DNA from: a virus | Lineage: Duplodnaviria > Heunggongvirae > Uroviricota > Caudoviricetes | DNA length: 64,000 nucleotides | Virus record (IMG/VR): IMGVR_UViG_3300020049_013266 | Coordinates: 10,815-74,814 of that record | Strand: one strand, 5' to 3' | Part shown: in pieces, positions 1 through 64,000 of the stretch | Numbering within the stretch: the stretch's first letter is position 1 | How the letters are laid out: each line of letters begins with the position of its first letter | Position numbers and translations under genes: made by a program | The notes under the pieces: model-generated | The model's input: the letters and a program-made list of their open reading frames with translations, nothing else | What the model was told of the DNA's origin: nothing | The model's database searches: none

Positions 1-9094: not shown

Positions 9095-9181
9095 CGGAAG
9101 ATGTAGGACTCGAACCTACACGCCATTACGACTAACTGTTTTCAAGACAGCATCCCTTAGACCAACTTGGATTAATCTTCC
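9095..9181 (-). tRNA. tRNA-Ser (anticodon UGA), type II
   Basis: Acceptor GGAAGAU/AUCUUCC, anticodon stem GCUGU/ACAGU with loop CUUGAAA, long variable arm, T-arm GUAGG-UUCGAGU-CCUAC; 86 nt. Confidence 0.7.
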
Positions 9182-9186
9182 TTTTG

Positions 9187-9260
9187 TAGAAGCGGTGGGA
9201 TTTGAACCCACAGCGGAACAGATTTTAAGTCTGATGCGTTTACCCTTTCGCCACGCTCCT
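9187..9260 (-). tRNA. tRNA with anticodon UAA (Leu-type anticodon on a short-variable-loop body)
   Basis: Acceptor AGGAGCG/CGCUUCU (one G-U pair), D-stem GCG/CGC, anticodon stem (U)CAGA/UCUG(U) with loop CUUAAAA, 5-6 nt variable loop, T-arm GUGGG-UUCAAAU-CCCAC; 74 nt. Confidence 0.6.
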
Positions 9261-9266
9261 TTTTAG

Positions 9267-9349
9267 TGGGAGTAGATGGGCTCGAACCACCTACCTATGC
9301 CGGTTACCAGATTTACAGTCTGGCGCTTATCCTGTTTAGCATTACTCCC
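9267..9349 (-). tRNA. tRNA-Tyr (anticodon GUA), type II
   Basis: Acceptor GGGAGUA/UACUCCC, D-stem GCU/AGC, anticodon stem CCAGA/UCUGG with loop CUGUAAA, long variable arm, T-arm GGUGG-UUCGAGC-CCAUC; 83 nt. Confidence 0.75.
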
Positions 9350-9354
9350 AAAAT

Positions 9355-9392
9355 AAAAAATCCCTAAACTTTCGAATAGGGATTAAGTATAA
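9355..9392 (-). terminator. hairpin AATCCCTA-(AACTTTCGAA)-TAGGGATT with T-run on the minus strand, immediately 5' of the tRNA array
   Basis: 8-bp palindromic stem; on the minus strand it is followed by TTTTTTTATTTT. It may be an insulating terminator or an RNA-processing structure. Confidence 0.35.
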
Positions 9393-9533
9393 TTATATGT
9401 TATTTATATCATACGCCAATCCCTCCGCTTAAAAGCGAATAACTTAACGATAAATATAGTTTTGTTGTTTTCATACGGCAAATATATAATATATTTTTTA
9501 CATACAAGCTATTGTTTCAAATATTAATCGACC

Positions 9534-9567
9534 ACAAACATTTGTTGTCGTTTATTTTTTATCTTTG
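9534..9567 (+). promoter_or_regulatory. variant promoter element (CGACCACAAACATTTGTTGTCG plus TAtcTTTG -7 box)
   Basis: Degenerate palindromic version of the CAAACGTTTG element followed by TATCTTTG, 17 nt before the ATG at 9584. Confidence 0.5.
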
Positions 9568-9583
9568 TTTAAAATAATTTGAG

Positions 9584-10318
9584 ATGATATCTATAAATAA
9601 ATGCAGAAACGTTGTATTGTTCTTACTATCGAAAAACAACAAAGGGTTTATTTCTCCTATGGAGTTCGATTCATTCTGCGACTTGGCTCAAATTGAGATA
9701 TTTGAAAACTTATTTTATCAATACAATAAGTGGTTAATAAACGAATCCAGACATCTTTCAAATAATGATTTTGCGGATATCCCAAAAAACATTAAAGAGC
9801 AAATAGATAATTTTACTGAGTATTCCACTTCTGGTAATTTTACTTATGATGCCGGTGATGATTTGTGGAGTTTTAGTGGTTCTGATATGTACAGGACAGA
9901 GGCTTTATCCTTGGTTAATGCGTCTGGTAAAAAAGTAGATATTGAAGAAGTTCCGAAAGGCCCTATCTGGAACAACATGATAAATTCAACAATAAACGGA
10001 CCAACAGTAATGTTTCCTGTTTATACAAAAATTCAAAACGGATATCGAGTTGCTCCAAAAGCTCCTTCCGGTTATTCTGTTGAACTTTTTTATATCAGAA
10101 GACCAAAAACTCCTAAATGGAGTTATGTGACAGATGCGGACGGGAATCCAGTATTTAATGCCGGAGCCAGCGATAGACAAGACGTGGAGTTAGACGACTC
10201 CTTGTTCTATCCATTCATAATGAAAGTAATGTCGTTTTGCGGACTTTCATTGAAAGAACCAGAAGTAATAGTAGCAGCAAATAATGCTGAATTGGCGGTA
10301 GATCAAAAACAATCATAG
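9584..10318 (+). CDS. hypothetical virion structural protein
   Basis: 244-aa ORF, the first of a contiguous plus-strand run of structural-size genes behind the conserved promoter. Confidence 0.55.
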   Translation: MISINKCRNVVLFLLSKNNKGFISPMEFDSFCDLAQIEIFENLFYQYNKWLINESRHLSNNDFADIPKNIKEQIDNFTEYSTSGNFTYDAGDDLWSFSGSDMYRTEALSLVNASGKKVDIEEVPKGPIWNNMINSTINGPTVMFPVYTKIQNGYRVAPKAPSGYSVELFYIRRPKTPKWSYVTDADGNPVFNAGASDRQDVELDDSLFYPFIMKVMSFCGLSLKEPEVIVAANNAELAVDQKQS

Positions 10319-10320
10319 TT

Positions 10321-11220
10321 ATGAGTTCAATGAATCCTCAGATTTATTACGAAGATGAAGATAATAACGGAAGTTATGTCTATGTATCGTTAGAAGAAAT
10401 GGTGCTTAATTTCACAGCCAATTACACTGGCAATGGAAAAATATTAAACAAAGTGCCTCGTTCAAGAATAATCTACCAACTAAAGCAAGGAATAAAGAAA
10501 TTCAGCATGAACGCTTTGAGAGAAAAAAAATGCGTAGAATTAGAACTTGGCGATACGTTAGACATTATTCTGCCTCCAGATTTCGTCAACTATACTAGGA
10601 TATCTTATGTGAATCCGGAAACGGGAGAGTTGATGGGTTTGTCAAGAAATAATAATATTGCAATGGGTACTGCTTATTTGCAAGACGATGAAGCCAATAT
10701 ACTGTTCGATGATGATGGATTTATTTTGGAAGGAACAACATTCTTTGAGGAAGTAAATGATCAGGTAAATAAAAGAGAATTCTTAGGGTATTTAGATTTA
10801 GGGTGTATCGGAGCGTATCCTTATCCTTATACAAACGGATACGGAATTATAAGGCAGACTAATTTTTTACTTGACCCATCTCAAAACGCAAATGGATATT
10901 TCAACATAGATACAAGACAAGGTAAGATACATTTTAGCTCTGATAATGCAAGTAGAGTTATAATGCTTGAATACATATCAGACGGATTGGAATATAGTAA
11001 TGAAAGTGATATTAAAGTGAGTAAATTGGCCGAAGAAGCTTTGTATAATTTCGTTAATTACGAATTAATGAAAACTATGTTCGGAGTTCCGATGTATGAA
11101 AAAAATGAAGCTAAAAAAATGTGGTTTGCTGCATATAAAAACGCAAAAATAGCTATGATGGACATTAAGATTGATGACGTCATGTTATTTTTAAATAAAA
11201 AACGCCAATGGATACGATAA
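10321..11220 (+). CDS. hypothetical virion structural protein
   Basis: 299-aa ORF, spaced 3 nt after the previous gene. Confidence 0.55.
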   Translation: MSSMNPQIYYEDEDNNGSYVYVSLEEMVLNFTANYTGNGKILNKVPRSRIIYQLKQGIKKFSMNALREKKCVELELGDTLDIILPPDFVNYTRISYVNPETGELMGLSRNNNIAMGTAYLQDDEANILFDDDGFILEGTTFFEEVNDQVNKREFLGYLDLGCIGAYPYPYTNGYGIIRQTNFLLDPSQNANGYFNIDTRQGKIHFSSDNASRVIMLEYISDGLEYSNESDIKVSKLAEEALYNFVNYELMKTMFGVPMYEKNEAKKMWFAAYKNAKIAMMDIKIDDVMLFLNKKRQWIR

Positions 11221-11332
11221 AACCAATAAAAGGCAATTTTGTTTGGGAAAACGGAATTCCTGATAGTAAGGTGATTTTTAAAAAAAGTAAAAAAGGAAGA
11301 TTCTTAGTAGCATTTATACCTTCAAATAAAAA

Positions 11333-14300
11333 ATGAAATTACAAAACACATTTTCTCTAGGAACCGTAAACAAAGATTCTGATTCTCGATTCGTGAGTCC
11401 TAATGAATTGGTGGATGCGGAGAACTTCTTTGTAACTACTGTTGATTCGTCCGACTTGGGAGTTGGTAAAAATGCGCTTGGAAATGCACTAAAAACAGCT
11501 TACAATATTCCTGGAGGCAAAACCATAGGCGTGGGAACCAATAATTCTATTGGGAAAATATACAATCTTATTAAAGGCACTAGCTTTGATTATGTAATCG
11601 AATATGATACCGAAACATCTGTATCCGAGATTATTTTACAATCAACAACCGGAGGTGTTCTAAACTTCAAAGAAGGTGAAATGATCAACAAGGTTGATGT
11701 TTTCATTGATTCTGTTTCCAGAGATGTTATTATTTTTTGGAGCGGAGACACAAATCCTCCAAGATGCGTAAATATTAATACGGCTAAGACTTGGGCTATT
11801 GATGGATTTTCAAATGATGAAATTTCAGTGATGAAGCCATCTCCTATTTTTGCTCCATCTATCAACCTAACTACAAGTATTGATGGAGTTGAAAACAATT
11901 TTATAGAAGACAAAATGTTGTGTTTTGCAACACGATACAAATACAGAGACGGTTATTATTCTGCTTATAGTTCATGGAGCAGAATAGCTTTTACACCAAA
12001 GAAATTTGATTTAGACTATCAAACATACGAAAACAATTCTATGCTCAACCTGTCTAATGCGGTTGATATAAGTTTTAATGTTGGTCCAAGAGACGTTGTT
12101 CAGGTAGATTTGTTATTCAGAGAAAGCGACAACAATAAAGTATATGTAATTGAAGAATTTGTGAAGCAAGATGAAGGATGGTCCGATAATTCGATCCACT
12201 CTTTTCAATTCAGTAAGTCTAAAATTTATACAACGCTTCCAGAAGAACAATATTTCAGAAACTTTGATAACGTCCCGTTGGAATCTGTTTGCCAAACAAT
12301 AATAGGTAATAGAATCGCTTATGCTAATTTTGTTGAAGGAAGGGATATAGACGAAAAAGTCGATTTTGAAGTATCGTTAATGTCCACGGAACCTTTCTCT
12401 AGCGAGGTAGAGGGGGCTGTGTCTGATTATGTAAGTGTTGATAATTATTCTAATCTAGTTGATTTTGAAGAAGGAATAGAAGATGGCGGTAGTTCTCCTA
12501 CTGATCAAATGAACTACGCTACTAATACAATTCAGATGGTCTTAGGCTCTGCTGATAGAGCTGATTTTATTATAGACGTTGCTCCAGAAGGAGGATATTC
12601 AACAATACCGTATAATATTATAGTAAAAGAAGGATCTACAGTTCTTCAACAATGGACATCATTGACAGGTAGTCAATCAAGAACATATATAACTCTTACT
12701 AATAAAAACGTACAGATTTATATAACTTCTGATTTAGGATTAATTTATGGGTTAAAATTAAACTATAACACATCTCTTATTGGTGTTATTGGTGCAGCTA
12801 TTTCCAGATATGATTATTATTCGTATTTCCAACTATCTTTTCCAAAAAACGGAGGTTATACTTCTGATTTGACCGGAAACACTGTTATAGATACAGTGAC
12901 CACATTTGACATGACTGGTTATTCCTTTTTGTCTGGAAATCAAATAAGAATTAATTTAGAATTAAAATCTTCTTTGGTTGGTAATTTTGAGCCATCTGTA
13001 ACGTTTTTTTATAACATAAGTGAAAACTATGCTGATTTAACTGATTTTATAACAAACTCAGGCTTTGTATATCAATTAGAAACTGTTTTTTCTTTAACCT
13101 TTAAAAACAATTTTATAAGCAATGAAGGCGCGTTTGTTTCTATGGTGGATTTTGATGTTTCTCAATCAGGAAATTCTCTAATACTTAAGACTCCATTAAT
13201 TGTTTATTCAGTAACGGAGCCATCTTCTGTTGTGGAGAATAAAAATGAATTTTACTTAATAAAAGACGCTAATCTACAGACAGTAGAGCAAAGCGCTTTT
13301 ACTTCTCTTCATTCAAATAGAGATAATGAGGTGGGATTAATTTACATGGATGAACAGGGCCGAAAAACAACTATTCTTAATTCTCCTTTAAATACCATAT
13401 TTATACCTGCTATAAATAGTGATTTAGTAAACAAACTTGTTGTTACAATAAATAGCAACCCTCCTTCGTGGGCTAAATATTACAAGTTCGCTATAAAAAA
13501 ACCAAAAAAAGGCTATGAAATTATCTACGGTAATGAGGTTTTTAAAGATGGTATTTATAGATGGATTAGATTGGTTGGTGAAAATAAAAACAAAATAGAA
13601 GAAGGAAGTTTGCTTACTGTTAAATCAGATTACTCAGGACCATTGGACGTCCTTAGGAAGGCGAAGGTTTTAGAAATAAAACAACAAGAAGCTAATTTTT
13701 TATCTGGAAATACTTATGAAAATGGAGATGAAATCATAGAGCAGCCAGGATTATATTTTAAAATAAAACAAGGGGATTTTGATGTAGACATAACACAAGA
13801 TACTTATAAGTCATATATAGGAAGAGGTAAAAGAAGATATGCTTCTAGGTCTTTTGTGACAACTGACCCATTGTTCGGTTTTTATGATGAAACTAACACT
13901 TGGATTCCAGACAGCGTTTTAGCGGGAACAATACTTAGTTTCAAAATATCCATAAAAGCTTATGGAAGTATAGAGTTTGACCATGAATTAAATATTGAAA
14001 AAGTAGCGCAAGACAATTACGCAAATATAAAAGAATGGTTTGATGCAGAAATTGCCGATGATAACTCTTTTACATCTTATGCGGATGATTATTTAAACGA
14101 CTGGGAATTCACAACTCCTGATGGACAAAGTTTTAGAATAAAGCCGTGGCGAGACGGAACTGCTTCAAGAGATATTATAACAACCGTTGAATTTAATGTG
14201 AATTTTGCTGGGGGTACACTCGTTTTTGAAACAGAACCTATTGAAGATTTAGAAACTTTATTTTTTGAAACACCAGAAACATATGTAATAACTGACGGGA

Positions 14301-15691
14301 GTCATGAGTTTACTACACACATACTAACAGATGCTTTTGATTGTTTTTGCTTTGGAAATGGAGTCGAAAGCTATAAAATAAGAGATTCTTTTACTGGAAA
14401 ATCTTTTTCTATTGACAGCAACCCTACTGGAATAGATAAAGAAGGTTATAAACGAATGAATAGATTCGCAGATATTACATATTCTGAAATATATAATTCC
14501 AATACCAATACAAATAGATTAAATGAGTTTAATTTATCAAACGCTAATTACAAAGATAACATTGAAAAGTCTTATGGGCCTATTTATGAAATTAAAGGAA
14601 AAGACACTAATTTAGACGTATTCCAAGAAGATAAAGTAAGTATTGTTTATTATGGAAAAGACTTATTGTTTAATGCGGATGGAGTGACAAATTTAACGAG
14701 TATTCCAGAAGTTTTAGGGCAGCAAAACACTTACGCTTCTGAAAACGGAATATCTGTACACCCATCTAGTTATGATGACTACGCTACAAATGATTATCTT
14801 ACAGACGTAAAGAGAGGAGTTGTTTTGAAGAAAAATGAATCTAACGGATTGTATGAGATTTCAGGTCAAAAAATGAAAAGTTATTTCAAAAAGTTGTTCC
14901 GAGATAACGTCATTAATCAAGTTATAGGCAAGTATGATCAATACCATGACGTATATGTATTGAATATCAAATATAACGATACTGAATATGTTACGTGGGT
15001 GTATTCGGATTTCAACAATGGATGGCTAGGAAGAATTACTTTTAATCCAGAAAATATGTGCCGGGTAAACAGTAAATTTTTCTCTTTTAAAAATGGAGAA
15101 ATATATGAACACAATCAGCCAACGGGAAGAAATACATTTTACGGCATCGAATACCCAAGTAAATTTGTTGTTAATTTTTCACAACTTCCAAGCGAACGAA
15201 AAGTATATAAAAACGGAGAAATAGAAGGAACAGATCCTTGGGAACTAGAATTAAAAACAGATTTAGAAGAAGGCTACATAAAGGCGACTGATTTCGTAAA
15301 GCAAGAGGGTGTTTTTAGAGCATACACAAGAACGTCTAACGATGTAGTTGATAATTCAGTGCTATCGACTCAAGGAATAGGAGATTGCGCTATAGTTGGC
15401 TTGGAATTAAGATTTTCGTTTCCGTTAGAGAGCGAAATATCTATTGGAGACAAAATAGTAAACTTGTCAAATCAACTTGTGGGTACAATACAAAACAAAT
15501 CAGAAAAAAGCTTAACTTTGGATGCGGTAGCAAACATCTCTTCTGGAGATTATGTAATGTGTTCAAAATCTAAAAGCTCAGAGTCAATGGGTATAAGAGG
15601 TTATCACATGCAAGTGAGCGGTTCCTTAATGAAAAACACCAAAACTGAAATTTACGCTGTTAATTCAGAAGTAGTCAAAAGTTATACTTAA
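11333..15691 (+). CDS. large virion structural protein (tail/nozzle/baseplate-like), 1452 aa
   Basis: Very long uninterrupted ORF rich in N/S/T/G/Y, typical of tail or adsorption-apparatus proteins; the antisense ORFs inside it are short. Confidence 0.6.
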   Translation: MKLQNTFSLGTVNKDSDSRFVSPNELVDAENFFVTTVDSSDLGVGKNALGNALKTAYNIPGGKTIGVGTNNSIGKIYNLIKGTSFDYVIEYDTETSVSEIILQSTTGGVLNFKEGEMINKVDVFIDSVSRDVIIFWSGDTNPPRCVNINTAKTWAIDGFSNDEISVMKPSPIFAPSINLTTSIDGVENNFIEDKMLCFATRYKYRDGYYSAYSSWSRIAFTPKKFDLDYQTYENNSMLNLSNAVDISFNVGPRDVVQVDLLFRESDNNKVYVIEEFVKQDEGWSDNSIHSFQFSKSKIYTTLPEEQYFRNFDNVPLESVCQTIIGNRIAYANFVEGRDIDEKVDFEVSLMSTEPFSSEVEGAVSDYVSVDNYSNLVDFEEGIEDGGSSPTDQMNYATNTIQMVLGSADRADFIIDVAPEGGYSTIPYNIIVKEGSTVLQQWTSLTGSQSRTYITLTNKNVQIYITSDLGLIYGLKLNYNTSLIGVIGAAISRYDYYSYFQLSFPKNGGYTSDLTGNTVIDTVTTFDMTGYSFLSGNQIRINLELKSSLVGNFEPSVTFFYNISENYADLTDFITNSGFVYQLETVFSLTFKNNFISNEGAFVSMVDFDVSQSGNSLILKTPLIVYSVTEPSSVVENKNEFYLIKDANLQTVEQSAFTSLHSNRDNEVGLIYMDEQGRKTTILNSPLNTIFIPAINSDLVNKLVVTINSNPPSWAKYYKFAIKKPKKGYEIIYGNEVFKDGIYRWIRLVGENKNKIEEGSLLTVKSDYSGPLDVLRKAKVLEIKQQEANFLSGNTYENGDEIIEQPGLYFKIKQGDFDVDITQDTYKSYIGRGKRRYASRSFVTTDPLFGFYDETNTWIPDSVLAGTILSFKISIKAYGSIEFDHELNIEKVAQDNYANIKEWFDAEIADDNSFTSYADDYLNDWEFTTPDGQSFRIKPWRDGTASRDIITTVEFNVNFAGGTLVFETEPIEDLETLFFETPETYVITDGSHEFTTHILTDAFDCFCFGNGVESYKIRDSFTGKSFSIDSNPTGIDKEGYKRMNRFADITYSEIYNSNTNTNRLNEFNLSNANYKDNIEKSYGPIYEIKGKDTNLDVFQEDKVSIVYYGKDLLFNADGVTNLTSIPEVLGQQNTYASENGISVHPSSYDDYATNDYLTDVKRGVVLKKNESNGLYEISGQKMKSYFKKLFRDNVINQVIGKYDQYHDVYVLNIKYNDTEYVTWVYSDFNNGWLGRITFNPENMCRVNSKFFSFKNGEIYEHNQPTGRNTFYGIEYPSKFVVNFSQLPSERKVYKNGEIEGTDPWELELKTDLEEGYIKATDFVKQEGVFRAYTRTSNDVVDNSVLSTQGIGDCAIVGLELRFSFPLESEISIGDKIVNLSNQLVGTIQNKSEKSLTLDAVANISSGDYVMCSKSKSSESMGIRGYHMQVSGSLMKNTKTEIYAVNSEVVKSYT

Positions 15692-15703
15692 AATAATAAA
15701 AAA

Positions 15704-16168
15704 ATGAATCAAGAAATTTCAGAAAAAATATTAAACCATAGTATAGATGAATTGGAATTCGCTATGCTTGATAACTTCGACCCAGTTATATGTGACGTAA
15801 ATCATAGATTCACAGAAGGAATGTATGTTCGCGAAACAACTATGCCTACAGGGGCATTGATAACGTCTAAAATCCATAAAACGCAACACCAATATTTCAT
15901 AATGAAAGGCAAAGCGATAGTATGGGTCGATGGAGTAGAAAATATTTTAGAAGCACCGTATATTGGAATAACGGAACCGGGAACGAGAAGGGTTTTATAT
16001 ATTTTAGAAAAATGCACTTGGGCTACTTCACACCCTAATCCAGATAACGAAACTCTTGAACAATTAGAAGAAAGAATTATTCAAAAAAACGATAATCCTT
16101 ATTTAACAGAAGATATGAAAAACAAGATTTATAAACTGCAAAACACTGATAATCAATGTCTTGGGTAG
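15704..16168 (+). CDS. hypothetical protein (possible cupin-like fold), structural module
   Basis: 154-aa ORF lying between the two giant structural genes. Confidence 0.45.
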   Translation: MNQEISEKILNHSIDELEFAMLDNFDPVICDVNHRFTEGMYVRETTMPTGALITSKIHKTQHQYFIMKGKAIVWVDGVENILEAPYIGITEPGTRRVLYILEKCTWATSHPNPDNETLEQLEERIIQKNDNPYLTEDMKNKIYKLQNTDNQCLG

Positions 16169-16701
16169 CTGTCGGGGTGGGAGCGGCCACCGCTATCGCA
16201 GGTGGAATACAGGCAAGTAAGGCTGCTAAAGACAAAAAAAGAGCAGCTAGAGCAGCGGCTAAAATGAAAGAAGTCCCATTAACTAATATTGCGGAAGAGT
16301 TAAAGGTATCTACTATTGGAGCAAAAAATAGACAAGAAGGACAATCAGCGCTTGAAGCAACACAAGTTGCTGCTCTTTCTGATGCCGGTACAAGAGGTAT
16401 TATTGGAGGATTTGGAAAAGTTACTGCAGGAAGTCAAAATCTAAATAGAGAGATTGCAGCGGATTTAGATCAACAACAAAAGAACATTGACCTGATAAAA
16501 GCGGAGGACAGTGTTAGAATTAGACAAACTAAAGAAGAACGTCAAAAAGCAAAACTTGCTGCGCTTTCCAGTCAGTATAATGCAGCTAATAATGCTCAAC
16601 AACAAGGATATGGCAACATGATACAAGGTGTTGGTATGGCCGGAACTGCTGCCTCAGCTAAATGGGGAGGCAGTGGTGATAGCACAACATCTAAACAATA
16701 A
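16156..16701 (+). CDS. hypothetical internal virion protein with N-terminal hydrophobic Gly/Ala segment
   Basis: N-terminus MSWVAVGVGAATAIAGGIQA is a transmembrane-like stretch, then an A/Q/K-rich region; overlaps the preceding gene by 13 nt. Confidence 0.5.
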   Translation: MSWVAVGVGAATAIAGGIQASKAAKDKKRAARAAAKMKEVPLTNIAEELKVSTIGAKNRQEGQSALEATQVAALSDAGTRGIIGGFGKVTAGSQNLNREIAADLDQQQKNIDLIKAEDSVRIRQTKEERQKAKLAALSSQYNAANNAQQQGYGNMIQGVGMAGTAASAKWGGSGDSTTSKQ

Positions 16702-16776
16702 TGCTAAATTCAGTGGCACTGGAACGGAAGTACCTCAAACAATAGGCTGGGATTCTAAATATAAATATTAATAATT

Positions 16777-18393
16777 ATGGCAGGAGCAATAGGTGGATCG
16801 GCTGGATACTTAACCATCGATCCTACACAAAATTATATAGGGCAAGCGGTACAGGGTGTAGAAAATAGCCTTACAAGGTTTCGTGCCGAAAAACTAGAAA
16901 AAGAAAGACAAAAAATAGAAGATGAAAGGTATCAGCAAGAACAGAGAAGACGAGATTTTAATGATGCATCTGAATTCAATGAAAAATACAAATTCATAAG
17001 TACTGGAACAGGACTTGATTCTTCCAATAGACAATCTGTTGAAAATGCCAAAAACGCTTACGCTGAGGCACAGGACTTATATCAAAAAACTGGAGATAAG
17101 AAATATTTGGCTATTGCCGGAAATGCCATGAATAGCATAAACAACGTCAATGAAATGCCAAAAGCATTGAATCTAAAAGCACAAGAGCTTCAAACAAATC
17201 AAGACGCATACAATCCTATAAGTTTCAACAAAGTAAAAGATGTATTGGCTAAAATGACAGCCGGAAATATAATGCAAAGTAATGATTCAAATGGAAATGC
17301 CAGATACACATTGATTGACAAAGATGACAATGGAAATGTAACTAAAGTTCTTTACAAGGATTTGAACAAGAAGCAACTTATGGATTTATTGACTCCAGTT
17401 GAAAAATTCAATATTTCTGGAGACAAAGGCCTTATTGACCAGTTTCAAAAAAGTGTTGGAAAAGAGAGAGAGGTTAAGAGGTTAGTCGGTAACAAAGAAA
17501 TAACCGAAAAATATACTCCAGGAGCAGAAGAAGTTGCCAAGACTATGGCGCAAGAAGCTATTGCTGATAAATCTGCCATGTATTATGCACTGGATAAACT
17601 TGGTTTAGATCCAGAAAATTTAGATAATTATACTGATCCGAAAATTAAACAACAAGCTTCTGAATACTTTGAAGAAGTTTTAAAAAGCACTGCTCCATCA
17701 ACCAAGTCGGAAGAAGCAGATTATAAAAAAGCTAATTATGATTTGGCTGTTGAGAAGGAAAGAAACGATCAGGCCCAAAGAGCTAGAGATAATGCAAGGA
17801 AAGATCGTGAAGAAAAACGTAAGGAAAAAGAAGCTCGTTCAAAAGAAGCCAGAATAGGAAGTTATAAGGTTGTAGCTAAAGAAGGTTATACTGACAATGG
17901 AGTTAAGGTTCAAAAAGAGGATAAAATAATCCCTGTATCAGATAAAGGAACTAAAGACGAAACTGGATTTAAAAACGCATTGAAAGAAGTTGTTGTTCAT
18001 AAGGATGGTACGCTAACTTATTCTTTCGAGCAAGATAATCCAGAAGATTGGGTATTGACTGCAGAAGGAAAAGCTAAAGTTAATGCTGACCCAAAATATA
18101 AGCCGACAACAAACGATTATATCCCTCAAAAACCTCGTAAAGCAAATTACAAAACAAGTGGGAAAGGGGCTAAGGCTAATGAGGTTGAAGCCGGAATACT
18201 TACAATAACAAATCCTGAAACAGGAGAATTATTTGAAAGCACAATTGAGGCAGATGACTTCTTTAGAAGAAAGGCTGGAGTAGAAAAAGTAACTACTGTA
18301 AAAAAAATACAAAAACATCAAACAAGACCCAAACAAGTGATTCAAAACGGAGTTACTTATACATGGAACGAAGCAAAACAATCTTACGAATAA
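16777..18393 (+). CDS. hypothetical K/E-rich coiled-coil virion protein
   Basis: 538-aa ORF directly upstream of the 1990-aa gene. Confidence 0.55.
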   Translation: MAGAIGGSAGYLTIDPTQNYIGQAVQGVENSLTRFRAEKLEKERQKIEDERYQQEQRRRDFNDASEFNEKYKFISTGTGLDSSNRQSVENAKNAYAEAQDLYQKTGDKKYLAIAGNAMNSINNVNEMPKALNLKAQELQTNQDAYNPISFNKVKDVLAKMTAGNIMQSNDSNGNARYTLIDKDDNGNVTKVLYKDLNKKQLMDLLTPVEKFNISGDKGLIDQFQKSVGKEREVKRLVGNKEITEKYTPGAEEVAKTMAQEAIADKSAMYYALDKLGLDPENLDNYTDPKIKQQASEYFEEVLKSTAPSTKSEEADYKKANYDLAVEKERNDQAQRARDNARKDREEKRKEKEARSKEARIGSYKVVAKEGYTDNGVKVQKEDKIIPVSDKGTKDETGFKNALKEVVVHKDGTLTYSFEQDNPEDWVLTAEGKAKVNADPKYKPTTNDYIPQKPRKANYKTSGKGAKANEVEAGILTITNPETGELFESTIEADDFFRRKAGVEKVTTVKKIQKHQTRPKQVIQNGVTYTWNEAKQSYE

Positions 18394-18397
18394 ACTA

Positions 18398-21300
18398 ATG
18401 GAGCAACCTAAAAAGCCTAAATTCGACCCAACAAAAGCTTATGAAGAAGTAACGTCAGAAAAACCTAAGTTTAATCCTGATTTGCCTTTTGATGAAGTAA
18501 AAAAAAAAGACCCTTCTACATCTATCATTCAAAAGAAAGAGTTGGTTTTGGAACCGAAGACTGGTTCTTCGGGTGGTCGAGATATTGAAATGAAAACTTT
18601 TACGGGGTTGTCTGCGGAAGATTTGAAAACATTCAAATCTTCCGGAACTCCTATGCCCAAAATAAACAAGGAATTAAAAATTTCTTTGGATACGAACAAG
18701 GCTAACCTGAAACGAAAATCTGCTCTTGAAAAAGAACTTAAATCTGTTGTTGTTACTCCTGAAAACCAAGATGAAATATCTGCTAAAACAGATGAACTGT
18801 CGGCTATACAAAAACAGCAACAGGAATTCAAAGAGGCATCTGAGGCAAGGAGAATTGAGAAACAAAATTATAGTAAAATAAGTTCTCTTACCAATAAATT
18901 AGCTACGGGTAGTTCTCAACTTGGAGTAAATTTTGCAGCTATACCGGAACTTGCATATGATGTATTTGCTGCTCCTCAAAATGCCATTGCAGATGTATTC
19001 GATTTACCTAGTTTTAGAACAGATTCAGAAAAATTCAAGAAAACCATAGGTGTAAATAATGTTGTAAAAGATTATTATAAAAATGAAGTATCCCAACTTA
19101 GGGAAGAGGCGCAGAAAACAGATTTAAAATATCAAGGAGGGGTTTACGATTCGTTCGTTAACGGAGATTATCTCGGAGGATTCGATCAATTAACAAATAG
19201 TTTTACAGAATCGCTACCAGCTACAATGTCTATAATGGTTGGTGGAGCATACACTAAAGCACCTCAATTAATGGCGGCATCTTCCATGATGTTTGGAGCC
19301 GAAAAAGCCGAAAAATTAAAAGACGAAGACCCAGAAATGAATAACAATGTTCGTGTTGCAAACGCATTAGCAACAGGATTTATTCAAGGAGCTACCGAGA
19401 CTTTAAGTTCTGGAAGTATTGGCGCGGCAGCAAGAGGATTGGTTGAGAGGGAGGGAGCTAAAAAAGCAACTACAATTTTAAAAGACGGTCTTGTCGATTA
19501 CTACAAAACTGCATTGCAAAAGAATCCAATATTAGCATCGATGTCTGGGGAAGGATTAGAAGAAGCATTTCAAGGAGTTGCCGAAAATGCGGTTGATGTT
19601 GCGACTGGAGTTAAGCCGTCTGATTATAATATATACCAAACTGCAGTAGATGATTTCATTGGAGGGGCTTTTGGTGGAGCTGTTTTTGGAGGTGGGCTAA
19701 AAGGTCTTCAACAAATAACTAATTACCAAGACAAAAACCAGATAAAATCAAATACAAAAAAAGTATTCAATCTTCAAAATGAACTTCAAAATCCAGAATT
19801 GTCTCCGGAATCAAAAATTGAAATAAACAAAACTATTGACTCTCTGGTTAAGACCAATCAACAACTGGTTCAAAAGAATGTTGATCATGTAGAATCTTTG
19901 TCTCCAAAAGTCAAAGAAGAACTTCTTAAGGCTATTGATATTTCTGAATCGACTAAAGATAAAGCAAATCAGATTAAAAGCGACCCAAACACGTCTAAAG
20001 AGACAAAACAAATACTATTAGATAATCTTTCAAAAAAGTATAAAGTCGCGAATGAGCGTAAAACTAAAATTCTTGAAGGTTCTGTATCGGAAGTTGATGT
20101 TTTGCCTTTAAAAGAGCAAGACAAGCTAAAAAGAGAAGCATTAGAAGAGTTGACGGACGAACTTAACCCAGATGGTAAAAAAAACATAACAATCAGTAAT
20201 GAACAAATAACAAAAAGGGCTAATAAGATATACGACAGAACAAAAGATGTTAATTCCTTGACATTTGAAACCGTTGAACCAAAAACAAATACTGGTAGTC
20301 TATTTTTTGAAATAATTGCAAAATCAAAAGACGGGACTGATATAGGATCTATAGGCGTTTTTAAAAAAGGAGAAAATTTAGAGATAAGCGAGTCGGAACT
20401 TTACAATGACTCCTACAAAGGGAAGGGAGTTGGTTACGAAATGTATAAATCTATGGTAGCCGAGGCTAATAAAAAAGGCATAGAAGTTTTTAGTAGTTCT
20501 ACGGAATTCTCTAAAGACGCTCAAAAAGTATGGGAAAGATTAGAAAAAGAAGGACTAGCTATTAAAGTAGGAGATTTAAAAGGTGATCCTGATTATATAT
20601 CAAGAGAAGAGTTTCCACAATTTAAAACAATACTAAAAAATGAAATTAAATCAGAAACAACCTCTACTGGAACAACCGAAACCGAATCACAAACCGAAGT
20701 ACAAGAACCAACAAATGAAACAAAAGAGAAGGAAGTAGGAGAAAAAGGAGCTACAGTTGTATTAGAAGTAAAACCTGCTGAAAAAGTTGAAATCATAAAT
20801 GAAAGCCTACCGAAAACAGATACTGCTTCTGATGGAGATAATGGACTTGGAGTTAAGCCAGTGGATGAAGTACGAACTCCCAAGCAAGAAGATATTGTCG
20901 AAGAATCAGTTTCAGAAACCATTGACACTAAACCAAGTGAAAGAAAAGTTGAAGTAAAAAAAGAATTCAAAAGAGAGCCAGGAAAAAGAACTTTACTTAA
21001 TAGGCTTATTGAAGGAGGTAATGGAAAAGAAATTACTGAAAGCTTAAATGAATTACGAAACGACTACGATGTTAGAAATCAAAAAGAAGCAGATTCTTTT
21101 GCTAATAAGTTTATTGAAACAGTCGGACTTCCAGAAGCGCTTAGGGCGGCTAAAGATGGTTTAATAGAAAATAATGATATTAAGTTTTTAGTTTATTCAG
21201 AAGGATTGAATCAGTTAAAAAATGAAATTGATAGTGAATCCAATCTCGATGAAAGAGAATCTTTGATAAAGGAGTTTCAATCGCTTTCTGATTCATTTGA

Positions 21301-24300
21301 TAATGACGTTAGGAACTCTGGGCAAGGAATATCTATTTTAAATTACATCTACAATAAAGATCAGTCATTAAAATACAATCTATCAAAGTTGATTAGTGAT
21401 TATAAGGCAAATGATATTAATGGAGAAATTCCGGCAGAAGTAAAAGCTGAATTCGAGAAATTAACCAATCAGTTAAAGGATGTTGAGAAAAGAATAAAAG
21501 AAGCCGAAAAACGTGCTATAAAAGCCGAAGAAGAGCTTGCTATTAAAAATATTCAAGAAGATATTTCCAGGAAAAAAGAAATTTCCTCCAAAAACAAATC
21601 TGGCCTTACGGAAAAAGAACAAGTTCGTAAAAAAGAACTTAGAAACAAGTTTTTTGGAAGATTGAATGATGTTACAAGTATTGCTACAATGTTAGCTGAT
21701 AGTGAGTTTAGAGAATATTTGGGATTGACATTTAAGGCCGCCAAGGGAGATTTATCAAATTTTTCCAAACAAATTTTGAAAGAAATAGGAGATGGAGCTA
21801 AAAAACACATGCCTAATTTATTCAAAGAAGCGGAAGCTATATTTAATGAAGTTTCTAAAAAGGAACAACCAAAGGTAACTATAGACGAAAATGGGAAAAT
21901 AAAAATTCCAAATCAATTGTTCAGAGATTATGTAGAGGCCGGAGAAACAGACATTGATGTTATTTCTCAAAAAATAAAAGAAGATATATCAGAAGAATAT
22001 CCGGATGTTGATGTACGCGATATTCGTGATGCATTAACCGGTTATGGAAAACAAATAAATCCAAATAAGGATGAAATAACCGGAAAAATAAATCGTTTAA
22101 AAGAGTACGGGAGACTTCTATCTGCTTATGAAGATGTCTTGGGAGGAGATATGCCTAAGAAAACTGGAATCAAACGAGAAAAACCAGAGCAAAAGTCGAG
22201 AGAATTAAGAAGAGAGGTGAATCGTTTAGCAAAAGAATTAGGTCTTGAATCCGTCAACTTAGAAGAGCAATGGGCTACAGCTATTGATAAGATAAAATCA
22301 GGACTTAGAAACCAAATAGAAGATTTAGATAAGCAAATTTCAAAAGGAGAAAAAAGAAAAGTTGAAAGAATAGAAACCAGACTTGATTCTGAGGCAGAAG
22401 CATTGAAGTCTATTCGAGATGAAAAGAAAAAAATACTTGATGAATTAGTCGGCAAGCCTGAATTAACAGAAGAGCAAAGAATATCCAGAGCCGAAAACAC
22501 TTTGGAAAAATCTATTGCTAAGTTACAAGAAGAAATCGATACGCAAAATATTGCTTACAAAGAAAAACCAAGCCCGCTGAATTCTGCTAAACTTGAAAAT
22601 TTACGAACTCAAAAGAAAGGCTTAGTTGCAGCAAAAGAACTTTTGCGTGAAGAAGCAGGGCTTGTGGAAGAAAAACGCTTAAAAACGGCAAAAACGAGGG
22701 TTAAAAAGCAAATATCTGATTTAGAAGAAAGGATAGCTAACAAAGATTTTGCTAAAAAAGAAGTAAAACCTATTCTGGCAGATGATGAATTAAATAATCT
22801 GCGCGCAGAAAAAGAAGAAATTTATGAGCATTTTGAAAAACTTAAATATATCCAAGAATTAAAAAACAGAACTAAAGCCAGAAAGTTTTTGGACGCAGCT
22901 CTTGAATCACTAGGATTACTTCGTGCTGTAAAAGCTTCTTTGGATTTAGGTCTTATAGGTATTCAGCTAAGAGGCTTTACCTACTCAGAATTATTAAGAA
23001 GTCCGAAAGAATTAGGTAAAAAGTTTTTGAAGTTATTTGGGTCGATCGGTTCTCAAAAGAAAAGTGAAAAAGCTATGGCTCAATTAATTGGGCATCCTTT
23101 GTATGGATTAGCAAAAAAACTGGATATTGGGATCACACAGCCGGACCTTAGAAATGAAGTTCGTGAAGAGATGGCTTCTGGCAATTTGTTGAGGTTTATT
23201 TGGAACTCACCTATGATAGCTACGAAACTATTAGGAGGAAAAGAATTTACAGATGCAAAAAGAAAATCTATTGGAGACACTATGATTGATATCTTTAAAA
23301 AGCAATACAACAAAGTAGCCAAGGATAAATTAGAAATCACTGAAAAAGATAAGATTTCGCGTTCTCAACAATGGAAAAATATAAATGCATTTGAAGCCAT
23401 CGAAAGAGGTCTTTCAGCTTACGGGAACCAGTTGAGATTCGAAGAGTTTGTTCGTGGAGTAGATAAGCTAAAAGCGGAAGGAAAAGATCCTGTAAATAAT
23501 CCCGAAGATTATGAATCTTTAGCAAGTTATATTAGAACTTTTTCAGGTAGAGCAAAACCAAAAGCGTTAGTTACAAATCAAAAACTATTAAATGTTTTTT
23601 TCTTTTCTTTTAAGAACGCTGTGTCTGTTTTTCAACAATTAAATCCATGGTATATGGTTTATGAGCTTAATAAGGCTAATTTTAAAAATGGGAAATTTAA
23701 ACAAACAACTGCAGGTAAAATGGCTATGGCAACTATGTTTAAATCTGTGGCTTCAACAACAGCTACTATTTTGTTTATCATGGCAGCATATAATGCTTTC
23801 AAAGATGATGACGATGAAGAAATGACAATAGAAACCGATCCAAACAGTTCTGATTTCGGAAAAATACGTAAAGGAAATTTTAGATATGATCCTTGGGGTG
23901 GTTACGTTCCTTTGATTACGCTATATTTCAGACTATTTACTGAGGAAGTGAAAAAGGCTGACGGAACCAAATATAAATTTGGTGAAGACAGGTTTGGTAT
24001 AGAAAGCAGAGGAGATGCAGCATCTCGTTTTCTATTCAATAAAGAATCTCCAGGATTTCAAGCATTTCATCATTACATGACCTCAAAAGAAGAAGTTGAT
24101 GAAACTACTGGAGAAACAGTGAGAGTGAATAAGTTTGGCGAAAAACTTTCGGAGGATGAAGCTTTCTCATTGTATCCAATATTTATTGGTTCTATTAAAA
24201 AAAATATGGAAGAAGATCCGGATGCCGTGAAAGACTTTTTGACTTATTGGTCAGTACTTGGATTAGGTAACGTTCAGAATTATGAATCGAAATCCAAATC

Positions 24301-24370
24301 AGGAGGTAAAAAAGGAAAAGGTTCTGGTCCGAATCCTCCTTCGCCACCAAAACCTCCAACTCCAAATTAA
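18398..24370 (+). CDS. giant virion protein (tape-measure or internal ejection protein-like), 1990 aa, with embedded GNAT-like motif
   Basis: 6-kb ORF with long coiled-coil K/E regions, Gly-rich hydrophobic stretches (GGAFGGAVFGGGLKG), a C-terminal transmembrane-like segment and a PPSPPKPP tail; residues around 640-720 carry a YKGKGVGYEMYKSMVAEA motif-A-like signature. Confidence 0.6.
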   Translation: MEQPKKPKFDPTKAYEEVTSEKPKFNPDLPFDEVKKKDPSTSIIQKKELVLEPKTGSSGGRDIEMKTFTGLSAEDLKTFKSSGTPMPKINKELKISLDTNKANLKRKSALEKELKSVVVTPENQDEISAKTDELSAIQKQQQEFKEASEARRIEKQNYSKISSLTNKLATGSSQLGVNFAAIPELAYDVFAAPQNAIADVFDLPSFRTDSEKFKKTIGVNNVVKDYYKNEVSQLREEAQKTDLKYQGGVYDSFVNGDYLGGFDQLTNSFTESLPATMSIMVGGAYTKAPQLMAASSMMFGAEKAEKLKDEDPEMNNNVRVANALATGFIQGATETLSSGSIGAAARGLVEREGAKKATTILKDGLVDYYKTALQKNPILASMSGEGLEEAFQGVAENAVDVATGVKPSDYNIYQTAVDDFIGGAFGGAVFGGGLKGLQQITNYQDKNQIKSNTKKVFNLQNELQNPELSPESKIEINKTIDSLVKTNQQLVQKNVDHVESLSPKVKEELLKAIDISESTKDKANQIKSDPNTSKETKQILLDNLSKKYKVANERKTKILEGSVSEVDVLPLKEQDKLKREALEELTDELNPDGKKNITISNEQITKRANKIYDRTKDVNSLTFETVEPKTNTGSLFFEIIAKSKDGTDIGSIGVFKKGENLEISESELYNDSYKGKGVGYEMYKSMVAEANKKGIEVFSSSTEFSKDAQKVWERLEKEGLAIKVGDLKGDPDYISREEFPQFKTILKNEIKSETTSTGTTETESQTEVQEPTNETKEKEVGEKGATVVLEVKPAEKVEIINESLPKTDTASDGDNGLGVKPVDEVRTPKQEDIVEESVSETIDTKPSERKVEVKKEFKREPGKRTLLNRLIEGGNGKEITESLNELRNDYDVRNQKEADSFANKFIETVGLPEALRAAKDGLIENNDIKFLVYSEGLNQLKNEIDSESNLDERESLIKEFQSLSDSFDNDVRNSGQGISILNYIYNKDQSLKYNLSKLISDYKANDINGEIPAEVKAEFEKLTNQLKDVEKRIKEAEKRAIKAEEELAIKNIQEDISRKKEISSKNKSGLTEKEQVRKKELRNKFFGRLNDVTSIATMLADSEFREYLGLTFKAAKGDLSNFSKQILKEIGDGAKKHMPNLFKEAEAIFNEVSKKEQPKVTIDENGKIKIPNQLFRDYVEAGETDIDVISQKIKEDISEEYPDVDVRDIRDALTGYGKQINPNKDEITGKINRLKEYGRLLSAYEDVLGGDMPKKTGIKREKPEQKSRELRREVNRLAKELGLESVNLEEQWATAIDKIKSGLRNQIEDLDKQISKGEKRKVERIETRLDSEAEALKSIRDEKKKILDELVGKPELTEEQRISRAENTLEKSIAKLQEEIDTQNIAYKEKPSPLNSAKLENLRTQKKGLVAAKELLREEAGLVEEKRLKTAKTRVKKQISDLEERIANKDFAKKEVKPILADDELNNLRAEKEEIYEHFEKLKYIQELKNRTKARKFLDAALESLGLLRAVKASLDLGLIGIQLRGFTYSELLRSPKELGKKFLKLFGSIGSQKKSEKAMAQLIGHPLYGLAKKLDIGITQPDLRNEVREEMASGNLLRFIWNSPMIATKLLGGKEFTDAKRKSIGDTMIDIFKKQYNKVAKDKLEITEKDKISRSQQWKNINAFEAIERGLSAYGNQLRFEEFVRGVDKLKAEGKDPVNNPEDYESLASYIRTFSGRAKPKALVTNQKLLNVFFFSFKNAVSVFQQLNPWYMVYELNKANFKNGKFKQTTAGKMAMATMFKSVASTTATILFIMAAYNAFKDDDDEEMTIETDPNSSDFGKIRKGNFRYDPWGGYVPLITLYFRLFTEEVKKADGTKYKFGEDRFGIESRGDAASRFLFNKESPGFQAFHHYMTSKEEVDETTGETVRVNKFGEKLSEDEAFSLYPIFIGSIKKNMEEDPDAVKDFLTYWSVLGLGNVQNYESKSKSGGKKGKGSGPNPPSPPKPPTPN

Positions 24371-24415
24371 TAAATAACTCCTAACTAAATGTTAGGAGTT
24401 ATTGCTTTTAAGTAT
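24371..24415. terminator. bidirectional terminator: 13-bp stem AATAACTCCTAAC / GTTAGGAGTTATT
   Basis: Perfect 13-bp inverted repeat with a 5-nt loop, followed by GCTTTT; it separates the convergent 18398..24370 (+) and 24385..25146 (-) genes. Confidence 0.65.
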
Positions 24416-25146
24416 TCTTCAAAATTATTAAACAATGGAATTCCCATTATGTCTTGTCTTGATGCTTCAAAAGCACTTTGCAAATCTTCTTTAGCGTATC
24501 TATGATTTGCTAAATATTCGTATTGTTTCATATTAATCGTTCCGAAATATACTGGTTTATCAGATGCCTTGGTGACAATTGATGAACTATCTGTGAATTT
24601 GAATTCTGTACCGTTTATAATCCAAAGGTGCTTGCCCTTTAGTTGTTCTTTCGATAAAAATTCTGGGGTACAAGATTTTGTATCAACAAGATAATTATCA
24701 ATATTGGAGTTTGATTGTCTAATTTGATCTATCTCTTCTTTTGATAAGTATTCCGCAATAGGAATAAAACGTGAATTGCTTTCGTTTGATGATTCCGGAG
24801 GAGTGAATTTCTTTAATCCATTATCTTCAATGAATTTATCAAACTTTTCTCTGGACAAAAAAGTTGTTGTAGTAGAGCTTCCGTCTAAGTCAATTCTGCT
24901 TCCTTCTTTTGGCTCGTCAGGATCAATGTATTCGATATTAGACTTTCGCTTGTTTGCCATAATAGATAATGCGGTAGCTATTAACCTATCAGAACCATAA
25001 TTTTCTTTATGTAAATTGTCTTTTTCAATAGCAATTGCTAATTCACATTGTTGCAAGAAGCAATTCAGCAAAAATTCTTGTTTGGCCTCTGGAGCATCTA
25101 ATCCATTTATATAAGCTATTTGCTCGTTGTTTAGTTTTAAGTTCAT
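24385..25146 (-). CDS. hypothetical protein
   Basis: 253-aa ORF; the last gene of the long minus-strand block. Confidence 0.5.
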   Translation of the reverse strand: MNLKLNNEQIAYINGLDAPEAKQEFLLNCFLQQCELAIAIEKDNLHKENYGSDRLIATALSIMANKRKSNIEYIDPDEPKEGSRIDLDGSSTTTTFLSREKFDKFIEDNGLKKFTPPESSNESNSRFIPIAEYLSKEEIDQIRQSNSNIDNYLVDTKSCTPEFLSKEQLKGKHLWIINGTEFKFTDSSSIVTKASDKPVYFGTINMKQYEYLANHRYAKEDLQSAFEASRQDIMGIPLFNNFEEYLKAITPNI

Positions 25147-25300
25147 TGTTTTGAGTTCTAAGGGTTTGTTAAATATTCTTCAACTTCTTCAATTGTCATT
25201 TCCCAAGTAATAGGAAACTCTACGGTTTTAACATCATTGTACATGTCTCGATATTCGAAAACATCGTATTTGTTATTAGAAGATATTTTATTCACGCAGG

Positions 25301-25609
25301 TTATTTCGTTTGTTGGCATGGCTCATGAGTTAAATTATTCAGGTATTCGGAAATTACATCTCCATGGCAAGCATGAGGTTTGCAAAAGCATCCAAGCTTT
25401 TTGTCTTTTAATTCCAAAACCCTGCTTTTGAATTCGGAATCATTTTCTAATCTTTCTAAAAACCATTTTTTGTATTTCTCTAACGTAGAACCTCTATCTT
25501 CTCCTTTTTCAAGCTTAAACGGGTTTCCAAAATAACCACTTTTACCTTTGCCTTCACGTCCGATATAAACATCATAAGGCTCTTTGTATAAATTAACTGC
25601 AGTTGTCAT
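25301..25609 (-). CDS. DUF4326-like protein
   Basis: YDVYIGREGKGKSGYFGNPF...CFCKPHACHGDV matches the DUF4326 signature (YxGR...G.PFGNP...C.C.P..CH.D). Confidence 0.5.
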   Translation of the reverse strand: MTTAVNLYKEPYDVYIGREGKGKSGYFGNPFKLEKGEDRGSTLEKYKKWFLERLENDSEFKSRVLELKDKKLGCFCKPHACHGDVISEYLNNLTHEPCQQTK

Positions 25610-25612
25610 AAA

Positions 25613-25819
25613 TTATTTTTTAGTTTCGTGTTGATAACATATTCTTAAAAACTCTTCGGCTGCATCCTCCGGAATTGTCCCTACGTTGACTTGAAAGCCA
25701 ATCGGTTTTATTTCTTTCCATTCAATTTTAGGTTGGCTCCGGAGAAAAGCGCGCATGTCTTTTTGCTGTTTCATAAGCTCAGGTGTTATCTGAACCTTGT
25801 CCATTGCTTTACGAGGCAT
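25613..25819 (-). CDS. hypothetical protein
   Basis: 68-aa ORF packed between the clamp and DUF4326 genes. Confidence 0.4.
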   Translation of the reverse strand: MPRKAMDKVQITPELMKQQKDMRAFLRSQPKIEWKEIKPIGFQVNVGTIPEDAAEEFLRICYQHETKK

Positions 25820-25821
25820 GA

Positions 25822-26904
25822 CTAAGTCGCTTTCATTGGGGAGAACAATATTCTCGTATTATCTTCCACTAACAATGTTGGAAAATTTGAAGCGCTGAAA
25901 TACATACTCACATCTTGCTCCAGAGTAGATAAAACAGTTTTGAATTTATTAATATTCAACCCCATTCTTATGTCAATTCCTTCGTAAACAAAATCTGTTA
26001 TAGATTCTTTGGCAGTGTGTTTAAGGAAGTCGTTTTCATAGGAAAGATTTAATTTATCCTTCGATACTTCCATGATTAAAAATTTGCTATCCTTGTCTGC
26101 AATAGCGGAAAATCTTTTCACACAAGCCAAGAACAATTCTCTGTTTATTTTCAAGCAATTGTCTTTTTTAAGTGAGTCCAAAACTTTGCCGTAATCCGGT
26201 GGCTTAACTGCTAATTGAAGTGTTTCAATTGAAACATTATCAAAATACGCACAGAAATACCCTGAATTATACCTTATTGATAAGTCGGCATCTGGGTTGA
26301 TTGTTTGACTGATGAATTTCGCAGATTCCGTTGTCAATAAAATATCTACATCATCCCCATTGTAATCGAATTTCTTCTCATAGAAACAAATATTACTAAT
26401 GCCAGCAATATTCAATTGATTATCTTTTGACTTTATCAAAACTCTATTAAGGTTCTCTGTCAAGGTATCAACAAAAGGAATTGATTTCCTAAGTCCGTCC
26501 AAGAATAATTCAGAATCCACTTTGAAAAAACTAAGATCACCTAAGTTAGGGCTTTCCGGAAACAATCTAAAATCTTCTGTAGGCAAACTGTATGATCCTA
26601 AATCAGAAGAAATATCAAGCATTACTTTATTTAATTCCAGAGACAGCTCAATACTTGGCAGACTTGCTAATATATTGCATAGGAGAGATTTCTGAACGCA
26701 AAAAGCAAACTTTTCATCGCTCTCAATCTTCATTGTGATGCTGGCACGAGTTTCCTGGTTGTACGATGTTATCTTTAATTCATTGTCCAGAACACTGATC
26801 AATAAATTACTTAATATCGGAAGAGTGGTCCGATCCTTCACAACCGGAGCCACTACATTGATTGATTTTAGTAAATCAACGCTGTTTACGATTATCGTAC
26901 TCAT
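25822..26904 (-). CDS. DNA polymerase sliding clamp (DnaN/beta-clamp-like)
   Basis: 360 aa; the N-terminal RTTLPILSNLLISVLDNELKITSYNQETRASITM parallels bacterial DnaN RPTLPILGNLLLQV...LSLTGTDLE...; the length matches a beta clamp. Confidence 0.6.
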   Translation of the reverse strand: MSTIIVNSVDLLKSINVVAPVVKDRTTLPILSNLLISVLDNELKITSYNQETRASITMKIESDEKFAFCVQKSLLCNILASLPSIELSLELNKVMLDISSDLGSYSLPTEDFRLFPESPNLGDLSFFKVDSELFLDGLRKSIPFVDTLTENLNRVLIKSKDNQLNIAGISNICFYEKKFDYNGDDVDILLTTESAKFISQTINPDADLSIRYNSGYFCAYFDNVSIETLQLAVKPPDYGKVLDSLKKDNCLKINRELFLACVKRFSAIADKDSKFLIMEVSKDKLNLSYENDFLKHTAKESITDFVYEGIDIRMGLNINKFKTVLSTLEQDVSMYFSASNFPTLLVEDNTRILFSPMKAT

Positions 26905-27194
26905 TATACAGCGTATTTATTTACGAAGTCTTCTAAATCGGAAGCAGGAATTCTTGATAAATTTTCAAATAGCTTTTCCAGTGCCAAGTCTGTAACTATA
27001 TTGCTTTGAAAGTTTTTAGGGAGTTCATAAGAACTATTGTCCTTTTCTTCAATAGCCTCCTCTAAAACAGCAACCTCTTCTTTTAGATCATTTATTTTTT
27101 TTACATGATCACTTATTTCCTGATCTTGTTTCTCAATAAATGTTCCTACTATTCCAGTAATTTTACTGATTTGTTCTAATACTTCTGATTTCAT
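26904..27194 (-). CDS. hypothetical coiled-coil protein
   Basis: 96-aa ORF; its start is coupled to the clamp gene. Confidence 0.45.
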   Translation of the reverse strand: MKSEVLEQISKITGIVGTFIEKQDQEISDHVKKINDLKEEVAVLEEAIEEKDNSSYELPKNFQSNIVTDLALEKLFENLSRIPASDLEDFVNKYAV

Positions 27195-27204
27195 TTTATT
27201 TGAT

Positions 27205-27495
27205 TTAAGTGTTTCTACTAATTAATTTTGAATATAATTCAATTGCATATTCTTTTTGTTCTTCTGGCAACTTGTGTAATGCATACCAATACGAATTCCC
27301 AAATTTATTGTAATCTGATTTTATCTCTTTGTCCAGTTCTAACTTATGAGTCAAAGATAACTCAGAAACCCTAGTGCGAAATCCTGATAAATATGGGAAT
27401 GAGAATATAGAAACTTCTCCATTTAAAATTAGCTCTAATAAAATTTCCTGAGTATTGGTTTTTGGATTTGGATATCCATGTATTGTGTTTTTCAT
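27205..27495 (-). CDS. hypothetical protein
   Basis: 96-aa ORF. Confidence 0.45.
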   Translation of the reverse strand: MKNTIHGYPNPKTNTQEILLELILNGEVSIFSFPYLSGFRTRVSELSLTHKLELDKEIKSDYNKFGNSYWYALHKLPEEQKEYAIELYSKLISRNT

Positions 27496-28256
27496 TTTAA
27501 CGGTTTTTTAAATTCATATTTTTCTATTAATTCTAAAATATCGTCCGCTTGTAAATCAAACCACTCTCCACGTATTCTTTTTTCTCTGAACTTTTTGTGT
27601 AGATTTGTCTCTATGTTATTTTCGCAAACTAAAACCAATTCTATAGTTGGCTTTTCAGAGGCAAGAGTTTTTTCTCTTTCTATAGCATTTTTTGACTTCC
27701 CTATTTTATAGAAACCCGTGTTATGATCAATCATTACATACGTTTTTTGTAAAAGTATTTTTTCTGATTTATTGTTTGAATTCTCTTTCATTTCTTTTTC
27801 GAAATCTTCTTCATTCTTAACCACTCTAAAATAATCAATAGATAAAAATGTCTCATTGTTAAACTCAACCATAGAGCTGCAATGTCCTGAAACACACCAA
27901 GAGGATAATAATATATATGTATTTAATGGAAGAATATCTGTAAGTTTTACGTAAGGCTCTGAATCAAATAAATATGTTCTAGCATTATCTTTAAGCGTTT
28001 TTCCATTGGTTATTAAATAAATACGCAAACTTTGTTCAAAACTTCGTATTTTGCAAATACGCATAGATTCTTCATTAGAATATACTTCTTTTACTTCTAT
28101 TTTATTAGAAATCAACCATTCGTCAGATAATCCTAAGCACATAATATGTCTGCTAGAAGCTTTAGTATGATTGATTCCAGAATCAACTTCATCTAATATT
28201 TTTCTCAATTCTGCAATATCAGTTTTTATCTCTAGCCTATTTTTTAAAGTTATCAT
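27492..28256 (-). CDS. T5orf172/GIY-YIG-like domain protein
   Basis: C-terminal YVMIDHNTGFYKIGKSKNAIEREKTL...NLHKKFREKRIRGEWFDL matches the T5orf172 (MUG113) pattern; the N-terminal domain is unknown. Confidence 0.55.
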   Translation of the reverse strand: MITLKNRLEIKTDIAELRKILDEVDSGINHTKASSRHIMCLGLSDEWLISNKIEVKEVYSNEESMRICKIRSFEQSLRIYLITNGKTLKDNARTYLFDSEPYVKLTDILPLNTYILLSSWCVSGHCSSMVEFNNETFLSIDYFRVVKNEEDFEKEMKENSNNKSEKILLQKTYVMIDHNTGFYKIGKSKNAIEREKTLASEKPTIELVLVCENNIETNLHKKFREKRIRGEWFDLQADDILELIEKYEFKKPLK

Positions 28257-28259
28257 ATT

Positions 28260-28751
28260 TTAATAAGTTATGGTTAATTCTATTCTTGCATCGAACAATT
28301 CTTTTATTTCTACAAAACGGCAGGTCTTTTCTTTTATAAACGCAACAGTATCCTGTTTTATTACATTATCCAAAACTAAAGTGTCATTTCCTATTTTAGT
28401 CCACAAATCCGCTAGATTATCTAAATCCCATGAAGGGGAATAATCTTTTTTTGGTAGGTTCCACGATATTCCGGTTTTCAGTCTTCTTACATCCCCGTGA
28501 TTTAAAACGGTATGAAATTCATATAGCAGCGAAATGTTATTTGAGCAAATATTTAATCCTTTGAATTCGGGATCAATATTATCTGAAAAATGCTCATGTA
28601 GGTAATTCACAACTATTGCCCTGGAAAAATGATTCAAACTCCCATTATAAATAGCCTGGTTGTTTATCTTCATATATTTGTCGGCTTTAATTTTGTTGTT
28701 GGTTTTACGAACATGGGTTAGTAATGGAATTGTTAGTTTTATTTCATTCAT
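28260..28751 (-). CDS. hypothetical protein
   Basis: 163-aa ORF. Confidence 0.5.
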   Translation of the reverse strand: MNEIKLTIPLLTHVRKTNNKIKADKYMKINNQAIYNGSLNHFSRAIVVNYLHEHFSDNIDPEFKGLNICSNNISLLYEFHTVLNHGDVRRLKTGISWNLPKKDYSPSWDLDNLADLWTKIGNDTLVLDNVIKQDTVAFIKEKTCRFVEIKELFDARIELTITY

Positions 28752-29151
28752 TTGATAGTCTGTTTAGAGAATAGCCATTGCTTTTGGCCCATTCAGGATT
28801 TTCTTCGACATATTTGTGGCCTTCACGAGATAATGCAATCCAATATCTTTGATCTAAAAGCAAGGTTCCAATTCTTCCGCGTTTATGGTGGATGTCCGTG
28901 GTTGGTTTTTTGGTGATTGGACAAATTTTATTTTCCGGCTTACCAAGAAAAACAATTCGGTCAGCGGAGTACTGCAGGTTTTCTACAGATCGCTTATCAG
29001 AAACTTTTTTAATTGGTTTCTGCGTTTTCTTTACACCAGATATTTTATTTGCCTGATATTCCTGTTTTGAATCATTGCAGTCTGGAGAATCACAATGCTT
29101 TTGAAGAAAATATTTTGGAGTAAATTTTTGATTACAATTAATACATCTCAT
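28744..29151 (-). CDS. zinc-finger HNH-like nuclease (NinG/Rap-like candidate)
   Basis: CINC...C.SPDC zinc knuckle, then DIHHKRGR...YWIALSREGH resembling an HNH core. Confidence 0.35.
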   Translation of the reverse strand: MRCINCNQKFTPKYFLQKHCDSPDCNDSKQEYQANKISGVKKTQKPIKKVSDKRSVENLQYSADRIVFLGKPENKICPITKKPTTDIHHKRGRIGTLLLDQRYWIALSREGHKYVEENPEWAKSNGYSLNRLSNE

Positions 29152-29450
29152 AATAACGCTTTATTAATTGCTTCTCTAGCTACTTTTACGCACGACCATG
29201 ATTCTGCTTTTTCCGGATCTCCGTATTCATCATCGGCATGTTGGCGATTCATTTCTACTATTTTTTCAAGGGCAGATAATAGCTTTGAAGCAGAAATGGC
29301 TAATTTGGCATTTGCATCCGCTACTTCCTTTCCAACATCATCGTAGTCCAGAATATTCTTCCCTTCATAAAACGGTGAATCTTTTAAAATTATTGTGCCG
29401 GCAAACTCTATAGCGTGCCAATTGTTTTTTGTTCCTTTAAATTCACTCAT
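29148..29450 (-). CDS. hypothetical protein
   Basis: 100-aa ORF. Confidence 0.45.
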   Translation of the reverse strand: MSEFKGTKNNWHAIEFAGTIILKDSPFYEGKNILDYDDVGKEVADANAKLAISASKLLSALEKIVEMNRQHADDEYGDPEKAESWSCVKVAREAINKALL

Positions 29451-29462
29451 AGTTATTTTTTT

Positions 29463-29672
29463 TTAATTCCATATTGTTTTCCAAAACACTGTTTTCCCAG
29501 ATAATATCCAATAAATCCAATCTAAAATAAATAGTAAAAAACAAAAATAACACGCTATCATAGCGCAAACTATTATAATTATAATTGAAGATATCAATAA
29601 GTATAAAAACTGACATATTCTTTCTTTAAAATTTTGAGGGTCTGTGTATTCTAAATTCTTTATCCAATTCAT
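29463..29672 (-). CDS. small membrane protein
   Basis: 69 aa with a long hydrophobic core (LLISSIIIIIVCAMIACYFCFLLFIL). Confidence 0.4.
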   Translation of the reverse strand: MNWIKNLEYTDPQNFKERICQFLYLLISSIIIIIVCAMIACYFCFLLFILDWIYWILSGKTVFWKTIWN

Positions 29673-29855
29673 GGCTCTACATTTATTCCGTTAATACTAA
29701 TTAGTTTTATTCCGAATACCCACTTCCTAATTTCTTTTACTTGAAGATAGGCTGCCGATTCTGTTTCGTCTTCAATTTCAACTCGATCAAAATCCTGTTG
29801 ATCCAGAGCGTATCTGTAAAAATATTCAAATTCGTATGTATTCATAATTTTTTTA

Positions 29856-30080
29856 TTAAAAAGGTATTTTTTCTGTTTTTATTCTCTCTAAATGCTTCTT
29901 TAGAAAAGTAAGCGATTTGAATTTTCCATCAATAGTATAACCAATGCAATTGCTGTTGTAAACTTGTTTTATAATTCGATTAGTTTTTAAATTAACACAC
30001 AAACCGCATTTCGTAAACACATAATTTGGAGAAAACGAAACACAGTATTTACAAGTGTATTGTATTGTTATTATTAGCAT
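29856..30080 (-). CDS. hypothetical Cys-containing small protein
   Basis: 74-aa ORF. Confidence 0.35.
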   Translation of the reverse strand: MLIITIQYTCKYCVSFSPNYVFTKCGLCVNLKTNRIIKQVYNSNCIGYTIDGKFKSLTFLKKHLERIKTEKIPF

Positions 30081-30119
30081 GTGGCTTGTGTTTTTATGCT
30101 CTTAGCGAATAGTTACCGC

Positions 30120-30821
30120 TTATTGCACAACTTCTTCGGTAACGAGAACTTTTCCCGCCCATTGTTGCGCCATAGCTTTGGCAATATTTGGGAAAGTTTT
30201 ACTGCTTTCTATTTGGCTTATATTCTTGAACTGATATTTCTGATCTCTTTTTTTTCCACCAGTATTGCTCGGTAAATAAGGCACGTAGTTTTTTTTAATA
30301 TCAGTTGGTTTCAATTCAGGTAGGTTTTTAAGCCATAATAACGTTCTTTTTGAAAATTCGTGTCCAAATTGATAAGGTTGTATAGTTTGCGTTTCTTTTG
30401 GCAGTCCTACAACTTTTAATGGTAGTGGGTTTTCTAATGAAATTTTATCAATTGGTGCGTTTTTTAATTTCAAGAAGAAATCTTTTGCATCCATCGCTTT
30501 TTTTAATCTTTCAGGACACAAATTACCCGCAGTTGGGTACATCCATCTTGCCCCTGCTCGGCTCATAAATGTGCAAGGCGGGAAAAATATCCCCATATCA
30601 TATTTACCGCTATAAGCTTCTTTCAACACATCGCCTTGAATATGCCATTCGGGGTGTCCGCCTGAACACGGCATTAAATCACAACTATACGCTTCGTGTC
30701 CTAATTTTCTTAATTCAATTGTAACTGCCTGTGATTCCTCGCAACCGACCAGAACAACAAGCGGTAACACGTGATTGTAGCTATTGCCAGATTGGTCTTG
30801 AATTTGATTATTGTTTTGCAT
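30120..30821 (-). CDS. TRD-less C5-cytosine methyltransferase-like protein (paralog 1)
   Basis: Motif I-like LVGCEESQAV, motif II GHEAYSCDL, catalytic motif IV FFPPCTFMSRAG (PCQ.FS.AG-type), motif VI ENPLPL, motif VIII-like QFGHEFSKRTLLWL, motif X-like FPNIAKAMAQQW; only 233 aa, so there is no room for a target-recognition domain. Confidence 0.6.
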   Translation of the reverse strand: MQNNNQIQDQSGNSYNHVLPLVVLVGCEESQAVTIELRKLGHEAYSCDLMPCSGGHPEWHIQGDVLKEAYSGKYDMGIFFPPCTFMSRAGARWMYPTAGNLCPERLKKAMDAKDFFLKLKNAPIDKISLENPLPLKVVGLPKETQTIQPYQFGHEFSKRTLLWLKNLPELKPTDIKKNYVPYLPSNTGGKKRDQKYQFKNISQIESSKTFPNIAKAMAQQWAGKVLVTEEVVQ

Positions 30822-31084
30822 CTTAATTATTGTTTTTTAATTTAATGAATCGGTTTGTTTTTTGGCAACAGCGACAATCACCATACGTTAGGCGATATTT
30901 CACCCGACATTTGGTTTTAATGTTCTGTCTAAATTTCCACAAAGGATACATTTTGAACCTTTGCATTTTCCACGTTTCCAATAAAAATTATAGATATGCG
31001 CACAAGAAGAAACATCGCCTAACAGTGGTTTGGTTTCAGCTTTTTCATTGGTTTTTAATTTATCCATTGTCTTGTATTTGTTGA

Positions 31085-31160
31085 GATTATTATTTATCCG
31101 AAAATTAGTCTTGTATCAGCACCAAGCCGAAACCCAAGCCACGAAACGTTAGCCGTCAGT
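31085..31160 (+). repeat. intergenic repeat element A (TTATCCGAAAAT...GTCTTGTATC...CCAAGCCGAAA...ACGTTAGC)
   Basis: Shares ordered sub-blocks with elements at 32140-32290 and 33400-33552. Confidence 0.6.
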
Positions 31161-31215
31161 TTGAAGAAAAGAAACTGGAAGCGATTAAAATTTAACACAT
31201 TTAAACAAATAAATA

Positions 31216-31616
31216 TGGAATTAAAACTGAAAGCTTATTCTGCATCTAATAATAATATTTGTTTTGAATATGGAACCTTAATTTTAAAAAAAAATATCCT
31301 TTTAGAATTTATCGAGAGCGAAAATGTAAACTTTCTAAAAAGCCAACACGGAGAACATTTTTTCCCAATAAAACCAAATACATACGATGTCGTTTTTTTA
31401 GATGAAACTGATGAACAATACGGAGGTTTCAATGCTAAAATTAATATCAATAATAGTTTACCTATTTATTTTTACATTAAGCTTACTCCTCCCGAAAAGC
31501 AACAACTAAAATGGATGAATAAACAAAAGTGGATTCAAAAAGGAAACAATGTGTGGTATGTTGTAACTGCTATTTTAACGATAGTAGGATTATACATAGC
31601 ATACAAAGCATTGTAA
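31216..31616 (+). CDS. hypothetical protein with C-terminal transmembrane anchor
   Basis: The listed ORF starts at TTG 31161 inside repeat A; the first ATG (MELKLK) at 31216 is preferred. C-terminal WYVVTAILTIVGLYIAY transmembrane helix. Confidence 0.45.
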
Positions 31617-31717
31617 AAATCCAAAACTTTATAAAATCATTAAACTTTTTATCTGACATAATTTCAACTTTTAGGATTTTAAAGTGGCAGAATGATTAAC
31701 CACATAATTTTATATAA

Positions 31718-32140
31718 ATGGAATACTTTTATATTTTTAAAAACATAGATTTTAATTTAATATTTAAAACTGTTTTACAATTTACATTTTTTTATATACT
31801 ATTAATTTATTGTAAACTTTTATATTACCCACAGCTTATACAGTTTAACGAGTTTGAAAAAGGAAAAATTAAAAATAAATTTATATTCTTTATTTTGAGT
31901 TTTTTATATACTTCATTAAGTTTACTAGTTATTCCATTTTTAGTTCTTTTAGCAAATTCATTTGAAAATCCCAATTTTACTGCAACTAAATATGCATTTG
32001 TATCATTTGTTATTATTCTATTATATTGTTTAAAAAAAACTTTTTTATATGCATATCTAAATGGCGAAATTATACCATCTACTATAAGTGAAATGGTAAA
32101 TAAAAATAAACAGAAACTAAATAAAAAACCGAACGGCTAA
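31718..32140 (+). CDS. polytopic small membrane protein
   Basis: 140 aa with 3-4 hydrophobic helices; very AT-rich, so the coding call is tentative. It forms a two-gene plus-strand island inside a minus-strand region. Confidence 0.4.
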   Translation: MEYFYIFKNIDFNLIFKTVLQFTFFYILLIYCKLLYYPQLIQFNEFEKGKIKNKFIFFILSFLYTSLSLLVIPFLVLLANSFENPNFTATKYAFVSFVIILLYCLKKTFLYAYLNGEIIPSTISEMVNKNKQKLNKKPNG

Positions 32141-32290
32141 CACACGCTACAAGCAATTTGGGCATTTGGCTGAATTTAAAGTTGGTCTTGTATCTGATAA
32201 ATTTGTGTTTATCCGAAGATTTGGCTTCCTTAATCCCAAACTGCTTGTAGCGCGGGAACGTTAGGGATAACCGCCTATATTGTGGGTAGT
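32140..32290 (+). repeat. intergenic repeat element B with 10-bp inverted repeat CGCTACAAGC / GCTTGTAGCG and ACGTTAGGGATAACCGCC core
   Basis: Arms at 32145-32154 and 32242-32251; core at 32259-32276. Located between convergent gene ends. Confidence 0.6.
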
Positions 32291-32649
32291 ATTTCCGAAA
32301 CCCATTTTTTAAAGTTTTCAGATTCATTTATTATTCCTTTAAAAGTTTCTAAGTGCCTTTTATCAAATGAATTTAATTCAATTCCTTTTTCTAAGAATAA
32401 TTTCGTGTATCTTTCATAAATATCCCCATCAATACTATCGTCTTTGTATTTTTCAAAAAGTTTTTCAATAATATCTTCTTGCTTATAAGTCATATTTACA
32501 CCTATATTTTCTTTGAATCCATTATAACGAATAAAGTTACTTGCGTTATAATTTAAGATACTTTGCATTAAACTTTTTTCAAAATCATTTGACAATCTTG
32601 ATTTTGAAATTTGTTCTTTTAATTTTAAAAAATCTAGTGAATTTATCAT
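32275..32649 (-). CDS. hypothetical protein
   Basis: 124-aa ORF. Confidence 0.5.
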   Translation of the reverse strand: MINSLDFLKLKEQISKSRLSNDFEKSLMQSILNYNASNFIRYNGFKENIGVNMTYKQEDIIEKLFEKYKDDSIDGDIYERYTKLFLEKGIELNSFDKRHLETFKGIINESENFKKWVSEILPTI

Positions 32650-32777
32650 TATTTATAATTTTAGTTTCGTTCGTGGTATATCCCTAACATATGCTACAAG
32701 CTATATGCAGGCGTTTTGTGCATTGATTCAAGTTTTATCTTGGCATCCGGCGTGTAGCATCCGCCGTTATGCGTGAT
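32650..32777 (+). repeat. repeat element B' (inverted orientation: TATCCCTAACAT, inverted repeat ATGCTACA/TGTAGCAT, GCCGTTATGCG)
   Basis: Contains the core in reverse orientation and a TGTAGC-type inverted repeat like B and D. Confidence 0.5.
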
Positions 32778-33041
32778 TTATGCACGACATAGCCAATAGA
32801 TATTCCAAGACTCTTTTTCTTTAGTATCTACAACACCATCATTATCTATTTTTAAAAAAGTCATTGATTTTTCCATTTCGTAACCCATAACTTTTGCTTT
32901 CCAATTCAATTTTATTTTATCTCCGTTTTTAAAATTGCATTTTGGATTGTACCACATCCTTTCCCAATCAACATACTTGAAAAGTAAACCACGCATAACA
33001 ACGTGTATAGTAAATGGCTTTTTTAGGTTTAATTTAAACAT
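32778..33041 (-). CDS. hypothetical protein
   Basis: 87-aa ORF. Confidence 0.45.
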   Translation of the reverse strand: MFKLNLKKPFTIHVVMRGLLFKYVDWERMWYNPKCNFKNGDKIKLNWKAKVMGYEMEKSMTFLKIDNDGVVDTKEKESWNIYWLCRA

Positions 33042-33100
33042 AGTTTTGTACTTTTAAGATTTAGGTTCATTCACCACAACGACGACAAAGCCGCAGGACG
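33042..33100 (+). repeat. repeat element C (GGACGTTAGTGGCAATTATC core)
   Basis: ACGTTAG core at 33089-33095 between two minus-strand genes. Confidence 0.45.
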
Positions 33101-33379
33101 TTAGTGGCAATTATCATAAACCCACATTTTCAAAAGAACGAATGCACTTGTAATGGCTTCATATTTACCTTTTTCGGTTCTGTCTTTTATTTTTTCTGAA
33201 TGCTGATATGTTCTATCAATTCTATTTTGAATTTCTTTTTCTACTTTATCAAACTTTGATTCTTGTTCTTTAGTTTGCATAATGTCTTTGATAATAGTTT
33301 CTCCTTTTTCGTCAACTAATTCGTAATGCGAAAAATCTCCATTGTCTGCGTATTTCTCAACTGAAATAAATTTTTTCAT
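33101..33379 (-). CDS. hypothetical protein
   Basis: 92-aa ORF. Confidence 0.45.
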   Translation of the reverse strand: MKKFISVEKYADNGDFSHYELVDEKGETIIKDIMQTKEQESKFDKVEKEIQNRIDRTYQHSEKIKDRTEKGKYEAITSAFVLLKMWVYDNCH

Positions 33380-33399
33380 AATATGTTTACTGTTTAAAT

Positions 33400-33552
33400 A
33401 ACTGCCACTAACAATCGCTACATTTCAGCTTTTGCATTGGGCATAAGGTTAATATTGTTTTGTATTTGTAATTATTTCGCTTATCCGAAATACTTGGCTT
33501 ATTTACTCCAAGCCGAAAGTGTAGCGATGGACGTTAATGATAACCGCCCAGT
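33400..33552 (+). repeat. repeat element D (TTATCCGAAATACTTGGCTT...CCAAGCCGAAAGTGTAGCGATGGACGTTAATGATAACCGCCC) with long-range inverted repeat ATCGCTACA/TGTAGCGAT
   Basis: Arms at 33414-33422 and 33520-33528; collinear with elements A and B. Confidence 0.6.
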
Positions 33553-33627
33553 AATTGTCTATTTATGATACTTTGATTTTGGTTTGTCGTATAAAATATA
33601 ATCCTTTACTGTCATGGCTGTTTAGGT

Positions 33628-34521
33628 TTATCTACGGAAGCTTTTTCCTTTGAATTCTATAATGTTGAACATTTTAAAAATTCTATCATACAATCGGCTG
33701 CCGTATTTTTCTTCAAATTCATCAAGTCCGGCTTGAATATCATTATCAAATCCATCTTTAAAATTACAGGTGATGTGAGTCATTAAATTATTCTTTTCGC
33801 GAACTTCCAGAATATCTTTCATTAAATTCATCTTTCCAAAATTAGATGCGTGGCGTTCGGTCTTAACATCATCGAAATACCTTTTTCCAGTATTCATCAT
33901 TTTATCAAACTCAGATCTCGTGATTAATTGCTCATTTGACGCAGGATTAATCTTTTCGAATAGGTTAACAACCTCGTTTGTAGAATATCCTTTGAATGAT
34001 TTCGATTTAATGCCTTTAAATATTTTTTCGAATGTGGCCATGACCGCTGTTTTTCCATTTCCAAAATTTCCAATAATCAAAAGTCCTTTATCAAAACTTG
34101 GCTGAGAAATATCCGACAGGTTTTTACAGAAGAAGAAATTATCATCCTTCAAGAAATAATACATGATAGGCTTTATGTTTTCCAGAATTTCATTGCTGTA
34201 AATAAACTCTTTACCGTGCAGCTCTTTGAATGTTTTCAAAAATAAATTCCAAAGTTCTTTTTTAGTAAACTTCTTTTCAACTTCAACAACTGACTCTCTC
34301 ACTTTTTGCCAATGCTTTGCTTGGTTCTCTTTTTGCTCCTCCGACTGAAAATGAATATCTTCAAACCTTTTCATCTGTTCTACTTCGTATTCCGTTAAAT
34401 CTTCTGGGGCTAAAGTTTTTAGAAAGTTGTATTTATTAAAACCGAAATCAGACTTGATTTTATTTATGGATAGGCTATCGGTTTCTTGTTCTGGTTGTGG
34501 TGGTTGCTGTTGATGATCCAT
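33628..34521 (-). CDS. DnaC/IstB-like AAA+ ATPase (putative helicase loader)
   Basis: Walker A GNFGNGKT, Walker B-like RYFDDV, sensor-like THITCNF; sits next to a replication-protein-like gene. Confidence 0.5.
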   Translation of the reverse strand: MDHQQQPPQPEQETDSLSINKIKSDFGFNKYNFLKTLAPEDLTEYEVEQMKRFEDIHFQSEEQKENQAKHWQKVRESVVEVEKKFTKKELWNLFLKTFKELHGKEFIYSNEILENIKPIMYYFLKDDNFFFCKNLSDISQPSFDKGLLIIGNFGNGKTAVMATFEKIFKGIKSKSFKGYSTNEVVNLFEKINPASNEQLITRSEFDKMMNTGKRYFDDVKTERHASNFGKMNLMKDILEVREKNNLMTHITCNFKDGFDNDIQAGLDEFEEKYGSRLYDRIFKMFNIIEFKGKSFRR

Positions 34522-35392
34522 TTGGCGTATTTTTTTTGATTAAAATTTGAGATATTTTTTCACGAAGTTTTGGCGCTGATAAAACATTTGACTTCCAGAA
34601 CTCTTGCTCTTTGCTGTTTCCGCTAAGAAAAGTATATGCGTCTCTAAGATTTTCTATGGTTACATTTTCTTTTTCAAACATTATCCGAATTGACGGAATA
34701 TAATTTTTATAAGTAGCATTTTTTTGAGCAGTACAAGGAGATTCTTTTTCTTGTAAATTTTTTATGAATAATAATTGGAACTTTCTGGCGATCTCGAAAT
34801 AAGATATAGCTTTTTCGTCAGCATCAATTTTATAATTATTAACCAAGAAAAATAATTTGTCGTCAGAAATTTTAATTTCGGACAAAAGAGAATTATTTAA
34901 TACAGTATTAAGTTTCTTGTTCTTTGTCTTATCTATATCTACTTCTTTATCTATATCTGCGATGTTTTGCGATGCTTCTGCGATCGGGGTGCGATCGGGG
35001 TGCGATGGGTACGCGATAGATAAAGCCTGATCTAAAGTGATTTCTCTTTTCATGTATCTCTCGTGAATCAAGGGATGCCAACGTTTTAAGTTACCAATTT
35101 CTCCAGACCTACTTTTGTCGTTACTGTCATTTTGAATATCATCTAATTGTTCGTTTAAAAAATCTATCACTATAAAATCATTAAAACATTTTATAATTCG
35201 TTTTGATATTAAACAATCCAAATGTTCTTTGTCTATTTCAATTTCGGCATCATTGTATGAAAGAACACATTTTTTGTTCCAGTAAATACAATTCAACCTC
35301 ATGAATCTTGCTTGTGTGATTTCTGGACATTTTTGAATTTTGCCCATCATCCAATCTTTAGGAGTGAATTTAAACCAAGGTAATTGTTCCAT
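34475..35392 (-). CDS. replication protein with DUF1376-like N-terminus
   Basis: N-terminal LPWFKFTPKDWMMGKI...ARFMRLNCIYW resembles the DUF1376 signature (W/YF.FY..DWL...L...GAY..L); it overlaps the start of the DnaC-like gene. An 11-bp tandem repeat lies at about 34970-35000. Confidence 0.45.
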   Translation of the reverse strand: MEQLPWFKFTPKDWMMGKIQKCPEITQARFMRLNCIYWNKKCVLSYNDAEIEIDKEHLDCLISKRIIKCFNDFIVIDFLNEQLDDIQNDSNDKSRSGEIGNLKRWHPLIHERYMKREITLDQALSIAYPSHPDRTPIAEASQNIADIDKEVDIDKTKNKKLNTVLNNSLLSEIKISDDKLFFLVNNYKIDADEKAISYFEIARKFQLLFIKNLQEKESPCTAQKNATYKNYIPSIRIMFEKENVTIENLRDAYTFLSGNSKEQEFWKSNVLSAPKLREKISQILIKKNTPNGSSTATTTTRTRNR

Positions 35393-35395
35393 ACA

Positions 35396-35614
35396 CTATT
35401 CGTTATTAATTTTATTAATTTCTGTACGGAGTGTTTTAGCGAACTTTATTGCTGTTGATTTATCTAATGATATTGGATACAATACTCCATCTTGTTTTAT
35501 TTGGATACTAATCCAATGCTCATTAAATTCGGAATCAACTTGTTCTGATTTTTCTACTTTTATAGTATCTCCAGAGCCAAAACAACAAAGGAATTTTAGG
35601 TCAAATTTAGCCAT
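35396..35614 (-). CDS. hypothetical protein
   Basis: 72-aa ORF. Confidence 0.4.
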   Translation of the reverse strand: MAKFDLKFLCCFGSGDTIKVEKSEQVDSEFNEHWISIQIKQDGVLYPISLDKSTAIKFAKTLRTEINKINNE

Positions 35615-35825
35615 GATAACTAAAGGTTTTAAGTTCCAGTAAACTATTGGTTGTTAGAATCGAAAAGTCCAATCAATTCGGCTAAAGTGAGACGCCTCCT
35701 TGATTGGACCTGTGTAATATTTTTGGGATATGTATGCTTTTGTTTTTTGATATTGTGTCTCACTCCAAAATCAGTTACAAATATATGTGAATATTATGTA
35801 ATAATAAAATGAAATTATGAAAGTT

Positions 35826-36005
35826 TTATCGAGTAATTTTTGTTAGCTCGTTTTTCAGGTCCATTGCGCCACGTTTTAATGAAGCAGTTTCTTTGCAACC
35901 TCGTAACGCCCATTCATCTTCTGCAATTCTTTTCTTGGCAGCTGCCAGCTTCTTTGAAAATCGAACAATTTCGTACTCCACATCAAGGATGTCTTCTAGT
36001 GTCAT
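35826..36005 (-). CDS. small hypothetical protein (59 aa, below the ORF-track cutoff)
   Basis: Hand translation MTLEDILDVEYEIVRFSKKLAAAKKRIAEDEWALRGCKETASLKRGAMDLKNELTKITR; its start overlaps the stop of the 36002..36217 gene (ATGA). Confidence 0.3.
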   Translation of the reverse strand: MTLEDILDVEYEIVRFSKKLAAAKKRIAEDEWALRGCKETASLKRGAMDLKNELTKITR

Positions 36006-36217
36006 GGTTTTAGTTTTATGGTTACTTTAAATCTTTCAGCGTATTCTTTTGCTTTTTTTATTCTGTGCTCTTCACTCATGAAGTCATCGTAACATTGTTC
36101 ACTACACACAGGCGGTTCAGTTGGTAAACCCATGCATCCGCATTCGTGACCGTTACAACACATTGTAACCTCAATTTCTGTGTTACACATTTCGCAAAAT
36201 CCTTTTTGTTTGCTCAT
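36002..36217 (-). CDS. Cys-rich small protein (zinc-binding candidate)
   Basis: 71 aa with C.MC...CCNGHECGCMG...C..QC. Confidence 0.4.
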   Translation of the reverse strand: MSKQKGFCEMCNTEIEVTMCCNGHECGCMGLPTEPPVCSEQCYDDFMSEEHRIKKAKEYAERFKVTIKLKP

Positions 36218-36266
36218 GAATTTTAGTTTTAATTCCTGCCTATATTACAAGGAAGGAAGGGTTAAA

Positions 36267-37160
36267 TTATTTGTTTATTTCTTCAATTGCTAAAATAACT
36301 CTTGACGTAAGATAATCTTTATCGATTTGTGGCACCTCGAATCGGATAATGTTTACGTTTTCGATTCCGGTTTCTCGGTCTATATAAGGAAGTTCTCCAT
36401 CTTTAGCACGCGCTACCAACCAATAAGGTTCTGCAAGTTGGCTGTTGTATAGCTGAATATCTTCCAATTCTTCGTAATAAGGCATGAAAACAATAAGCTC
36501 GGCATATTTAGCGCCCATGATACAAGCGTTACTCACAAGCTGCCAATAATATTTCTCTCCTTCTTTAGAATCCTTTCTGATTTGTTGGATAATTTCGTTT
36601 CCGTCAATATTTGTTTTTTTAATAGCCATTATTCCATCTACGAAATCATAAAGTCTGCGGATAAGATTGTAATGGCCTTTTCTTGAAAGAGGACATTTAA
36701 TATCTGTAACAGTATCAATATTTGATTTCGGAGAACCATCATCGTTTAGTTCGATATAGGAAGCATCCGGATCAATAACGACTGTAGTAATTAGTTTTGT
36801 ACCATCTGGAGTTCCGCGCCATTCTGGATATAACGGGTGTATTTCAGTTTCCTCAGAATGTAGAATATATTCGTTAGGAAGAAGATTGTGAACAATTGGC
36901 TCGCAAAGCTTTCCCCACGCCATTGCTTTTACTTCAACATCATTTTCTAATGAATGCTTATAAAAACGTTCAATGATACATTCTTCAACATAAGTGTAGA
37001 AGGGTGCGCCAGGAGAATCAATAGTTGTTCTGCGACCGGAAGGGTTTTCTAACTTATATTGTTTCTGTTCTTCTTCCGTCATTGTTCGAGTGCCATTTGT
37101 AGTCAGCGCCACAATTTCACTAGAAGTAATCATCCCTGTTCTTTTATTTGATAATGCCAT
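36267..37160 (-). CDS. YqaJ/lambda-exonuclease-like PD-(D/E)XK recombination exonuclease
   Basis: GTPDG...TDIKCPLSRKGHY matches G.PD.......E.KCP......H of YqaJ-like exonucleases; 297 aa. Confidence 0.5.
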   Translation of the reverse strand: MALSNKRTGMITSSEIVALTTNGTRTMTEEEQKQYKLENPSGRRTTIDSPGAPFYTYVEECIIERFYKHSLENDVEVKAMAWGKLCEPIVHNLLPNEYILHSEETEIHPLYPEWRGTPDGTKLITTVVIDPDASYIELNDDGSPKSNIDTVTDIKCPLSRKGHYNLIRRLYDFVDGIMAIKKTNIDGNEIIQQIRKDSKEGEKYYWQLVSNACIMGAKYAELIVFMPYYEELEDIQLYNSQLAEPYWLVARAKDGELPYIDRETGIENVNIIRFEVPQIDKDYLTSRVILAIEEINK

Positions 37161-37869
37161 CTTTCCACTTTTTTAAGTCCCTAAGTATTTTATCGTAACT
37201 GTTTTTTTCCTGTTTGTCAATGATTCTTTTTACATTATCAAATTCGTCTGCGGGAATAAAATCTTCTATTTCTTCGAAAAGCTCCAAAATTTCTAAATAT
37301 TTAGAATCTGAATCGTTGCTTGTGTCAACTTTTATTTCCCTGAAATCATCTTTATTATAAATGTCAGCAGCAATACCAATTTCTGCGGCACATTTTTTTA
37401 AACAATCAGTAGCAGCGGATTTAAAGTCGTTACCGATTGAAAGAGGTTGTTGGCTTGGTCTGGTTTCCTGCACTTGTTTTCCGTACTTTTCTACCATTTT
37501 AGGAGTTCCATCAGGATTGAAAACTTTTTCAGTCTTGTAGATTATTTCCTTGTTTCCGTATTGGGTTTTTACAATTTTCTTCCCATTGCTTCGACATGTT
37601 AATCTTCCTTTTACAATCACTTCTCCAAACGATACTTGATCGTCTATGATTTCGAAATCCCAGTCCCATCCAAACATAAGGTTTAGACATTTTTTAATAT
37701 ATCCTCCTGATACATAATCCCAAGTTCCTCCACCTTTGGCTGTACGTTGCTTAACATACTGCTTTGGAGTTTTTTTAAGAATTAAGGCTAATTGTTTTTC
37801 GTTTAAACTATTAGTATCAACTAAGCTTAAATCTTCTGCGCTAACTAAAGCTAAATCATTTTCTGCCAT
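37144..37869 (-). CDS. candidate single-strand annealing protein (recombinase partner of the exonuclease)
   Basis: 241-aa protein translationally coupled upstream of the YqaJ-like exonuclease; assignment is by gene context only. Confidence 0.3.
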   Translation of the reverse strand: MAENDLALVSAEDLSLVDTNSLNEKQLALILKKTPKQYVKQRTAKGGGTWDYVSGGYIKKCLNLMFGWDWDFEIIDDQVSFGEVIVKGRLTCRSNGKKIVKTQYGNKEIIYKTEKVFNPDGTPKMVEKYGKQVQETRPSQQPLSIGNDFKSAATDCLKKCAAEIGIAADIYNKDDFREIKVDTSNDSDSKYLEILELFEEIEDFIPADEFDNVKRIIDKQEKNSYDKILRDLKKWKDGIIK

Positions 37870-37875
37870 GATTGT

Positions 37876-38097
37876 TTATTTAATTCTGGTTACAAATCCT
37901 CTGATTGTTCTAAATTCCTTTTCCGGGAATAATTTTTTAGCATGAGTAAAAAGAACCGAAAACGAACGATCCATATAAAAATCATAATCTCCACGATGCT
38001 CTTTTATAAAATCTTTTTTGCTAAATTTTTCCTCGACTTCCATAGAAGCCAACTTATCAGAGACTTTTCCCTGATAAGTGTGTTTATGCTTTCCCAT
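37876..38097 (-). CDS. hypothetical protein
   Basis: 73-aa ORF. Confidence 0.4.
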   Translation of the reverse strand: MGKHKHTYQGKVSDKLASMEVEEKFSKKDFIKEHRGDYDFYMDRSFSVLFTHAKKLFPEKEFRTIRGFVTRIK

Positions 38098-38100
38098 GAT

Positions 38101-39054
38101 TTACTTTATATTTAAAAATGCTCCTGAATTGTTTCCTAAAACCGTGCTTGGAACTCTTGGAACATCAGGATTAACATCAACCCATTTCAAATATTCTACA
38201 TAAATCGGAGTCAGTTCTGATTTTTTAAGTTTCATAGCTTGTGCTACTGACGCTGCTTCAATTACAACTACTGCGCTATCTCCTTTCGCTAAGGCAACTT
38301 TTCTTTGAGCATCAGCTGTAGCTGCTTTTGCTTGGGATTCAGAAGTAATTGCATCCTGAACAGCTTTCGCTTTTGCGTTTATGGAAGCCGAAATACTTGG
38401 AGGCGGTTGTATGTTGGTTCTTAGCTGAGAAATTGTAAACCATTTTCCAACACGTTTATTCGTTTCTACTACAATAGCTGATTCAAAACCAGCTCTATTA
38501 TTAAAAATATCATCAATAACCCAAGTATTGGCAACATCTGTTACAGAACCTAATATTGCGGTTTCAAGCCATCCTTGTTCAACACCTTCTAGCCCACCAC
38601 TTCTATATGAAGTTCTTAGATTAGTAAACATGTCAGCAGTTGTAGCTCTTTTAACAGAATAATTAAAACTTGGATATATATCACAAGTAAATCCTCCTTT
38701 TGCTACAACTACTTGTTTTCCATATTTAACAGTTCTTTGGTCTAGCGGTATTTCTTGAAGTTCTTCCGTATAATTATTATAAAATACGAACCCTGAAACG
38801 TCTTTAATATTTGATGCCCCTCTATTATCGCCTACTAAATTAACTAATAATCCTTGATGTCCAGCATCAATCTTACCTAAGGAATAGGGTTGAAAAAAAA
38901 TAAAAAGAAGTGCAATTATTGAAAATACAATCGGTTTGTATTTAATTCCATCAAAGCGCCCATATTCGTCTTTTGTAATGAAGGAAAATCTTTTTTGAGC
39001 TATCATTGTTCCTACTATAATAGCGAATACGATTAATAAAATAATTGTTATCAT
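38101..39054 (-). CDS. SPFH/band-7 (HflK/HflC/stomatin-like) membrane protein
   Basis: N-terminal transmembrane helix, SPFH-core-like region, and an Ala/Lys/Gln-rich HflK/C-type C-terminus (AKAKAVQDAITSESQAKAATADAQRKVALAKG). Confidence 0.55.
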   Translation of the reverse strand: MITIILLIVFAIIVGTMIAQKRFSFITKDEYGRFDGIKYKPIVFSIIALLFIFFQPYSLGKIDAGHQGLLVNLVGDNRGASNIKDVSGFVFYNNYTEELQEIPLDQRTVKYGKQVVVAKGGFTCDIYPSFNYSVKRATTADMFTNLRTSYRSGGLEGVEQGWLETAILGSVTDVANTWVIDDIFNNRAGFESAIVVETNKRVGKWFTISQLRTNIQPPPSISASINAKAKAVQDAITSESQAKAATADAQRKVALAKGDSAVVVIEAASVAQAMKLKKSELTPIYVEYLKWVDVNPDVPRVPSTVLGNNSGAFLNIK

Positions 39055-39068
39055 AATGTTTGTGTTTT

Positions 39069-40283
39069 TTAATTGATTTTAGTTGGTACGTTATAATTTG
39101 TTTTTAGCCACGCAGACAATGATTTTTCTCCGGATAATTTGAAGTCATTGAATATGTTGTCCCATGAAGCTTCTTTTTGCATTTCTTTTAAATCTGCAAG
39201 GTTTTGTTTATCTTCAATAGGGATTAGTTTTTCTACCAAAGATTCGTTTACCGGCTCAGTAACTACTTCAATGTTTTTTACATCTACGACTTCTGGAATA
39301 ACTTCTTCAACCGGAGTAGAAATTTTAGTTTCTATTTTAGAAATTAGTTTTACCCATTTTTCATCATCGTAAGTTTTAATATCCAGAACAGCGACAAAGA
39401 AATCATGACCAACAAAAGTATCTTGGAAGTCGAATTTAAGTCCTAATTCAACAAGTTGCTGAATTCTACCATCTACTTTTAATTGGTGTTCGCTTTTCTT
39501 TTGCTCTTTCTGTTTTTCTAATTCGAAATTGGCTTTTTCTTTGGCGAATTTATCTCTTTCTGATTGTGCAACTGCTTCGGATTTACGGATAGCTTCTTGC
39601 TTCGCTTCTATTTCAGCATTTTTCCTGGCTAATTCTTCCGCTTCGTTAGCAAGTCTGATTTTTTCCAAACGAGTGTTTTCGGATTCTGTAAGCGAATTAG
39701 TTTTTAAATTCAAAACCTCGGTAAGTTCTTCAACTTTCTTTGGAAACAACGGCTCAAACTCTTTTAGAACGGTAGCATCAAAATTAGTGTAAGATTCATA
39801 GAATTCCGAGGAAACAGTTTCGATATCAGCGAATACCAAATTGGTAAATTTCCCTTTCCATTCATCTGAATAGTCAGAAAGAATCTTTTTGATTCCGTCA
39901 ACACGCTCTTGCTCCAAACGAATTTTTTCCAATCTCCTTTTTTCGATTTCGGCTTCCCAAACATCTACAGAATCCTGGCGAAGAGTTTCTTGAATTTTTA
40001 CATCAGAAACAAGCGTGGAATACTCATTGTCCACTACGTCAAGAATTTTTTCTTTGATTTTACGCTTAACATCTGCTTTTTCTTTCTCCAAAGAAGTTCG
40101 GAGAGTTTTTACAGTAGTACGGCTTTTTTTGGCAGCCTCATAAGTTTCGGTGTCTGTAATGACAATAATTGGATTTGCTTCAATTACAGCTTTTATTTCT
40201 TCTTTTTTACCTTGAAGCTCTGATAGCTGTGTGACTGAAAATTTCTCTAAATTCAGCAATTCTGTTTTTCCTTTAGGTGGCAT
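39069..40283 (-). CDS. hypothetical coiled-coil protein (E/K-rich, 404 aa)
   Basis: Long ORF next to the recombination genes. Confidence 0.5.
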   Translation of the reverse strand: MPPKGKTELLNLEKFSVTQLSELQGKKEEIKAVIEANPIIVITDTETYEAAKKSRTTVKTLRTSLEKEKADVKRKIKEKILDVVDNEYSTLVSDVKIQETLRQDSVDVWEAEIEKRRLEKIRLEQERVDGIKKILSDYSDEWKGKFTNLVFADIETVSSEFYESYTNFDATVLKEFEPLFPKKVEELTEVLNLKTNSLTESENTRLEKIRLANEAEELARKNAEIEAKQEAIRKSEAVAQSERDKFAKEKANFELEKQKEQKKSEHQLKVDGRIQQLVELGLKFDFQDTFVGHDFFVAVLDIKTYDDEKWVKLISKIETKISTPVEEVIPEVVDVKNIEVVTEPVNESLVEKLIPIEDKQNLADLKEMQKEASWDNIFNDFKLSGEKSLSAWLKTNYNVPTKIN

Positions 40284-40302
40284 ATTATTTATTTAAAAGT
40301 TA

Positions 40303-40593
40303 TTAATTAAATTTTGGTTTGTAAGCGGTGATTACTGGTTCTCTGTTGTATGTGTACTGCTTTGTTCCGCAAATAGCACATTCTCTGCTCCATCGAGCTT
40401 TTTCGACATCCCTGTATCCGGCAAAACTCCAGTGAGGATCTGATCCCGCTCCATCCTGAACACTTCCGTATCCTTCTTTGACAGTTTCAGGATCATAAAT
40501 AGCTGCTTTGAATGAGTGGGTACAATTTTTTATTTTGTTTTTCTCCGACTCAATCTGTCTTTGTAATTCGTTTATTTTATCATTAGGATTCAT
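40303..40593 (-). CDS. hypothetical protein
   Basis: 96-aa ORF downstream of the integrase gene; 11-nt overlap. Confidence 0.4.
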   Translation of the reverse strand: MNPNDKINELQRQIESEKNKIKNCTHSFKAAIYDPETVKEGYGSVQDGAGSDPHWSFAGYRDVEKARWSRECAICGTKQYTYNREPVITAYKPKFN

Positions 40594-41836
40594 TACTGTT
40601 CCATTTGTTATGCATTATTTCAGCATATTCTTGTTTGCTTTTTTTGTTATAATGATTTAACATATTGCTGTTTTTGCTCCATCCCATAATGGCTGACAAA
40701 GTTTCGTTGTCAACTTTTCCATAGAAGTTGGACGCGAATGATTTGCGACAAACGTGCGAGGAAATAAGTTGCCACTTCCTGTAATAGCCAAAAACCTTAC
40801 GCTTACGTTTTTTATCAAACAACTTCCCGTACATCTGCTTATCTATTTCACAGATTTGGCAAATTGTTTTAATGTGAATATTGAAATCGGTTTTACTTAT
40901 TTTTGGTGGCAGATTACCGAAGTTTGATTCAATTACTTTTTTTAATACCGGATGAATGGGAACCACGATTCTTTTGCCTGTTTTCTGCGTTTTAATTTTG
41001 AATACACCATCTGAAATATTAGAAGTGTCTAATTTAGAGAAATCCCCAAATCTCATTCCTGAAAACACGCCAACCAAGAAGTTTTGCTTTGTAATATCCA
41101 ATTCGTAATTATCTGAAAAATCGTGATCAATAATGCTTTGTATTTCGGCTTCATTCAAATAAACTCCCTCAGCATCTTCGTCTTTATCGAAATAGATTCT
41201 TTGTTTAAACGAATTACTTACTTCGATATTGTGTTCGAGTGCGCGATTAAGGAAAAATCGGAACCGGCCAACGTGTCTTTCAATTGTGGAAACCTGGTAA
41301 AACTCAGTTTCTAAATAATCCGCAAATGATTTCAGGTCCGAAACGCGAATATTTCTCAACTGCAGTCGCTCTCCGATTACTGATTCATATTCCGAAACAA
41401 TGGAGACGAATTTTTTGTACTGGTTATGCAACGGCAATCCCATTTTTTTCTTACTTGATACATTCCAATCGTCAGCATGATTTTCCAGCCACCACAGCGC
41501 AAAATCTACTAAATATATAGTATGTGCCGGATTAATCATTTTTAACTCTTCTTTAGGGCGATTAAAGCTGTTTTTTATGGCAGATGCAACCCAGAATTTA
41601 TCAACTATAATTCCCCTGCTAAAATCGTTATTGTACTGTTTTAGAAGATCTGTTTTTAATTGTTGCAGCGAAATGTTCAATCCCGGATTATTAATAACGC
41701 TCTGATTATCTAAATCCCATTCAGCATCTTTCAACATGATATTTGTTGAACATGAAATATCCAATTTAGAATATCTCATTCTAACAAGGAGTTTCTTAAC
41801 CTCCTTTCTTCCTTGTAATGAAAATGTAATGTTCAT
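40583..41836 (-). CDS. int: tyrosine-type site-specific integrase
   Basis: 417 aa with a catalytic-domain signature: GMRFGD (Arg I), HVCRKSFASN (H..R box II), MGWSKNSNMLNHY (H/W...Y catalytic Tyr); N-terminal arm/SAM-like region. Confidence 0.7.
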   Translation of the reverse strand: MNITFSLQGRKEVKKLLVRMRYSKLDISCSTNIMLKDAEWDLDNQSVINNPGLNISLQQLKTDLLKQYNNDFSRGIIVDKFWVASAIKNSFNRPKEELKMINPAHTIYLVDFALWWLENHADDWNVSSKKKMGLPLHNQYKKFVSIVSEYESVIGERLQLRNIRVSDLKSFADYLETEFYQVSTIERHVGRFRFFLNRALEHNIEVSNSFKQRIYFDKDEDAEGVYLNEAEIQSIIDHDFSDNYELDITKQNFLVGVFSGMRFGDFSKLDTSNISDGVFKIKTQKTGKRIVVPIHPVLKKVIESNFGNLPPKISKTDFNIHIKTICQICEIDKQMYGKLFDKKRKRKVFGYYRKWQLISSHVCRKSFASNFYGKVDNETLSAIMGWSKNSNMLNHYNKKSKQEYAEIMHNKWNSNES

Positions 41837-42084
41837 GATTTCCTTTTTTTAAATTACCAATCTAATCCGTGAAGAATTTTTATACTCGTAACTGTAACAG
41901 AATACTCTTCTCCTAATATCTGTATCATTTCTTTTGATAAAATATCAAATCTTTCTCTGTCCAGTTTCTTAGCGGAAACATGAAGTTCTTTACTGAATTC
42001 TTTTTGTAAACTAACTTTCCTATCGTTGAAATTTTTAAGAGCTGTTCTATACGTGTAGTATTTTTGTTTTTATTTTACTCATGA

Positions 42085-42294
42085 CTATTTCTCTTTTTCA
42101 ATTAAATCATTCAATACTCTTAAATTATTCCCTGCTATAGAACCAGGAATAACACCAGTAGACCTGAAAGAAATCAATCCTTGGCTTATTGTCCGTCTGT
42201 TCGATAATTTCAGCAACATATTCTGAAACATTTTCTCTACTTTTTTAAAGGTTTTTGTTCCTTCAATTTCTTCGTTTGATACAATGAATTCCAT
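42085..42294 (-). CDS. hypothetical protein
   Basis: 69-aa ORF downstream of the HTH gene. Confidence 0.4.
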   Translation of the reverse strand: MEFIVSNEEIEGTKTFKKVEKMFQNMLLKLSNRRTISQGLISFRSTGVIPGSIAGNNLRVLNDLIEKEK

Positions 42295-42298
42295 AAGG

Positions 42299-42538
42299 TT
42301 ATTTTGTATTAGTGTTGGTTATTAATTCGATTAAATCTATTCCAAGAGCCATGAAAATTGTGTGTATTTTATCAAAAGGAACTCCCTTGTGAGCGCCATT
42401 TTCAATACGGGAAATCAACGTGTGCTGATCTGTGTTTCCAGACATTATAACAGACAAATCTTTCTGAGTAAGCTTTTTACTCTTTCGTTTAGATTTTATT
42501 ACAACGCCTATCTGAATTGCAGTATTTTCTTTTGCCAT
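42299..42538 (-). CDS. XRE-family helix-turn-helix transcriptional regulator (Cro/CI-like)
   Basis: LTQKDLSVIMSGNTDQHTLISRIENG is a canonical HTH_3 motif; located near the integrase. Confidence 0.6.
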   Translation of the reverse strand: MAKENTAIQIGVVIKSKRKSKKLTQKDLSVIMSGNTDQHTLISRIENGAHKGVPFDKIHTIFMALGIDLIELITNTNTK

Positions 42539-42554
42539 GGTTTGTTTTTAATTA

Positions 42555-42746
42555 TTAAAAAGGGCAATCTGATTTTTTTGCTTTAGGGATTAGATATTCA
42601 TAATCCCTTCTAATTTTCTCCTGAATCGCTTTTCTTATAAAATCAGCGACATTTACCTGATAACTATCTAACTTTTTCAAAGTATTATGCTGAATTTCTG
42701 TAATCTTAATTACTTTGACTTTCGTATATTTTATAGACTTCCCCAT
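42555..42746 (-). CDS. hypothetical small DNA-binding-like protein
   Basis: 63-aa ORF. Confidence 0.35.
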   Translation of the reverse strand: MGKSIKYTKVKVIKITEIQHNTLKKLDSYQVNVADFIRKAIQEKIRRDYEYLIPKAKKSDCPF

Positions 42747-42829
42747 GAATAAGTAATACTTTTATAGCTGTTAGCGAATAGTTATATTCCAGCTTCGAGC
42801 AACTTTCTGGCGAAAGCTACTCTGGCTGT

Positions 42830-43027
42830 TTATTTGTTGCATTTTCTTTCTAATTGTCTTTTACACCATTCTTCGGCTTCTTCGACTGTTTTAGCAGGTT
42901 GTGCTTTAAAAAAATCATCCAAAGTTGGTTTTACTTCGTCATACTTTTTCGATTTGTCCCAATCCTCTAAAATCTTTTCTTCTGTATTATTCTTAAAATA
43001 TGCTTTAAGTTCTTCAAGTAAGTTCAT
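42830..43027 (-). CDS. hypothetical protein
   Basis: 65-aa ORF. Confidence 0.4.
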   Translation of the reverse strand: MNLLEELKAYFKNNTEEKILEDWDKSKKYDEVKPTLDDFFKAQPAKTVEEAEEWCKRQLERKCNK

Positions 43028-43119
43028 ATCAGTAATTTTTAAATTAATAATTGTCGTAAAAAAGCCGAGAATATAACAGCTACTACAATCAATAGCTTCA
43101 TTTGGCTTTGGTTATTATT

Positions 43120-43200
43120 GTTTTGTGCTTGCATTGTTCGGGCAAACTCCGATAATTTGGCAACTCAGCACGCTACTGTTTGTAGTAGCAAAACGTTATG
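43120..43200 (+). repeat. repeat element E (hairpin GCTACT-GTTTGT-AGTAGC, AAACGTTATGCG core)
   Basis: Core at 43193-43200, overlapping the stop of the 43196..43537 gene. Confidence 0.5.
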
Positions 43201-43537
43201 CGTTATTGTAGCGAGCCTTGAATAAATCATAGGCTTTATCCATTTCGCCACCTTCTGAATTTAATAAATTAATAAGGTCGTTATCTTTATCAAGCACTTT
43301 CCAGAAATCTAAATCACAACATTCACGTTTTGTATTTCTATCAAAGTCAGGAATATCTTCTTCTGTTTCTTGGTCAGTATCGAAGTATTTTGAGCAGGTC
43401 GCTTCTTCTGCATAAATACCTCCATAATCACTATCCCCAACTTCCTCGTGCTGAAAATGTTGGCAAAAAGAACAACAACGCATAACACTTGCTAAACAAG
43501 ATTCGGGTTTGGTTTTTGTATTTAAAGTCTGTTTCAT
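43196..43537 (-). CDS. Cys-rich acidic hypothetical protein
   Basis: 113-aa ORF. Confidence 0.45.
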   Translation of the reverse strand: MKQTLNTKTKPESCLASVMRCCSFCQHFQHEEVGDSDYGGIYAEEATCSKYFDTDQETEEDIPDFDRNTKRECCDLDFWKVLDKDNDLINLLNSEGGEMDKAYDLFKARYNNA

Positions 43538-43544
43538 TTTTGTA

Positions 43545-43620
43545 ATTATTAGTTATTAATCGAAAATCTGTTTTTTATTTTGTCCCGAACCTCGCTTAGC
43601 AAGAGACCGTTAGCAAACAG
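43545..43620 (+). repeat. repeat element F (GACCGTTAGCAAACAG core)
   Basis: Core at 43606-43614. Confidence 0.45.
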
Positions 43621-43905
43621 CTACACAATACCGTCCAAAGAATAAGCGGTTAATATCGATTCCTCTTCAATTGGACATAATACATATCTTTCTGGAGAAT
43701 GATAATATCTCGATTCTGCTTTAACGTAAGCTTGTTTTAATGCTTCCTCAACGTGCATTTTTGCAAATTCAATCATACAATCAATAATATCAGATTCGTC
43801 TAAATTATCTATTATGAGCCTAAAATCACATCCTTCGTTTCCTTCTTTTATGAAATCTATTGCTTTTCTCATTTTTTTGTAAATATTTAGCCGATTTGCT
43901 AACAC
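43621..43905 (-). CDS. hypothetical protein
   Basis: 94-aa ORF. Confidence 0.45.
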   Translation of the reverse strand: MLANRLNIYKKMRKAIDFIKEGNEGCDFRLIIDNLDESDIIDCMIEFAKMHVEEALKQAYVKAESRYYHSPERYVLCPIEEESILTAYSLDGIV

Positions 43906-44035
43906 TGCATAACAGTAATTTAGGCATCAGGCTTGATTTATAATTTGTTTTGTACTTGCGAACTTGGTCTTTAACCTCGATAGATTAGGTTTACTTTTCC
44001 TAAACTACTGTTATGCTTTAACGTTAGCAGTTATA
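43906..44035 (+). repeat. repeat element G (inverted repeat GCATAACAGTA 43907-43917 / TACTGTTATGC 44006-44016; TAACGTTAGCAG core 44021-44030)
   Basis: 11-bp arms about 90 nt apart, followed directly by the ACGTTAGC core. Confidence 0.55.
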
Positions 44036-44395
44036 CTACCGTAGACCATCATCTTCACGTTCACAAGGAATACTATCATTAAAATAATATCCTTTTTCCA
44101 TACAATGATAAGTTTGTTCATTAACATAAAAATCTTCTGTAATTGTATCTTTTCCTTTAATAGCAGTAACAGTTAATATAAAATCCTCATCATCAAATCC
44201 CGTATGTGGCATCATAATAAAAGACTTTCCGCATGGCATTGAAGTAAAATATGTATAAGTTCTTGGTTCTTCATAAGTTTTTGATACAATTTTTCCGCTG
44301 TGAATTTCGTGACCACAACCAATAAAAAGTACAACTACTAACAGCACATAAGCAAAAGCAATTAATTGGGTCTTAAATTTAAAGTTTGTTTTCAT
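44036..44395 (-). CDS. putative lipoprotein
   Basis: N-terminal signal-like MKTNFKFKTQLIAFAYVLLVVVLFIGCG with a lipobox-like LFIGC. Confidence 0.45.
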   Translation of the reverse strand: MKTNFKFKTQLIAFAYVLLVVVLFIGCGHEIHSGKIVSKTYEEPRTYTYFTSMPCGKSFIMMPHTGFDDEDFILTVTAIKGKDTITEDFYVNEQTYHCMEKGYYFNDSIPCEREDDGLR

Positions 44396-44477
44396 TTTTT
44401 AATTATTTATGATTAATTTAAAGTTTAGTTATTATCGGCAATTGCCTTCGATTATCTGCAAAGCGTTAGCGATAATG
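44396..44477 (+). repeat. repeat element H (GGCAATTGCC palindrome, AAGCGTTAGCGATAATGCTAAG core)
   Basis: Core at 44462-44470. Confidence 0.5.
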
Positions 44478-44915
44478 CTAAGAAACTGCATCTAACAAAT
44501 CTTGTTTTGTAATAATGAATTTGTCTTTATAATTTTCATAGTAAAGTTCAGGGAATAAAGCATTAATCTTATCAAAATCTATATTTCCAGATAATACTTT
44601 CATTATTTTTTCAACCTCGTTTTCGTTGTTGTTTTCAGAAAATCTATCATCGTCTATTCTTTCGGCTATCCAGTCGGCAGATAATGATAATATCGGCTCT
44701 AATTTTGAACCTTTGCAATTAAAAGTCGCATCATCTTCTAAGTCTTCTATTTGTTCTTTTTCTCCGTCAAAAACTCTATCGATAAAGTCTTCTAAATCGG
44801 TGTAAAAATCACCGTCTTTAAAGAAGTTCTCCATAAAACGAGAAGCACTATCGCTAACAGCCGATAAGCAAGATTGGTCATTAGTTTTTTCTGAATTATT
44901 GTCTTGTGTTTGCAT
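44478..44915 (-). CDS. acidic hypothetical protein
   Basis: 145-aa D/E-rich ORF. Confidence 0.45.
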   Translation of the reverse strand: MQTQDNNSEKTNDQSCLSAVSDSASRFMENFFKDGDFYTDLEDFIDRVFDGEKEQIEDLEDDATFNCKGSKLEPILSLSADWIAERIDDDRFSENNNENEVEKIMKVLSGNIDFDKINALFPELYYENYKDKFIITKQDLLDAVS

Positions 44916-44989
44916 AAATTTGTTTTTAATTTAATTATTAGTTTTTATTTTTACCAACCTCGCCTATCGCCAGAACGTTAGCAGTAATG
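44916..44989 (+). repeat. repeat element I (GAACGTTAGCAGTAATGCTAAGG core)
   Basis: Core at 44975-44982; nearly identical to the cores of H and G. Confidence 0.5.
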
Positions 44990-45253
44990 CTAAGGAATAG
45001 CGGAGAAAATCAAATCTTCTTCATAAGTGTATTTATTGTCGTTTTCAGATATCAAATAAATTGTAAAACACAAGGTATTTGATATTATTTGTTTATGAAT
45101 CATTACGGTTTTTACTTTGAACTTTGTGTAGCATTTTGTTATATTGCTTTTATAAAACAATTCAACCCCTGTTAAATCATTGTAAATAGAAGCACTACTG
45201 CTAACAACGGCTTGACTTTCAGCTTTACATTGGGTCTTTAATTTATTGCTCAT
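44990..45253 (-). CDS. hypothetical protein
   Basis: 87-aa ORF. Confidence 0.4.
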   Translation of the reverse strand: MSNKLKTQCKAESQAVVSSSASIYNDLTGVELFYKSNITKCYTKFKVKTVMIHKQIISNTLCFTIYLISENDNKYTYEEDLIFSAIP

Positions 45254-45340
45254 TTTTTATTATTTTTTATGGTTTTTAATCCGTTACATTCTTTTGTGTT
45301 TGCACAGCCGAAAATCAAGCCGCAACCGTTATCAGGAATA
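45254..45340 (+). repeat. repeat element J (CCGAAAATCAAGCCG...AACCGTTATCAGG)
   Basis: Shares CCGAAAAT and AAGCCG blocks with element A plus a degenerate core. Confidence 0.4.
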
Positions 45341-45622
45341 CTATCTAAATGATTTAAGTTCATTAGGAGCGAAAGACTTTCCTTTGCTTAAAAAATTGGT
45401 TACTGAATCGTAAAAGCGTTCGAATAATGTTTTCATGTTAATGATTTTTAGTTTGTATGAAATTAAAAGGGATCCAAATATAATCATAGCGATAATAAAC
45501 ACTGAGCTATTAATAGATACCGATGGTTTACAATGAGGATTGTTTTGCCTTCCTGCAACCGCACACCAACAGGGTGAAAATATCTCACAGTCTCCTGAAA
45601 AAGGTGGAGGTGGTGGATTCAT
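45341..45622 (-). CDS. hypothetical membrane-anchored protein
   Basis: 93-aa ORF with a hydrophobic segment. Confidence 0.4.
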   Translation of the reverse strand: MNPPPPPFSGDCEIFSPCWCAVAGRQNNPHCKPSVSINSSVFIIAMIIFGSLLISYKLKIINMKTLFERFYDSVTNFLSKGKSFAPNELKSFR

Positions 45623-45900
45623 GACATTTGTTTATTATCGTGTAATTGATGTATTATTTTTTCTGGCTCTGGCGAATACGTTTCATCAATTTTTAAAATT
45701 AAAGCCGCATATTCTTTTTTCTTTGCTAAAAAGAAGTTTTGCAATTTGTCTTGTAAAGCATTATTTACTTCCAGAGTATGCAAAGGCGATGATTTGTAAA
45801 TCATGTAATTAAAAAGGCTCTCTGCTTCTGATTCTGCAGTTAGTTTGCTATTTGTAAAATGATTGATACACTTTACGAAGTACATAAGTAATTTTTTCAT
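45619..45900 (-). CDS. hypothetical protein
   Basis: 93-aa ORF; ATGA coupling to the next gene. Confidence 0.4.
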   Translation of the reverse strand: MKKLLMYFVKCINHFTNSKLTAESEAESLFNYMIYKSSPLHTLEVNNALQDKLQNFFLAKKKEYAALILKIDETYSPEPEKIIHQLHDNKQMS

Positions 45901-46014
45901 GATAATATACGTTTTAATAAAAGTCCTAAAATTAATATGATTAATATGGTGGCAGGGTATTTGTATTCAGCCTCTTTTTCGTAGTCGGGTTCCTGGTTTT
46001 TCATAAAAATATTT

Positions 46015-46197
46015 TTAAACTGATTCAGTCACGTAATCTTCAAACATTTTGCAAGATAAACTCCCTATCCTTTTTCTGGTTTTAGGAGAATATATCTGGT
46101 ACATTTCACGCACTTGTTCAGCGTAAATTTCATCTTTTTCAACCAACAAAACTTTTTCTAATAAAGAAAACGGTTTTACAACTATGTATTTTTTCAT
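46015..46197 (-). CDS. hypothetical protein
   Basis: 60-aa ORF. Confidence 0.35.
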   Translation of the reverse strand: MKKYIVVKPFSLLEKVLLVEKDEIYAEQVREMYQIYSPKTRKRIGSLSCKMFEDYVTESV

Positions 46198-46224
46198 GAT
46201 TTTAATTTATTTTTTACGTTTTTA

Positions 46225-46623
46225 TTATTCCACATTTTTACAAAATCCACACAGGCAGTATTTACTAACTCGCTTCGTTAAATTATAAGCGTCTGCCGAA
46301 ATATCAATTGAGGCGTTTACTTCACCGCAAAGCCATTCACCGCTTAACACATCATTTAATACTGTTTGTGCCTGTTCTTCGCTACATTCGTACTTACTTT
46401 TAACATCGTGAACGCTCCAAAGGTTGTCAACGAAATACCCGTTATCCTTTAAAAATTGCTTTGCTGATTCTATAGTATAAATAGAGTCGGATTTTAAAGA
46501 ATGGTTTTCCGTTCCTTTAACAGGGTAAAATATTCCGTTAACTTTTTCCCACATCCACAAATCAGGGTTTTCTATTCCGCTTGAATCGTGAACATAATTT
46601 TTTGCTTCGTTATATGGTATCAT
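46225..46623 (-). CDS. hypothetical protein
   Basis: 132-aa ORF. Confidence 0.45.
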   Translation of the reverse strand: MIPYNEAKNYVHDSSGIENPDLWMWEKVNGIFYPVKGTENHSLKSDSIYTIESAKQFLKDNGYFVDNLWSVHDVKSKYECSEEQAQTVLNDVLSGEWLCGEVNASIDISADAYNLTKRVSKYCLCGFCKNVE

Positions 46624-46658
46624 TTTTTTGTTTTAAGGTTGTTGTTTTAATTTATTGA

Positions 46659-46970
46659 TTAGTAATAGCTTTCTATTTTACTAATACACCAATCTTCAAA
46701 TGATTGGTTGTTATTATTTCTCGTTCTGTTTTGCGCCCCTTCTTCGTATTTTTCACGCCACAAATAACTCATGTCTATAGAAACAGAATCGTGTTCAATT
46801 GCGCTCTCTAAATCTTCTTTATCTTCAATCAGTCCCTCGGCATCTTCACGAACGTAATAAAGTTCCACGTTGCCTTTTTCGTATAAATCTCTTGCCGTTT
46901 CTTCATCCAGACCAATCCAATTGTATTGGTTTCCTTCTTGGTCTCTTTGTTCTATAATGTGCGTTTTCAT
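46659..46970 (-). CDS. hypothetical acidic protein
   Basis: 103-aa ORF. Confidence 0.45.
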   Translation of the reverse strand: MKTHIIEQRDQEGNQYNWIGLDEETARDLYEKGNVELYYVREDAEGLIEDKEDLESAIEHDSVSIDMSYLWREKYEEGAQNRTRNNNNQSFEDWCISKIESYY

Positions 46971-47159
46971 AATGATTTAATTTAAAATTGCTGTTAATAT
47001 CCCAACTATAGAAAAGAACGCCCAAATTAAAGGAATCATTCTTTGTACTTCGCTCTGACTTCTTGGCTTGGTTCTCATGATTTTAATCTTCAAAATAATT
47101 ACGGATAATTAATATAATTACAAAGCATGCAATAAAGCCAAATATAAAATTTATCATAT

Positions 47160-47447
47160 TTATAAGTTTTTAAGTAAAATGTCATTTATTTCTTTTGGAG
47201 ATAATCCAAATAAAGGAATGCTAATTGATTTGCCATTTTTTCCATCTTCATAGGCTCTTATCTCTATCACAGTTCTATTTCCAGACAAAAAAGGCTTTAT
47301 CTTTGTATTTTCTAAAGTCTTAATTACCCATTCTTTGACCTTCTCTTGTGTAGTATCACAAAGGGTTATAAATTCTGTTTCTTCTCCAATTTTTTTAACA
47401 TTTATTCTAATTAAAAAGGGTGTTTTAGGTTGTGTGTATAATTTCAT
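47160..47447 (-). CDS. hypothetical protein
   Basis: 95-aa ORF. Confidence 0.4.
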   Translation of the reverse strand: MKLYTQPKTPFLIRINVKKIGEETEFITLCDTTQEKVKEWVIKTLENTKIKPFLSGNRTVIEIRAYEDGKNGKSISIPLFGLSPKEINDILLKNL

Positions 47448-47583
47448 AATTTTTAATTTTGTTGAATTTGTAAATCAATTTTACCTAAATAGGATATTAA
47501 ACTCGAAGCACTCAAAAAATGTGTTTCGTACAATCCGAAATTAAGAGTATAAAACCCTTTGTTAAATGTTAGTTTCATGGTTT

Positions 47584-47817
47584 TTAAAGTTGAGGTTCGC
47601 CAAATATCAATTTTTCAACATCTGCATTAGTGTAGCAGTCTACATTTTCCGGCAATTGCTTTGCTCGGTTGAGTATTTCTTTTTCGGGGCTTATCCTTCC
47701 TAAATTATAACAAACAAGGCATCCGAATGCCCCTAAAAAGACAACACATATAAACATTGCTGCCTGTATTTTAAGAGATCTTTTAAGATCTTCTAATTGT
47801 GTGTGTAAATTTTTCAT
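47584..47817 (-). CDS. small membrane protein
   Basis: 77 aa with one transmembrane helix (AAMFICVVFLGAFGCLVCYNL). Confidence 0.4.
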   Translation of the reverse strand: MKNLHTQLEDLKRSLKIQAAMFICVVFLGAFGCLVCYNLGRISPEKEILNRAKQLPENVDCYTNADVEKLIFGEPQL

Positions 47818-47930
47818 ATTGATATTTTTTTTAAGATTAATTTTTTAGTTAATTATTCCCCACCGAAGCAGGGAGTTAGGTATGTACCTACGGCTTATAG
47901 CCTTATTACGAAAAGAATTTCAATCCGCAA

Positions 47931-48161
47931 CTACTCATTAAAATTATTCATTTTTGCTATTAAATAGTATCTTTGCATACTTCCAGACCAAATAAAAATA
48001 CCTCCTAATTCTTCATCGTATCTAATCCCGAAAGTTGAAATTATATTTTTAGGAGTTTCCTGGATTTGAACAAAATTAGATTTTTGGCTTAATTGCTCAT
48101 AAGTTTCTAAAGAAATCAATTTTGTACGTTGCTCTAATTGATAGGTTGTTAAATGCGCCAT
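47931..48161 (-). CDS. hypothetical protein
   Basis: 76-aa ORF. Confidence 0.4.
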   Translation of the reverse strand: MAHLTTYQLEQRTKLISLETYEQLSQKSNFVQIQETPKNIISTFGIRYDEELGGIFIWSGSMQRYYLIAKMNNFNE

Positions 48162-48264
48162 GATAAGAAATAGCTGTTTTATCCTGTTGCTTCTTCAGTT
48201 TTGTGTTACCGCCCCCGAAGGGACACGCTTTGAGCCTAAAACCTTTTTATTGTCGCTCAAACGA

Positions 48265-48942
48265 CTATTTTATTCTTGAAACGTTGTAAATATCAAACAT
48301 TTTTCCACCTGCAACACTTTGCCATTTTAAACCAATAGCCTTAAATATTGAAGGATAACAACTAACACCAACTCCACCTTCGAAATAAGGTAAAACGCCA
48401 TACCCTGAACCATACCCAAAAATATCTCTATTTGATTTGTTTTTGTTTGCAGATTTATAAAGATTTGCTTTTAATACATCACTTTGGTTTAAAGCCTCAG
48501 CTATTGCAGTGCTTAATTTATCATAACCACAACCAGAAACATAACGACTTTTAAAATACTCACAATCGGTATTGCCTTTAGCATCTTTAAAAGAAACCCA
48601 TACTTCAGCAGTAGGATTTAATCCCCACATTTTAGACTTTGCCCACTCAACCGTTATTTTGATTTCAGTTATTTTAAATAACTTATTTTCAACACTTTTA
48701 ACTTCTTTTATCTTTTCAGAAAGTCTCAAGGCACTTTTTTCTTTTATTTTAGAAACAAGAACTTTTTTAAATTTACTAAAAGTCATTTCTTCAATTCCTT
48801 TAATCTCTTTTTTAGAAAATAAACCTCTATAGTAAGCATAATCCAAAAATGATTTTACATCTTTTTTTTCTTCATTAAAAGACAAGCTTTTTTTAAGTTC
48901 TACTTTTGATTCTCTATTTAATTTTGCTATAAGTGTTTTCAT
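48265..48942 (-). CDS. hypothetical protein (225 aa)
   Basis: Longest ORF in the small-gene region; Gly-rich C-terminal half. Confidence 0.5.
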   Translation of the reverse strand: MKTLIAKLNRESKVELKKSLSFNEEKKDVKSFLDYAYYRGLFSKKEIKGIEEMTFSKFKKVLVSKIKEKSALRLSEKIKEVKSVENKLFKITEIKITVEWAKSKMWGLNPTAEVWVSFKDAKGNTDCEYFKSRYVSGCGYDKLSTAIAEALNQSDVLKANLYKSANKNKSNRDIFGYGSGYGVLPYFEGGVGVSCYPSIFKAIGLKWQSVAGGKMFDIYNVSRIK

Positions 48943-48975
48943 GATGTTGTATTTTAAAGGTTGATGTTTGTTTGA

Positions 48976-49203
48976 TTATTTTTTAATTTGTTCAAATTTT
49001 GTAATATCCAGATTTAAATATTCAGCGTGGTACTTTATCTCAAATGGCCCGCAATACTCAATAATATCGTCTTTAATCAGCGTTATTTGGTTGAATTGAT
49101 TAAAAGAATCAATATAGTAGGAAATAACTATTTCGGTAAACTCACAGGGAACATCTTTTCTAAGGTCGATAAATCCGTTGCCTATCTTTTTATTTGCACT
49201 CAT
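48976..49203 (-). CDS. hypothetical protein
   Basis: 75-aa ORF. Confidence 0.4.
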   Translation of the reverse strand: MSANKKIGNGFIDLRKDVPCEFTEIVISYYIDSFNQFNQITLIKDDIIEYCGPFEIKYHAEYLNLDITKFEQIKK

Positions 49204-49435
49204 GACATTTGATTTTAAGTAAGATTTTAATTATTTTACCCGAACAATAATTTGTATTGTTTATTGGTACATTCCGAAAGAACAACGTTAACGCTTTCAA
49301 CATCTTCCAATTCAAGTATTTTAGCAATCAAATTAGATTCGCTTAATTTTAAAGGATTTGGATATTGAAAACCATCTTCTTTCGTTACTGTGACAAATAA
49401 ATATTTTTTCATGATGCTAATTATTTAAGTTAATG

Positions 49436-49678
49436 TTAATTTTTAGTGTGACTATTTATTTCGTAATATATAATACAAACCTCATTATCTCCCTTTTCGT
49501 AATCATCCCAACAACCACAAGTACAACTATAATCATCTTCCCAACTTACTAGTTTATTGTTTTGATCTTTAAAAACGTGATTATCATTATGTCCACACTC
49601 TTTAATACACCCGTTTTCATCTTTATGACCTGACAAATAATTAGGTGCTAAAATTCTGCAAATGCTTTTCTCTTTCAT
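49436..49678 (-). CDS. Cys-rich small protein
   Basis: 80 aa with C...C.H...H...C.CGC pattern. Confidence 0.4.
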   Translation of the reverse strand: MKEKSICRILAPNYLSGHKDENGCIKECGHNDNHVFKDQNNKLVSWEDDYSCTCGCWDDYEKGDNEVCIIYYEINSHTKN

Positions 49679-50010
49679 AATATCAAACCTTGGTTAAATC
49701 ATTAAATACTACAATTGCCTGACGCAACGAGAAATGTTCGCCAATGCAATCAAAACCGTTTTCCAGAATAACATATCTGTTTTTGTCCGTGTCCGCATAA
49801 TGATACGGGGCAATCTCAAAATCACCTATTTTCTTGCTGTAAATTTTCATGATAATAAGTATTAGTATTAATGTTTAGGCAGTTTGTCCGCTTCGCTTTT
49901 TGCATCGTCCCAATACTTAAAACTTTTTTGTATTAGTAATTTTCCCGTTGTTTTATCCTGAACGTAAAAATAACCGCTATGGCTTACAATTTTGTACATA
50001 ATAATATGAT

Positions 50011-50292
50011 TTAATGATTAATATAATTTGGGTTGTCGGTCGGTATTGCAAAACCGTTGTTACTATCAACGATTTTCATTGCTTCATGTTCGGATATATT
50101 ACCCTCTTTTCTCCAACGTGTTGAACTCATAGAATAATCTGAATTTGCGCCAAAAGAATAAACAATACTTGTAAAATCTCCAACGCCTACAGACACATAT
50201 CCATTTCTAAATGATTTGCGGTAACATTTGTATTTTAAATCTTTGTTACCATCCCAATCAATTAAAGTCCAGTTTTTATACGTGGTTTTCAT
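50011..50292 (-). CDS. hypothetical protein
   Basis: 93-aa ORF. Confidence 0.4.
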   Translation of the reverse strand: MKTTYKNWTLIDWDGNKDLKYKCYRKSFRNGYVSVGVGDFTSIVYSFGANSDYSMSSTRWRKEGNISEHEAMKIVDSNNGFAIPTDNPNYINH

Positions 50293-50311
50293 AATAAGTA
50301 TATTTAAAAGA

Positions 50312-50560
50312 TTAGTTTAATGTATTGTTGTTAAATGCTTCATAACATATACTTCTAATAGTAGAATCTAACATTGTTTTAGAATAGTATATTTTATTTG
50401 TTTCAAGTAATGCGTAAAGAGTTTTGATGTCCGCATTTTCAATTAATAATTCAAAAGTATTTTTCATGATGATAGTATTAAAATTAGTTCCTCGATTCCG
50501 TTTCAAACGTAGCCTTATAGACAAATCGAGGATTGTTCTTTTACTGCATTTCGCCAACAT
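50312..50560 (-). CDS. hypothetical protein (first gene of the long minus-strand block)
   Basis: 82-aa ORF facing the large noncoding region. Confidence 0.4.
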   Translation of the reverse strand: MLAKCSKRTILDLSIRLRLKRNRGTNFNTIIMKNTFELLIENADIKTLYALLETNKIYYSKTMLDSTIRSICYEAFNNNTLN

Positions 50561-51953
50561 AAAAGAGTATTATATAAATAAAGTCTCTAATAAATAGAGT
50601 AAATATAATCTATGTATTAAGCGTGTACCTTTGTTCGCACCCTGCAATCACTGTCTAAATAAATAGTAGCTTTATATGATACTTGTAACACCGCTTTTCA
50701 ATATGTCAAATAACTTGTAATGATAAACATGTAAGAGTTAAATACTGTTATTGTCTCTCTAACACATGGCAATATTACGTCATTAATTTGTTACCTGCAA
50801 CAAATTATATAATTATTTTTAACATTTATTCGATGTTAAACGTTTGTTGTCGGCTACGAAATACAAAACCTCAGCAAATACAAGGGTTTGAAGCAAATCA
50901 TTAAAAAGGCCTAAAACGACAAATAAACAATAGCAAAGTATCACATAACACAAAATAGGTTTATAATTATCCTATAAGGCCACAATTAAAACAATCCTCA
51001 CGCATAGAATAACACCAAACAAAAACATCCTGAAACACCACAATAAAACATCTACATAACAACAAAGCAAATACACTTAATATAAGACCATAAAACCAAA
51101 ACCACGTACAAAACCATCATATAGGAAAAACAAGCCAAATACCGCTCACAAAAACACCTTAAACACATCTTATTAATATACTCTATATACAGAGAGACAA
51201 ACACACGCTATTTTATAACGATTCCATAACCTAAAGTTATAGTAACCATAATCACAGGCTATAGGACAGCTTACAGTCTCTACCAACGTAGTAATAGCAA
51301 GGGTTTACGCCAAATGAGAATCGTATTTAGTTGCTGATTCTGTACATTGGTTTACAAAGTCGGAGTAATCGAGAACGCTAAACGCATAAAGCATTGTATT
51401 ATAAGGGTTTAATATTGGTTTATGCTAATCATACTAAGATTAACTATTTAATGAATAGGATAGGTTTAAGCCTGATTTGTAGATTGGTTTGTGATGTGAA
51501 CCCAACCACAGCAAGGCAAGCCGATTTGAAACGAATTAGAAAAGCAAAACCAAAAATAGACCCCGCCCCTGTTTTAAATTACGTTTTCGGATACGCAAAC
51601 CAGGGCGTCAGATGAGAGGTAGCCTCAACCCTCTACCTTACTCTACAGTTTACAAAGCCCCGTAGATACTCAGGTTGGGCGAAGATTGGCTGCGGTCGCT
51701 TGTAGGTCCTACGTAGCGTATCGCTGTCGATTATGGTTCCGGATGACGCTTAGTACGCCTGAGGGAGTTTTGATAGCTTAAACAGCTTTGTTTTGATCCG
51801 GCTGTTGAAGAATGCTGATACGCTGCAAAGCCCAGTAAATAGGCTTTGGTCAATACGTAAACAGTGAGGAGACAAAAAAAGGTACTCCGTGATAGTGTTT
51901 TATTGAATAATATATTGTACGTTTGTCAAATATTAATCTAATTAAATCGAAAA
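50561..51953. other. 1.4-kb noncoding regulatory hub / possible origin region
   Basis: No credible ORF. Contains the operator-like motif GGCAATATTACGTCA (50768-50782) and the palindrome AATTTGTT-N6-AACAAATT (50785-50806). It also holds the element TAAACGTTTGTTGTCG in reverse orientation (50837-50852). An A+C-rich, G/T-poor tract runs about 50990-51175, and a GC-rich (about 50%) structured segment about 51590-51880. A TAcgTTTG -7 box lies at 51918-51925, ahead of the plus-strand block. Confidence 0.6.
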
Positions 51954-52439
51954 ATGGGTAAAAAGGTGATTCTGCATTTATGCGCTGATCTGGGAAGCGA
52001 TAGTTTGTTTTATCAATTATCAGACGATTACGAAGTAATAATGATTGGTGAGGAGATTGGAGTTGAGAACTATAATCCTCCGGCAAACGTTCACGGGATT
52101 ATTGCCAATCCGGTTTGTACTGAGTTATCTACTGCTAATGGATTTCATAAAGAAAATGATTTAAAGAAAGGGATGTTTCTGGTTGATCACTGTTTCAGGA
52201 TTATAGAAGTTGCAAAACCTGTTTGGTGGGCTATGGAAAATCCTGCTAATGGCAGATTGAAGGAATTGATCTATACACGTCCCGGGAGGCCTAAACCGGC
52301 TCTGGCTTTTCTTCATAAAAGTGCTGTGAATTTGATACCGGAATTTCAATGGGCGAAGGACATGATAAAATGCGATGCTGATATTCGTTCAATGTGTTCT
52401 CAGGGTTTTGCAAAAGCTTTTTTTGAATCTAATGAATAG
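51954..52439 (+). CDS. divergent C5-methyltransferase-like protein (paralog 2, possibly degenerate)
   Basis: 161 aa; IANPVCTELSTANG (PC motif IV-like), ENPANG (motif VI-like), C-terminal GFAKAFF (motif X-like); the motif I Gly-loop is degenerate (HLCADLGS). Confidence 0.45.
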   Translation: MGKKVILHLCADLGSDSLFYQLSDDYEVIMIGEEIGVENYNPPANVHGIIANPVCTELSTANGFHKENDLKKGMFLVDHCFRIIEVAKPVWWAMENPANGRLKELIYTRPGRPKPALAFLHKSAVNLIPEFQWAKDMIKCDADIRSMCSQGFAKAFFESNE

Positions 52440-52685
52440 CATCCCTATAGTAGGTTTGCAGATATAAACTTAAATAATCAACAAAAATGAAAACAGAAGA
52501 ACAACTACAAAACGACCAGCACTATTTTGATTTAGGAAAACGGTATCAAAAAAACAAGGATAAGAACAGAGTCAATTTTTCACATTGCTTATTGTTTTTC
52601 CTTCTTGGCGGGTCGTTGGCGATATGTTTGAGAAATGCAGGATTAATCTAACACGCACTGGATGGCGTTTATTAAATAAAAAAAT

Positions 52686-52919
52686 ATGAAAGCACAAGAA
52701 GCAAGACAAATAGCGGAAGAAACAAAGTCTGCAGGAGATAGCGTTGCTATTAAAGAAATACAAGAGTATATTAAAGTTGAAGCCATAAAAGGAAATCTTT
52801 CGATTAATTGTTACATCCCTATAAATAATGAGATTAAAATTCATTTTGAAAATTTAGGATATACTGTTCATTTAGTTAATAGTGGACCAAACGAACAATG
52901 CTATAAAATTAGCTGGTAA
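52686..52919 (+). CDS. hypothetical protein
   Basis: 77-aa ORF between the two MTase-like genes. Confidence 0.4.
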   Translation: MKAQEARQIAEETKSAGDSVAIKEIQEYIKVEAIKGNLSINCYIPINNEIKIHFENLGYTVHLVNSGPNEQCYKISW

Positions 52920-52934
52920 TATTAAATAAAAGCT

Positions 52935-53585
52935 ATGGAAAAACTAATATTAATTGGTTGCGAGGAAAGCGGAACCGTTCGTGATGCTTTTTCTAAAATG
53001 GGACACGAAGCTGCAAGTTTGGATTTATTGCCGACTCTTTCTCCAGGAACACACATTCAAGAAGATATTATCGAATATTTGGAATCTATGCCGGACAATC
53101 ATTTCGATTTAATTGGCCTTCATCCAGAGTGTACGAAATTGTGTGTTTCCGGAAATCATGTTTATGCTGCCGGAAAGCCAAAACATCAAATGAGGCTCGA
53201 TCAGGTAAAATGGGTTGAGAAACTCTGGGATTTAATGAAGCGAAAAGGAAAAAGCGGTTATTTGGAAAATCCGGTTGGTGTTCTCCCAAGCCTTTCGAAT
53301 TTACCGAAACCTCAATATATTCAGCCTTTCGAATTTGGCGAGGATGCAAGCAAGAAAACAGCACTTTTTCTGCATAATTTGCCAAAACTCGTCTCTTCAA
53401 ATAGATTTCAGGGGCGAATTGTTGAATTCCCGAAAGGAAGCGGAAAAATGGTCGAGCGCTGGAGTAACCAAACAGATTCCGGACAAAATAAATTAGGTCC
53501 ATCAGAAGACCGATGGAAAGTCCGCTCGAAGACCTATGATGGAATTGCAAATGCTTTTGCTGATCAGTGGCTAAACAATAATTAA
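52935..53585 (+). CDS. TRD-less C5-cytosine methyltransferase-like protein (paralog 3)
   Basis: 216 aa, collinear with the 30120..30821 protein: LIGCEESGTV (I), GHEAASLDL (II), GLHPECTKLCVSG (IV), LENPVGVL (VI), FEFGEDASKKTALFL (VIII-like), YDGIANAFADQW (X-like). Confidence 0.6.
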   Translation: MEKLILIGCEESGTVRDAFSKMGHEAASLDLLPTLSPGTHIQEDIIEYLESMPDNHFDLIGLHPECTKLCVSGNHVYAAGKPKHQMRLDQVKWVEKLWDLMKRKGKSGYLENPVGVLPSLSNLPKPQYIQPFEFGEDASKKTALFLHNLPKLVSSNRFQGRIVEFPKGSGKMVERWSNQTDSGQNKLGPSEDRWKVRSKTYDGIANAFADQWLNNN

Positions 53586-53594
53586 AAAAATAAA

Positions 53595-53855
53595 ATGGAA
53601 AACAAACATAAGATACACTACCATGAATGGAAAGCTTTTAAAAAGTATTTCGGACTCCATAATGCTTCAATCGGGGCCATTTTAGGAATAAATCCTAGAT
53701 CCGTTCAAAATAGTACAGCCCCATCATATCAAGGGTCTTTTCCTATATGGGCAAAACTGGCTATTTGGGTGTGGAAAAAATCGCTGGAGAAGGAAGTCCT
53801 GGCAAAAGCAGAGCTTATCAGAGAAATTAATGAGTTAAAGAAAAAAACATCATGA
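53595..53855 (+). CDS. hypothetical protein (possible HTH)
   Basis: 86 aa; the segment ASIGAILGINPRSVQN looks like a helix-turn-helix. Confidence 0.4.
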   Translation: MENKHKIHYHEWKAFKKYFGLHNASIGAILGINPRSVQNSTAPSYQGSFPIWAKLAIWVWKKSLEKEVLAKAELIREINELKKKTS

Positions 53856-54394
53856 ACCAAGTAAAAGATTTTTTAGAATATATTTTCAATGCTTTTAAAA
53901 TTTTCATAATAGTTCAGCCTTGGCAAAATGCATTAATTGTTAGGAACGGAAAAATTAAAAAAGAAGTATCTGGAGGAATTTATTTTAAATTACCGTATTT
54001 CGATAGTGTATTTGTTCAGGAAAATAGATTAAGAGTTGTGATGTTCTCGATTCAGACAGTAACAACAAAAGATGGACACGCCATAACAGTATCTACTTCT
54101 TTGGGATATTCAATAAAATCTATACAAAAATTGTACAAAACCCTATATCATCCTGAAACAACGCTTGGAAATATAGCAATGGGTTTTTTAGCAGATTACA
54201 TATACAAAAATGAGCTAAATACTATATCTCCTCTTGGTATAGAAACACTAATTCTTAATGAATTGAAAAAAGAAGATTACGGATTAGATTTTAAATATGT
54301 TAAAATAACAAACTTCGCAGCGGTTAGAACAATTCGATTGATACAGGATCAGAGCTGGGGATTTGAAGGGCTTTCAATGAATGATAAAAAATAA
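53852..54394 (+). CDS. second SPFH/band-7 domain protein (short, single N-terminal transmembrane helix)
   Basis: QPWQNALIVRNGKIKKEVSGGIYFKLPYFDSVFVQENRLRVVMFSIQTVTTKDGHAITVSTSLGYSI follows the SPFH core pattern (..NG......G..F..P....V......Q.V.TKD......V.Y.I). Confidence 0.5.
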   Translation: MNQVKDFLEYIFNAFKIFIIVQPWQNALIVRNGKIKKEVSGGIYFKLPYFDSVFVQENRLRVVMFSIQTVTTKDGHAITVSTSLGYSIKSIQKLYKTLYHPETTLGNIAMGFLADYIYKNELNTISPLGIETLILNELKKEDYGLDFKYVKITNFAAVRTIRLIQDQSWGFEGLSMNDKK

Positions 54395-54423
54395 TTGATG
54401 TTTTTCTTGTGAAATCAAAATAT

Positions 54424-54439
54424 ATGACGTAATATTGTC
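54424..54439 (-). promoter_or_regulatory. operator-like motif TGACGTAATATTGTCA (reverse complement of the 7645 site)
   Basis: Third copy of the 16-bp site. Confidence 0.45.
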
Positions 54440-54471
54440 ACATCAAAATGATTTTTGGGGAATCGTTTTGG

Positions 54472-54557
54472 TTAAGTGTTGGCTGAGTGGTTGAAAGCAA
54501 CGGGCGACCATACCCGTGGGAGGTAATTACCCCGAAGGTTCGAATCCTTCACACTTA
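54472..54557 (+). tRNA. tRNA-like gene (type II, Ser-like body) with non-canonical anticodon loop CGACCAU
   Basis: Acceptor UAAGUGU/ACACUUA, D-arm GCU-GAGUGGUUGAA-AGC (Ser-like), anticodon stem ACGGG/CCCGU with a loop lacking U33, long variable arm, T-arm GAAGG-UUCGAAU-CCUUC; no encoded CCA. Confidence 0.45.
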
Positions 54558-54737
54558 TCTTAGCAAGGTATAAACATTAAGGAAAATTCGTCACAGGTTT
54601 ATATTAAGTTGCAGACGGACCTACATGCTACAGGTTAAAAAGGCTTACTCATAAAGTCTAGCAAGCACAAACTAACGAGGAAAGCCGGATGCGATAACAT
54701 CAATTCCGGTTTAATTTAACCAAAAACCAAAATAACC

Positions 54738-54947
54738 ATGAGTAAAAAAGCGTATTACAAGTGTGAAGGATGCGAATTGACTTTCTCGTCTGAATTGTTA
54801 CAAATGAACGACGAACTTGAATTGACTTGTGAGGAATGTCTTGAAGAGGCGAAACGCAATAGGCAATCGTACAAATTTCTTATTCTTGGATGCGCTTTTA
54901 TGGCTTCTGGAATTATTTTCTTAATAATAAAATTCTGCTCACGATGA
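54738..54947 (+). CDS. small zinc-ribbon plus transmembrane protein
   Basis: CEGC...CEEC pairs, then a C-terminal hydrophobic helix. Confidence 0.4.
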   Translation: MSKKAYYKCEGCELTFSSELLQMNDELELTCEECLEEAKRNRQSYKFLILGCAFMASGIIFLIIKFCSR

Positions 54948-55093
54948 AAAACTATAAAGAGTTCGCTTATGGAGCCGGAATACTTATTCTTCATATTTTG
55001 TTCGGAATCGTATCGCATCAAATTGTGATATTTTCTATTTCAGGTTTTATTCTGGCAGTTTTAACCACTTATGTACTTTGTAAATTAAAATAA
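54946..55093 (+). CDS. small two-helix membrane protein (49 aa)
   Basis: ATGA-coupled start at 54946 (MKNYKEF...); the listed ORF 54890..55093 overlaps the previous gene and is probably over-extended. Confidence 0.35.
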
Positions 55094-55095
55094 AA

Positions 55096-55467
55096 ATGGA
55101 AATAGTAGGGAAAATTAAACGCATAGGTCCAGATCAACAAGTATCTGCCTCGTTTACCAAAAGAGAATTGGTTATTACCACCGACGAGCAATATCCGCAA
55201 CACATTTTGACTGAATTCACACAAGATAAATGTGATTTGCTTGACCCATATAAAATTGGCGAATCAGTAAAGGTTTATATAAATTTACGGGGGAGAGAAT
55301 GGGTTAATCCACAAGGCGAGACAAGATATTTTAACTCGATTCAAGGCTGGAGGATAGAAAGATTACAAGTACAAGGGCCGGTATCACCATCTCCGGAAGC
55401 GAGCACCCAAAATTTTAATCCGGAAACAAATACAAACGAAGACGAGCCGGACGATCTTCCGTTTTAA
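55096..55467 (+). CDS. DUF3127-family protein
   Basis: MEIVGKIKRIGPDQQVSASFTKRELVITTDEQYPQHILTEF...VKVYINLRGREW...RYFNSIQGWRIE matches the Bacteroidetes DUF3127 pattern. Confidence 0.55.
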   Translation: MEIVGKIKRIGPDQQVSASFTKRELVITTDEQYPQHILTEFTQDKCDLLDPYKIGESVKVYINLRGREWVNPQGETRYFNSIQGWRIERLQVQGPVSPSPEASTQNFNPETNTNEDEPDDLPF

Positions 55468-55478
55468 TTAAAAAAAAT

Positions 55479-55679
55479 ATGGACACAAAAAAACTAATAA
55501 GTTTTAGACATGTTTCAGAGGTATTGACAGGAAATAAAGAAACTATTAGAGGAGACAGACCGAATGTAAGATATTCTGGTCCTTTGAACGAACTATTTGA
55601 TTTTTTGGAGGATTGGTCTTCCAGGAACTCAAAATCCAAAGAAGTAAATATTACTGTAAAAACCAAAAAATCTCAATAG
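55479..55679 (+). CDS. hypothetical protein
   Basis: 66-aa ORF. Confidence 0.4.
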   Translation: MDTKKLISFRHVSEVLTGNKETIRGDRPNVRYSGPLNELFDFLEDWSSRNSKSKEVNITVKTKKSQ

Positions 55680-55687
55680 CAAAGTCT

Positions 55688-55897
55688 ATGGGTAGAAATA
55701 AGTCTAAACAAGTATTAAGACAGGAATCTAAGGACCGGAAGATTACAATCGAGTATTGTAGGCAGTTTTCCGTTTTAGAAATAGTTTCTGTTCTCCGGAA
55801 CCACAATGAAAGCAACTTGTGGACCAAGACTAAATTCGAATGGACTCTGAAAGATTGGGAAGACTATTTTTCTCTAAAAAAATTAAATCAAATATAA
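55688..55897 (+). CDS. hypothetical protein (start moved to the internal MGRNKSK ATG)
   Basis: The listed ORF 55613..55897 overlaps the previous gene by 67 nt; the internal ATG at 55688 avoids the overlap. Confidence 0.35.
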   Translation: MGRNKSKQVLRQESKDRKITIEYCRQFSVLEIVSVLRNHNESNLWTKTKFEWTLKDWEDYFSLKKLNQI

Positions 55898-56446
55898 ATG
55901 AACAACAGCCCTAAAATATACTTTATAAAAAACATCGATGGTAAATTTTACAATGCCAGAGAAGATGAATGGTATTCTAATTTTATTCATGCCAATTACG
56001 AACGAGATATTAAAGTAATAAAATCATATCTGGGATTGGCTAAATTTTCTGACTGCGAAATGCACACCATTACAGAGAATGATTTCCAAGAGGCTTTGGC
56101 CGGAAAAACTACAAATGTAGTATTGTGTGGATCGTATTTTGCTGAACAATTAAAAGAGTTAATGTTTAAGCTTCCGACAATCTCCCAAGTAAATAAAACC
56201 ATGTATTTGAAGTGTAAAAATGCATTAGAAGCATTGGAGCCTTTTACAAAAATGCACATGTCGTTTATAGAAAGAAAGGAAAATGATACTGATGAAGTTC
56301 GCGGACACTACGAAGAATACATCCATGAGGTTGGGAAAATTGAAATGTACCAAACCGGAGAGGTCGCATCAATACTAAAAGCCTATCACTTAGACAGAAG
56401 CTCTATGCTTGGCATCGCGAGTAAGGTAATTAAACACAGTAAGTAA
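55898..56446 (+). CDS. hypothetical protein
   Basis: 182-aa ORF; adjacent genes are spaced 0-3 nt. Confidence 0.45.
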   Translation: MNNSPKIYFIKNIDGKFYNAREDEWYSNFIHANYERDIKVIKSYLGLAKFSDCEMHTITENDFQEALAGKTTNVVLCGSYFAEQLKELMFKLPTISQVNKTMYLKCKNALEALEPFTKMHMSFIERKENDTDEVRGHYEEYIHEVGKIEMYQTGEVASILKAYHLDRSSMLGIASKVIKHSK

Positions 56447-56448
56447 TC

Positions 56449-56745
56449 ATGCTAAACAAGAAAACTTTCTGCGAAATAATAGAACTGCTAAGGCAGCAAA
56501 TATTATTTGATAACGAATCCGCTGAAAATATACAGAGAATGTTTGGAGTGGTCCAGAAGTGCCGGTACAAAAACCAATACGCTATAAAGGCCCTGATGAA
56601 ACTACTTAATTTGCACTTCCCAAAAGACGAAGAAGGATTTTGCAGAATTGAACACTATTGTTTTTATTTGGAATTCGGAAAAATGGAAGATGGAATAATT
56701 ACTCCGGAAGAACTGTATGATTCACTAACTAAACCTAAAGTATAA
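56449..56745 (+). CDS. hypothetical protein
   Basis: 98-aa ORF. Confidence 0.4.
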   Translation: MLNKKTFCEIIELLRQQILFDNESAENIQRMFGVVQKCRYKNQYAIKALMKLLNLHFPKDEEGFCRIEHYCFYLEFGKMEDGIITPEELYDSLTKPKV

Positions 56746-56999
56746 TGGAAATCACATTAAATGTTTTTATATTCAGAACAAAGGAGCAACTAGAACAAAC
56801 TGAAATAGGAATAGAAGTTCCTCTTTCTGAATGCGATTTGGAAGAAAGAACCTTTTACAATATCAATTACATTGCGCCTGATTCTAATGGAACCCAATAT
56901 TGTTGTGTAGCGAGTAATGGAGATGAATTCACCGTTAACAAATCGTACCAAGAAGTAAAGGAGCTGATAAATAATGCACGCCTATCGAAATTCAATTAG
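56745..56999 (+). CDS. hypothetical protein
   Basis: 84-aa ORF; its ATG overlaps the upstream stop. Confidence 0.4.
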   Translation: MEITLNVFIFRTKEQLEQTEIGIEVPLSECDLEERTFYNINYIAPDSNGTQYCCVASNGDEFTVNKSYQEVKELINNARLSKFN

Positions 57000-57002
57000 A
57001 TT

Positions 57003-57797
57003 ATGGAAGGAGATAAACCAAAGAAAAGGAGGTTGTCCGGGATGAAAAAAAATCCTTACGCCAAGAAAAAGAAGCAAAAAAGAACCTACAAAGCTAAAGT
57101 TTACAAGGGCAGAATAATAATGGGGGTGAACCAAACCCAAAGAGAAAGACTGAATGAATTCTTGAAGGTTCGGGAAGGCGAAACGTTAGAGCAGTGGAAG
57201 AAACGAACTACAATGAATCGTGTTTCAGATGTTGACGAAGCGGAAGAATTAAGACTCACCAAGAAACTTCTTGTTTATCACCATAAAAAGGATAAGGCAA
57301 AATACGAACAGGACAACAAATATATTCGGGTCCAGAAAATACCAATATATTTTGATTTTATGCGTTATTACGGAGTGGTAGTGAATTATTTCTCAGTTAA
57401 GTATGGCGTTAGAATTGAGGATTACCAGATGGGATTTTATTTCTACTCCAACATACCGTTCACAAGAGAAAGATTTGAAAACGCTGCAGTTCTTCATTTC
57501 GGAACCAAAAGAGGAAAATTGAGTCATTTCATAAGTAACGGCTACCTGGAGGAAATAATCAAAAGAGTAAAAAGGTACAAAGAAGAAGATGAATACGAAA
57601 GAACAAGCCTGTATCGACTAACAAGCACTTTTACTCGAAAACTAACTGAAATATATGGTGTTCTTGGAAAAATGAACACAATCAGGACAGATCAACATCC
57701 ATTTATAAACCTTAGTCCGGAAATCCAACAAATACTAACGGATTTAAATGACGAAATTACAGATATTCAAACCGGCAGAAAGCCACAGTCAAGCTAA
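57003..57797 (+). CDS. hypothetical protein with strongly basic N-terminus
   Basis: 264 aa; KKRR/KKKKQKR-rich first 40 residues. Confidence 0.45.
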   Translation: MEGDKPKKRRLSGMKKNPYAKKKKQKRTYKAKVYKGRIIMGVNQTQRERLNEFLKVREGETLEQWKKRTTMNRVSDVDEAEELRLTKKLLVYHHKKDKAKYEQDNKYIRVQKIPIYFDFMRYYGVVVNYFSVKYGVRIEDYQMGFYFYSNIPFTRERFENAAVLHFGTKRGKLSHFISNGYLEEIIKRVKRYKEEDEYERTSLYRLTSTFTRKLTEIYGVLGKMNTIRTDQHPFINLSPEIQQILTDLNDEITDIQTGRKPQSS

Positions 57798-57811
57798 TAA
57801 ATTAAACAACT

Positions 57812-58087
57812 ATGAGTATAGAGAACAGAAAAGGAATGGTTTCCATAAGTAAAGATGTATTGGTTGATAATCCTAAAATAAGTTACCTAAAAAGTGTATT
57901 CTCTAATTTTTTCCCAGTAGGTTCAGAGTCCGAAATGAATCATCAGTTTTATGAAGGTGTTAGATTCTACGGATACAGCCCTTTTTTTAGAGAACTTGAA
58001 AAGGGAGAAAAAATTCCCCGCTATGAAATGAATTTTAGAATGGACGGAGAGGAAGTCATTTTTACAGGAGTAAAAGAAATATTATAA
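57812..58087 (+). CDS. hypothetical protein
   Basis: 91-aa ORF. Confidence 0.4.
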   Translation: MSIENRKGMVSISKDVLVDNPKISYLKSVFSNFFPVGSESEMNHQFYEGVRFYGYSPFFRELEKGEKIPRYEMNFRMDGEEVIFTGVKEIL

Positions 58088-58095
58088 AAACCCGA

Positions 58096-58821
58096 TTGCA
58101 AGGAAGTGCTACAAAAATTATGAATAAAGAACAATTAATTGCCAAAGGAATTAAGCATAAATTTAACGGAAAAGAAACATTGTTTCAAGTAGAAAGCTTG
58201 AATAAACATTTTGATGGACTGGTGATCCATGAATCTGACATCTTAACAGATGAATTTGAAGACCAATACGATGAATACGTAAAGGCCGGTGATGTGAATT
58301 TTGATTCAGCTACTCCAAATAAAGTGGATCCAGAAGAAGAAAGGGAATTTGAAGAAGAACCTATTTCCATTAAAGCAGAAACTATTCATGGAAATCAAAT
58401 AGTTATAGCTGATTTTAAACCTACAGGGATGACTTTTGAAGAAGCAGAAGAACTTCTTTCTAAAGGAAAATTAGTTTCTTTGCCAGAATGGGAAGGTTTT
58501 TGGTTTAAAAACATCAAGAAAGACGAATTACTTGTGTTTACAAAAGATGGTGAAATTTTAGACACGCCTTTCGATGAATACAAATTAAGAAACGACTGGG
58601 TTAAAGCAGAGCCTACTCCGGAGCAAAAAGAAAAACTTAACCAGTACTTCGAAAATTTAGAAATAAATGGATTAAAGGTAGTTGACCCGGTAATCGAAAG
58701 TAACAAGGTAGAAAATTTGGAGCCAGTTATTCCTCCAGCAGCTGCAAAAGAAGGAGTTTTAAAAACCGAAGATATTGGACTTCCAAAGCCAAAAGAAAAG
58801 AAAGCTGCTAATAAAAAGTAA
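58096..58821 (+). CDS. hypothetical acidic protein
   Basis: 241 aa; the last gene of the plus-strand block before a terminator. Confidence 0.45.
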   Translation: MQGSATKIMNKEQLIAKGIKHKFNGKETLFQVESLNKHFDGLVIHESDILTDEFEDQYDEYVKAGDVNFDSATPNKVDPEEEREFEEEPISIKAETIHGNQIVIADFKPTGMTFEEAEELLSKGKLVSLPEWEGFWFKNIKKDELLVFTKDGEILDTPFDEYKLRNDWVKAEPTPEQKEKLNQYFENLEINGLKVVDPVIESNKVENLEPVIPPAAAKEGVLKTEDIGLPKPKEKKAANKK

Positions 58822-58837
58822 TTTCAATAAATAAAAA

Positions 58838-58880
58838 AAAATCCCGATCTCTGCATTTTATAGCGAGTCGGGATTTTTAC
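58838..58880. terminator. bidirectional terminator (stem AATCCCGA / TCGGGATT, flanked by A-run and T-run)
   Basis: Lies between the convergent 58096..58821 (+) and groES-like (-) genes. Confidence 0.55.
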
Positions 58881-58894
58881 TATTAACAAAAAAC

Positions 58895-59194
58895 CTAAAA
58901 TACTAAAACGATGTCTGGGTAAAAAACCAGTATGTATGGATTTCCATCTTGTGTGAATGGAGTTGTTTTGTATTTGTCAAACACAACTTCTGCTCCCTCG
59001 GTTAATACGTAACTCCCATCATCATATCTTGGGGTTCCTTGCCCAACGGAAACTACACGACCTCTTTTCTGTTTTTCGTTAGCATCAACTATTCCAGTGA
59101 TATCTATTCCTCCTGCAGTTTTGTTTTCATTGAAAATCTCCTCCACAACTACAATCATGTTTAATGCCTGTCCTTTGAATTTATTTGGTGTCAT
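58895..59194 (-). CDS. groES: co-chaperonin GroES (cpn10)-like
   Basis: 99 aa; ...EEIFNENKTAGGIDITG...RGRVVSVGQG...VVFDKY...ILVF... follows the GroES pattern (mobile loop, AGGI, VG.G, roof hairpin). Confidence 0.65.
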   Translation of the reverse strand: MTPNKFKGQALNMIVVVEEIFNENKTAGGIDITGIVDANEKQKRGRVVSVGQGTPRYDDGSYVLTEGAEVVFDKYKTTPFTQDGNPYILVFYPDIVLVF

Positions 59195-60743
59195 GTGCGA
59201 ATCTTTTTAAAGTGATAACGTTATCAGTTCTTAATAAATTATTTGAAGCAGAAGCAGATGTAATTAAAGCTGTCTTAATACCTTTTGCGGTATCGATTAT
59301 TCCTGCTTCAAACATATCTACATTTTCGTATTTCTTTACGTCATATCCAATAGGGTATTTAGGATATTTTTCTCCTGTAGATTTTACGCCAGCATTTTCC
59401 ATTATTTTCATAAACGGAGCTTTTATGGACCAAGCTGTAACATCATCAATAAGAGTATTTTCGTTTTCAAAAATACTTAGTAATGCAATTCCTCCTCCAG
59501 CAACAACTCCACCGTCCTTAGAAGATCTTACAGCGCAAATAGCGTCATCAATACGTGCTACTTTTTCTTCCACTTCACTAGGGGTAATTCCTCCTACGAA
59601 TACAGTAGAAATTCCTCCAGAAATTTTAGAAATTCTTTCACGGATATAATTCTTTTCTGATTCGTTTGTCTGTAGTTTTATTTGAGCGGCCAAGTCTAAA
59701 ATTTTGCCTTCAATTTTTTCTTTGTCAATATTTTTGTCGGCAGTAATTACTGTATCTTTTTTTCCAATTTCAATACGCTCACATGATCCAAGATAAACCG
59801 GCTCCTTTCCATCATAATTTGTTCTTGAAATACCTTCCAAAACTTCACACCCAAGAATTAAAGCCAAATCTTTCATCGTTTCTCTTCCTTTTTTACCTTG
59901 ATAAGGAGGGCGAATAATGCAGAATGGATAATTGTGCTTGATTCTGTTTTCCAAAATCATATTGGAAATATCATGGGTCATATTTGAAATAATAACAAGA
60001 GGTCTTCCCTGACCGGCAGAATAATCCAGAAACGGAATAACTTCATTTGCGGTTTGGAAATTTATTGATGAGCAAAGAACCAATGGATTATCAAAAACAA
60101 CTGACTGAGTTTCGTTTACATTGATGAATCCTTCGTGTAGGTAGCCGGAATCAATCGGATTTCCTTCAATATGCTCCACATACGTTTCATCTGTAAAACT
60201 TCTTTTGTGTGATACAATTCCATGTTCTCCGGCTTTAATGAAGGCTTCTTGTACAATTTTTGCAATTTCTTCATCTCCGTGAGCAGATGTTTTTGCAATG
60301 TCAAACATTAATTCATCTGTAACCGGAATAGCTATGGAGTCAATGTATTCTAAAACTTTTAAAACCGATTCGTCAATTTTGTTTTTTATTTCGATAGAAG
60401 AAGTGCCTTTTTTTAATTCTTCAAGAGAGTTTTTGAAGAAAGCTTGTGTAAGCACGCACACCAAGGTGGTGTTGTCTCCTACGAGTTCAAATTGCTTTTT
60501 CGTGGCCTCTTTCAATATTTCACAGGCTATATGTTCCATGGCATCTTCGAAATAAAGCTGTTCCAAACTATCAAAACCATCTGCGGTTATATTAGGAAGT
60601 CCTCCGGCTGTCTCAAACAAAACATTAGAACCTCGATATCCCATAGTACTTCCAATGATGTCGCAACTCTTGTTAAGACCGCTTAATAATTTCTCCTTTG
60701 CCTCATCTCCAGAGACAACTTCTCTTAAAATAGTATTACTCAT
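59181..60743 (-). CDS. groEL: chaperonin GroEL (cpn60)-like
   Basis: 520 aa. N-terminal region collinear with GroEL (GYRGSNVLFE..GGLPNITADGFDSLEQLYFED..EHIACEILKE, and GDNTTLVCVLTQA corresponding to GDGTTTATVLAQA). Equatorial C-terminal region GIIDTAKGIKTAL matches GILDPTKVTRSAL. No GGM tail. Confidence 0.75.
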   Translation of the reverse strand: MSNTILREVVSGDEAKEKLLSGLNKSCDIIGSTMGYRGSNVLFETAGGLPNITADGFDSLEQLYFEDAMEHIACEILKEATKKQFELVGDNTTLVCVLTQAFFKNSLEELKKGTSSIEIKNKIDESVLKVLEYIDSIAIPVTDELMFDIAKTSAHGDEEIAKIVQEAFIKAGEHGIVSHKRSFTDETYVEHIEGNPIDSGYLHEGFINVNETQSVVFDNPLVLCSSINFQTANEVIPFLDYSAGQGRPLVIISNMTHDISNMILENRIKHNYPFCIIRPPYQGKKGRETMKDLALILGCEVLEGISRTNYDGKEPVYLGSCERIEIGKKDTVITADKNIDKEKIEGKILDLAAQIKLQTNESEKNYIRERISKISGGISTVFVGGITPSEVEEKVARIDDAICAVRSSKDGGVVAGGGIALLSIFENENTLIDDVTAWSIKAPFMKIMENAGVKSTGEKYPKYPIGYDVKKYENVDMFEAGIIDTAKGIKTALITSASASNNLLRTDNVITLKRFAHDTK

Positions 60744-60761
60744 TTTTTTATTTATTTAGAT

Positions 60762-61265
60762 TTATATGTGATCCCATACTTGATTTAATTTTATTCTGCT
60801 AATGTGAGCGCAACTAACATTGAATATTTTAGACAAAGCTACTCCAGTTAATACACTAGTTCTTATTTCTAACACATCTTTTTCTGTAAGTTTTGAGAAC
60901 CCATTTTTTTCGCCTCTCAATGCAGAATTTAATCCGTTTACCCATGCATGATCCACGTTTTCTTTAGTCGTACTCCATTCTAAATTCCAATCATTATTGT
61001 TGGTTTTATCCCCGTCCTTGTGATTTACTTCGGGTTTGTTTTCAGGATTTGGAATAAATGCCATCGCAACTAATCGATGAACTTGGAAATGCTTTCTTTT
61101 TAATCCATATAAAGTCACTCTAAAATATCCTTTGGTTGTTGTTGACAATGTTAGATTTTTAATTTTTTTTACTTTGGTGGATCCGTTGAATTTTAAATTT
61201 CTAACATTTCCAGAATTACTAACCTGATAATTCTCATAATCAATAATGTTTGCCCATTTTTCCAT
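60762..61265 (-). CDS. HNH homing endonuclease (paralog of 4369..5040)
   Basis: VHRLVAMAFIPNPENKPEVNHKDGDKTNN, the classic HNH_3 motif; N-terminal NUMOD4-like YENYQVSNSGNVRN; C-terminal HTH-like region. Confidence 0.75.
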   Translation of the reverse strand: MEKWANIIDYENYQVSNSGNVRNLKFNGSTKVKKIKNLTLSTTTKGYFRVTLYGLKRKHFQVHRLVAMAFIPNPENKPEVNHKDGDKTNNNDWNLEWSTTKENVDHAWVNGLNSALRGEKNGFSKLTEKDVLEIRTSVLTGVALSKIFNVSCAHISRIKLNQVWDHI

Positions 61266-61389
61266 AACAATTTAATAAAAAAGCCCAAAAGAGAGCTATC
61301 ACACTTCCCTTTCGAGCTTAGTTTTTTAGATTTCTCTAAATATCTTAAAGCAAGTGATAGATTGCGATACAAATATACAATTTTAAAAA

Positions 61390-61428
61390 CGACAACAAAC
61401 GTTTGCTGTCATTAAATTAATATCTTTG
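61390..61428 (+). promoter_or_regulatory. conserved promoter element (CGACAACAAACGTTTG plus TAtcTTTG -7 box)
   Basis: Fourth same-orientation copy; 28 nt before the ATG at 61456. Confidence 0.55.
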
Positions 61429-61455
61429 TTTCACATATAAAAACTGCGATATTTT

Positions 61456-63861
61456 ATGACTAAGATAAAAAAATACCCAATAAAAAATCCTGTGTCAAGC
61501 GACAAATTTGTTGGGTCTGACTCTGAAAACAGCGACAAAACTGTAAATTTTAGTTTTGATGGGGTTTTATCGTTGTTGAATTCATTGAATGAATCTGAGG
61601 CAATAAGCTATGTTTTTAGCACAGAATCTTCGGGTGAATTAGACGAAAACGGAATCGGATATTTTATTTCTGAAAACGATATTATTAACCCAGGAGATTT
61701 GACGAAAATAATTGTTAGTAAAAGCATTGTTTCCGGCATAGATTTAAGCGAATTGTTTATGTACATGGGTGTAAATAAAGCTAATTTTGTTCTTAAACTA
61801 AGAAATGTTTCAGATCCAAACAACTTTATTTATTTAAACATAGTTTCTGTGACAGAAGAAGAGTTTTCTTTTTCTTTTTCGGTTTCAGTAAACGGAACAG
61901 GTGGGTTTCTAGGAGAATTAGTAGATACTAAAATGTATTCTTTTTTATTTGAAACCGTATCTTCTACTGATACAGATGTAATTCACAAAACACTAGACGA
62001 AACTAAAATCGGGACTTTAACCGTAAATAAAACACAGACATCAGGAGGTGTGGCTTTGGTTGGTCAATCCACCACTAAAGCTAACGGAGAGCAATTTTAC
62101 GCGCAATCTGGGGAATCTATTTTAGGCGTATCCGCTCCAGTGATAGAAAGTCAAAGCGGTGGAATTGGTACGGATTTCACCCCATCCAATACCGTAGTGG
62201 CTTTAAAGTTTAACACAACTGCTTCGGCTTCATTCATACAGGGGATAAGATTAAGAATAAAAAAGACTGGAGCTTTGACTGATTTAAGTACCGTTGTAGT
62301 ACGAATGTACACAGATAATTTAGGAGTACCAGGAACAGCTTTTGGTGGAGGGGGTACTATATTTGCTAATAATATATCTAGCACTTATACAGACGTTGAC
62401 GCTATAATTCAGAATGTAACAATACCAATATCTACGAGCACTCCTTATTGGGTGGTTATAACAAGAACAGAATCAGGAGGTTCTTTCGTTTTTGATTCAT
62501 CCATAGGTACAGGAACTACGTATCAAGGAGCAACGACCGAAACTGCAAATGTTGATACAGGCAGACAGATATTTAATACAATATACGCTAGAAGTGCTTA
62601 TGGAGGCCATTTTGTAGCTGAACATAGTCACGGAGCATGGGGAACAAGTATAACAGGTGCAGGCATCAGAGGCGATAGTAAGAGTCATTTTGGTGGATTT
62701 TTTAAAAGTCGAGACGATTGGGGATCTCAAAGCGAATCTACTAACAGCGGGGGTTCTATAGGCATTTCGGTAAACGGTGTAGGGTCAGCTGCTAGGACGA
62801 GTAGCACAAATGTTAATACGCCAGCTTTTAGAGCTGAACATACCAGTGGCATAACTGGGTTAGGAAGCATAGTCTCAGGAAGAAGTTATCTACTTGGGAG
62901 AACAGTTATAGGTGCAGGAGTAGACTATAATGCAACTTTGGAAGTAGTTGGTGGCATAAGTAGATTTTCGGGAAAAGTGTTGCTTAACGCTACCGGGGTA
63001 GACGTATCAACGCAAGACAAAGGATTCACACTAGACGTGAATGGCTCTATTTTAAAGCGAGCTTTTGGAGTCACTACACCATACACGTCAGTAGGAAATG
63101 GCGAGTTGTCAATCGGGGGAAGGGCAGGAGGAACAGTCCCAGCTATAACAACGAGAACTAATTCAACTACTCTTACAGGAATGTTAATAACGGCTATTCA
63201 GAATGCTAACACAACCAGAACTGGAGATGCTGATATAATCCTAAAAACAGGATTCGAAAATGGTTCGGATGCGATTCAAACACTTACAACCGCAGGTGCA
63301 GCCTTGCAAGTTTTAAATAATACGACACCATTACTAAATGTTTACAGAAACGGAAATGTGTCTATAGGTAGTCCACCAGACGCAGGGTATAAATTAGATG
63401 TAGACGGGACTGCGATAATTAGAAGTATATTAACGCTTAGCGCAACCCCGACAACAAGCGTTGGAACTTACGAAATAGTAACTAGAAATAGTGCTACGGG
63501 AGTCGTAGAGAAAATTACAAGCTCTACATTGCCTAATTTAGGTGTTAAAACTTACACCGCATTAATAAATCAAACCGGAACAAGTGCGCCAACAGTAACA
63601 GTGTTGGGTAGCAATACTGTTGGAACGATAGTTTGGACAAGAAGTACAAGCGGATTTTACTTTGGAACTTTAAGCGGGGCATTCCCAGCAGGAAAAACTT
63701 TTTTCACTATAACGCCATCGAGTAGTAGCGCAAGTTATGCAATGTTCAGGAATACCGACAATCAGATCGTTATTAGGACACAGGACAACAGCACAGTTCC
63801 TTTTACAGATTCAGACGACAAATTATTTAGTAATTCAATAAGAATAGAAGTTTACCCTTAA
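61456..63861 (+). CDS. putative tail fibre / receptor-binding protein (801 aa)
   Basis: Large G/T/S/N-rich protein with repetitive beta-rich composition, behind a conserved late-type promoter and followed by a holin-like ORF. Confidence 0.5.
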   Translation: MTKIKKYPIKNPVSSDKFVGSDSENSDKTVNFSFDGVLSLLNSLNESEAISYVFSTESSGELDENGIGYFISENDIINPGDLTKIIVSKSIVSGIDLSELFMYMGVNKANFVLKLRNVSDPNNFIYLNIVSVTEEEFSFSFSVSVNGTGGFLGELVDTKMYSFLFETVSSTDTDVIHKTLDETKIGTLTVNKTQTSGGVALVGQSTTKANGEQFYAQSGESILGVSAPVIESQSGGIGTDFTPSNTVVALKFNTTASASFIQGIRLRIKKTGALTDLSTVVVRMYTDNLGVPGTAFGGGGTIFANNISSTYTDVDAIIQNVTIPISTSTPYWVVITRTESGGSFVFDSSIGTGTTYQGATTETANVDTGRQIFNTIYARSAYGGHFVAEHSHGAWGTSITGAGIRGDSKSHFGGFFKSRDDWGSQSESTNSGGSIGISVNGVGSAARTSSTNVNTPAFRAEHTSGITGLGSIVSGRSYLLGRTVIGAGVDYNATLEVVGGISRFSGKVLLNATGVDVSTQDKGFTLDVNGSILKRAFGVTTPYTSVGNGELSIGGRAGGTVPAITTRTNSTTLTGMLITAIQNANTTRTGDADIILKTGFENGSDAIQTLTTAGAALQVLNNTTPLLNVYRNGNVSIGSPPDAGYKLDVDGTAIIRSILTLSATPTTSVGTYEIVTRNSATGVVEKITSSTLPNLGVKTYTALINQTGTSAPTVTVLGSNTVGTIVWTRSTSGFYFGTLSGAFPAGKTFFTITPSSSSASYAMFRNTDNQIVIRTQDNSTVPFTDSDDKLFSNSIRIEVYP

Positions 63862-63880
63862 TTTAAAATAAATATAAAAA

Positions 63881-64000
63881 ATGGAAAAATACTTAATTTA
63901 CTTGTTAGCGGGATTACTAGGAGTAATTGCGCATTGTCTTTTTAAAGCAAAAGATTTAATTACAGATGCAGAAAAATTGAATGTTAAATTCACTTTTAAA
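63881..64000 (+). CDS. start of a small membrane protein (holin-like), 3' partial at window end
   Basis: MEKYLIYLLAGLLGVIAHCLFKAKDLITDAEK...: a transmembrane helix directly at the N-terminus. Confidence 0.3.
   Translation, partial: MEKYLIYLLAGLLGVIAHCLFKAKDLITDAEKLNVKFTFK

Follow-up and report, generated by a model that had tools for sequence, protein, structure and literature searches.

A minimal C5-cytosine-methyltransferase-fold gene of the phrog_757 family and its two distant relatives in a stretch of phage DNA

Phage cytosine methylases and the phrog_757 family

The Bacillus phages SPR, phi3T and rho11s encode multispecific C5-methyltransferases, in which several target-recognition domains (TRDs) are carried by one large polypeptide. 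As is well established, these are orphan cytosine methylases with which the phage protects itself against several host restriction enzymes. The canonical enzymes of the same fold, such as M.HhaI, M.HaeIII and Dcm (PF00145), are 320-470 aa long, have a TRD of 80-200 aa between motifs VIII and IX, and keep the FxGxG sequence of motif I. Much smaller phage proteins of ~200-230 aa are collected in phrog_757, for which the name DNA methyltransferase is annotation only. Examples are found in Cellulophaga phages phi18:1, phi17:1 and phi46:3, Clostridium phage phiCs5676-1, Pelagibacter phage HTVC111P, cyanophage 9515-10a (gp12) and Pseudomonas phage PA11. The window analyzed here, a stretch of 64,000 nucleotides from a virus of the Caudoviricetes, contains relatives of these proteins. 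A six-frame HMM scan of the window found exactly three family members, at 30123-30836 on the minus strand and at 52926-53582 and 51942-52436 on the plus strand. The corresponding genes are called copy A (30120-30821, minus strand), copy B (52935-53585, plus strand) and copy C (51954-52439, plus strand). Copies A and B match the phrog_757 profile with E values of 1.4e-46 (residues 20-226 on profile positions 14-223 of 247) and 2.2e-47, respectively, and share 39-55% identity with the phrog_757 phage proteins over ~88% of the length. The likeness extends to size, single-domain layout and position among replication and methylase genes. The difference lies in copy number, since the deposited genomes have one A/B-type copy each, whereas the window has two together with a broken C-type gene.

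Copy A is an uninterrupted reading frame from ATG to stop (30120..30821, minus strand), and it encodes a single-domain C5-cytosine-methyltransferase-fold protein of 233 aa that belongs to the A-type subfamily. In the first-pass annotation, made from the sequence alone, this protein was described as collinear with the 216-aa product of copy B, and the alignments bear this out. BLASTP aligns residues 22-221 of copy A with residues 4-212 of copy B at 31% identity (77 bits, E 6e-22), and low complexity plays no part in the match. When profiles built from each protein's own homologues are compared by hhalign, the probability is 100% and E is 6.4e-46 over 201 columns. The motif strings on which the description was based are also in place in copy A (LVGCEESQAV at residues 24-33, FFPPCTFMSRAG at 79-90, QFGHEFSKRTLLWL at 151-164 and FPNIAKAMAQQW at 210-221), and all of their partner strings are present in copy B. 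The true start of copy A may be internal: homologues begin near its residue 20 (86-88% query coverage), so that GTG at 30770-30768 could be used instead of ATG at 30821. Copy A is a real and intact member of a very common phage family of tiny (~200 aa) C5-methyltransferase-like proteins.

The description of this enzyme family as unusual did not survive the database searches, as its members are widespread and already carry the label phrog_757. Clustering of its members at 50% identity gives 6,938 clusters at E<=1e-3 (4,241 at E<=1e-10), nearly all of them 195-235 aa long, and there are at least 8000 clusters at 90% identity. Members occur in 158 deposited phage genomes with copy A as query and in 184 with copy B. 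Hosts of the phages include Flavobacterium, Cellulophaga, Vibrio, Pseudomonas, Ruegeria, Arthrobacter, cyanobacteria, Pelagibacter, Clostridium and even Methanosarcina. The annotations vary among DNA methyltransferase, DNA cytosine methyltransferase, SAM-dependent methyltransferase and hypothetical protein. A full-text literature search found neither a paper characterizing this mini-family nor a biochemical test of any member. To our knowledge, this is the smallest C5-methyltransferase-like architecture, with ~200 aa, no recognition domain and a non-canonical cofactor loop.

No deposited phage genome carries more than one A/B-type copy: the 158 records found with copy A correspond to 158 places, and the 184 found with copy B to 184 places. 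By our estimate, a B-like copy would give an E value of ~1e-11 with copy A as query at these database sizes, so a second copy in the deposited genomes would not have been missed. Among 80 IMG/VR loci, taken with up to 10 kb of flanking sequence per side, three have two real copies (L007, L024 and L081), and so does L001, a contig that is described below. In three further loci that seem to have two copies, one gene is divided by a stop codon or a frameshift. Multi-copy carriage is uncommon but recurrent in uncultured phages. The window has two good copies and a broken C-type third, and gene A itself is of an ordinary, already labelled kind.

Fold and conserved positions of copy A

Neither copy A nor copy B matches any entry of Pfam, NCBIfam, PADLOC (its defence-system methyltransferase models included) or the PDB sequences, and the profile of 122 family sequences also finds nothing there at E<=10. 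Against PF00145, both copies remain without a match at E<=1. Since these direct searches are empty, the link to the canonical enzymes is made through the fold and through the C-type proteins. An AlphaFold2 model of copy A based on 122 homologues has a mean pLDDT of 83.9 and a pTM of 0.81. Confidence is lower at both ends (residues 1-20 and the C-terminal tail) and at residues 181-200 (pLDDT 62-64). The modelled fold is the class-I Rossmann-like fold of C5-methyltransferase catalytic domains. In a Foldseek search against predicted viral structures, all the named matches are cytosine methylases; several other matches also have 200-250 aa and a few are fused to helicases. The best structural matches of copy A are DNA enzymes. 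The catalytic domain of DNMT3A/DNMT3B (6u8p, 4u7t) is 14% identical to copy A, with no significant sequence match. DNMT3 enzymes work as a DNMT3L-assisted tetramer with regulatory domains, unlike the single-domain copy A, and motif I of DNMT3A (FDGIATG) is also without the full GxGG. Homology to copy A settles the predicted fold of copy B as well.

The C-type proteins, to which copy C belongs, provide the bridge at the sequence level. In a mixed alignment of A-, B- and C-type sequences, PF00145 is the only Pfam family that is matched by many (37 of 143 at E<=1). One C-type protein, P0331, passes the PF00145 cut-off (34.1 bits vs 22) over profile positions 59-110, which cover motifs IV-VI, and the PADLOC C5-methyltransferase models give weak matches to C-type proteins in these same motifs. 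The sole match of the C-type profile in the PDB is M.HaeIII, with GIIANPVCTEFS placed over GIIGGPPCQSWS and WWVIENP over FFLAENV. The C-type and A/B-type profiles are in turn aligned by hhalign from motif IV to motif VIII with a probability of 95% (E ~2.5e-8). Through this bridge to M.HaeIII, the catalytic cysteine has its counterpart in Cys83 of copy A, and the glutamate and asparagine of ENV have theirs in Glu130-Asn131. Direct hhalign comparisons of the family profile with single canonical sequences are not significant (E 0.37 for Dcm; E 0.003 and 10% probability for DNMT3A), and they give a sensible alignment at motif IV only, plus motifs I and III in the case of Dcm. Equating Glu28 of copy A with D641 of DNMT3A was considered and dropped, as the alignment with DNMT3A looks spurious in its N-terminal part.

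Conservation was scored on the alignment of 122 sequences, in which copy B is one row. In copy A numbering, E28, S46, D48, H60, P81, G90, E130, N131, P149, G153, K158, T160 and L162 are invariant, and C83, T84 and D64 are at least 90% conserved. Both copy A and copy B carry all the family-invariant residues. At the position of motif I (30723..30752, minus strand; residues 24-33), E28 is invariant and S30 is at least 90% conserved. The loop reads GCEESQ in copy A and GCEESG in copy B, and the canonical FxGxG(G) SAM-binding loop is absent. The sequence xCExS takes the place of FxGxG in 120 of 150 family representatives. The hhalign comparison with E. coli Dcm puts CEESQA over FAGIGG, in a match that is not significant by itself. 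The next conserved segment (30630..30680, minus strand) includes the invariant Asp48 at the end of strand 2 and Asp64 in HIQGD, which pairs with FNEDI of Dcm in the same overall non-significant match. These two residues occupy what we take to be the motif II/III acidic positions that hold the ribose and adenine of SAM in M.HhaI.

The putative catalytic nucleophile Cys83 lies in motif IV (30552..30587, minus strand; residues 79-90, given above). It follows Pro82 in copy A, and the equivalent in copy B is P-E-C66. This cysteine motif aligns to PCQ of Dcm and DNMT3A and, via the C-type proteins, to GGPPCQ of M.HaeIII. Copy A has Phe in place of His80, as is common in the family (20 of 150 representatives read AFPPCT). 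Motif VI (30426..30437, minus strand; residues 129-132, LENP) contains the invariant Glu130 and Asn131 and is the equivalent of ENV. This equivalence is a chain, from ENP of the A-type to ENP of the C-type and then to ENV of M.HaeIII. The motif VIII-like segment (30330..30380, minus strand; residues 148-164, QPYQFGHEFSKRTLLWL) includes five invariant residues, P149, G153, K158, T160 and L162, and the spacing from QP to K(K/R)T is constant at 10 residues among the family representatives. A conserved FG-x4-K-(K/R)-T-x-L stands at the place expected for motif VIII (QxRxR).

The characterization of copy A as a minimal enzyme agrees with its layout, in which no TRD is found between motifs VIII and IX. 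A linker of ~40 aa (residues 169-206; 30204..30317, minus strand) is found at the place of the TRD in canonical enzymes, and model confidence is low there. Across the representatives this segment ranges from 39 to 75 aa and is the most variable internal spacing. Copies A and B are identical at 4 of 38 linker positions, with 9 gap columns in addition, vs 50 of 142 positions in the core. The loops at residues 51-60 and 91-100 also differ between the two copies. The linker is followed by a motif IX/X-like C-terminal helix (30156..30203, minus strand; residues 207-222, SKTFPNIAKAMAQQWA), where 9 of 16 residues are identical between the copies. Position 212 of this helix is Gly in 98% of relatives and Asn only in copy A, and the sole other deviant is P0177 with Asp. 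Asn212 could weaken the enzyme. The PF00145 enzymes keep FxGxG in motif I, while copies A and B do not and have no PF00145 score. Because both this loop and the recognition domain are missing, we regard copy A as a minimal, divergent branch of the C5-methyltransferase fold rather than a standard member of PF00145.

Genomic setting and origin of the three copies

The window looks like a single large phage genome. Portal and virion protein genes occupy the plus strand up to 24370, and a cluster of five tRNA genes is located at 8915-9349. A minus-strand block encodes the sliding clamp, DnaC-like and DnaD-like loaders, an exonuclease and an integrase. A plus-strand block starts at 51954 with copy C as its first gene, and copy B is inside the same block. 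Copy A belongs to the minus-strand replication-gene block, with two plus-strand genes and a small ORF of 55 aa upstream of it; its placement in a different strand block from the other two copies is as first described. A divergent pair of GroES and GroEL genes lies beside an HNH/NUMOD4 endonuclease gene. The possibility that the window consists of two elements, for example a prophage beside host GroES/GroEL genes, was rejected because GroEL is divergent (133 bits, Pfam Cpn60_TCP1) and flanked by the homing endonuclease gene, and because synteny is kept in a sister phage contig. This contig (L001, 72 kb, from a Bacteroidota MAG) is syntenic with positions 46-64 kb of the window. A megablast search of the copy A region against deposited phages found no match.

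The three genes had been regarded as paralogs within one phage, and this part of the first-pass annotation is not supported. Copies A and B are only 31% identical, copy A is closer to proteins of other phages, and copy C has no pairwise relationship to either. Copy A shares 45-55% identity with proteins from phages of Clostridium, Cellulophaga, Vibrio and Pelagibacter, and its nearest homologue, on a 34-kb phage contig (L083), is 91% identical in protein. The DNA match with this contig is 86% over 576 bp and is restricted to gene A; one other ORF is shared. The neighbours of gene A in this contig are a D12-class adenine methylase gene directly before it and a terminase gene. As the DNA match is confined to gene A, copy A appears to move as a single-gene cassette. 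The low identity between A and B compared with that to other phages, together with the presence of gene A alone in an unrelated backbone, argues that the two copies were acquired separately. They are, judging from these comparisons, deeply diverged subfamilies and not duplicates that arose within the genome.

Copy B (52935..53585, plus strand) is an intact B-type gene. Its orthologue in L001 is 87% identical and is the best-conserved protein of the block, which suggests that copy B is retained by purifying selection. Copy C (51954..52439, plus strand; 161 aa) belongs to the distant C-type subfamily and gives a partial match to phrog_757 (E 3.1e-11). It has no pairwise similarity to copy A or copy B, and is linked to them only at the profile level described above. 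The C-type subfamily includes 2,604 proteins, typically of 205 aa, and is found in 24 deposited phages. Compared with P0249 and other homologues of ~205 aa, copy C has an in-frame internal deletion of 45 aa, and the missing GKPKLIYQPWEFGSPWTKRTALWG... is present in all relatives. The family-C HMM accordingly matches positions 2-106 and 149-205 only, and the P149-L162 segment (QPWEFG..TKRT, motif VIII) is absent. The only 161-aa form in the database is P0241; an identical protein C is on record for a 74.8-kb JGI contig. In the model of copy A, the equivalent of the deleted stretch forms two to three beta strands and motif VIII. With the loss of these 45 aa, motif VIII and modelled strands included, copy C is probably inactive. 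At the head of the plus-strand block, L001 has another A/B-type gene, which is intact and 44% identical to copy A; this first slot is swappable. A broken copy C and a swapped first slot amount to active cassette turnover, as expected from an arms race with host restriction.

Proposed function and alternatives

The genes next to family members in 81 related loci encode replication proteins, ParB-domain proteins, Dam-type methylases, RusA and terminase. ParB-domain proteins are of a kind often fused to DNA methylases. No obligatory partner, specificity subunit or conserved nuclease-type partner gene was found in these 81 loci; the commonest neighbour is present in 17 of them. The conserved catalytic set, the adenosine-binding positions, the replication and orphan-methylase neighbours and the lack of a conserved partner together point to a methylase. 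We infer SAM use, a DNA substrate, an m5C product, different target sites and an anti-restriction role, and with a probability of roughly 0.6 these proteins are SAM-dependent DNA m5C methylases that have differing short targets and protect phage DNA, and whose genes were acquired as separate cassettes, of which copy C has decayed.

Under this reading, copy A would act as the stand-alone catalytic domain of a C5 DNA methyltransferase. It would bind S-adenosylmethionine and flip a cytosine out of the double-stranded phage DNA. Cys83 would attack C6, Glu130 of ENP would protonate N3, and the methyl group would be moved to C5. Since the linker is the part most divergent between copies A and B and the loops differ as well, these segments are candidates for DNA contact and for different short targets: a short DNA sequence may be read by the ~40-aa linker (residues 169-206) together with the subfamily-specific loops 51-60 and 91-100. 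The first-pass ideas of different targets or different timing for the copies are reasonable. Expressed from the replication-gene block, copy A would mark the new phage DNA and shield it from cleavage by host restriction enzymes. Copy B would be a second intact enzyme with a completely different linker, presumably methylating another short site, and the two together would give multi-site protection. Copy C would be a decayed third cassette, and all the copies would have come by horizontal transfer and not by local duplication. The comparison with SPR, phi3T and rho11s is instructive here, because the protection proposed for the window would be achieved by separate mini-enzymes, each with its own linker.

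It is unlikely that copy A is a relic, either decaying or without catalysis, or a DNA-binding decoy, with copy B as the only active enzyme. The unique G212N at a 98%-conserved glycine, the clearly degraded copy C in the same genome and the low-confidence extension of 20 residues at the N-terminus of copy A all fit such a state; however, the frame of copy A is full length, all the family-invariant residues are kept, H80F is common among representatives, and the protein is 92% identical to its nearest homologues. Another possibility, somewhat less probable still, is that the C5-methyltransferase fold serves a different chemistry or cofactor, namely nearly context-independent methylation, another C5 adduct or a SAM-independent reaction. 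Replacement of the glycine-rich loop by the acidic xCExS loop, which makes SAM binding by the family not assured, is in favour of this, but D48, D64, Pro-Cys and ENP are conserved as in ordinary methylases, and methyl transfer is the simplest account of them. The substrate might also be RNA, with phage or host tRNAs modified at cytosine-5 as by DNMT2. This is very unlikely, given that the best structural matches are DNA enzymes, that the gene is found among DNA methylases and replication genes in other phages, and that both the number of copies and the swapping of cassettes agree with an arms race against restriction systems.

That the similarity between copies A and B arises by chance or from low complexity, or that the copy A frame is not a gene, can practically be dismissed. 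The BLASTP (6e-22) and profile (6e-46) E values speak against chance, thousands of homologues and a confidently predicted fold speak for a gene, and no point in favour of either doubt was found. A bolder proposal, which we hold to be quite improbable, is that the xCExS mini-enzymes, having an acidic cofactor loop and no recognition domain, are a functionally distinct branch of the C5 fold and not ordinary site-specific methylases, with very low sequence specificity for the cytosine modified or with addition of a group other than methyl, and that shuffled cassettes create combinatorial DNA modification. If this were true, a family of ~7,000 clusters with no Pfam model would constitute a new class of phage DNA-modification enzymes. 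The cassettes in question would be copy A in the replication block, the swappable slot that heads the plus-strand block, and copy B.

Copy A adds one member to a phage family already labelled DNA methyltransferase. The value of the locus is modest, and lies in rare multi-copy carriage, cassette turnover, and a large family of minimal enzymes that has neither a curated model nor a demonstrated activity. For so large a family outside Pfam and NCBIfam, activity and specificity are an easily testable question, and several diverged cassettes in one phage lineage provide a convenient natural system for studying the 40-aa linker as a specificity determinant. As to possible targets, palindrome representation is suggestive only and was not used as evidence: the values are 1.30 for CCGG and 0.99 for GCGC, vs 0.53 for GATC, 0.58 for GGCC and 0.50 for CGCG.

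Probable transfer and exchange of mini-methylase genes

The gene on the minus strand at 30120-30821 (A), which encodes a 233-aa mini C5-methyltransferase-like protein, has its closest homologue among long contigs in a 34-kb phage contig (L083) that is otherwise unrelated to the window phage. The two proteins are 91% identical. In L083 (9109-9789 and 10001-10675), a D12-class adenine methylase precedes this homologue by two genes, and a terminase lies downstream of it. At the DNA level, A and its L083 counterpart are 86% identical, and this identity ends at the gene borders. This confinement points to horizontal transfer of the single gene.

The plus-strand block begins at 51954-52439 (+) with a 161-aa copy (C), which belongs to the more distant C-type subfamily. 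Compared with all homologues of ~205 aa, 45 codons have been deleted cleanly in frame, and the deletion takes out the motif VIII segment. The sole protein-database instance of this 161-aa form (P0241) is identical to copy C and is recorded on a JGI contig of 74.8 kb. The sister phage L001 instead opens its plus-strand block with an intact A/B-type mini-methylase (L001 4751-5437), which is 44% identical to A, whereas the same slot in the window (51954) is occupied by the broken C-type gene. This first slot looks like a swappable cassette site.

The mini-methylase fold is also found fused within very large phage proteins, as seen in matches to predicted viral structures in BFVD. Two such matches, A0A6J5NPY6 (1126 aa) and A0A6J5SE15 (1397 aa), contain the fold, and one of the two is annotated as Helicase/UvrB N-terminal.

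Four-base palindromes

Over the whole window, the palindromes GATC, GGCC, CGCG and CTAG are depleted (observed/expected 0.53, 0.58, 0.50 and 0.42, respectively), while CCGG occurs more often than expected (1.30) and GCGC at about the expected frequency (0.99). These biases may reflect sites protected or unprotected by phage methylases.

Inter-block region and RNA elements

The ~1.4-kb stretch that separates the divergently oriented minus- and plus-strand blocks (50560-51950) contains no convincing ORF. Two stretches within it, 50689-50901 and 51382-51612, show translated conservation with L001 at 51-55% identity. The region could be regulatory or an origin, or could contain small genes or RNAs.

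A Pistol self-cleaving ribozyme is predicted on the minus strand at 48204-48266, where the Rfam match is full length and scores 62.8 bits (E 4.6e-9) against a gathering score of 34.5. A 225-aa ORF (48265..48942) has its stop codon at this element and overlaps it by 2 nt; this ORF has no family match. Five tRNA genes (Leu-TAG, Ser-GCT, Ser-TGA, Leu-TAA and Tyr-GTA) are clustered within the structural region at 8915-9349 (-). At 54473-54559 (+), ARAGORN called a further, unusual tRNA-like element whose anticodon has four bases (acca); Rfam did not confirm it.

Chaperonins, integrase and lifestyle

In addition to tRNAs, the phage has chaperonins. A divergent, phage-encoded GroES/GroEL pair at 58895-61265 (-) (Cpn10, 52 bits; Cpn60_TCP1, 133 bits) directly adjoins an HNH/NUMOD4 homing endonuclease, and its GroEL is 81% identical to that of L001. 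A tyrosine integrase (PF00589, phrog_1) is encoded at 40583-41836 (-), midway through the minus-strand block. Its presence in a phage with tRNAs and chaperonins suggests that this genome of ~75 kb belongs to a temperate phage.

Follow-up and report, generated by a model that had tools for sequence, protein, structure and literature searches.

Hairpin-forming elements in two accessory-gene arrays of a Flavobacterium phage resemble integron attC sites and may delimit mobile cassettes

The window, by which we mean the whole analysed stretch of 64,000 nucleotides from a Flavobacterium phage, contains 12 hairpin-forming elements of about 90–135 bases located between small accessory genes. They are arranged in two arrays of six, at positions 30763–33538 (array 1) and 43072–45333 (array 2), and in all of them the minus strand is the gene-sense strand. 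All 12 copies were detected, with E values from 2e-8 to 7e-21, by a covariance model (R1) built from 39 sequences of other phage contigs; no window sequence was used in its training, and the bit scores and E values given below for the window copies are R1 scores.

In gene-sense order, array 1 starts with core E (33407–33538; 74.8 bits, E 1e-15), which is of the long type, has the arms ATCGCTACA/TGTAGCGAT and is 84.6% identical to positions 1736–1871 of contig L040. Core D (32994–33105; 52.1 bits, E 4e-10) has degenerate arms and contains the start codon of the ORF 32778–33041, and its outer flank pairs with a flank of core C. The latter (32683–32771; 45.5 bits, E 2e-8) is of the short type and is a member of our alignment A1. 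Core B (32136–32265; 94.6 bits, E 1e-20) lies between convergent genes and has 18-bp arms that are 94% complementary, and core A (31018–31153; 84.1 bits, E 5e-18) contains the start of the ORF 30900–31067; its arms, GTGGTTTGG/CCAAGCCAC, are unlike those of B and E, yet they pair. Core Z (30763–30892; 92 bits, E 6e-20) holds in its interior the ATG of a DNA methyltransferase gene (30120–30821). Array 2 starts with core K (45200–45333; 66.1 bits, E 1.5e-13), followed by core J (44853–44982; 95.7 bits, E 7e-21), whose 17-bp stem includes three G.U pairs on the gene-sense strand. Core I (44337–44470; 65.7 bits, E 2e-13) encodes the N-terminal signal peptide of the lipoprotein ORF 44036–44395; it is 82% identical to positions 2029–2178 of L038, the proteins being alike only over their first 31 residues. 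Core H (43898–44028; 78 bits, E 2e-16) is followed by core G (43481–43614; 93.2 bits, E 3e-20), which contains the start of the ORF 43196–43537 and is 75% identical to positions 6257–6383 of L002, and the last element of the array is core F (43072–43200; 68.5 bits, E 4e-14).

The minus-strand cargo of array 1 (span 30120–33379) comprises the ORFs 33101–33379, 32778–33041, 32275–32649 and 30900–31067 and the methyltransferase gene, which was assigned to phrog_757, while two plus-strand genes (31215–31616 and 31718–32140) lie within one cassette, at 31153–32136. Comparison with Pfam and PHROG gave no function for the cargo of array 1 except the methyltransferase, and no homologues of this cargo were found in the relatives L175–L177. 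The cargo of array 2, on the minus strand (span 42830–45253), consists of the ORFs 44990–45253, 44478–44915, 44036–44395, 43621–43872, 43196–43537 and 42830–43027; no Pfam family was found among them, and no homologous gene bodies were found in the other array-bearing contigs. Relatives with replication proteins 83–95% identical carry no elements, and in the corresponding early region their genes are tightly packed; judged by this comparison, the arrays are accessory. A Pistol self-cleaving ribozyme is present at 48204–48266, in the same leftward gene block.

The first-pass annotation had described at least five intergenic segments, in both orientations, that share ordered sequence blocks. The blocks are present where it placed them, but most of them prove little when taken singly: TTATCCGAANAT with up to two mismatches gave 40 matches as compared with 41 expected, and ACGTTAG gave 10 as compared with 4.4, while exact copies of GATAACCGCC and CCAAGCCGAAA are restricted to the region in which that annotation had seen them. 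The complete element, however, occurs far above chance expectation, as a scan of the window for TAAC...GTTA plus a stem gave 8 matches scoring at least 12, versus 0.2 in 40 dinucleotide shuffles, and no window copy had an E value above 2e-8 with the covariance model. The family is larger than had been noticed, since the element at 30763–30892, which overlaps the methyltransferase start, and the whole array of six at 43072–45333 had been missed. The segments had also been drawn too short (31085–31160 is the 3′ part of 31018–31153, and 33042–33100 is a part of 32994–33105), and they are not purely intergenic, as several downstream genes start inside them. All copies proved to be co-oriented. Their G+C content is raised, as had been proposed, but only modestly (0.27–0.45 versus about 0.31 locally).

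On the gene-sense strand, a unit reads CTAAC-G, bulge, arm A, interior, arm B, T-GTTAG, a flank that we call F5, the gene body with its stop codon, a flank that we call F3, and the next CTAAC. The element itself runs from CTAAC-G, through a bulge of about 4 nt and a covarying stem of 15–23 bp around an interior of 30–90 nt, to T-GTTAG; the inverted repeats of 9–11 bp seen previously exist, but are only parts of these arms. In 71 cores, TAAC and GTTA are conserved to about 100%, forming AAC-G...T-GTT on the folded strand. The spacer measures about 4–5 nt on the 5′ arm and 0–1 nt on the 3′ arm, and the arms align without gaps and contain no extrahelical bases. The cores are 56–135 nt long, their interiors varying in length and sequence between element types and being well conserved within one type. 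The interior holds the 5′ UTR of the cargo gene, often with its ATG and first codons: upstream stop codons lie 8–10 nt 5′ of CUAAC, start codons with A-rich leaders lie inside the interior, and 39 of the 71 cores have an ATG frame that extends beyond the core.

The compensatory base changes that the first-pass annotation had proposed to look for were found. In alignment A1, 10 of 14 pairs show compensatory double changes, and 92.9% of cells are paired, as compared with 69.7% after shuffling and 22–43% in slid controls; none of 500 shuffles reached the observed score. In alignment A3 (39 sequences), double changes were seen in 15 of 20 pairs, and RNAalifold predicted the closing helix UAACG:UGUUA, with a G.U pair, in 39/39 sequences. 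A conserved mismatched (non-Watson–Crick) T lies 7 nt outside TAAC, the partner of this U(−7) being G in 62% and almost never A, and one T-A pair within the arm is conserved. The two strands are not equivalent: the gene-sense strand has 126 G.T-type versus 39 A.C-type pairs, and computationally it folds more stably in 45 of the 71 cores (p = 0.0012). This G.U bias and the invariant G.U pairs are equally compatible with an RNA structure.

Repeats of 90–135 nt with terminal inverted repeats, present in many copies and transcribed along with neighbouring genes, could be miniature inverted-repeat transposable elements of the Correia, ERIC or REP-like kind that have colonised intergenic regions. 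We consider this highly improbable. Transposase-binding ends are conserved, whereas the arms described here differ between copies and covary, and the copies keep strictly to a single orientation, with one at each gene boundary and a gene starting inside. Moreover, a search of representative bacterial genomes with an 18-mer of one subtype gave 21 matches, all chance-like, although the element does occur in a Flavobacterium columnare prophage.

The 10–15 nt that border GTTA and TAAC on the outside find their complement at the far end of the intervening gene rather than at the other end of the element. When the 12 nt following GTTA in one element are set against the 12 nt preceding TAAC in the next, on average 8.0/12 positions are complementary, as compared with 3.4/12 for the two flanks of the same element and 3.55/12 for random pairs, and this cross-gene pairing was replicated in L178. 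In the cassette of the ORF 32275–32649, the F3 flank GGCGGTTATCCC (gene sense; 32264–32275, minus strand) pairs with the F5 flank GGGATATACCAC (32673–32684, minus strand), and in that of the ORF 44478–44915, the F3 flank at 44469–44480 (minus strand) pairs with 44843–44854, GCGATAATGCTA and GCGATAGTGCTT forming 10/12 Watson–Crick pairs and a conserved G.U pair at position 7. The terminus of array 1 (30100–30113, minus strand) consists of the F3 of the methyltransferase cassette (AAGCGG) and TAAC, followed by TATTCGCTAA; AAGCGG-TAAC pairs with GTTA-CCGCTT after core Z. Both arrays end with the identical 14-mer TAACTATTCGCTAA. In array 2 it occupies 42773–42786 (minus strand), directly upstream of a conserved 63-aa ORF (42555–42746), whose homologues occur in L002, L008, L039, L042 and L047, all of them element-bearing. 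Before the first core of array 1 lies an orphan F3-type flank (GGGCGGTTATCAT in gene sense; 33537–33549, minus strand), which resembles the widespread F3 GGCGGTTATCCC.

All these pairings could also serve at the level of mRNA, where the elements would be hairpins that process or stabilise a polycistronic early transcript or control its translation. This is the main rival to the interpretation that we prefer, and we regard it as rather unlikely. According to it, the arm just after the upstream stop codon would pair with codons ~10–17 of the next gene, leaving the start codon in a large loop, F5:F3 pairing would close each cistron, and shuffling would arise incidentally, when conserved sequences recombine with one another. 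The folded strand is indeed the mRNA-sense strand, with the excess and the greater stability given above and with G.U at a fixed position beside UAAC:GUUA, and the placement of stop and start codons fits such a role. If the leftward block is co-transcribed, the Pistol ribozyme lies in the same single transcript, which would indicate that this RNA is processed. The repeated intercistronic hairpins with an internal loop that RNase III processes in the polycistronic early transcript of T7-like phages are similar. T7 RNase III sites, however, do not enclose the next start codon, and have no invariant CTAAC/GTTAG, cross-gene pairing or link to a recombinase. In close relatives, this early region is expressed although its genes are tightly packed and elements are absent; expression thus does not require them. 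At the RNA level there is no rationale for the invariant CTAAC/GTTAG, for the exclusive adjacency to a tyrosine recombinase or for the precise TAAC junction (see below). Where the ORF starts in the core, F5 is coding, and the message would therefore not survive a cut in the arms or in F5:F3. The cassette 31153–32136 shows the same flank pairing as elsewhere, even though its genes are on the plus strand. Finally, the alternative of small structured RNAs raised in the first-pass annotation finds no counterpart among the curated Rfam models, which gave no match in the element regions at gathering thresholds and only three chance-level snoRNA/sRNA matches at E up to 10; that alternative nevertheless keeps some plausibility.

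The same element was found in related phages, and comparisons between them show what is exchanged. Elements and flanks are conserved between phages, the genes between them are unrelated, and the element types follow one another in different orders. Most flank pairs belong to a single cassette, and cores that are 100% identical can be bordered by unrelated flanks on either side. Between related modules, homology ends at TAAC and GTTA, within comparisons that are coarser than a single A|C bond. For example, the similarity of a cassette shared by L043 and L044 (95% identical) ends on one side at GTTAG, beyond which the flank is unrelated; on the other side it drops at TAACA, where the neighbouring cores are related and clearly less alike. 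One flank pair, GGGATATACCAC/GGCGGTTATCCC, is common to 14 cassettes from 14 contigs, with varied genes of which few are mutually similar, and 20–30 nt are shared there, including the last 3–4 codons of the cargo genes. Its recurrence around mostly unrelated genes could result from homologous recombination within these conserved flanks.

Such recombination is known from the promoter-early-stem-loop elements (PeSLs) of T4-like phages, to which the first-pass annotation had compared the family. PeSLs consist of a host early promoter and a compact G/C-rich terminator stem-loop, and flank orphan genes in hyperplastic regions (PMC2839356). The setting is the same here: within a hypervariable region, small orphan genes lie between short conserved structured elements that mark points of modular exchange, modules are shuffled, and circular intermediates made up of a gene and an element are plausible (Arbiol et al. 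2010; Comeau et al. 2014). The elements could thus be conserved intergenic regulatory cassettes that offer short patches of homology to general recombination, with no dedicated recombinase, as PeSLs do (PMC2839356). The restriction of conservation to elements and flanks, the variable order of element types and the flanks shared by 14 contigs are in line with this, but we judge it improbable. PeSLs carry a consensus sigma-70 promoter and a G4...C4 terminator hairpin and recombine by homology, whereas the elements have long covarying arms around a gene start, invariant CTAAC/GTTAG, flanks paired across genes and an associated tyrosine recombinase. A host-type promoter, the Bacteroidetes −7 box TAnnTTTG, is present on the gene-sense strand of merely 2 of the 71 cores, and the stem does not have the geometry of a terminator, as it encloses 30–90 nt, often with the next start codon, and is followed by T-GTTAG, not by a U-tract. 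We therefore rejected identity with PeSLs; the analogy applies to the setting and fails for promoter and terminator. Furthermore, homology needs no hairpin, yet arms and flanks covary extensively and with a strand bias. Flank pairs mostly occur in one cassette only and therefore give different phages no shared homology, and identical cores with unrelated flanks and breaks at a motif of 4–5 nt also speak against this explanation, which leaves the strict association with a recombinase and the polarity unexplained.

In L035, L040, L044, L013, L178 and L180, a Xer/IntI-like tyrosine recombinase of 266–267 aa follows the array terminus. Across 80 recombinase loci, 137/137 elements lie upstream of the recombinase and on its strand, and none was found in the 413 kb searched downstream; detectable elements are present at only 30 of the 57 loci having upstream sequence, and homologues of the recombinase number in the thousands. 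At the related loci, the last cassette ends in a variable F3-TAAC, directly followed by a conserved segment of about 56 nt that precedes the recombinase ATG, and the two form an attI-like junction. Contig L181 starts exactly at the TAAC of this junction, and L189, L198 and L243 start 56 nt before the recombinase, that is, at about the same point. In the F. columnare prophage the recombinase gene is internal; it is therefore not a prophage-end integrase. The related 267-aa proteins score 147–150 bits against the integron-integrase model TIGR02249 (cut-off 265), match IntI4 in two stretches, fall below the cut-offs of every curated family and are most similar to Xer proteins. No homologue of this small recombinase was found in the window; a 417-aa integrase encoded there did not match the integron-integrase model, and matched XerC/D weakly and nothing else. 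Polaribacter phage P12002L has related elements and no annotated integrase. The position of arrays upstream of the recombinase could be plain early-operon synteny, as with lambda int.

A folded site for a Xer-family tyrosine recombinase has a parallel in the attP of CTX-type phages, a forked single-stranded DNA hairpin used by XerC/D at dif. There, however, one site per genome serves chromosomal integration by host enzymes, and no arrays delimit cassettes. A closer parallel is provided by integron attC sites. These are imperfect single-strand hairpins in which an R box, 5′-RYYYAAC-3′, pairs with 5′-GTTRRRY-3′, strands are exchanged between A and C of the AAC triplet, unpaired central spacers of 5–6 nt separate R and L boxes on each arm, two or three extrahelical bases (G16, T23/24) protrude from the L″ arm, the terminal structure is variable (57–141 bp in total), and the bottom strand is the favoured folded substrate (PMC5027507). 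The elements are likewise imperfect hairpins of one strand, with ...YTAAC and GTTAR... as inverse core and core, AAC-G...T-GTT on the folded strand, adjoining positions that covary as F3/F5, a covarying inner stem, a loop that varies between copies and a comparable length. They differ in having no extrahelical arm bases, a one-sided bulge of about 4–5 nt as a spacer, and an R-box-like duplex that extends over 10–15 bp with the conserved non-Watson–Crick T; they also lie at the 5′ end of a gene, often with its start codon, and, as computed, favour the coding strand, with the genes on the folded strand, opposite to canonical integrons. Without extrahelical bases, with an asymmetric spacer and with no IntI, they are not canonical attC sites.

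The arrays are integron-like in their small co-oriented orphan genes, frequent DNA methyltransferases and cores generally devoid of a host-type promoter box, in that the start of a cassette is complementary to its own inverse core, and, in the relatives, in the Xer/IntI-clade recombinase with its adjoining junction site. Complete integrons combine an adjacent intI gene with an attI site and a Pc promoter. As compared with them, the relatives have a shorter recombinase that is co-oriented with the array and located downstream of it, and the window has neither an intI with the IntI-specific domain nor the 267-aa recombinase. If the elements count as attC sites, the two six-site arrays without IntI correspond to CALINs (at least two attC sites and no intI nearby). 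A site of the phage P12002L, described as virulent, had been predicted independently as attC by HattCI and gave no IntI1 recombinants (P12002L_attC1; Qi et al. 2023, PMC9892861), and the attC primers of that study carry the same AAC-G...T-GTT signature (Qi et al. 2023, PMC9892861). P12002L_attC1 shares the architecture of our elements.

Taken together, the invariant CTAAC/GTTAG, the flanks pairing across genes and the link to a Xer/IntI-like recombinase lead us to favour, with modest confidence, the interpretation that the elements are integron-attC-like folded-hairpin recombination sites delimiting mobile cassettes of a phage accessory-gene platform. Among the alternatives raised in the first-pass annotation, recognition sites for phage nucleases, taken broadly as nuclease or recombinase sites, come closest to this evidence. 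If a unit is circularised, F3-CTAAC would pair with GTTAG-F5 and arm A with arm B. The product would be a single long, imperfect hairpin in which an unpaired spacer separates an R-box-like duplex from an L-box-like stem, with a variable loop. Strand exchange by a tyrosine recombinase would then take place within the invariant AAC triplet or beside it, and cassettes could be excised, inserted beside the primary site and reshuffled. Site-specific recombination, a single-stranded DNA substrate and this recombinase as the enzyme are what the sequences suggest; all the support for the attC-like reading is comparative, and no recombination event is among it. The two arrays of the window would be recombinase-less, CALIN-like clusters that are acted on in trans or are now inert. 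As the arrays are transcribed, the same hairpins would also form in mRNA and may affect expression.

The gain, loss and reshuffling of small accessory genes by phages is a long-standing question, and the usual answer is illegitimate or short-homology recombination. The arrays point instead to a sequence- and structure-specific phage cassette system, whose site, polarity, junction and candidate enzyme can each be tested. In its wider form, which we advance more tentatively, as a possibility falling somewhat short of even likelihood, Flavobacteriia phages own an analogue of the integron, in which cassettes are taken up and reshuffled at a primary TAAC site by a compact Xer-like recombinase that lacks the IntI-specific domain, via hairpins of about 70–135 nt that lie at gene 5′ ends and contain the translation start, the window holding two orphan arrays. 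If true, this would carry the integron principle over from bacterial chromosomes to virus genomes, from IntI-type integrases to other recombinases, and to sites at the 5′ ends of genes, and would account for the sites in Flavobacteriia phages that attC-prediction tools occasionally report and IntI1 does not use. With a recombinase family as abundant as this one (137 elements, 80 viral loci), the system could serve phages generally as a dedicated means of exchanging accessory genes. The covariance model can be used to mark cassette boundaries in phage metagenomes, and counter-defence and host-takeover functions are likely to be found among the cargo, which includes DNA methyltransferases, a lipoprotein and many orphan genes.

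The sequence blocks and inverted repeats named by the first-pass annotation were present at the sites in 31085-33560, and the element as a whole exceeded chance with high significance; most of the blocks taken singly occurred at chance frequency, and we therefore used whole-element tests instead. A motif scan for TAAC...GTT[AG], separated by 40-190 nt and accompanied by an adjacent stem, returned 8 window matches scoring ≥12, versus 0.2 expected (40 dinucleotide shuffles). A covariance model trained on 39 elements, all from contigs other than the window, found 12 copies with E from 2e-8 to 7e-21, arranged as array 1 (30763-30892, 31018-31153, 32136-32265, 32683-32771, 32994-33105, and 33407-33538) and array 2 (43072-43200, 43481-43614, 43898-44028, 44337-44470, 44853-44982, and 45200-45333). 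Thus, five of the six copies in array 1 had been noticed at first pass, two of them only partly, whereas array 2 had been missed entirely, and the claim that copies occur in both orientations was wrong, as all of them lie on the minus strand (12/12). The elements fit no Rfam family at gathering or permissive thresholds, a scan of bacterial genomes with ACGTTAGNGATAACCGCC returned chance matches only, and a query of an annotated phage collection with array 2 was likewise negative.

Each core, read in gene sense, opens with (C)TAAC-G and closes with T-GTTA(G). In between, a bulge of ~4 nt precedes arm A, and arms A and B enclose 30-90 nt of interior that carries an A-rich leader. Among 71 cores, TAAC, GTTA, the G following TAAC, and the T preceding GTTA are 97-100% conserved, and one A in arm B and a T located 7 nt upstream of TAAC are conserved at 96% each. 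The upstream gene has its stop codon 8-10 nt ahead of CTAAC. Seven window cores (Z, A, and D of array 1; G, I, J, and K of array 2) have an interior ATG that runs in frame into the downstream ORF, and the interior of core I encodes a lipoprotein signal peptide; clearly, the elements are not purely intergenic, as had been assumed, since genes start inside them. In several cores (31024-31053 (-) and 33413-33442 (-) in the window, and L036:2077-2204 in another contig), 9-codon mini-ORFs end on the TAG of TGTTAG (MKKLKPNHC*, MQKLKCSDC*, and MQAIDTSTC*) and the cargo gene starts downstream of the core; in further copies, this ATG opens a frame that continues into the cargo gene. A leader peptide was rejected, as the frame of the 9-codon ORF is inconsistent across copies. 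One element type, found in three contigs (L036:2077-2204, L040:2864-2989, and L042:619-750), contains a near-perfect hairpin within its interior, which is GGTTTTTCCGAAGGAAAAAAC as such in L036 and L042 and has one G.T pair in L040; this hairpin-bearing interior is ~84-96% conserved between contigs.

The arms of the cores covary. In the alignment of short-type elements (13 sequences), RNAalifold predicted a 14-pair stem with compensatory changes in 10 pairs, three consecutive pairs being flipped between phages. The proportion of paired cells was 92.9%, compared with 69.7% in shuffled alignments (0/500 shuffles matched the observed value) and 22-43% in a control in which the partner was slid. 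In the alignment of long-type elements (39 sequences), double changes were found in 15 of 20 pairs, and a G.U pair occurs within the closing helix UAACG:UGUUA of 39/39 sequences. With strand-neutral scoring, the arms form 1147 Watson-Crick pairs, and in addition 126 G.U/G.T pairs on the gene-sense strand versus 39 on the opposite one; the gene-sense strand has the more stable fold in 45/71 cores (mean difference -2.2 kcal/mol, p = 0.0012). This strand bias and the fixed G.U pairs fit a function of the elements in mRNA, the main rival to their reading as DNA recombination sites. We consider this function unlikely as the explanation. It leaves the invariant motif unexplained; still, since the hairpins are transcribed, both readings could hold at once.

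Pairing also extends from the cores into their flanks. Viewed on the plus strand, the 12-nt flank that follows GTTA of one element is complementary, over the gene in between, to the 12-nt flank that precedes TAAC in the next one, at a mean of 8.0/12 positions (n=42 adjacent pairs), compared with 3.4 for the two flanks of a single element and 3.55 (sd 1.9) for random pairs. In the window, the automated test covered five adjacent pairs and one non-adjacent pair, the latter because core A had been missed, and by eye the pairing was seen in every inspected adjacent pair of both arrays. The terminal AAGCGG-TAAC of the methyltransferase cassette likewise pairs with GTTA-CCGCTT. The pairing was replicated in an independent Flavobacterium columnare prophage. 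As the flank sequences vary among cassettes, the flanks covary. At flank position 7, almost all cassettes have G.T (gene-sense) or a bulge of one base, with the conserved T almost never opposite A. If a core, the flank after its GTTAG (F5), the gene, and the flank before the next CTAAC (F3) were closed to a circle, F3-CTAAC/GTTAG-F5 and arm A/arm B would form one continuous imperfect hairpin.

An integron attC site is defined as a bottom-strand hairpin of 57-141 bp with extrahelical bases and a terminal structure that varies; RYYYAAC pairs with GTTRRRY in its R box, strands are exchanged in the AAC triplet, and both arms have a spacer of 5-6 nt (PMC5027507). Our elements share with them the motif, hairpin, strand bias, length, and arrangement in arrays, but differ in the spacers and extrahelical bases. 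Two attC sites were predicted in Polaribacter phage P12002L by Qi et al. 2023 (PMC9892861). One of them, attC1, which was predicted by HattCI only and gave no IntI1 recombinants (PMC9892861), maps to 30005-30059 of this phage (L174), and its architecture, GCCTAAC-A-arm...arm-AGCC-GTTAGCA, is exactly that of the elements; our own scan found further copies beside methyltransferase genes of P12002L. DNA methyltransferases are recurrent as cargo, inside arrays or immediately beside them (window 30120-30821; contigs L035:8064-8768, L036:5648-6658, and L041:951-1670 and 5717-6433; P12002L 29248-32126 and 38118-38816), and the same was remarked by Qi et al. for phage attC clusters (PMC9892861). The likeness to PeSLs noted in the first-pass annotation holds for the setting but not for the parts: the host promoter box is all but absent (2/71 cores on the gene-sense strand), and the terminator geometry was not seen. 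A reading as replication origin or DnaA boxes was considered, with TTATCC motifs near the replication genes, but rejected: the copies are spread over two arrays, one per gene, and match the DnaA box poorly.

Many IMG/VR contigs carry arrays of up to 10-11 elements, in a single orientation within an array. Between phages, the elements are conserved at 70-89% identity, whereas the genes are not, and the sequence of element types along the arrays varies. Cores that are 80-100% identical have unrelated flanks; a core shared by contigs L038 and L041 is identical over 83 nt, with both flanks at chance-level identity. A cassette common to contigs L043 and L044 is ~95% identical and changes abruptly at both ends: at the GTTAG end the neighbouring sequence is unrelated, and at the TAACA end the adjoining cores are still recognisably related, though with far greater divergence. 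The elements could alternatively be linkers acting through homology only, which we regard as improbable, or MITE-like repeats, which is hardly credible. Locating the crossover by core-flank linkage was dropped, as only 15 pairs were available and one widespread flank type biased them. In 14 contigs, cassettes are bracketed by the same flanks, GTTAGGGATATACCAC... and ...ACAATATAGGCGGTTATCCCTAAC, and the genes inside are mostly unrelated, although a few resemble one another at fold level. The last three or four codons of the bracketed genes (window 32275-32290 and 14 loci) are conserved (...LSTI*, ...LSTN*, ...PTI*, and ...LIQ*), indicating that the conserved 3' module extends into coding sequence.

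In three related contigs (L035, L040, and L044), a gene for a 266-267 aa tyrosine recombinase comes after the end of the array on its strand (at 3402-4202 in L044), and a fourth (L013) has a homologue that is 43-46% identical. The protein has Phage_integrase and Phage_int_SAM_4 domains. Its best NCBIfam matches are archaeal XerA/integron integrase (176-186 bits, below the cut-off of 220), XerD, XerC, and TIGR02249, the integron integrase (140-150 bits, cut-off 265), and its closest solved structures are archaeal XerA-like, then IntI4 (in two stretches), and then XerD. In L035, L040, L044, L178, L179, and L180, the variable F3-TAAC of the last cassette adjoins a conserved segment of ~56 nt (TACTAT[A/T]TGT...) that reaches the recombinase ATG; the junction site reads TAACTACTATATGT.... 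Contig L181 starts exactly with the TAAC 55 nt upstream of this ATG; in L189, L198, and L243, whose first bases were not read, the contig start is 56 nt from the recombinase start, at nearly the same position. Contig starts at TAAC would be expected if populations differ in the cassette joined there, or if the genome physically ends at this point. The recombinase gene of the F. columnare chromosome (CP197485.1; L178:9001-9804) lies inside a prophage, with a primase and a seven-element array upstream and head genes downstream, so it is not a prophage-end integrase. In 80 IMG/VR loci fetched via the recombinase protein and scanned with the covariance model, all the elements (137/137) were upstream of the recombinase on its strand, with none downstream (413 kb searched) and none on the other strand; among the 57 loci whose upstream sequence spans 1 kb or more, 30 had one element or more. 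A role in mRNA leaves this polarity unexplained.

The window represents a Flavobacteriia-type tailed phage or prophage with a G+C content of about 31-36%. Its PHROG matches include a virion protein, sliding clamp, DnaC-like loader, replisome organiser, DNA methyltransferase, and integrase; its closest DNA matches are Polaribacter and Flavobacterium phages, and Flavobacterium genomes contain homologues of its DnaC-like protein. The arrays belong to a block of small genes that is read leftward (minus strand) and lies downstream of the replication genes, and Pfam, PHROGs, and NCBIfam gave no function for the cargo genes except the methyltransferase and a neighbouring HTH regulator. An exact-protein look-up of the DnaC-like gene had no match, and through its homologues (83-86% identical) we reached relatives that lack the elements. 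Three such relatives, with tightly packed genes and replication proteins about 82-95% identical to those of the window, have no elements and no counterpart of 29856-33627 (the methyltransferase and array 1). The absence of elements from close relatives is also left unexplained by an mRNA-level function. Array 1 and the DnaC-like gene are separated by an 18-codon ORF (MTVKDYILYD..., 33553-33627 (-)). Over its first codons this ORF is similar to the beginning of a 72-aa gene of one relative (L175, 9232-9450), suggesting that array 1 replaced most of the equivalent gene.

Just downstream of array 2, on the same strand, are genes for a 417-aa phage integrase and a Cro/CI-type HTH protein (42299-42538; together 40583-42538 (-)), so the phage looks temperate, and array 2 occupies the integrase-proximal accessory region. 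This integrase had no match to the integron-integrase model, and the window has no homologue of the recombinase. Both window arrays terminate in an identical 14-mer, TAACTATTCGCTAA. Directly after the terminus of array 2 lies a 63-aa ORF (42555-42746 (-)) without a Pfam family, whose homologues (52-60% identical) were found in contigs L002, L008, L039, L042, and L047, all element carriers; it could be a small DNA-binding or directionality factor. In the leftward gene block of array 2, ORFs 48265-48942 and 47931-48161 flank a Pistol self-cleaving ribozyme (48204-48266 (-); Rfam RF02679, 62.8 bits versus a gathering score of 34.5). Elsewhere, ARAGORN called a cluster of five tRNA genes at 8915-9349 (-) (Leu-TAG, Ser-GCT, Ser-TGA, Leu-TAA, and Tyr-GTA), only three of which are confirmed by Rfam, and a separate tRNA-like gene with a four-base anticodon (ACCA) at 54473-54559 (+).

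The best-supported reading, in which we have moderate confidence, is that the elements are DNA recombination sites of an integron-like cassette system. The comparisons establish the fold with its covariation and strand bias, the pairing between flanks, the breakpoints at the motif, the accessory character of the arrays, and their association with the recombinase. On this reading, each site would consist of a core and its flanks folded from single-stranded DNA, and site-specific exchange in the AAC triplet would probably be catalysed by the small Xer/IntI-like protein. Primary insertion would take place at the conserved TAAC junction, and the window phage would carry two recombinase-less arrays.

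Follow-up and report, generated by a model that had tools for sequence, protein, structure and literature searches.

The small genes lying at 43194-45343 and 30111-33413 of the window (the whole 64,000-nucleotide stretch of DNA analysed here, from a Flavobacteriia-type phage) are organized as repeated units, which are likely to constitute a Bacteroidota-type array of attC sites and cassettes lacking its own integron integrase, i.e., a CALIN. The observations behind this proposal are: the architecture of the units; covariation between their arms; a strand asymmetry; cassette-sized indels with junctions in one of the conserved boxes; and chromosomal arrays of the same kind beside recombinase genes. 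From these we infer both the site-specificity of the recombination and the identity of the enzyme. Briefly, each small gene in the two clusters would be an integron-type gene cassette, and the element between genes an attC-like, structure-specific recombination site. The invariant AAC and GTT triplets would represent the integron inverse-core and core sites (RYYYAAC and GTTRRRY), and the wobble-bearing strand, which is the minus strand of the window, would fold as single-stranded DNA in the manner of an attC bottom strand. Cassettes might then be excised or inserted at CG|TTAGC by an IntI- or Xer-like tyrosine recombinase, probably supplied by the host.

Architecture of the units and their map

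On the minus (coding) strand, consecutive genes are each closed by a conserved box, R (TAGYATTACYGCTAACG), whose first three bases form the stop codon of the phage ORF. The L box (TGTTAGCRGTAGTRCT), its covarying partner, is located towards the 5' end of that gene, and a second helix, H, of 17-20 bp occupies the spacer between the R box of one gene and the L box of the next. An inter-gene element is thereby ordered as an R box ending in YGCTAAC-G, a one-sided linker of 2-4 nt, an imperfect H hairpin with a recurrent C·A mismatch and a variable loop (33-35 or 64-79 nt), and an L box beginning with T-GTTAGCR, the whole site spanning ~110-150 nt. The start codon falls within the attC-like loop or just 3' of the L box, the L boxes avoid the positions from -18 to +40 around it, and a AAACTTTAAAT box precedes many starts by 5-25 nt. 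The distance between a conserved box and its pairing partner can exceed 1 kb.

The original prediction drew attention to six spacers carrying a core motif, and the window sequence bears it out in each: the core is on the plus strand in all six, as CGTTAGC at 43608, 44022, 44464 and 44976 and as the variants CCGTTATC at ~45325 and AACGTTATGC at ~43192, and all copies share one orientation between minus-strand genes. Its kinship with a first cluster was correctly surmised, as units are likewise present at 30111-33413, and the inverted repeat GCATAACAGTA/TACTGTTATGC that it recorded (43907-43924/43999-44016) forms the H helix at one of the sites. Read on the opposite strand, the TAATGCTAAG tail that follows the core corresponds to the box TAGCATTA, whose TAG terminates the upstream minus-strand gene. 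A degenerate copy placed near 48230 (GTTACCGCCCCCGAAGGG) is the one element that falls away: it is a Pistol ribozyme (48204-48266, minus strand; 62.8 bits against a gathering score of 34.5). An Rfam scan of 41800-50500 returned Pistol only, with no family matching the repeats at E <= 10; the idea that the repeats are themselves self-cleaving ribozymes was dropped, as 48204-48266 alone fits an Rfam ribozyme model (Pistol).

By itself, the 7-mer is marginally enriched (10 observed vs 4.4 +/- 2.1 expected). A strict detector recovers 8 L/R units in the window, whereas 40 shuffles yield 0.075 on average (maximum 1), and the full L/R architecture is far beyond chance. The partner arm near the 5' end of the gene and the spacer hairpin, both of which escaped the first reading, are the features that identify the element.

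All the features of the two clusters map to the minus strand. In the second cluster, unit A (gene 45341-45622) has its R box at 45327-45343 (TAGTATTCCTGATAACG), with TAG as the stop codon, and a degenerate partner arm at ~45586-45611. The A/B spacer site (45190-45323; H5' 45302-45323, H3' 45207-45228) holds the ATG of gene B in its loop and includes the L box of unit B (45190-45206, TGTTAGCAGTAGTGCTT), which is paired at 15/15 positions with the R box of that unit (44976-44992, TAGCATTACTGCTAACG; gene 44990-45253). The B/C site (44843-44969; H5' 44953-44969, H3' 44862-44878) again has a start codon in the loop, and the L box of unit C (44843-44859, TGTTAGCGATAGTGCTT) is likewise paired at 15/15 positions with its R box (44464-44480, TAGCATTATCGCTAACG; gene 44478-44915). 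In the C/D site (44327-44459; H5' 44439-44459, H3' 44344-44364) the loop holds a AAACTTTAAAT box together with the start codon; the L box of unit D (44327-44343, TGTTAGTAGTTGTACTT) is within signal-peptide codons, and the R box (44022-44038, TAGTATAACTGCTAACG; gene 44036-44395) retains 15/15 pairing through a compensatory A7-T change. The D/E site (43888-44016; H5' 43999-44016, H3' 43907-43924) is the one containing the inverted repeat noted above. Unit E has its L box at 43888-43904 (TGTTAGCAAATCGGCTA) and an R box shorter by 1 nt (43608-43623, TAGCTGTTTGCTAACG), the two pairing with a 1-nt bulge; its gene (43621-43872) starts at ATG 43872 and not at GTG 43905. Finally, the E/F site (43471-43603; H5' 43584-43603, H3' 43488-43507) leads into unit F, with its L box at 43471-43487 (TGTTATGCGTTGTTGTT) and an R box with a divergent core (43194-43210, TACAATAACGCATAACG; 15/15 paired), the stop codon of its gene (43196-43537) being the TAA inside TAACG. 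The first cluster comprises units with L 33397-33413 and R 33099-33115 (gene 33101-33379), L 32984-33000 and R 32765-32781 (gene 32778-33041), L 31008-31024 and R 30886-30902, and L 30753-30769 and R 30111-30127 (gene 30120-30821), in addition to one around gene 32275-32649 with approximate arms.

Covariation, strand asymmetry and their reading

Across 63 units, compensatory L/R changes occur at 7 positions, no variation is seen in TAAC (R13-R16) or in the GTTA (L2-L5) with which it pairs, and 61 have G at R17 and T at L1. Two wobbles are nearly invariant, T·G at position 6 (62/63 units) and G·T at position 17 (61/63). The 7-mers of the units are YGCTAAC and GTTAGCR, with the variants CCTAAC/GTTAGG and CATAAC/GTTATG, so that the degenerate positions fit RYYYAAC/GTTRRRY in part. 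Because the arms behind the pairing statistics were chosen by complementarity, the pair counts are partly circular: over the 63 units the L/R pairs total 851 Watson-Crick, 152 GU and 2 AC; own arms pair at 14.72/15 positions, whereas R(X) and the neighbouring L(Y) do so at 10.64/15 (n=117); and with H included (32 units) 95.2% of positions are paired vs 67% in shuffles. In the same 32 units, the covariation of H plus L/R is 0.694 vs 0.165 in shuffles (a level reached by 0/500), with compensatory changes in 27/35 pairs, and the H helix covaries at 19/20 positions. For 44843-44992 taken as single-stranded DNA, the minus strand forms the R/L+H hairpin at -16.6 kcal/mol (z -2.5), vs -8.3 kcal/mol (z +0.3) for the plus strand; another site weakly favours the same wobble-bearing strand.

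These helices could instead act at the RNA level, with the 15-bp L/R helix closing the cistron and the H loop displaying the initiation region, so as to insulate or stabilise the polycistronic early transcript or mark its processing; mosaicism at the DNA level would then be a by-product. In the phage it is indeed the mRNA strand that folds, with non-Watson-Crick pairs of the G·U type; the 5' edge of the helix coincides exactly with the stop codon, the L box keeps clear of -18 to +40 around a start that lies within the H loop or immediately follows L, and the Pistol ribozyme takes the corresponding place behind a further gene of this array. Against this, 15 other unit-bearing loci have no ribozymes, and cleavage at L or H3' would destroy the mRNA, because both are inside the coding sequence in many units. 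A literature search for long-range 5'-3' mRNA helices in phages yielded general analogies only. Narrower proposals were also rejected: a local RNA hairpin in box 1 (TAGCA-TTAC-TGCTA) is lost in divergent copies such as TAGCATTGCACCTAACG, and RNAalifold finds no covariation for it; a pseudoknot of box 1 with a 'GCAGT' loop shows no correlation with Y10; and stop-codon recoding has neither a CUA suppressor tRNA nor much to offer, with readthrough adding three codons only.

What displaced the RNA-level reading is the reversed ORF orientation in chromosomal arrays. The same arms with the same-strand G·T wobbles form arrays in Bacteroidota chromosomes, and the architecture is common to the viral contigs and to chromosomal arrays of Flavobacterium, Kaistella, Chitinophagaceae, Bacteroidales and Ignavibacteria. 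The ORFs are on the same strand in 125 units of viral contigs vs the opposite strand in 2, and in genome contigs 53 are opposite vs 36 on the same strand. In the chromosomal arrays the G·T wobble strand is opposite to the ORFs, and the mRNA would carry A·C mismatches instead. As the arms enclose opposite-strand ORFs in chromosomes, the asymmetry tracks the DNA site and not transcription. With identical arms and the same asymmetry in such recombinase-adjoining arrays, we consider a primarily RNA-level element improbable; an RNA role may be a secondary, phage-specific use.

A promoter-terminator module before each gene, the second option of the original prediction, would account for the fact that every gene has one element, always pointing the same way, and for the AAACTTTAAAT box 5-25 nt upstream of many starts. 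Yet there are 0 terminator-like sites, sigma-70-like sites are not enriched (17 vs 13.9 +/- 3.3), the Bacteroidetes-type TTG/TAnnTTTG pair was not seen in the spacers on inspection by eye, and the conserved boxes are strands of covarying helices rather than linear promoter boxes. This option thus finds no support, and we deem it very unlikely.

Gene exchange and recombinases

The companion suggestion of a unit of modular gene exchange has fared well: homology among related contigs stops at the 3' end of the box, the ends piling up at R+17. Two of these contigs (L050 and L014) differ by exactly one 219-nt unit with 100% identical flanks. The junction is inside a shared TGCTAACG, in (A)CGTTAGC(A), which includes G|TT and is compatible with more than one exact point; this indel could also have arisen by an 8-bp microhomology deletion. 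In all, 164 L/R arm pairs were obtained from 119 viral loci. The cultured Flavobacterium phage vB_FspS_mymlan6-1 has 8 detected units, three of them enclosing DNA methyltransferase genes, and has no annotated integrase. The closest cultured relative by structural proteins, Flavobacterium phage elemoC, is devoid of units, and a megablast of the region against phage records gave no match.

Such exchange might do without a dedicated enzyme if the elements were linkers furnishing microhomology to a phage single-strand-annealing protein, as proposed for the PeSL cassettes of T4-type phages. A Rad52-like annealing protein is encoded in the window (37144-37869), the breakpoints are within a conserved box, and most viral loci have no integrase travelling with them. 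However, the unit-specific covariation of two helices, the invariant wobbles, the strand asymmetry and the recombinase-linked chromosomal arrays are all left unexplained, and we view the linker explanation as quite unlikely.

The 15-17 bp inverted repeats on both sides of each ORF, together with the tyrosine recombinase gene located 1.3 kb from the array, also recall invertible segments (invertons or shufflons) or the terminal inverted repeats of transposons. But exchange between positions 6 and 17 should turn the pair at position 6 into A·C, and the inverted configuration is present in 0/63 units, on which ground DNA inversion was rejected; an opposite-strand ORF occurs in only 2/164 viral units. 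Transposon ends are disfavoured in turn, as the repeats covary per unit, unlike ends bound by a transposase. Either version has scarcely any likelihood in our estimate. The tyrosine integrase of the window (40583-41836) is of a generic phage type, matching Phage_integrase/Xer models only, far below cutoffs, and a homologue is found in 1/119 viral loci; not being IntI-like and not co-occurring with units, it was rejected as the cassette recombinase. The window does not have the set that defines a complete integron (an adjacent intI with an IntI-specific domain, attI and Pc). As no integron integrase is encoded in the window, its arrays are CALIN-like.

For the cassette proposal the relevant enzymes are those of the chromosomes, where one array directly adjoins an Xer/IntI-like tyrosine recombinase and another is ~480 nt from one. 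In F. terrisoli (L244; array at JARGNA010000005.1:105854-126897), at least 14 ORFs without a Pfam match come after the recombinase gene, with 11 units detected. At another locus (L131) the recombinase exceeds the cutoff set for NF040815, 'site-specific tyrosine recombinase/integron integrase'. The chromosomal recombinase scores 233.6 against that model (cutoff 220); as it is below the cutoff of TIGR02249 (208 vs 265), matches it in two separate stretches and has XerA as its closest PDB match, it is not a canonical IntI.

Relation to known cassette systems and implications

Sites of the attC type are ~57-141 nt long, and it is their bottom strand, opposite the cassette ORF, that folds and recombines; they also have extrahelical bases, an unpaired central spacer separates their R and L boxes, and crossover in cassette exchange is at G|TT. 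The present units resemble integron cassettes, including those of sedentary chromosomal integrons and Vibrio VCR arrays, in several respects: (i) there is one small, mostly unannotatable ORF per unit; (ii) an inverse core RYYYAAC at the 5' side and a core GTTRRRY at the 3' side, with AAC and GTT conserved, bound a ~100-150-nt imperfect palindrome (R''-L''...L'-R') with a variable loop, in which covarying structure is conserved over sequence; (iii) each cassette begins with bases complementary to the inverse core that it carries itself and not to its neighbour's, and one strand seems to fold better, if only weakly at one of the sites; (iv) chromosomal arrays follow a tyrosine recombinase gene, and indels are cassette-sized. 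They differ in that the own-arm complementarity is 15 bp instead of 6-7, a further conserved box is present and two G·T wobbles are invariant; clear extrahelical G/T bases and an unpaired central spacer were sought in the sites and are not evident. The chromosomal recombinase is Xer-like and under the IntI model cutoff, and the phage layout is unusual, with ORFs on the attC bottom strand that overlap the site and start inside its loop.

Integrons are regarded as nearly absent from Bacteroidetes, where IntegronFinder 2.0 found In0 elements (an integrase with no detected cassettes) and one complete integron only. Phage CALINs were first reported in 2023, in a handful of genomes. Among them, predicted attC sites flank DNA methyltransferase genes in the virulent Flavobacteriia phage Polaribacter phage P12002L (Qi et al. 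2023, PMC9892861). Two attC sites per phage were predicted there by generic attC models, with an orientation called 'divergent'; P12002L_attC1, detected by HattCI, did not recombine with IntI1 in the published assay (PMC9892861). This site (TGCTAACG...TGTTAGGC) has the same R-H-L sequence pattern as the units of the window, whereas the long-range pairing of own arms, the inverted ORF orientation and the link to Bacteroidota chromosomal arrays are not part of that account (Qi et al. 2023, PMC9892861). The pdif (Xer) modules of Acinetobacter plasmids are similar as discrete gene modules between inverted sites, presumed to move by an Xer-type tyrosine recombinase, but pdif is a 28-bp duplex to which XerC and XerD bind, and it lacks both a hairpin and covariation, in contrast to the folded, structure-conserved hairpins seen here. 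The PeSL (promoter-early stem-loop) cassettes share repeated intergenic elements, small accessory genes, hyperplastic regions and mosaic boundaries; however, a PeSL is a host-type promoter with a local stem-loop, and the present elements have no promoter or terminator signature and boxes that pair across the gene.

As a more speculative extension, for which we would claim somewhat less than even chances, Bacteroidota and their phages may share a large integron-like cassette system, undescribed in the literature searched, served by an Xer-like recombinase in place of a canonical IntI. The phages would maintain a mirror-image pool, with bottom-strand ORFs and starts in the loop, in which the fold doubles as a single-stranded DNA site and an initiation-presenting mRNA structure; this pool might be a counter-defence gene bank of DNA methyltransferases and small unknown proteins, mirroring bacterial anti-phage integrons. 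As the cultured phage mymlan6-1 carries units, these hypotheses are directly testable. If the cassettes are active, they would represent a new attC family, probably overlooked by current detectors, and the small ORFs would become candidate anti-defence genes. They would also explain how the hypervariable early regions of Flavobacteriia phages are assembled and provide a route of gene flow between phages and their hosts.

Small genes, TAG stops and their spacers

The repeat elements of this phage are best read as Bacteroidota-type attC-like sites (attC being the recombination site of integron cassettes) and the small genes as cassettes, of which the window carries two integrase-less arrays (CALINs, clusters of attC sites lacking an integron integrase). 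The window (G+C 33.6%) has phage-like gene content: along with a portal and virion proteins there are a Rad52-like annealing protein, a tyrosine integrase, the beta subunit of a DNA polymerase III and a GroEL-like chaperonin (59181-60743, minus strand) adjoining a NUMOD4/HNH homing endonuclease (60762-61265, minus strand). Flavobacterium 'elemo' podoviruses have structural proteins 38-46% identical to its own, with Cellulophaga phages also matched in the same search. The window further holds five ordinary, clustered tRNA genes (8915-9349, minus strand), a tRNA-like gene whose anticodon has four bases (acca) and for which ARAGORN called no amino-acid identity (54473-54559, plus strand) and a T5orf172/MUG113 nuclease-like protein (27492-28256).

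Between ~42000 and 49700 the minus strand codes for all genes, each of them small, and five consecutive ones stop at a TAG that is the first triplet of a common box, TAGYATnnYYGMTAACG. A long intergenic spacer (74-248 nt) follows every TAG stop of this array, and in 7 of the 8 either the common box or a predicted RNA structure is present; hence, the spacers and cores of the original prediction are real. TAG is confined to genes preceding a long spacer, the remaining genes using TAA or TGA, and the spacers are of several kinds: the attC-like site, a Pistol ribozyme, a predicted three-hairpin spacer and a 248-nt unstructured one. What had been taken for a degenerate copy near 48230 is instead the Pistol self-cleaving ribozyme (48204-48266, minus strand; 62.8 bits against a gathering score of 34.5), which begins at the TAG stop of the gene at 48265-48942. 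The 113-nt spacer at 47818-47930 (minus strand), 3' of the TAG stop of the gene at 47931-48161, has three consecutive hairpins (GGCUAUAAGCC, UAGGUACAUACCUA, CCCUGCUUCGGUGGGG) and matched no Rfam family at E <= 10.

Own-arm pairing and the spacer hairpin

Every such box (R), at the 3' end of its gene, has an inverted partner (L, consensus TGTTAGCRGTAGTRCT) 50 to >1100 nt upstream near the same gene's 5' end, lying either 18-67 nt 5' of the start codon or 41-65 nt within the ORF. A small local hairpin in the box, suspected first, was rejected, as divergent copies lose it. The L and R arms covary: across 63 non-redundant units L pairs with R positions 3-17, 7 positions show compensatory changes, and where the stop is TAA in place of TAG the partner C changes to T. 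Over 17 positions these units total 851 Watson-Crick, 152 G·T and 2 A·C pairs, with two virtually invariant wobbles (T·G at position 6 in 62/63 units; G·T at position 17 in 61/63). With a strict detector, which demanded TGTTA...TAACG, 14 or more of 15 pairs and the wobble at position 6, 8 cognate units were recovered, every one from the window's minus strand, against a mean of 0.075 in 40 shuffles. Their L/R arms are at 45190-45206/44976-44992, 44843-44859/44464-44480, 44327-44343/44022-44038, 43471-43487/43194-43210, 33397-33413/33099-33115, 32984-33000/32765-32781, 31008-31024/30886-30902 and 30753-30769/30111-30127. Units thus occur in both repeat clusters, bearing out the link originally drawn between the two; the second cluster also has a bulged unit (43888-43904/43608-43623) and a decaying one (R at 45327-45343), both on the minus strand. 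Duplex energies are -25 to -31 kcal/mol for a gene's own start/stop arms as against -14 to -18 for non-cognate arms, and own arms pair at 14.72/15 positions versus 10.64/15 for adjacent arms (n=117). In integrons the first bases of a cassette complement the inverse core site of that same cassette, and the own-arm preference of these units matches this classical rule.

The spacer between the R of one gene and the L of the next is filled by a second helix (H), in which H5', right after R, pairs with H3', the ~20 nt right before L, leaving a loop of 33-35 or 64-79 nt. In units with L within the ORF, the start codon and first ~13 codons of the downstream gene also fall in the longer loop. In a 32-unit alignment pairing in the H and L/R helices amounts to 95.2% (67% in shuffles; 30-48% in slid controls), with both-sided changes in 27/35 pairs, these pairing counts being partly circular because the arms were chosen by complementarity; the covariation score is 0.694 versus 0.165 in shuffles, 0/500 of which attain it. 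As single-stranded DNA, the minus strand of 44843-44992 forms the R/L+H hairpin at -16.6 kcal/mol (z -2.5), versus -8.3 (z +0.3) for the plus strand; at a second site the strand difference is weak.

Many start codons are preceded, at 5-25 nt, by a AAACTTTAAAT box, which bears no resemblance to the Bacteroidetes promoter TTG / TAnnTTTG and could be a phage-specific promoter or translation initiation signal. In its conserved (GCAC)N AAACTTTAAAT form it is present at 44408-44418 and at many IMG/VR loci (e.g., L017, L027, L029, L058), within the attC loop or directly past L, ahead of cassette start codons. When inside the ORF, H3' and L encode an N-terminal leader such as ...PLLHIADVSGSAL preceding methyltransferase catalytic domains (window 44843-44875, 45190-45217 and 44327-44355; viral loci L007, L058, L082, L110); thus, the recombination site imposes a peptide sequence on unrelated proteins.

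Cassette behaviour and chromosomal arrays

An exact-pattern scan of IMG/VR recovered at least 119 loci. Among the matches listed, 56/120 have their TAG as the in-frame stop codon of an ORF with 40 or more codons, and 28/120 are chance matches within long ORFs. At the loci listed the neighbours are, by sequence motifs, very often DNA methyltransferases of several classes, a single N6/N4-methylase-like cluster being found at at least 32. Contigs with a common upstream gene and box diverge completely immediately past GCTAACG, and BLAST homology ends concentrate at box positions +10 to +19. The flanks of viral contigs L050 and L014 are 100% identical, the difference being one 219-nt unit (H, loop with ATG, L, 58-codon ORF, R) with its junction inside the common TGCTAACG; a 1018-nt block with the same boundary type distinguishes L007 from L110. 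Of the two roles originally proposed, the one-unit indel and the homology ends support a gene-exchange unit; a promoter-terminator module is not supported, as the count of terminator-like sites was 0 and promoter-like sites were not enriched. On the strand of the cassette arrays, viral contigs L105 (9713-9968, 10859-10938) and L093 (7628-7733) also have unusually long tRNA matches to Rfam (80-106 nt).

Since the folding strand in phages is the mRNA strand, we initially favoured an RNA element, with helices closing each cistron and the initiation region kept in a loop; the Pistol ribozyme at an equivalent position is consistent with this. However, a genome scan found the same arms in Flavobacterium, Kaistella, Pedobacter, Chitinophagaceae, Bacteroidales and Ignavibacteria contigs, where chromosomal arrays enclose ORFs on the opposite strand (opposite 53, same 36, versus same 125, opposite 2 in viral contigs). 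Many of the same-strand genome cases are on short contigs, some beside methyltransferase-sized ORFs, and may be phage-derived. Hence, the wobble asymmetry is tied to the DNA site and not to transcription direction, though a secondary RNA role in phages may exist. Read in ORF orientation, the chromosomal layout, CGTTAGCR...ORF...YGCTAACA-hairpin, is the canonical integron cassette layout.

In contig L131 an array lies ~480 nt from a 347-aa tyrosine recombinase, of a family conserved across Flavobacterium. The score of this enzyme exceeds the NF040815 cutoff ('site-specific tyrosine recombinase/integron integrase') and falls short of that of TIGR02249, to which the match is split into two segments; among solved structures XerA is closest to it, followed by IntI4. 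In F. terrisoli (JARGNA010000005.1, L244 10001-21044) 14 or more small ORFs, none with a Pfam match, stand directly downstream of the gene for a 347-aa Xer/IntI-like recombinase and in its orientation. Their spacers (~90-260 nt; one ORF pair is 25 nt apart) hold the same sites, with 11 units detected and the G·T strand opposite the ORFs. These spacers share a conserved loop sequence, TTCACGAAAAACRTTTATCTTTAACAGAAAAT.

Known phage CALINs and a possible source of recombination

Qi et al. (2023; PMC9892861) reported CALINs in virulent phages, among them the CALIN of Polaribacter phage P12002L with its two DNA methyltransferase genes. The P12002L_attC1 that they cloned, TGCTAACG-GCTAC-GGCTAAACGGTCG...GCCGTTTTAGCC-AT-TGTTAGGC, is an exact R-H-L site; in their IntI1 assay it showed no recombination, while attC2 recombined. 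IntegronFinder 2.0 recovered in Bacteroidetes only In0 elements and one complete integron (PMC9024848), suggesting that generic attC models may miss these Bacteroidota sites. Our literature search found no paper on the long-range own-arm pairing of such sites, the inverted ORF orientation of such cassettes in phages or these Bacteroidota chromosomal arrays.

The window's tyrosine integrase (40583-41836, minus strand; Phage_integrase and SAM_5-like domains), encoded on the strand of the cassette array and 1.3 kb downstream of it, was rejected as an IntI-like enzyme, being of a generic phage type, and as the units' recombinase, since it does not travel with them; it is probably the phage's lysogeny integrase. 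Given this, and that the cultured Flavobacterium siphovirus vB_FspS_mymlan6-1 (MN812227.1) has no annotated integrase, any site-specific recombination would be performed by a host enzyme, or exchange would proceed via microhomology. In mymlan6-1 we detected 8 units (~2821-8084, minus strand), three of which enclose the methyltransferase genes gp007, gp009 and gp014. As its structural genes differ in type from those of the window phage, this suggests that the cassettes cross phage lineages, and mymlan6-1 offers an experimental system for their study.

Follow-up and report, generated by a model that had tools for sequence, protein, structure and literature searches.

A conserved noncoding module of about one kilobase lies between the divergent early promoters of an uncultured Bacteroidota phage group

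Two long intergenic regions of Cellulophaga phage phi14:2 give rise to abundant early long noncoding RNAs whose function is unknown; both are transcribed rightward and abundantly from the earliest time point (bioRxiv 10.1101/2020.03.07.982082). These regions (g004-g005 and g005-g006) share several features with the 1.4-kb hub described here, at positions 50561 to 51953 of a 64,000-nt stretch of viral DNA (the window): both are long and gene free (1.4 to 1.7 kb), lie in the early region, and occur in Flavobacteriia phages with crAss-like virion parts. However, the two have no sequence similarity, and the phi14:2 regions are A/T-rich rather than A/C-rich and have no GC-rich domain. The module within the hub is absent from both phi14:2 and the elemo phage, and by homology it is not a phi14:2-type early RNA. 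We note also that a 1990-aa protein, tested as a possible crAss-type virion RNA polymerase, has no PDB or Pfam match and no DxDxD motif.

Several other systems invite comparison. Lambda and P22 (OL/OR) and the P4-type RNA immunity leaders likewise combine outward promoters placed back to back with palindromic operators, and their genomes carry an integrase, but in the hub about 1,050 nt of conserved noncoding sequence takes the place of the repressor/cro pair, and no CI-like gene was identified beside it. An A/C-rich tract within this sequence resembles rut sites and the lambda-type Rho-dependent early terminators tR1 and tL1: it is rich in C, poor in G, and not translated, it lacks structure over a length of 80 nt or more, and it lies a short way downstream of divergent early promoters. 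However, it is far longer than known rut sites, no nut or boxA/boxB-like elements were recognized in it, and P_R is proximal and bypasses it. G-poor, A/C-rich single strands that are unable to fold are also known from G-free translational leaders (TMV omega and CA-multimer enhancers), but the tract has no conserved ORF after it. The GOLLD, ROOL, and HEARO RNAs (Rfam) are, like the module, phage encoded, several hundred nucleotides long, and GC-rich relative to the genome; unlike them, the module shows no dense covariation-backed helices in the eight sequences compared, and it has no match to these families at an E value of 10.

The hub serves as early control region for a podovirus-like Bacteroidota phage, an uncultured and distant relative of the Flavobacterium 'elemo' phages that encodes a crAss-type muzzle-protein domain. 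The module of about 1 kb, between a leftward promoter (P_L) and a rightward promoter (P_R), is composed, left to right, of a late-promoter palindrome, the A/C tract, a core with 294-nt spacing, and a GC-rich domain (Table 1). Judged by alignment, it is conserved by the clade as one unit. Homologous hubs are present in eight lineages including the window (the others being L021/22, L020/25, L024, L026, L034, L035, and L036), all of them metagenomic and none cultured; the hub lies between divergent operons in every one, and its flanking genes vary from lineage to lineage. The core is detected by nhmmer in all seven full lineages (E values of 1e-86 to 1e-95), with a nucleotide identity of 0.71 to 0.74, the level of the best conserved neighboring gene, and the anchors at 51356 and 51650 are exactly 294 nt apart in six of seven lineages. 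The module has no significant similarity or complementarity to the rest of the window.

Table 1. Features of the hub, in window coordinates
Feature	Position	Strand	Remarks
Untranslated leader of the long leftward operon	50561..50765	-	From the predicted P_L start to the ATG at 50560
P_L, class-A promoter core TGACGTAATATTGCCAT	50766..50782	-	Near-consensus -7 box TAATATTG at 50770-50777
Palindrome AATTTGTT-N6-AACAAATT, likely operator	50785..50806		Overlaps the P_L -33 TTG; conserved in 6 lineages
Degenerate copy (18/22) of the 22-bp class-B palindrome CGACAACAAACGTTTGTTGTCG	50831..50852		No TAnnTTTG box after it
Conserved box CAGCAAATACAAGG	50872..50885		Left edge of the A/C tract; identical in 5/6 covering lineages, two differences in L020
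A/C-rich, G-poor tract	50890..51190	+	Most extreme part 50982-51167
Conserved island (C/T)ATATAAGA(C)	51080..51088		Inside the A/C tract
Moderately conserved linker	51191..51339	+	Contains CCAACGTAGT and GCAAGG; pairwise identity 0.55-0.64
Conserved core	51340..51650	+	Invariant blocks AAGTCGGAGTAAT (51357-69), TAATCATACTAAGATTA, CGATTTGAAACGAATT, GAAAAGCAAAACCAAAA, ACCTTACTCT (51635-44)
Spurious 73-aa ORF	51394..51615	+	Frame interrupted in relatives; no codon periodicity
Inverted repeat G(C/T)TAATC-ATACTAA-GATTAAC	51424..51444		Arms 5-7 bp; invariant 7-nt spacer/loop
GC-rich 3' domain	51651..51810	+	Invariant GGCGAAGATTGG (51678-89), CGATTA, GCTTAAAC (51776-83)
Stable hairpin, window specific	51684..51732	+	-23.5 kcal/mol, z -3.9; z +0.6 to -1.1 in five relatives
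Hairpin CAAAGCC-N9-GGCTTTG	51826..51848	+	In window and L021, weaker in L035; absent from L034 and L020
P_R -7 box TACGTTTG (TAnnTTTG)	51918..51925	+	28 nt upstream of the ATG at 51954

The module has a narrow distribution. BLAST searches with the hub and with that of lineage L036 returned no matches among 50,697 phage records, nor did the 182-aa neighbor protein match any of the same records. Scans of IMG/VR with a 25-mer, an invariant 20-mer, a two-block pattern, and two neighbor proteins were all empty, and the clade is therefore taken as absent from that collection. Homologs of the methyltransferase with 57 to 67% identity (L001-L018 and L031-L033) are in other contexts that lack the hub, and the module is also absent from more distant carriers of the 182-aa protein (L037-L042). 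One further candidate relative from the metagenome scan, L023, was a chance match.

Primary-sigma promoters of Bacteroidota have a -7 element TAnnTTTG and a -33 TTG about 19 to 21 nt upstream. P_R and P_L both conform to this consensus, which is the published one, and the divergent early promoters with operators that the initial annotation offered as one option are supported. Of the canonical -7 boxes, that of P_R alone keeps a single position in the alignment; it is present in seven of eight lineages, with TAATATTG in its place in L024. At P_L, five of the six specified bases of the -7 box are present with a TTG 20 nt upstream, and the palindrome covering the -33 element, whose 8-bp arms are confirmed, is likely the P_L operator, as its position suggests. 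The class-A promoter to which P_L belongs is used three times in the window (7644-7660 on the minus strand, the hub copy, and 54425-54441 on the plus strand; 0.19 expected by chance), each copy is directed into a transcription unit, and the class recurs in relatives. Both of the operator-type motifs that had been pointed out are real, with TGACGTAATATTG[CT]CA occurring 3 times against 0.19 expected and AACGTTTGTTGTCGG 11 times (at three or fewer mismatches) against 1.6 expected; both also recur elsewhere in the window. From their placement, P_L is the predicted driver of the long leftward operon with the replication-initiation genes, whose first ORF (50312-50560) follows the leader, and P_R that of a rightward operon with methyltransferase-like and other small genes, which in relatives also includes antidefense genes. 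The leftward early transcript carries a Pistol ribozyme in the window, and hammerhead III candidates just under the Rfam cutoff are found in two relatives, within this leader in L020 (1768-1822) and beyond the first gene in L035 (3554-3608).

A second promoter class bears on how the module itself may be read. Class-B (late/structural) promoters in full consist of a palindrome, 9 nt, and TA..TTTG, and they stand in front of the genes at 1759, 7737, 9584, and 61456. In the hub copy of the palindrome, CGTTTGTTGTCGG is invariant wherever it is covered, in six lineages. A leftward class-A promoter also stands back to back with a rightward class-B promoter at 7.6 kb and 9.5 kb. Just to the right of the hub palindrome, the conserved box at 50872-50885 may, going by its sequence, mark where an RNA starts or be a weak leftward -7 box (minus-strand TGTATTTG).

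The A/C tract is the extreme of the whole 64 kb in its composition. The initial annotation described 50990 to 51175 as almost only A and C with very few G or T on the plus strand; the counts there are 97 A, 50 C, 10 G, and 29 T (79% A+C), and the most extreme 186-nt window (50982-51167) has an A+C fraction of 0.806 with 5% G, against a mean of 0.50 (standard deviation, 0.059) and a next best of 0.70. The A+C excess and G poverty thus stand, but at 16% T the scarcity of T was overstated. Across seven lineages the tract holds 45 to 51% A, 22 to 28% C, 6 to 9% G, and 15 to 23% T, with a C/G ratio of 2.6 to 4.4, and has no ORF, while the sequence turns over (56% pairwise identity) and the length ranges from 221 to 294 nt. 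A-to-G differences are depleted: they make up 13% of all differences here, compared with 27% in the core. Amid this variable sequence, the ATATAAG of the island is identical in seven of seven lineages. Because composition is fixed while sequence and length drift, the constraint fits a single strand rather than duplex DNA. Plus-sense RNA of the tract can hardly fold at all, with minimum free energies (MFE) of -3 to -15 kcal/mol per 200 to 260 nt, and being G-poor, C-rich, and unpairable the tract bears the signature of a rut site or of a landing pad for a single-strand RNA-binding protein.

We regard a noncoding RNA as the best single candidate reading of the module. The form that we tentatively favor, at something short of even confidence, is a rightward long noncoding RNA or leader whose 5' part looks from its sequence like a platform for Rho or a single-strand-binding protein. 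The module would be read on the plus strand from a start just to the right of the class-B palindrome, at about 50870 to 50890, to give an RNA of about 0.9 to 1 kb, either free or as a long leader. Judging by composition, the 5' third would serve as a Rho loading site or as the pad of a single-stranded-RNA-binding protein, and the conserved core would work by way of its primary sequence, offering asymmetric binding sites, without a compact fold. By engaging Rho or another single-strand RNA binder, the RNA could be a decoy, or a Rho-dependent attenuator ahead of the rightward early operon. The rightward direction is suggested by the same back-to-back layout at 7.6 and 9.5 kb, where rightward genes are driven from the palindrome side, and by two-sided covariation that is slightly better on the plus strand. 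The early RNAs of phi14:2 are a precedent for a reading of this type. It is unlikely, though worth stating, that the module represents a new class of long noncoding RNA, in which a composition-selected, unpairable 5' strand of 200 to 350 nt captures host Rho or another binder and the core recruits phage or host proteins, as a decoy or antitermination device made from the early control region. A P4-like RNA immunity system replacing a protein repressor is an alternative.

The GC-rich domain also points to an RNA gene, as GC-rich islands in AT-rich genomes usually do. The segment from 51590 to 51880, which had been described as about 50% GC and far above the average, has 47.8% GC, and the maximum for any 291-nt window is 49.5% at 51561-51851; the genome mean is 33.7%, and even the tRNA cluster (47.4%) is exceeded. 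The domain is present in seven lineages and mostly replaced in L024. However, this does not look like the structured GC-rich RNA that was first pictured. The multiple local hairpins are not upheld, since the GC-rich part has MFE z-scores of +0.10 (plus strand) and -1.34 (minus strand) against dinucleotide shuffles and relatives are at about 0; for the domain the scores are near 0 on both strands, and for the core about -1.5 on the plus strand. No U-tract follows the hairpin at 51826-51848, and a terminator scan found no terminator. An Rfam comparison, which had been proposed for this segment, gave no hub matches at Rfam 15 gathering thresholds and only three chance matches (12 to 17 bits) at E values up to 10, and the hubs of seven relatives have no family match to the module.

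A convincing conserved fold is found on neither strand of the module. The RNAalifold consensus over 500 columns is -5.6 kcal/mol on the plus strand and -14.1 kcal/mol on the minus strand. The plus strand has 28 pairs (88% paired) and 9 two-sided pairs (reached by 3 of 500 shuffles), and the minus strand 39 pairs (89% paired) and 6 two-sided pairs (78 of 500 shuffles), so that covariation exceeds the shuffles by little on either strand; the eight sequences are too few for a statistical covariation test. Candidate elements were rejected: a long-range helix, GGAGTAA/TTACTCT, is broken in L035 without compensation, the significance of a hairpin formed by GAAGATTGG and CGATTA is limited to this window, and the stacked covarying helices from a column-pair scan look like wobble-driven noise on both strands. 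In the inverted repeat at 51424-51444 the central 20-mer is invariant in all eight lineages, and changes in the outer arms favor different strands in different lineages, so that the repeat decides neither between RNA and DNA nor between strands. The weak consensus energies, together with the missing terminator and conserved structure, count against the RNA reading, as do some one-sided changes that favor the minus strand and the lack of a conserved promoter box leading into the module.

The lack of convincing RNA structure on either strand lends some weight to the main rival reading, which we consider unlikely, in which the module is a cis-acting DNA site for a multiprotein complex, such as a pac or cos site, a terminal-repeat junction, or another nucleoprotein assembly, and the conserved blocks are protein sites at fixed spacing. 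The exact 294-nt spacing, the asymmetric invariant blocks, and the one invariant inverted repeat would suit such a site, and no conserved canonical -7 box is placed to start transcription into the module from either side among the eight lineages, the box being absent from the hub class-B copy. Several short metagenomic contigs also end at or close to the hub (L021 and L022 begin inside the tract, L026 stops within the core, and L043 begins 600 nt farther right), but the break points differ from each other and the hub is internal in contigs of 65.7 and 74.8 kb. Moreover, the terminase gene is 10 kb away, repeated binding motifs and iterons are absent from the hub, and a strand-asymmetric composition held without sequence conservation is hard to explain in duplex DNA.

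Transcription in the opposite direction is improbable but has its own attractions. A promoter near the right end of the hub would send polymerase leftward through the module into the replication-gene operon, and the C-poor, G+U-rich minus-sense tract (6 to 9% C) would prevent Rho termination of a 1-kb untranslated leader. The consensus energy is lower on the minus strand, where some C/U-versus-G changes suit G-U pairing, some one-sided changes favor that strand (those pairing CCUCUC with GGGGYGGG, for example, or in the outermost pairs of the 21-nt repeat), and the ribozymes noted above indicate that the leftward transcript is processed. Against it, no conserved leftward -7 box lies to the right of the module, P_L is already downstream of it, the C poverty is limited to the tract and does not extend to the core, and two-sided covariation is weaker on this strand.

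That the hub is a primary or secondary replication origin, with the asymmetric tract as an unwinding or priming zone, is highly improbable. It is noncoding and flanked by divergent promoters whose transcription could activate an origin, and the cumulative GC-skew analysis that had been suggested does place a minimum at the hub (about 50 to 52 kb), but the minimum coincides with the coding-strand switch and so is not independent evidence. The tract is about 30% GC and not unusually AT-rich, and neither iterons nor tandem repeats occur in the hub. Six GCGAT repeats about 10 to 11 nt apart, with an AT-rich flank, lie instead at 34930-35020 within the gene for a DnaD-like replisome organizer, which adjoins a DnaC-like loader gene, and this classical arrangement of helically spaced iterons in an initiator gene places the origin away from the hub.

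The odds are slighter still that the segment is an attP, or host-derived DNA on which the integrase acts. Its GC content far above the genome mean, its fixed length and several conserved blocks, which recall an intasome site, and the presence of an integrase gene (40583-41836) could be read in this way, but the integrase is 9 kb from the hub, there is no tRNA- or tmRNA-like element, the GC-rich part varies by lineage, and relatives share the segment as part of their own phage backbone. A scan of one hub 20-mer against 185,579 GTDB species genomes gave chance matches only, in a Pedobacter repeat, a Chitinophagaceae coding region, and a Lactiplantibacillus sequence.

Least credible of all are hidden small proteins or recoded genes, for although a frame reading KSKTK..HPC.KLRF..LPYS can be read for about 40 codons without a stop in five lineages, it has no shared start codon, each of the six frames of the core has 2 to 13 stops in every lineage, core substitutions are even over codon positions (0.34, 0.31, and 0.30), invariant runs of 13 to 25 nt include the would-be wobble positions, and the window has no suppressor tRNA. 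The initial annotation was right that the hub has no plausible ORF and that the one listed is spurious: nothing exceeds 73 aa, stops interrupt the frame of that ORF where relatives have the homologous sequence, searches of Pfam and PHROG with it gave no matches, and a chimeric six-frame protein query across the module returned nothing. Its interpretation of the region as a whole is partly supported.

Phage genomes are tightly packed, and a noncoding kilobase kept across a clade at the conservation of a core gene must therefore serve something important. For an uncultured phage group, the grammar of promoters and operators is now available, comprising class A, class B with its palindrome, and a probable origin, and the invariant blocks are usable directly as probes. 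Few patterns point as cleanly to selection on a single-stranded nucleic acid as a composition held during sequence drift. In Bacteroidota hosts the Shine-Dalgarno sequence is not used in the usual way and Rho is unusual, and the tract may offer a handle on how phages of these bacteria cope with host factors for transcription termination or RNA binding. If it is transcribed as proposed, the module would be a second, sequence-defined example beside the unexplained early long RNAs of phi14:2.

The window, taken from one 74.8-kb JGI contig, is evidently DNA of a Bacteroidota phage. Its 1452-aa virion protein carries a crAss muzzle-protein C-terminal domain and is 46% identical to the counterpart in the Flavobacterium "elemo" podoviruses, with further matches in Cellulophaga, Tenacibaculum, and Maribacter phages. 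A GroES-GroEL pair is phage encoded, as it is in elemo phages, and an HNH/NUMOD4 endonuclease gene comes next. The leftward and rightward gene blocks diverge at the hub, where no credible ORF is present, in agreement with the initial annotation. A phrog_757 DNA-methyltransferase-like protein is encoded in three paralogous copies, and the one beside the hub (161 aa) lacks ∼45 residues relative to ∼205-aa homologs and may be degenerate.

The operator-type motifs first noted in the hub belong to two kinds of repeated regulatory motif that occur well over chance frequency. Class A, TGACGTAATATTG[CT]CA, has three copies in the window, each directed into a transcription unit, and includes a near-consensus Bacteroidota −7 box (TAATATTG; the Bacteroidota promoter consensus, as published, is TAnnTTTG/TTG). 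A related box, TATATTTGCCGTATG, is oriented toward a five-tRNA cluster (Leu-TAG, Ser-GCT, Ser-TGA, Leu-TAA, and Tyr-GTA), which is second in GC content within the window. Class B is a 22-bp palindrome, CGACAACAAACGTTTGTTGTCG, that overlaps the −33 of structural and terminase gene promoters, 9 nt upstream of TA..TTTG. Its targets include a virion/tail gene block with the muzzle-type protein (from 9584) and an 801-aa ORF (from 61456) that has no family match and sits where elemo phages have their terminase gene. From the sequence, the class B promoters are predicted late promoters, and the palindrome is a likely candidate binding site for a late-gene regulator. At both 7.6 kb and 9.5 kb, a leftward class A copy is set back to back with a rightward class B copy, and the hub repeats the pair with the leftward promoter P_L and a degenerate class B palindrome, after which no −7 box was found. 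The −7 box of the rightward promoter P_R (TACGTTTG) is the sole canonical one kept at one position across lineages, and the 8-bp-arm palindrome described initially was confirmed. The hub serves as an early control region, equipped with operators and divergent promoters, one of the roles first proposed for it.

Coordinates of features in the window and in metagenomic relatives
Feature	Sequence	Position	Strand
Leftward block (sliding clamp, DnaC-like loader, DnaD-like organizer, integrase, methyltransferase)	window	50560-24385	minus
Rightward genes	window	51954-58821	plus
Class A copy	window	7644-7660	minus
Class A copy (P_L)	window	50766-50782	minus
Class A copy, upstream of odd tRNA	window	54425-54441	plus
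Class B palindromes	window	1689-1710, 7697-7718, 9529-9550, 61390-61411	
Degenerate class B palindrome in hub	window	50831-50852	
Starts of class B-headed genes	window	1759, 7737, 9584, 61456	
P_R −7 box	window	51918-51925	plus
8-bp-arm palindrome	window	50785-50806	
21-nt inverted repeat	window	51424-51444	
Hairpin in GC-rich part	window	51684-51732	
Iteron array	window	34930-35020	
DnaD-like organizer gene	window	34475-35392	minus
phrog_757 paralogs	window	51954-52439, 52935-53585	plus
phrog_757 paralog	window	30120-30821	minus
GroES-GroEL	window	58895-60743	minus
HNH/NUMOD4 gene	window	60762-61265	minus
tRNA cluster	window	8915-9349	minus
Odd tRNA	window	54473-54559	plus
Pistol ribozyme	window	48204-48266	minus
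Hammerhead candidate	L020	1768-1822	minus
Hammerhead candidate	L035	3554-3608	minus
Permuted-tmRNA match	L024	6716-6945	
Permuted-tmRNA match	L026	142-454	
DUF805b motif	L024	5871-5902	plus
Anti-defence sponge gene	L034	12325-12618	
Anti-defence sponge gene	L035	14091-14336	
Anti-defence sponge genes	L036	8474-8680, 8764-9252	

Within the leftward early operon, a Pistol self-cleaving ribozyme (RF02679, 62.8 bits, E = 4.6e-9) adjoins the stop codon of the ORF at 48265-48942. Relatives have type III hammerhead candidates in the leftward early transcript, scoring 45.7 bits (E = 5e-7) in L020, where it falls within the hub, in the leader, and 40.9 bits (E = 1e-5) in L035, against a gathering score of 48.5; different self-cleaving ribozymes seem to fill the same role across the clade. 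Immediately downstream of the plus-strand class A copy is a tRNA gene (43.6 bits) whose anticodon loop is 8 nt long; ARAGORN reads a 4-base anticodon, "acca," and the tRNA may be frameshift-suppressor-like or degenerate. Relatives encode tRNAs in the same operon together with weak permuted-tmRNA matches, both sub-gathering, and L024 has a DUF805b RNA motif (38.8 bits; gathering score, 35.6) between a class A promoter and the first rightward gene. Anti-defence sponge genes (Pfam matches: Tad2-like, Acb2/Tad1 hairpin, and Sequestin) are present in the rightward operon of relatives, which fits an immediate-early role for the P_R-driven operon.

The hub is shared by a clade of metagenomic relatives. 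L021/L022 and L020 were recovered through the first rightward gene, whose two closest homologs they carry, L024 and L026 through an invariant 20-mer in JGI metagenomes, and L034, L035, and L036 through a conserved 182-aa protein 4 kb downstream. The first rightward protein is just 69 to 70% identical in L021/L022 and L020, and the DNA upstream of its gene aligns to the hub at 85 to 87% and 71% nucleotide identity, respectively. All relatives have a gene-free hub of 1.4 to 1.7 kb between divergent operons, with its parts in the same order; the flanking genes vary by lineage, and the hub is constant. Identity to the window is 0.71 to 0.74 in the core, the level of the 182-aa gene (0.70 to 0.73), 0.69 to 0.89 in the P_L block, and 0.58 to 0.65 in the tract, and anchors at 51356 and 51650 are exactly 294 nt apart in six of seven lineages. 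Core matches by nhmmer are restricted to hub-carrying lineages and absent from the elemo phage, Cellulophaga phage phi14:2, and more distantly related sequences that encode the 182-aa protein. Neither the hub nor the 182-aa protein matches any cultured-phage record (50,697 phage records searched), and the clade is absent from IMG/VR in scans with a 25-mer, the invariant 20-mer, a two-block pattern, and two neighbor proteins. The module is clade specific, non-coding, and length constrained, inside the early control region.

The strongest clue as to whether the module acts as RNA or DNA is the A+C tract, indeed the most compositionally extreme stretch in all 64 kb (0.806 versus 0.50 ± 0.059). 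Across seven lineages it drifts in sequence and length (56% pairwise identity, 221 to 294 nt), and its composition is fixed (A, 45 to 51%; C, 22 to 28%; G, 6 to 9%; T, 15 to 23%), with A-to-G differences depleted. Composition held on one strand with the sequence left free is expected of a single-stranded molecule. As plus-sense RNA the tract is predicted to be unable to fold, with energies of just −3 to −15 kcal/mol, and C outnumbers G 2.6- to 4.4-fold across >200 nt; a high C/G ratio over such length is an accepted Rho loading-site signature. Judging from the A-left/B-right layout of the other two intergenic modules, firing from the palindrome side would be directed rightward, into the tract. 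We tentatively favor a module read rightward as a long non-coding RNA or leader, whose unpairable A/C 5′ platform would engage Rho or another single-strand RNA binder, a reading we consider possible, although short of probable.

A cis-acting DNA site (a packaging site or genome end, for example) is unlikely, and a leftward C-poor leader is more doubtful still. Duplex-binding proteins would not impose the one-strand composition of the tract.

Secondary-structure tests gave mixed signals. The 21-nt inverted repeat is invariant and compatible with either a DNA dyad or an RNA hairpin whose 7-nt loop is conserved, outer-pair changes favoring different strands in different lineages. RNAalifold over 500 columns gave 39 pairs (−14.1 kcal/mol) on the minus strand versus 28 (−5.6 kcal/mol) on the plus, both only modestly above shuffled partners, and core column-shuffle z-scores were −2.9 and −1.5, respectively; two-sided changes were slightly better on the plus strand (9 pairs, reached by 3/500 shuffles) than on the minus (6 pairs, 78/500), counts biased upward because the structures derive from the sequences tested. 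When stacked covarying column pairs were sought blindly, the two strands yielded comparable noise. GC content in the window peaks in the GC-rich segment (49.5%), but its description as hairpin rich did not hold, since it folds no better than shuffled sequence (single-sequence z-scores, ∼0); its single outstanding hairpin is private to the window, and no known Rfam family matched the module.

The main replication origin probably lies outside the hub, contrary to one of the roles first proposed: the hub has no repeats, and the probable origin is an array of six GCGAT iterons at ∼10- to 11-nt spacing (including TGCGATCGGGG ×2.5), preceded by AT-rich TATCTA repeats, inside the DnaD-like replisome-organizer gene and beside the DnaC-like loader gene. 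The GC-skew minimum does fall at the hub but mirrors the switch of gene orientation, and a secondary origin there is very improbable. An attP segment, also suggested initially, is more improbable again, none of the criteria tested having supported it (the integrase is 9 kb away, no tRNA-like element was found, and one 20-mer scanned against species genomes gave chance matches only), and hidden coding, with stops in every frame of every lineage and no periodicity, has the slightest chance of all.

The tentative RNA reading of the module has a likeness in phi14:2, a Flavobacteriia phage. Its own regions are not homologous to the hub, but phi14:2 makes abundant early long non-coding RNAs from comparable intergenic regions (bioRxiv 10.1101/2020.03.07.982082).

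Follow-up and report, generated by a model that had tools for sequence, protein, structure and literature searches.

Three compact Dcm-like cytosine-C5 methyltransferase genes in a tailed phage, one of them most likely an inactivated deletion remnant

We analyzed a window of 64,000 nucleotides of viral DNA (positions 10,815 to 74,814 of the IMG/VR record IMGVR_UViG_3300020049_013266) that contains three genes resembling DNA cytosine-C5 methyltransferases (C5-MTases). Two of them, gene A (52935..53585, + strand, 216 aa) and gene B (51954..52439, + strand, 161 aa), had been singled out by the first-pass annotation, and both open reading frames were confirmed. Gene C (30120..30821, − strand, 233 aa), a third compact Dcm-like gene located in the replication module, was absent from that annotation. 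A six-frame HMM scan of the window matched A, B and C only. By its gene content, the window resembles a temperate tailed phage of Bacteroidota type: it encodes portal and virion proteins, a sliding clamp, DnaC/DnaD-like loaders and an integrase (40583..41836, − strand). All three genes are flanked by small hypothetical ORFs, and no restriction endonuclease was seen next to any of them. Promoter and terminator scans around them gave background levels.

Several other features of the window were recorded. Upstream of B, a stretch of about 1.3 kb (50600-51950) at the strand switch contains only short ORFs, along with a few weak direct and inverted repeats and promoter-like sites that are no more frequent than background; it may serve in regulation or as an origin. 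Some 0.9 kb downstream of gene A, ARAGORN called an odd 'tRNA-???' with the four-base anticodon acca (54473-54559, + strand), and a cluster of five tRNAs (Leu-tag, Ser-gct, Ser-tga, Leu-taa and Tyr-gta) is found at 8915-9349 (− strand); at the Rfam gathering score, only three tRNAs were confirmed and the odd call was not. We also detected a full-length Pistol ribozyme (48204-48266, − strand; Rfam RF02679, 62.8 bits relative to a gathering score of 34.5, E = 4.6e-9), which is located directly 3' of the stop codon of an ORF of 225 aa without PHROG match (48265..48942, − strand). Two ORFs encode HNH endonucleases that are probably of the homing type (both phrog_59): one amid the structural genes (4369-5040, − strand) and one beside GroEL (60762-61265, − strand). 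GroEL itself (59181-60743, − strand; phrog_5725, E = 7e-98) and the adjoining GroES-like gene (58898-59194, − strand) are both kept in the closest relative, the 72-kb contig L001 from a Bacteroidota metagenome-assembled genome (MAG). Of two very large ORFs, one (11333-15691, + strand, 1,452 aa) matches the virion structural protein phrog_14478 and the other (18398-24370, + strand, 1,990 aa) presents no PHROG match. Finally, several short palindromes are depleted across the whole window (observed/expected: GATC 0.53, CTAG 0.42, GGCC 0.57 and CGCG 0.50). CCGG, in contrast, is over-represented (1.30), and GCGC shows no bias. This is a weak hint that does not identify a specificity; the bias may reflect host restriction sites to be avoided as opposed to sites covered by methylation.

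The protein encoded by gene A matches phrog_757, annotated as 'DNA methyltransferase', over its full length (E = 2.2e-47, residues 1-214; PHROGs search). It presents a variant of motif I (CEESG, residues 9-13), the acidic residues D30 and D44, a catalytic HPEC with Cys66, ENP at residues 111-113, the segment QPFEFG..SKKT (residues 130-142), a short insert at residues ~149-192 and the C-terminal motif RSKTYDGIANAFADQW. The strings that had been quoted as C5-MTase motifs (LIGCEESG, LHPECTKLCVSG and NPVCTELSTANG, as well as ENP in both A and B) were all found, far beyond chance expectation. Structure prediction, which had been proposed as a check, returned a C5-MTase fold for A: the model contains the Rossmann-like catalytic fold with the C-terminal helix of motifs IX/X packed back on the core, and generic Rossmann methyltransferases align with it across ~110-130 residues only. 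The initial description of compact C5-MTase-like enzymes with Pro-Cys and ENP motifs is thus backed by the fold, by family membership and by a homolog that forms 5-methylcytosine (5mC).

Gene C is also a full-length member of phrog_757 (E = 1.3e-46, residues 19-225) and is 31% identical to A (E = 7e-22). Its protein contains CEESQ, FPPC (Cys82), ENP (residues 129-131), QPYQFGHEFSKRT, QPYQFG..SKRT, a short insert with YLPSNTGGKKR and SKTFPNIAKAMAQQW. The conserved part of the protein begins near residue 20 and its homologs are ~202-214 aa long. The C subfamily comprises at least 8,000 homologs, in which the insert motif YLPSNTGGKKR is conserved and differs from the insert motif of A.

These genes belong to a very large family. 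An exhaustive search with the A profile yielded 6,208 clusters at 50% identity (1,178 at E <= 1e-30) and almost all members span the whole profile and are ~195-260 aa long. Similarly, 4,952 homologs of A were found in a 90%-clustered database, nearly all of 200-230 aa, a few of which are named "DNA cytosine methyltransferase" by NCBI. Compact size is the norm of the family and A is therefore not truncated. In an alignment of 135 mutually divergent representatives, residues D30, H40, C66, E111, P131, K140 and T142 (A numbering) are invariant, conservation is 97% or higher for E10 (98%), S28, N112 (99%), P113, G135, R197 and G203, and S12 and D44 are conserved at 94% and 91%, respectively. The invariance of C66 and E111 indicates that the cysteine nucleophile and the ENV-type glutamate are strictly constrained. 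To our knowledge, the invariant His40 has no counterpart in canonical C5-MTases. The canonical motif I FxGxG was not found. Where the glycine loop would stand, the A profile has a conserved C-E-x-S-G; the individual sequences are CEESG (A), CEESQ (C) and CADLGS (B). Because motif I is non-canonical, binding of S-adenosylmethionine (SAM) by these proteins is putative; D30 and D44 are the acidic residues that would hold its adenosine.

The target-recognition domain (TRD) of canonical bacterial type II C5-MTases is ~80-110 aa long. No separate TRD was found between motifs VIII and IX in the family, whose proteins are 200-235 aa in total, and in its place the family alignment presents a variable, gap-prone insert of ~40-45 aa between motif VIII and motifs IX/X. 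Each of the three subfamilies possesses its own strongly conserved insert of 40-45 aa in the TRD position. In A, this mini-TRD (residues ~149-192; 53379..53510, + strand) bears the subfamily-specific motif ERWSNQTDSGQNKLGPS and its predicted model contains a beta-hairpin at residues 161-164 and 172-175; across the 135 representatives, segment 149-188 presents the lowest conservation and is the site of the gaps. The earlier view that these enzymes are TRD-less holds in the sense that the TRD is only rudimentary, but they are not strictly devoid of one.

In the proposed search against the C5-MTase profile PF00145, A, B and C gave no match even at permissive E-values; all three proteins match phrog_757. 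We found no relevant Pfam match and no NCBIfam match for any of the three proteins. With the PF00145 gathering threshold at 22 bits, the B-subfamily protein P0211 passes (34.1 bits, over motifs IV-VI only) and the A-subfamily protein P0075 reaches 11 bits. Sequence searches against the PDB with single sequences and small profiles returned nothing for A and only a marginal match to M.HaeIII for the B profile. Weak sequence links to canonical enzymes place the motifs in register (B profile with M.HaeIII, A3 profile with M.HhaI, and P0211 with PF00145). Indeed, the motif IV Pro-Cys and the motif VI Glu were found in register with C81 of M.HhaI and with the PC and ENV of M.HaeIII. The weak alignment of M.HhaI (sequence verified against the PDB) to the A3 profile sets Cys66 of A on the nucleophile Cys81, and Ser72-Gly73 on Ser87-Gly88. 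Relative to M.HhaI and M.HaeIII (PF00145), which are 320-330 aa long with motif I FxGxG and motif VIII QxRxR, the window proteins carry the insert of 40-45 aa. The catalytic domains of DNMT3A and DNMT3B (~285 aa) are 11-12% identical and present the canonical FxGxG motif I; DNMT3 enzymes form dimers or tetramers with regulatory domains, whereas no evidence of oligomerization was seen for the window proteins.

One member of the family has been studied experimentally. The 711-bp dcm gene of phage K42 is the trigger of retron Ec86, and its expression raised 5mC on msDNA as measured by LC-MS, while the C82A/E128A/K175A/K176A mutant produced no such rise (preprint, 10.1101/2023.08.16.553469). That work used a dcm+ host and took CCWGG as the specificity on the model of E. 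coli Dcm, without measuring it, and the K42 genome was reported to be 95% identical to that of the BASEL phage KarlJaspers (10.1101/2023.08.16.553469). The near-identical KarlJaspers gene (MZ501090, bas06_0055; 711 bp, 236 aa) is annotated as "Dcm-like C5 cytosine methyltransferase" and its protein matches phrog_757 (E = 6.2e-86), the A profile (186 columns, 96.6%, E = 6.5e-10) and, from motif IV onward to the C-terminus, the B profile (E = 1.3e-5). The residues mutated in K42 Dcm (C82, E128 and K175/K176) correspond to C66, E111 and K140/K141 in A and to C82, E129 and K157/R158 in C; in B, C55 and E95 are present and the KKT segment is absent. The likeness extends to the compact single domain, the PPC/HPxC cysteine, ENP and KKT, to membership of PHROG 757 and to the occurrence of stand-alone phage genes. 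The first loop of the KarlJaspers protein (FDGSG) shares the acid-x-S-G pattern with A. Identity is only distant: K42 Dcm carries 19 additional residues ahead of the KKT segment, the insert that follows this segment differs from those of A and C, and the enzyme was not among the tblastn matches listed for A and C, being too distant. The hosts also differ: K42 and KarlJaspers are Drexlerviridae coliphages infecting Enterobacteria, in contrast to the Bacteroidota-type phage studied here. By analogy, K42 Dcm provides the strongest support for considering A and C as real DNA m5C methyltransferases.

The presence of a characterized enzyme in the same PHROG indicates that the family was already known. 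Members, usually annotated "DNA methyltransferase", are found in cultured phages of many hosts, among them Flavobacterium, Vibrio, Cellulophaga, Pseudomonas (PA11), Ruegeria, Prochlorococcus (P-SSP7 gp12) and Arthrobacter, as well as in some Microviridae. The BFVD database holds many other viral "cytosine methyltransferases" of 200-250 aa. No paper dealing specifically with 'TRD-less' or 'smallest' phage C5-MTases emerged from literature searches (Murphy 2014 deals with adenine methyltransferases). The family is already annotated in PHROGs, in GenBank phage records and in NCBI MAGs, and a claim of novelty for such enzymes is unsupported.

Gene B belongs to the same superfamily as A and is a deletion derivative of a subfamily of ~205 aa. 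Its homologs number in the thousands at ~205 aa, and the 161-aa form is a singleton cluster. B retains CADLGSDS, NPVC (Cys55), ENP (residues 95-97) and the C-terminal IRSMCSQGFAKAFF, and it lacks the YQPWEYGSPWTKKTALWG block, so that the motif VIII-like segment that had been attributed to it is in fact absent. Accordingly, its phrog_757 match is partial (E = 3.1e-11, residues 45-103; PHROGs search), compared with E = 1e-27 over residues 43-205 for the full-length homolog P0127. Protein and DNA alignments reveal a clean in-frame deletion of 135 nt (45 codons) after ..GRLKEL, and HMM positions 106-148 are absent from B in the six-frame scan. The junction, AAGGAATTGATC, lies at 52260..52271 (+ strand; codons K103-E104-L105-I106), as defined by DNA alignment with the full-length genes of L002, L003 and L004. 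In these three genes the deleted block is flanked by an 8-nt direct repeat, GA(G/A)TTGAT, whose two copies encode ..KELI.. and ..NELI... The first-pass annotation had ascribed to B a degenerate SAM loop; CADLGSDS is the invariant N-terminal loop of B's own subfamily, and B is short because of the 135-nt in-frame deletion, not because of a degenerate loop. Relative to A, the B subfamily would lack either strand beta3 or strand beta1: the HMMER alignment with M.HaeIII suggests that its N-terminus could equal motifs II-III, whereas the sheet topology favors loss of the edge strand.

The pattern carries the signature of slippage or of a microhomology deletion between short direct repeats, which suggests that the deletion arose recently by accident and was not selected for. 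In the A model, the deleted block corresponds to two strands (residues 127-129 and 142-147) and the KKT residues; at the junction, the predicted model of B shows disorder. The motif VIII segment lost in B is retained by 82 of 82 viral homologs, and B is therefore probably inactive. A partial parallel can be found among phage C5-MTases encoded near TET genes (clades III-VI), in which motifs VIII-X are absent or disrupted and which were inactive or weakly active in E. coli (PMC8256090). These proteins can be likened to B by their motifs, as both keep the catalytic Cys with motifs VIII-X missing or disrupted; they are TET-associated, whereas no TET/JBP gene was seen among the ~40 larger or neighboring ORFs of the window that were searched against PHROGs. 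We infer from the lost segment that B is an inactivated remnant, most likely non-functional.

B could instead have a non-catalytic function: it might act in regulation, work together with A or C, or serve as a decoy by binding DNA or SAM. Its ORF is intact and in frame, its 116 retained residues are ~75-90% identical to those of its homologs without any further lesion, and A follows 0.5 kb downstream of it in the same orientation. The intact frame and the high conservation of the remaining residues make some residual function possible. We consider this reading unlikely, given that the 161-aa form is represented by a singleton cluster, that none of the 82 viral homologs has lost the segment, that the repeats point to a recent accident, and that two strands and the KKT residues are missing with disorder at the junction. 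The A and B subfamilies also rarely co-occur.

This rarity was quantified at related viral loci. An A- or C-type gene was found within 10 kb at 2 of 80 B-type loci, two of the 80 carried two B-type genes, and all 80 A-type loci contained a single copy within 10 kb, with a second copy at none. Since the A and B subfamilies mostly occur alone, B is not an obligate partner of A, and we rejected a role as a subunit of A on these counts; the suggestion that B is a non-catalytic partner is not supported. The earlier description of A and B as adjacent paralogs also needs revision: BLASTP between them is not significant, and a link emerges only at the level of the family profiles, which hhalign aligns over motifs IV-VIII (92%, E = 7.7e-7). 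These results indicate that A and B are distant relatives within a superfamily and not recent paralogs.

Gene arrangements in related genomes (Pfam-annotated context was taken from L001 and L002) further inform this relationship. L001 contains an ortholog of A (87% identity) with downstream synteny, and a C-like methyltransferase gene (L001:4760-5440) occupies the slot where the window has B. In L002, a full-length B is paired with a small C5-MTase of 213 aa (L002:5154-5795) that presents canonical YAGIGG, RPCQ and ENV motifs and passes PF00145. The stretch preceding A thus has the appearance of a variable accessory slot, and the enzymes would act independently. L001 also carries a gene with an Acb2/Tad1-hairpin anti-defense function (L001:13989-14267), which is absent from the window.

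For A and C, another possibility is that the C5-MTase core serves a different chemistry or substrate: they might transfer a different group, act on single-stranded DNA (ssDNA), on RNA or on nucleotides, or initiate a hypermodification pathway. A precedent is CmoX (8yf3), a phage DNA cytosine C5-carboxymethyltransferase, which needs Cx-SAM from a co-encoded CmoA and requires an Arg at the position of N304 in HhaI (PMC12783734). By reading of the C-terminal motif, this position is Ile204 in A and Phe152 in B, which makes the CmoX reading unlikely. No CmoA, TET/JBP, glycosyltransferase or ligase was found among the ~40 larger or neighboring ORFs searched against PHROGs. We rejected a carboxymethylation of the CmoX type on the grounds of these substituted residues and the lack of CmoA, and a TET-coupled hypermodification cassette because no TET gene was found among the scanned ORFs. 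Moreover, the KarlJaspers protein shares the acid-x-S-G loop and its K42 counterpart makes 5mC. We consider a use of the core in A and C for anything but plain DNA cytosine methylation unlikely.

The deletion in B could also be an assembly artifact or a minority variant of a phage that in reality carries a full-length, active B, since the window comes from a metagenome (the B protein, P0121, is from a single 74.8-kb JGI contig) and the deletion ends in short repeats, but an 8-nt repeat is far too short for an assembly collapse and the junction is clean and in frame, such that we give this explanation little credence.

Taken together, the reading that we favor, and consider probable, is that A and C are active stand-alone SAM-dependent DNA cytosine-C5 methyltransferases of PHROG 757 and that B is an inactivated remnant. 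By homology with M.HhaI, DNMT3 and the K42 enzyme, the cysteine of the (P/H)P-x-C motif (Cys66 in A, Cys82 in C) would attack C6 of a flipped-out cytosine, while the glutamate of ENP (E111 in A, E129 in C) would protonate N3. The methyl donor would be SAM, held by the conserved acidic residues that follow beta2 and beta3 (D30 and D44 in A), and the Lys and Thr of the SKKT segment (K140 and T142 in A) may touch the target base or the backbone. The subfamily-specific insert of 40-45 aa would contact DNA in place of a full TRD. In B, a deletion between the 8-nt direct repeats removed 45 residues, among them the motif VIII strand and the KKT residues.

The three genes are located in the early and replication blocks, and the likely role of the active enzymes would be to methylate phage DNA after replication and thereby block host restriction enzymes. 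Subfamilies with different inserts carried together would widen this protection. Counting against this role, carriage of such methyltransferase genes had no straightforward relation to restriction resistance in the BASEL study. A more speculative scenario, which we regard as a long shot, is that the three subfamily inserts recognize 1-3 bases or ssDNA, leading to dense methylation of the genome, and that a dead B persists as a decoy binding DNA or SAM, for instance against retron Ec86-like sensors of phage Dcm activity.

The three genes are unremarkable representatives of a large phage family that was already annotated and partly characterized. What is new is local: three diverged copies in one phage, which is uncommon, and one remnant of a microhomology deletion; the window adds no new principle. 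For annotation, the three genes can be called compact Dcm-like DNA cytosine-C5 methyltransferases, with B marked as a deletion remnant. The family spans phages of many hosts, with a functional test found for one member only, whose specificity was assumed, and a family-wide survey of specificity would be useful. For the phage itself, 5mC is expected in its DNA, which would affect restriction sensitivity, sequencing and cloning.
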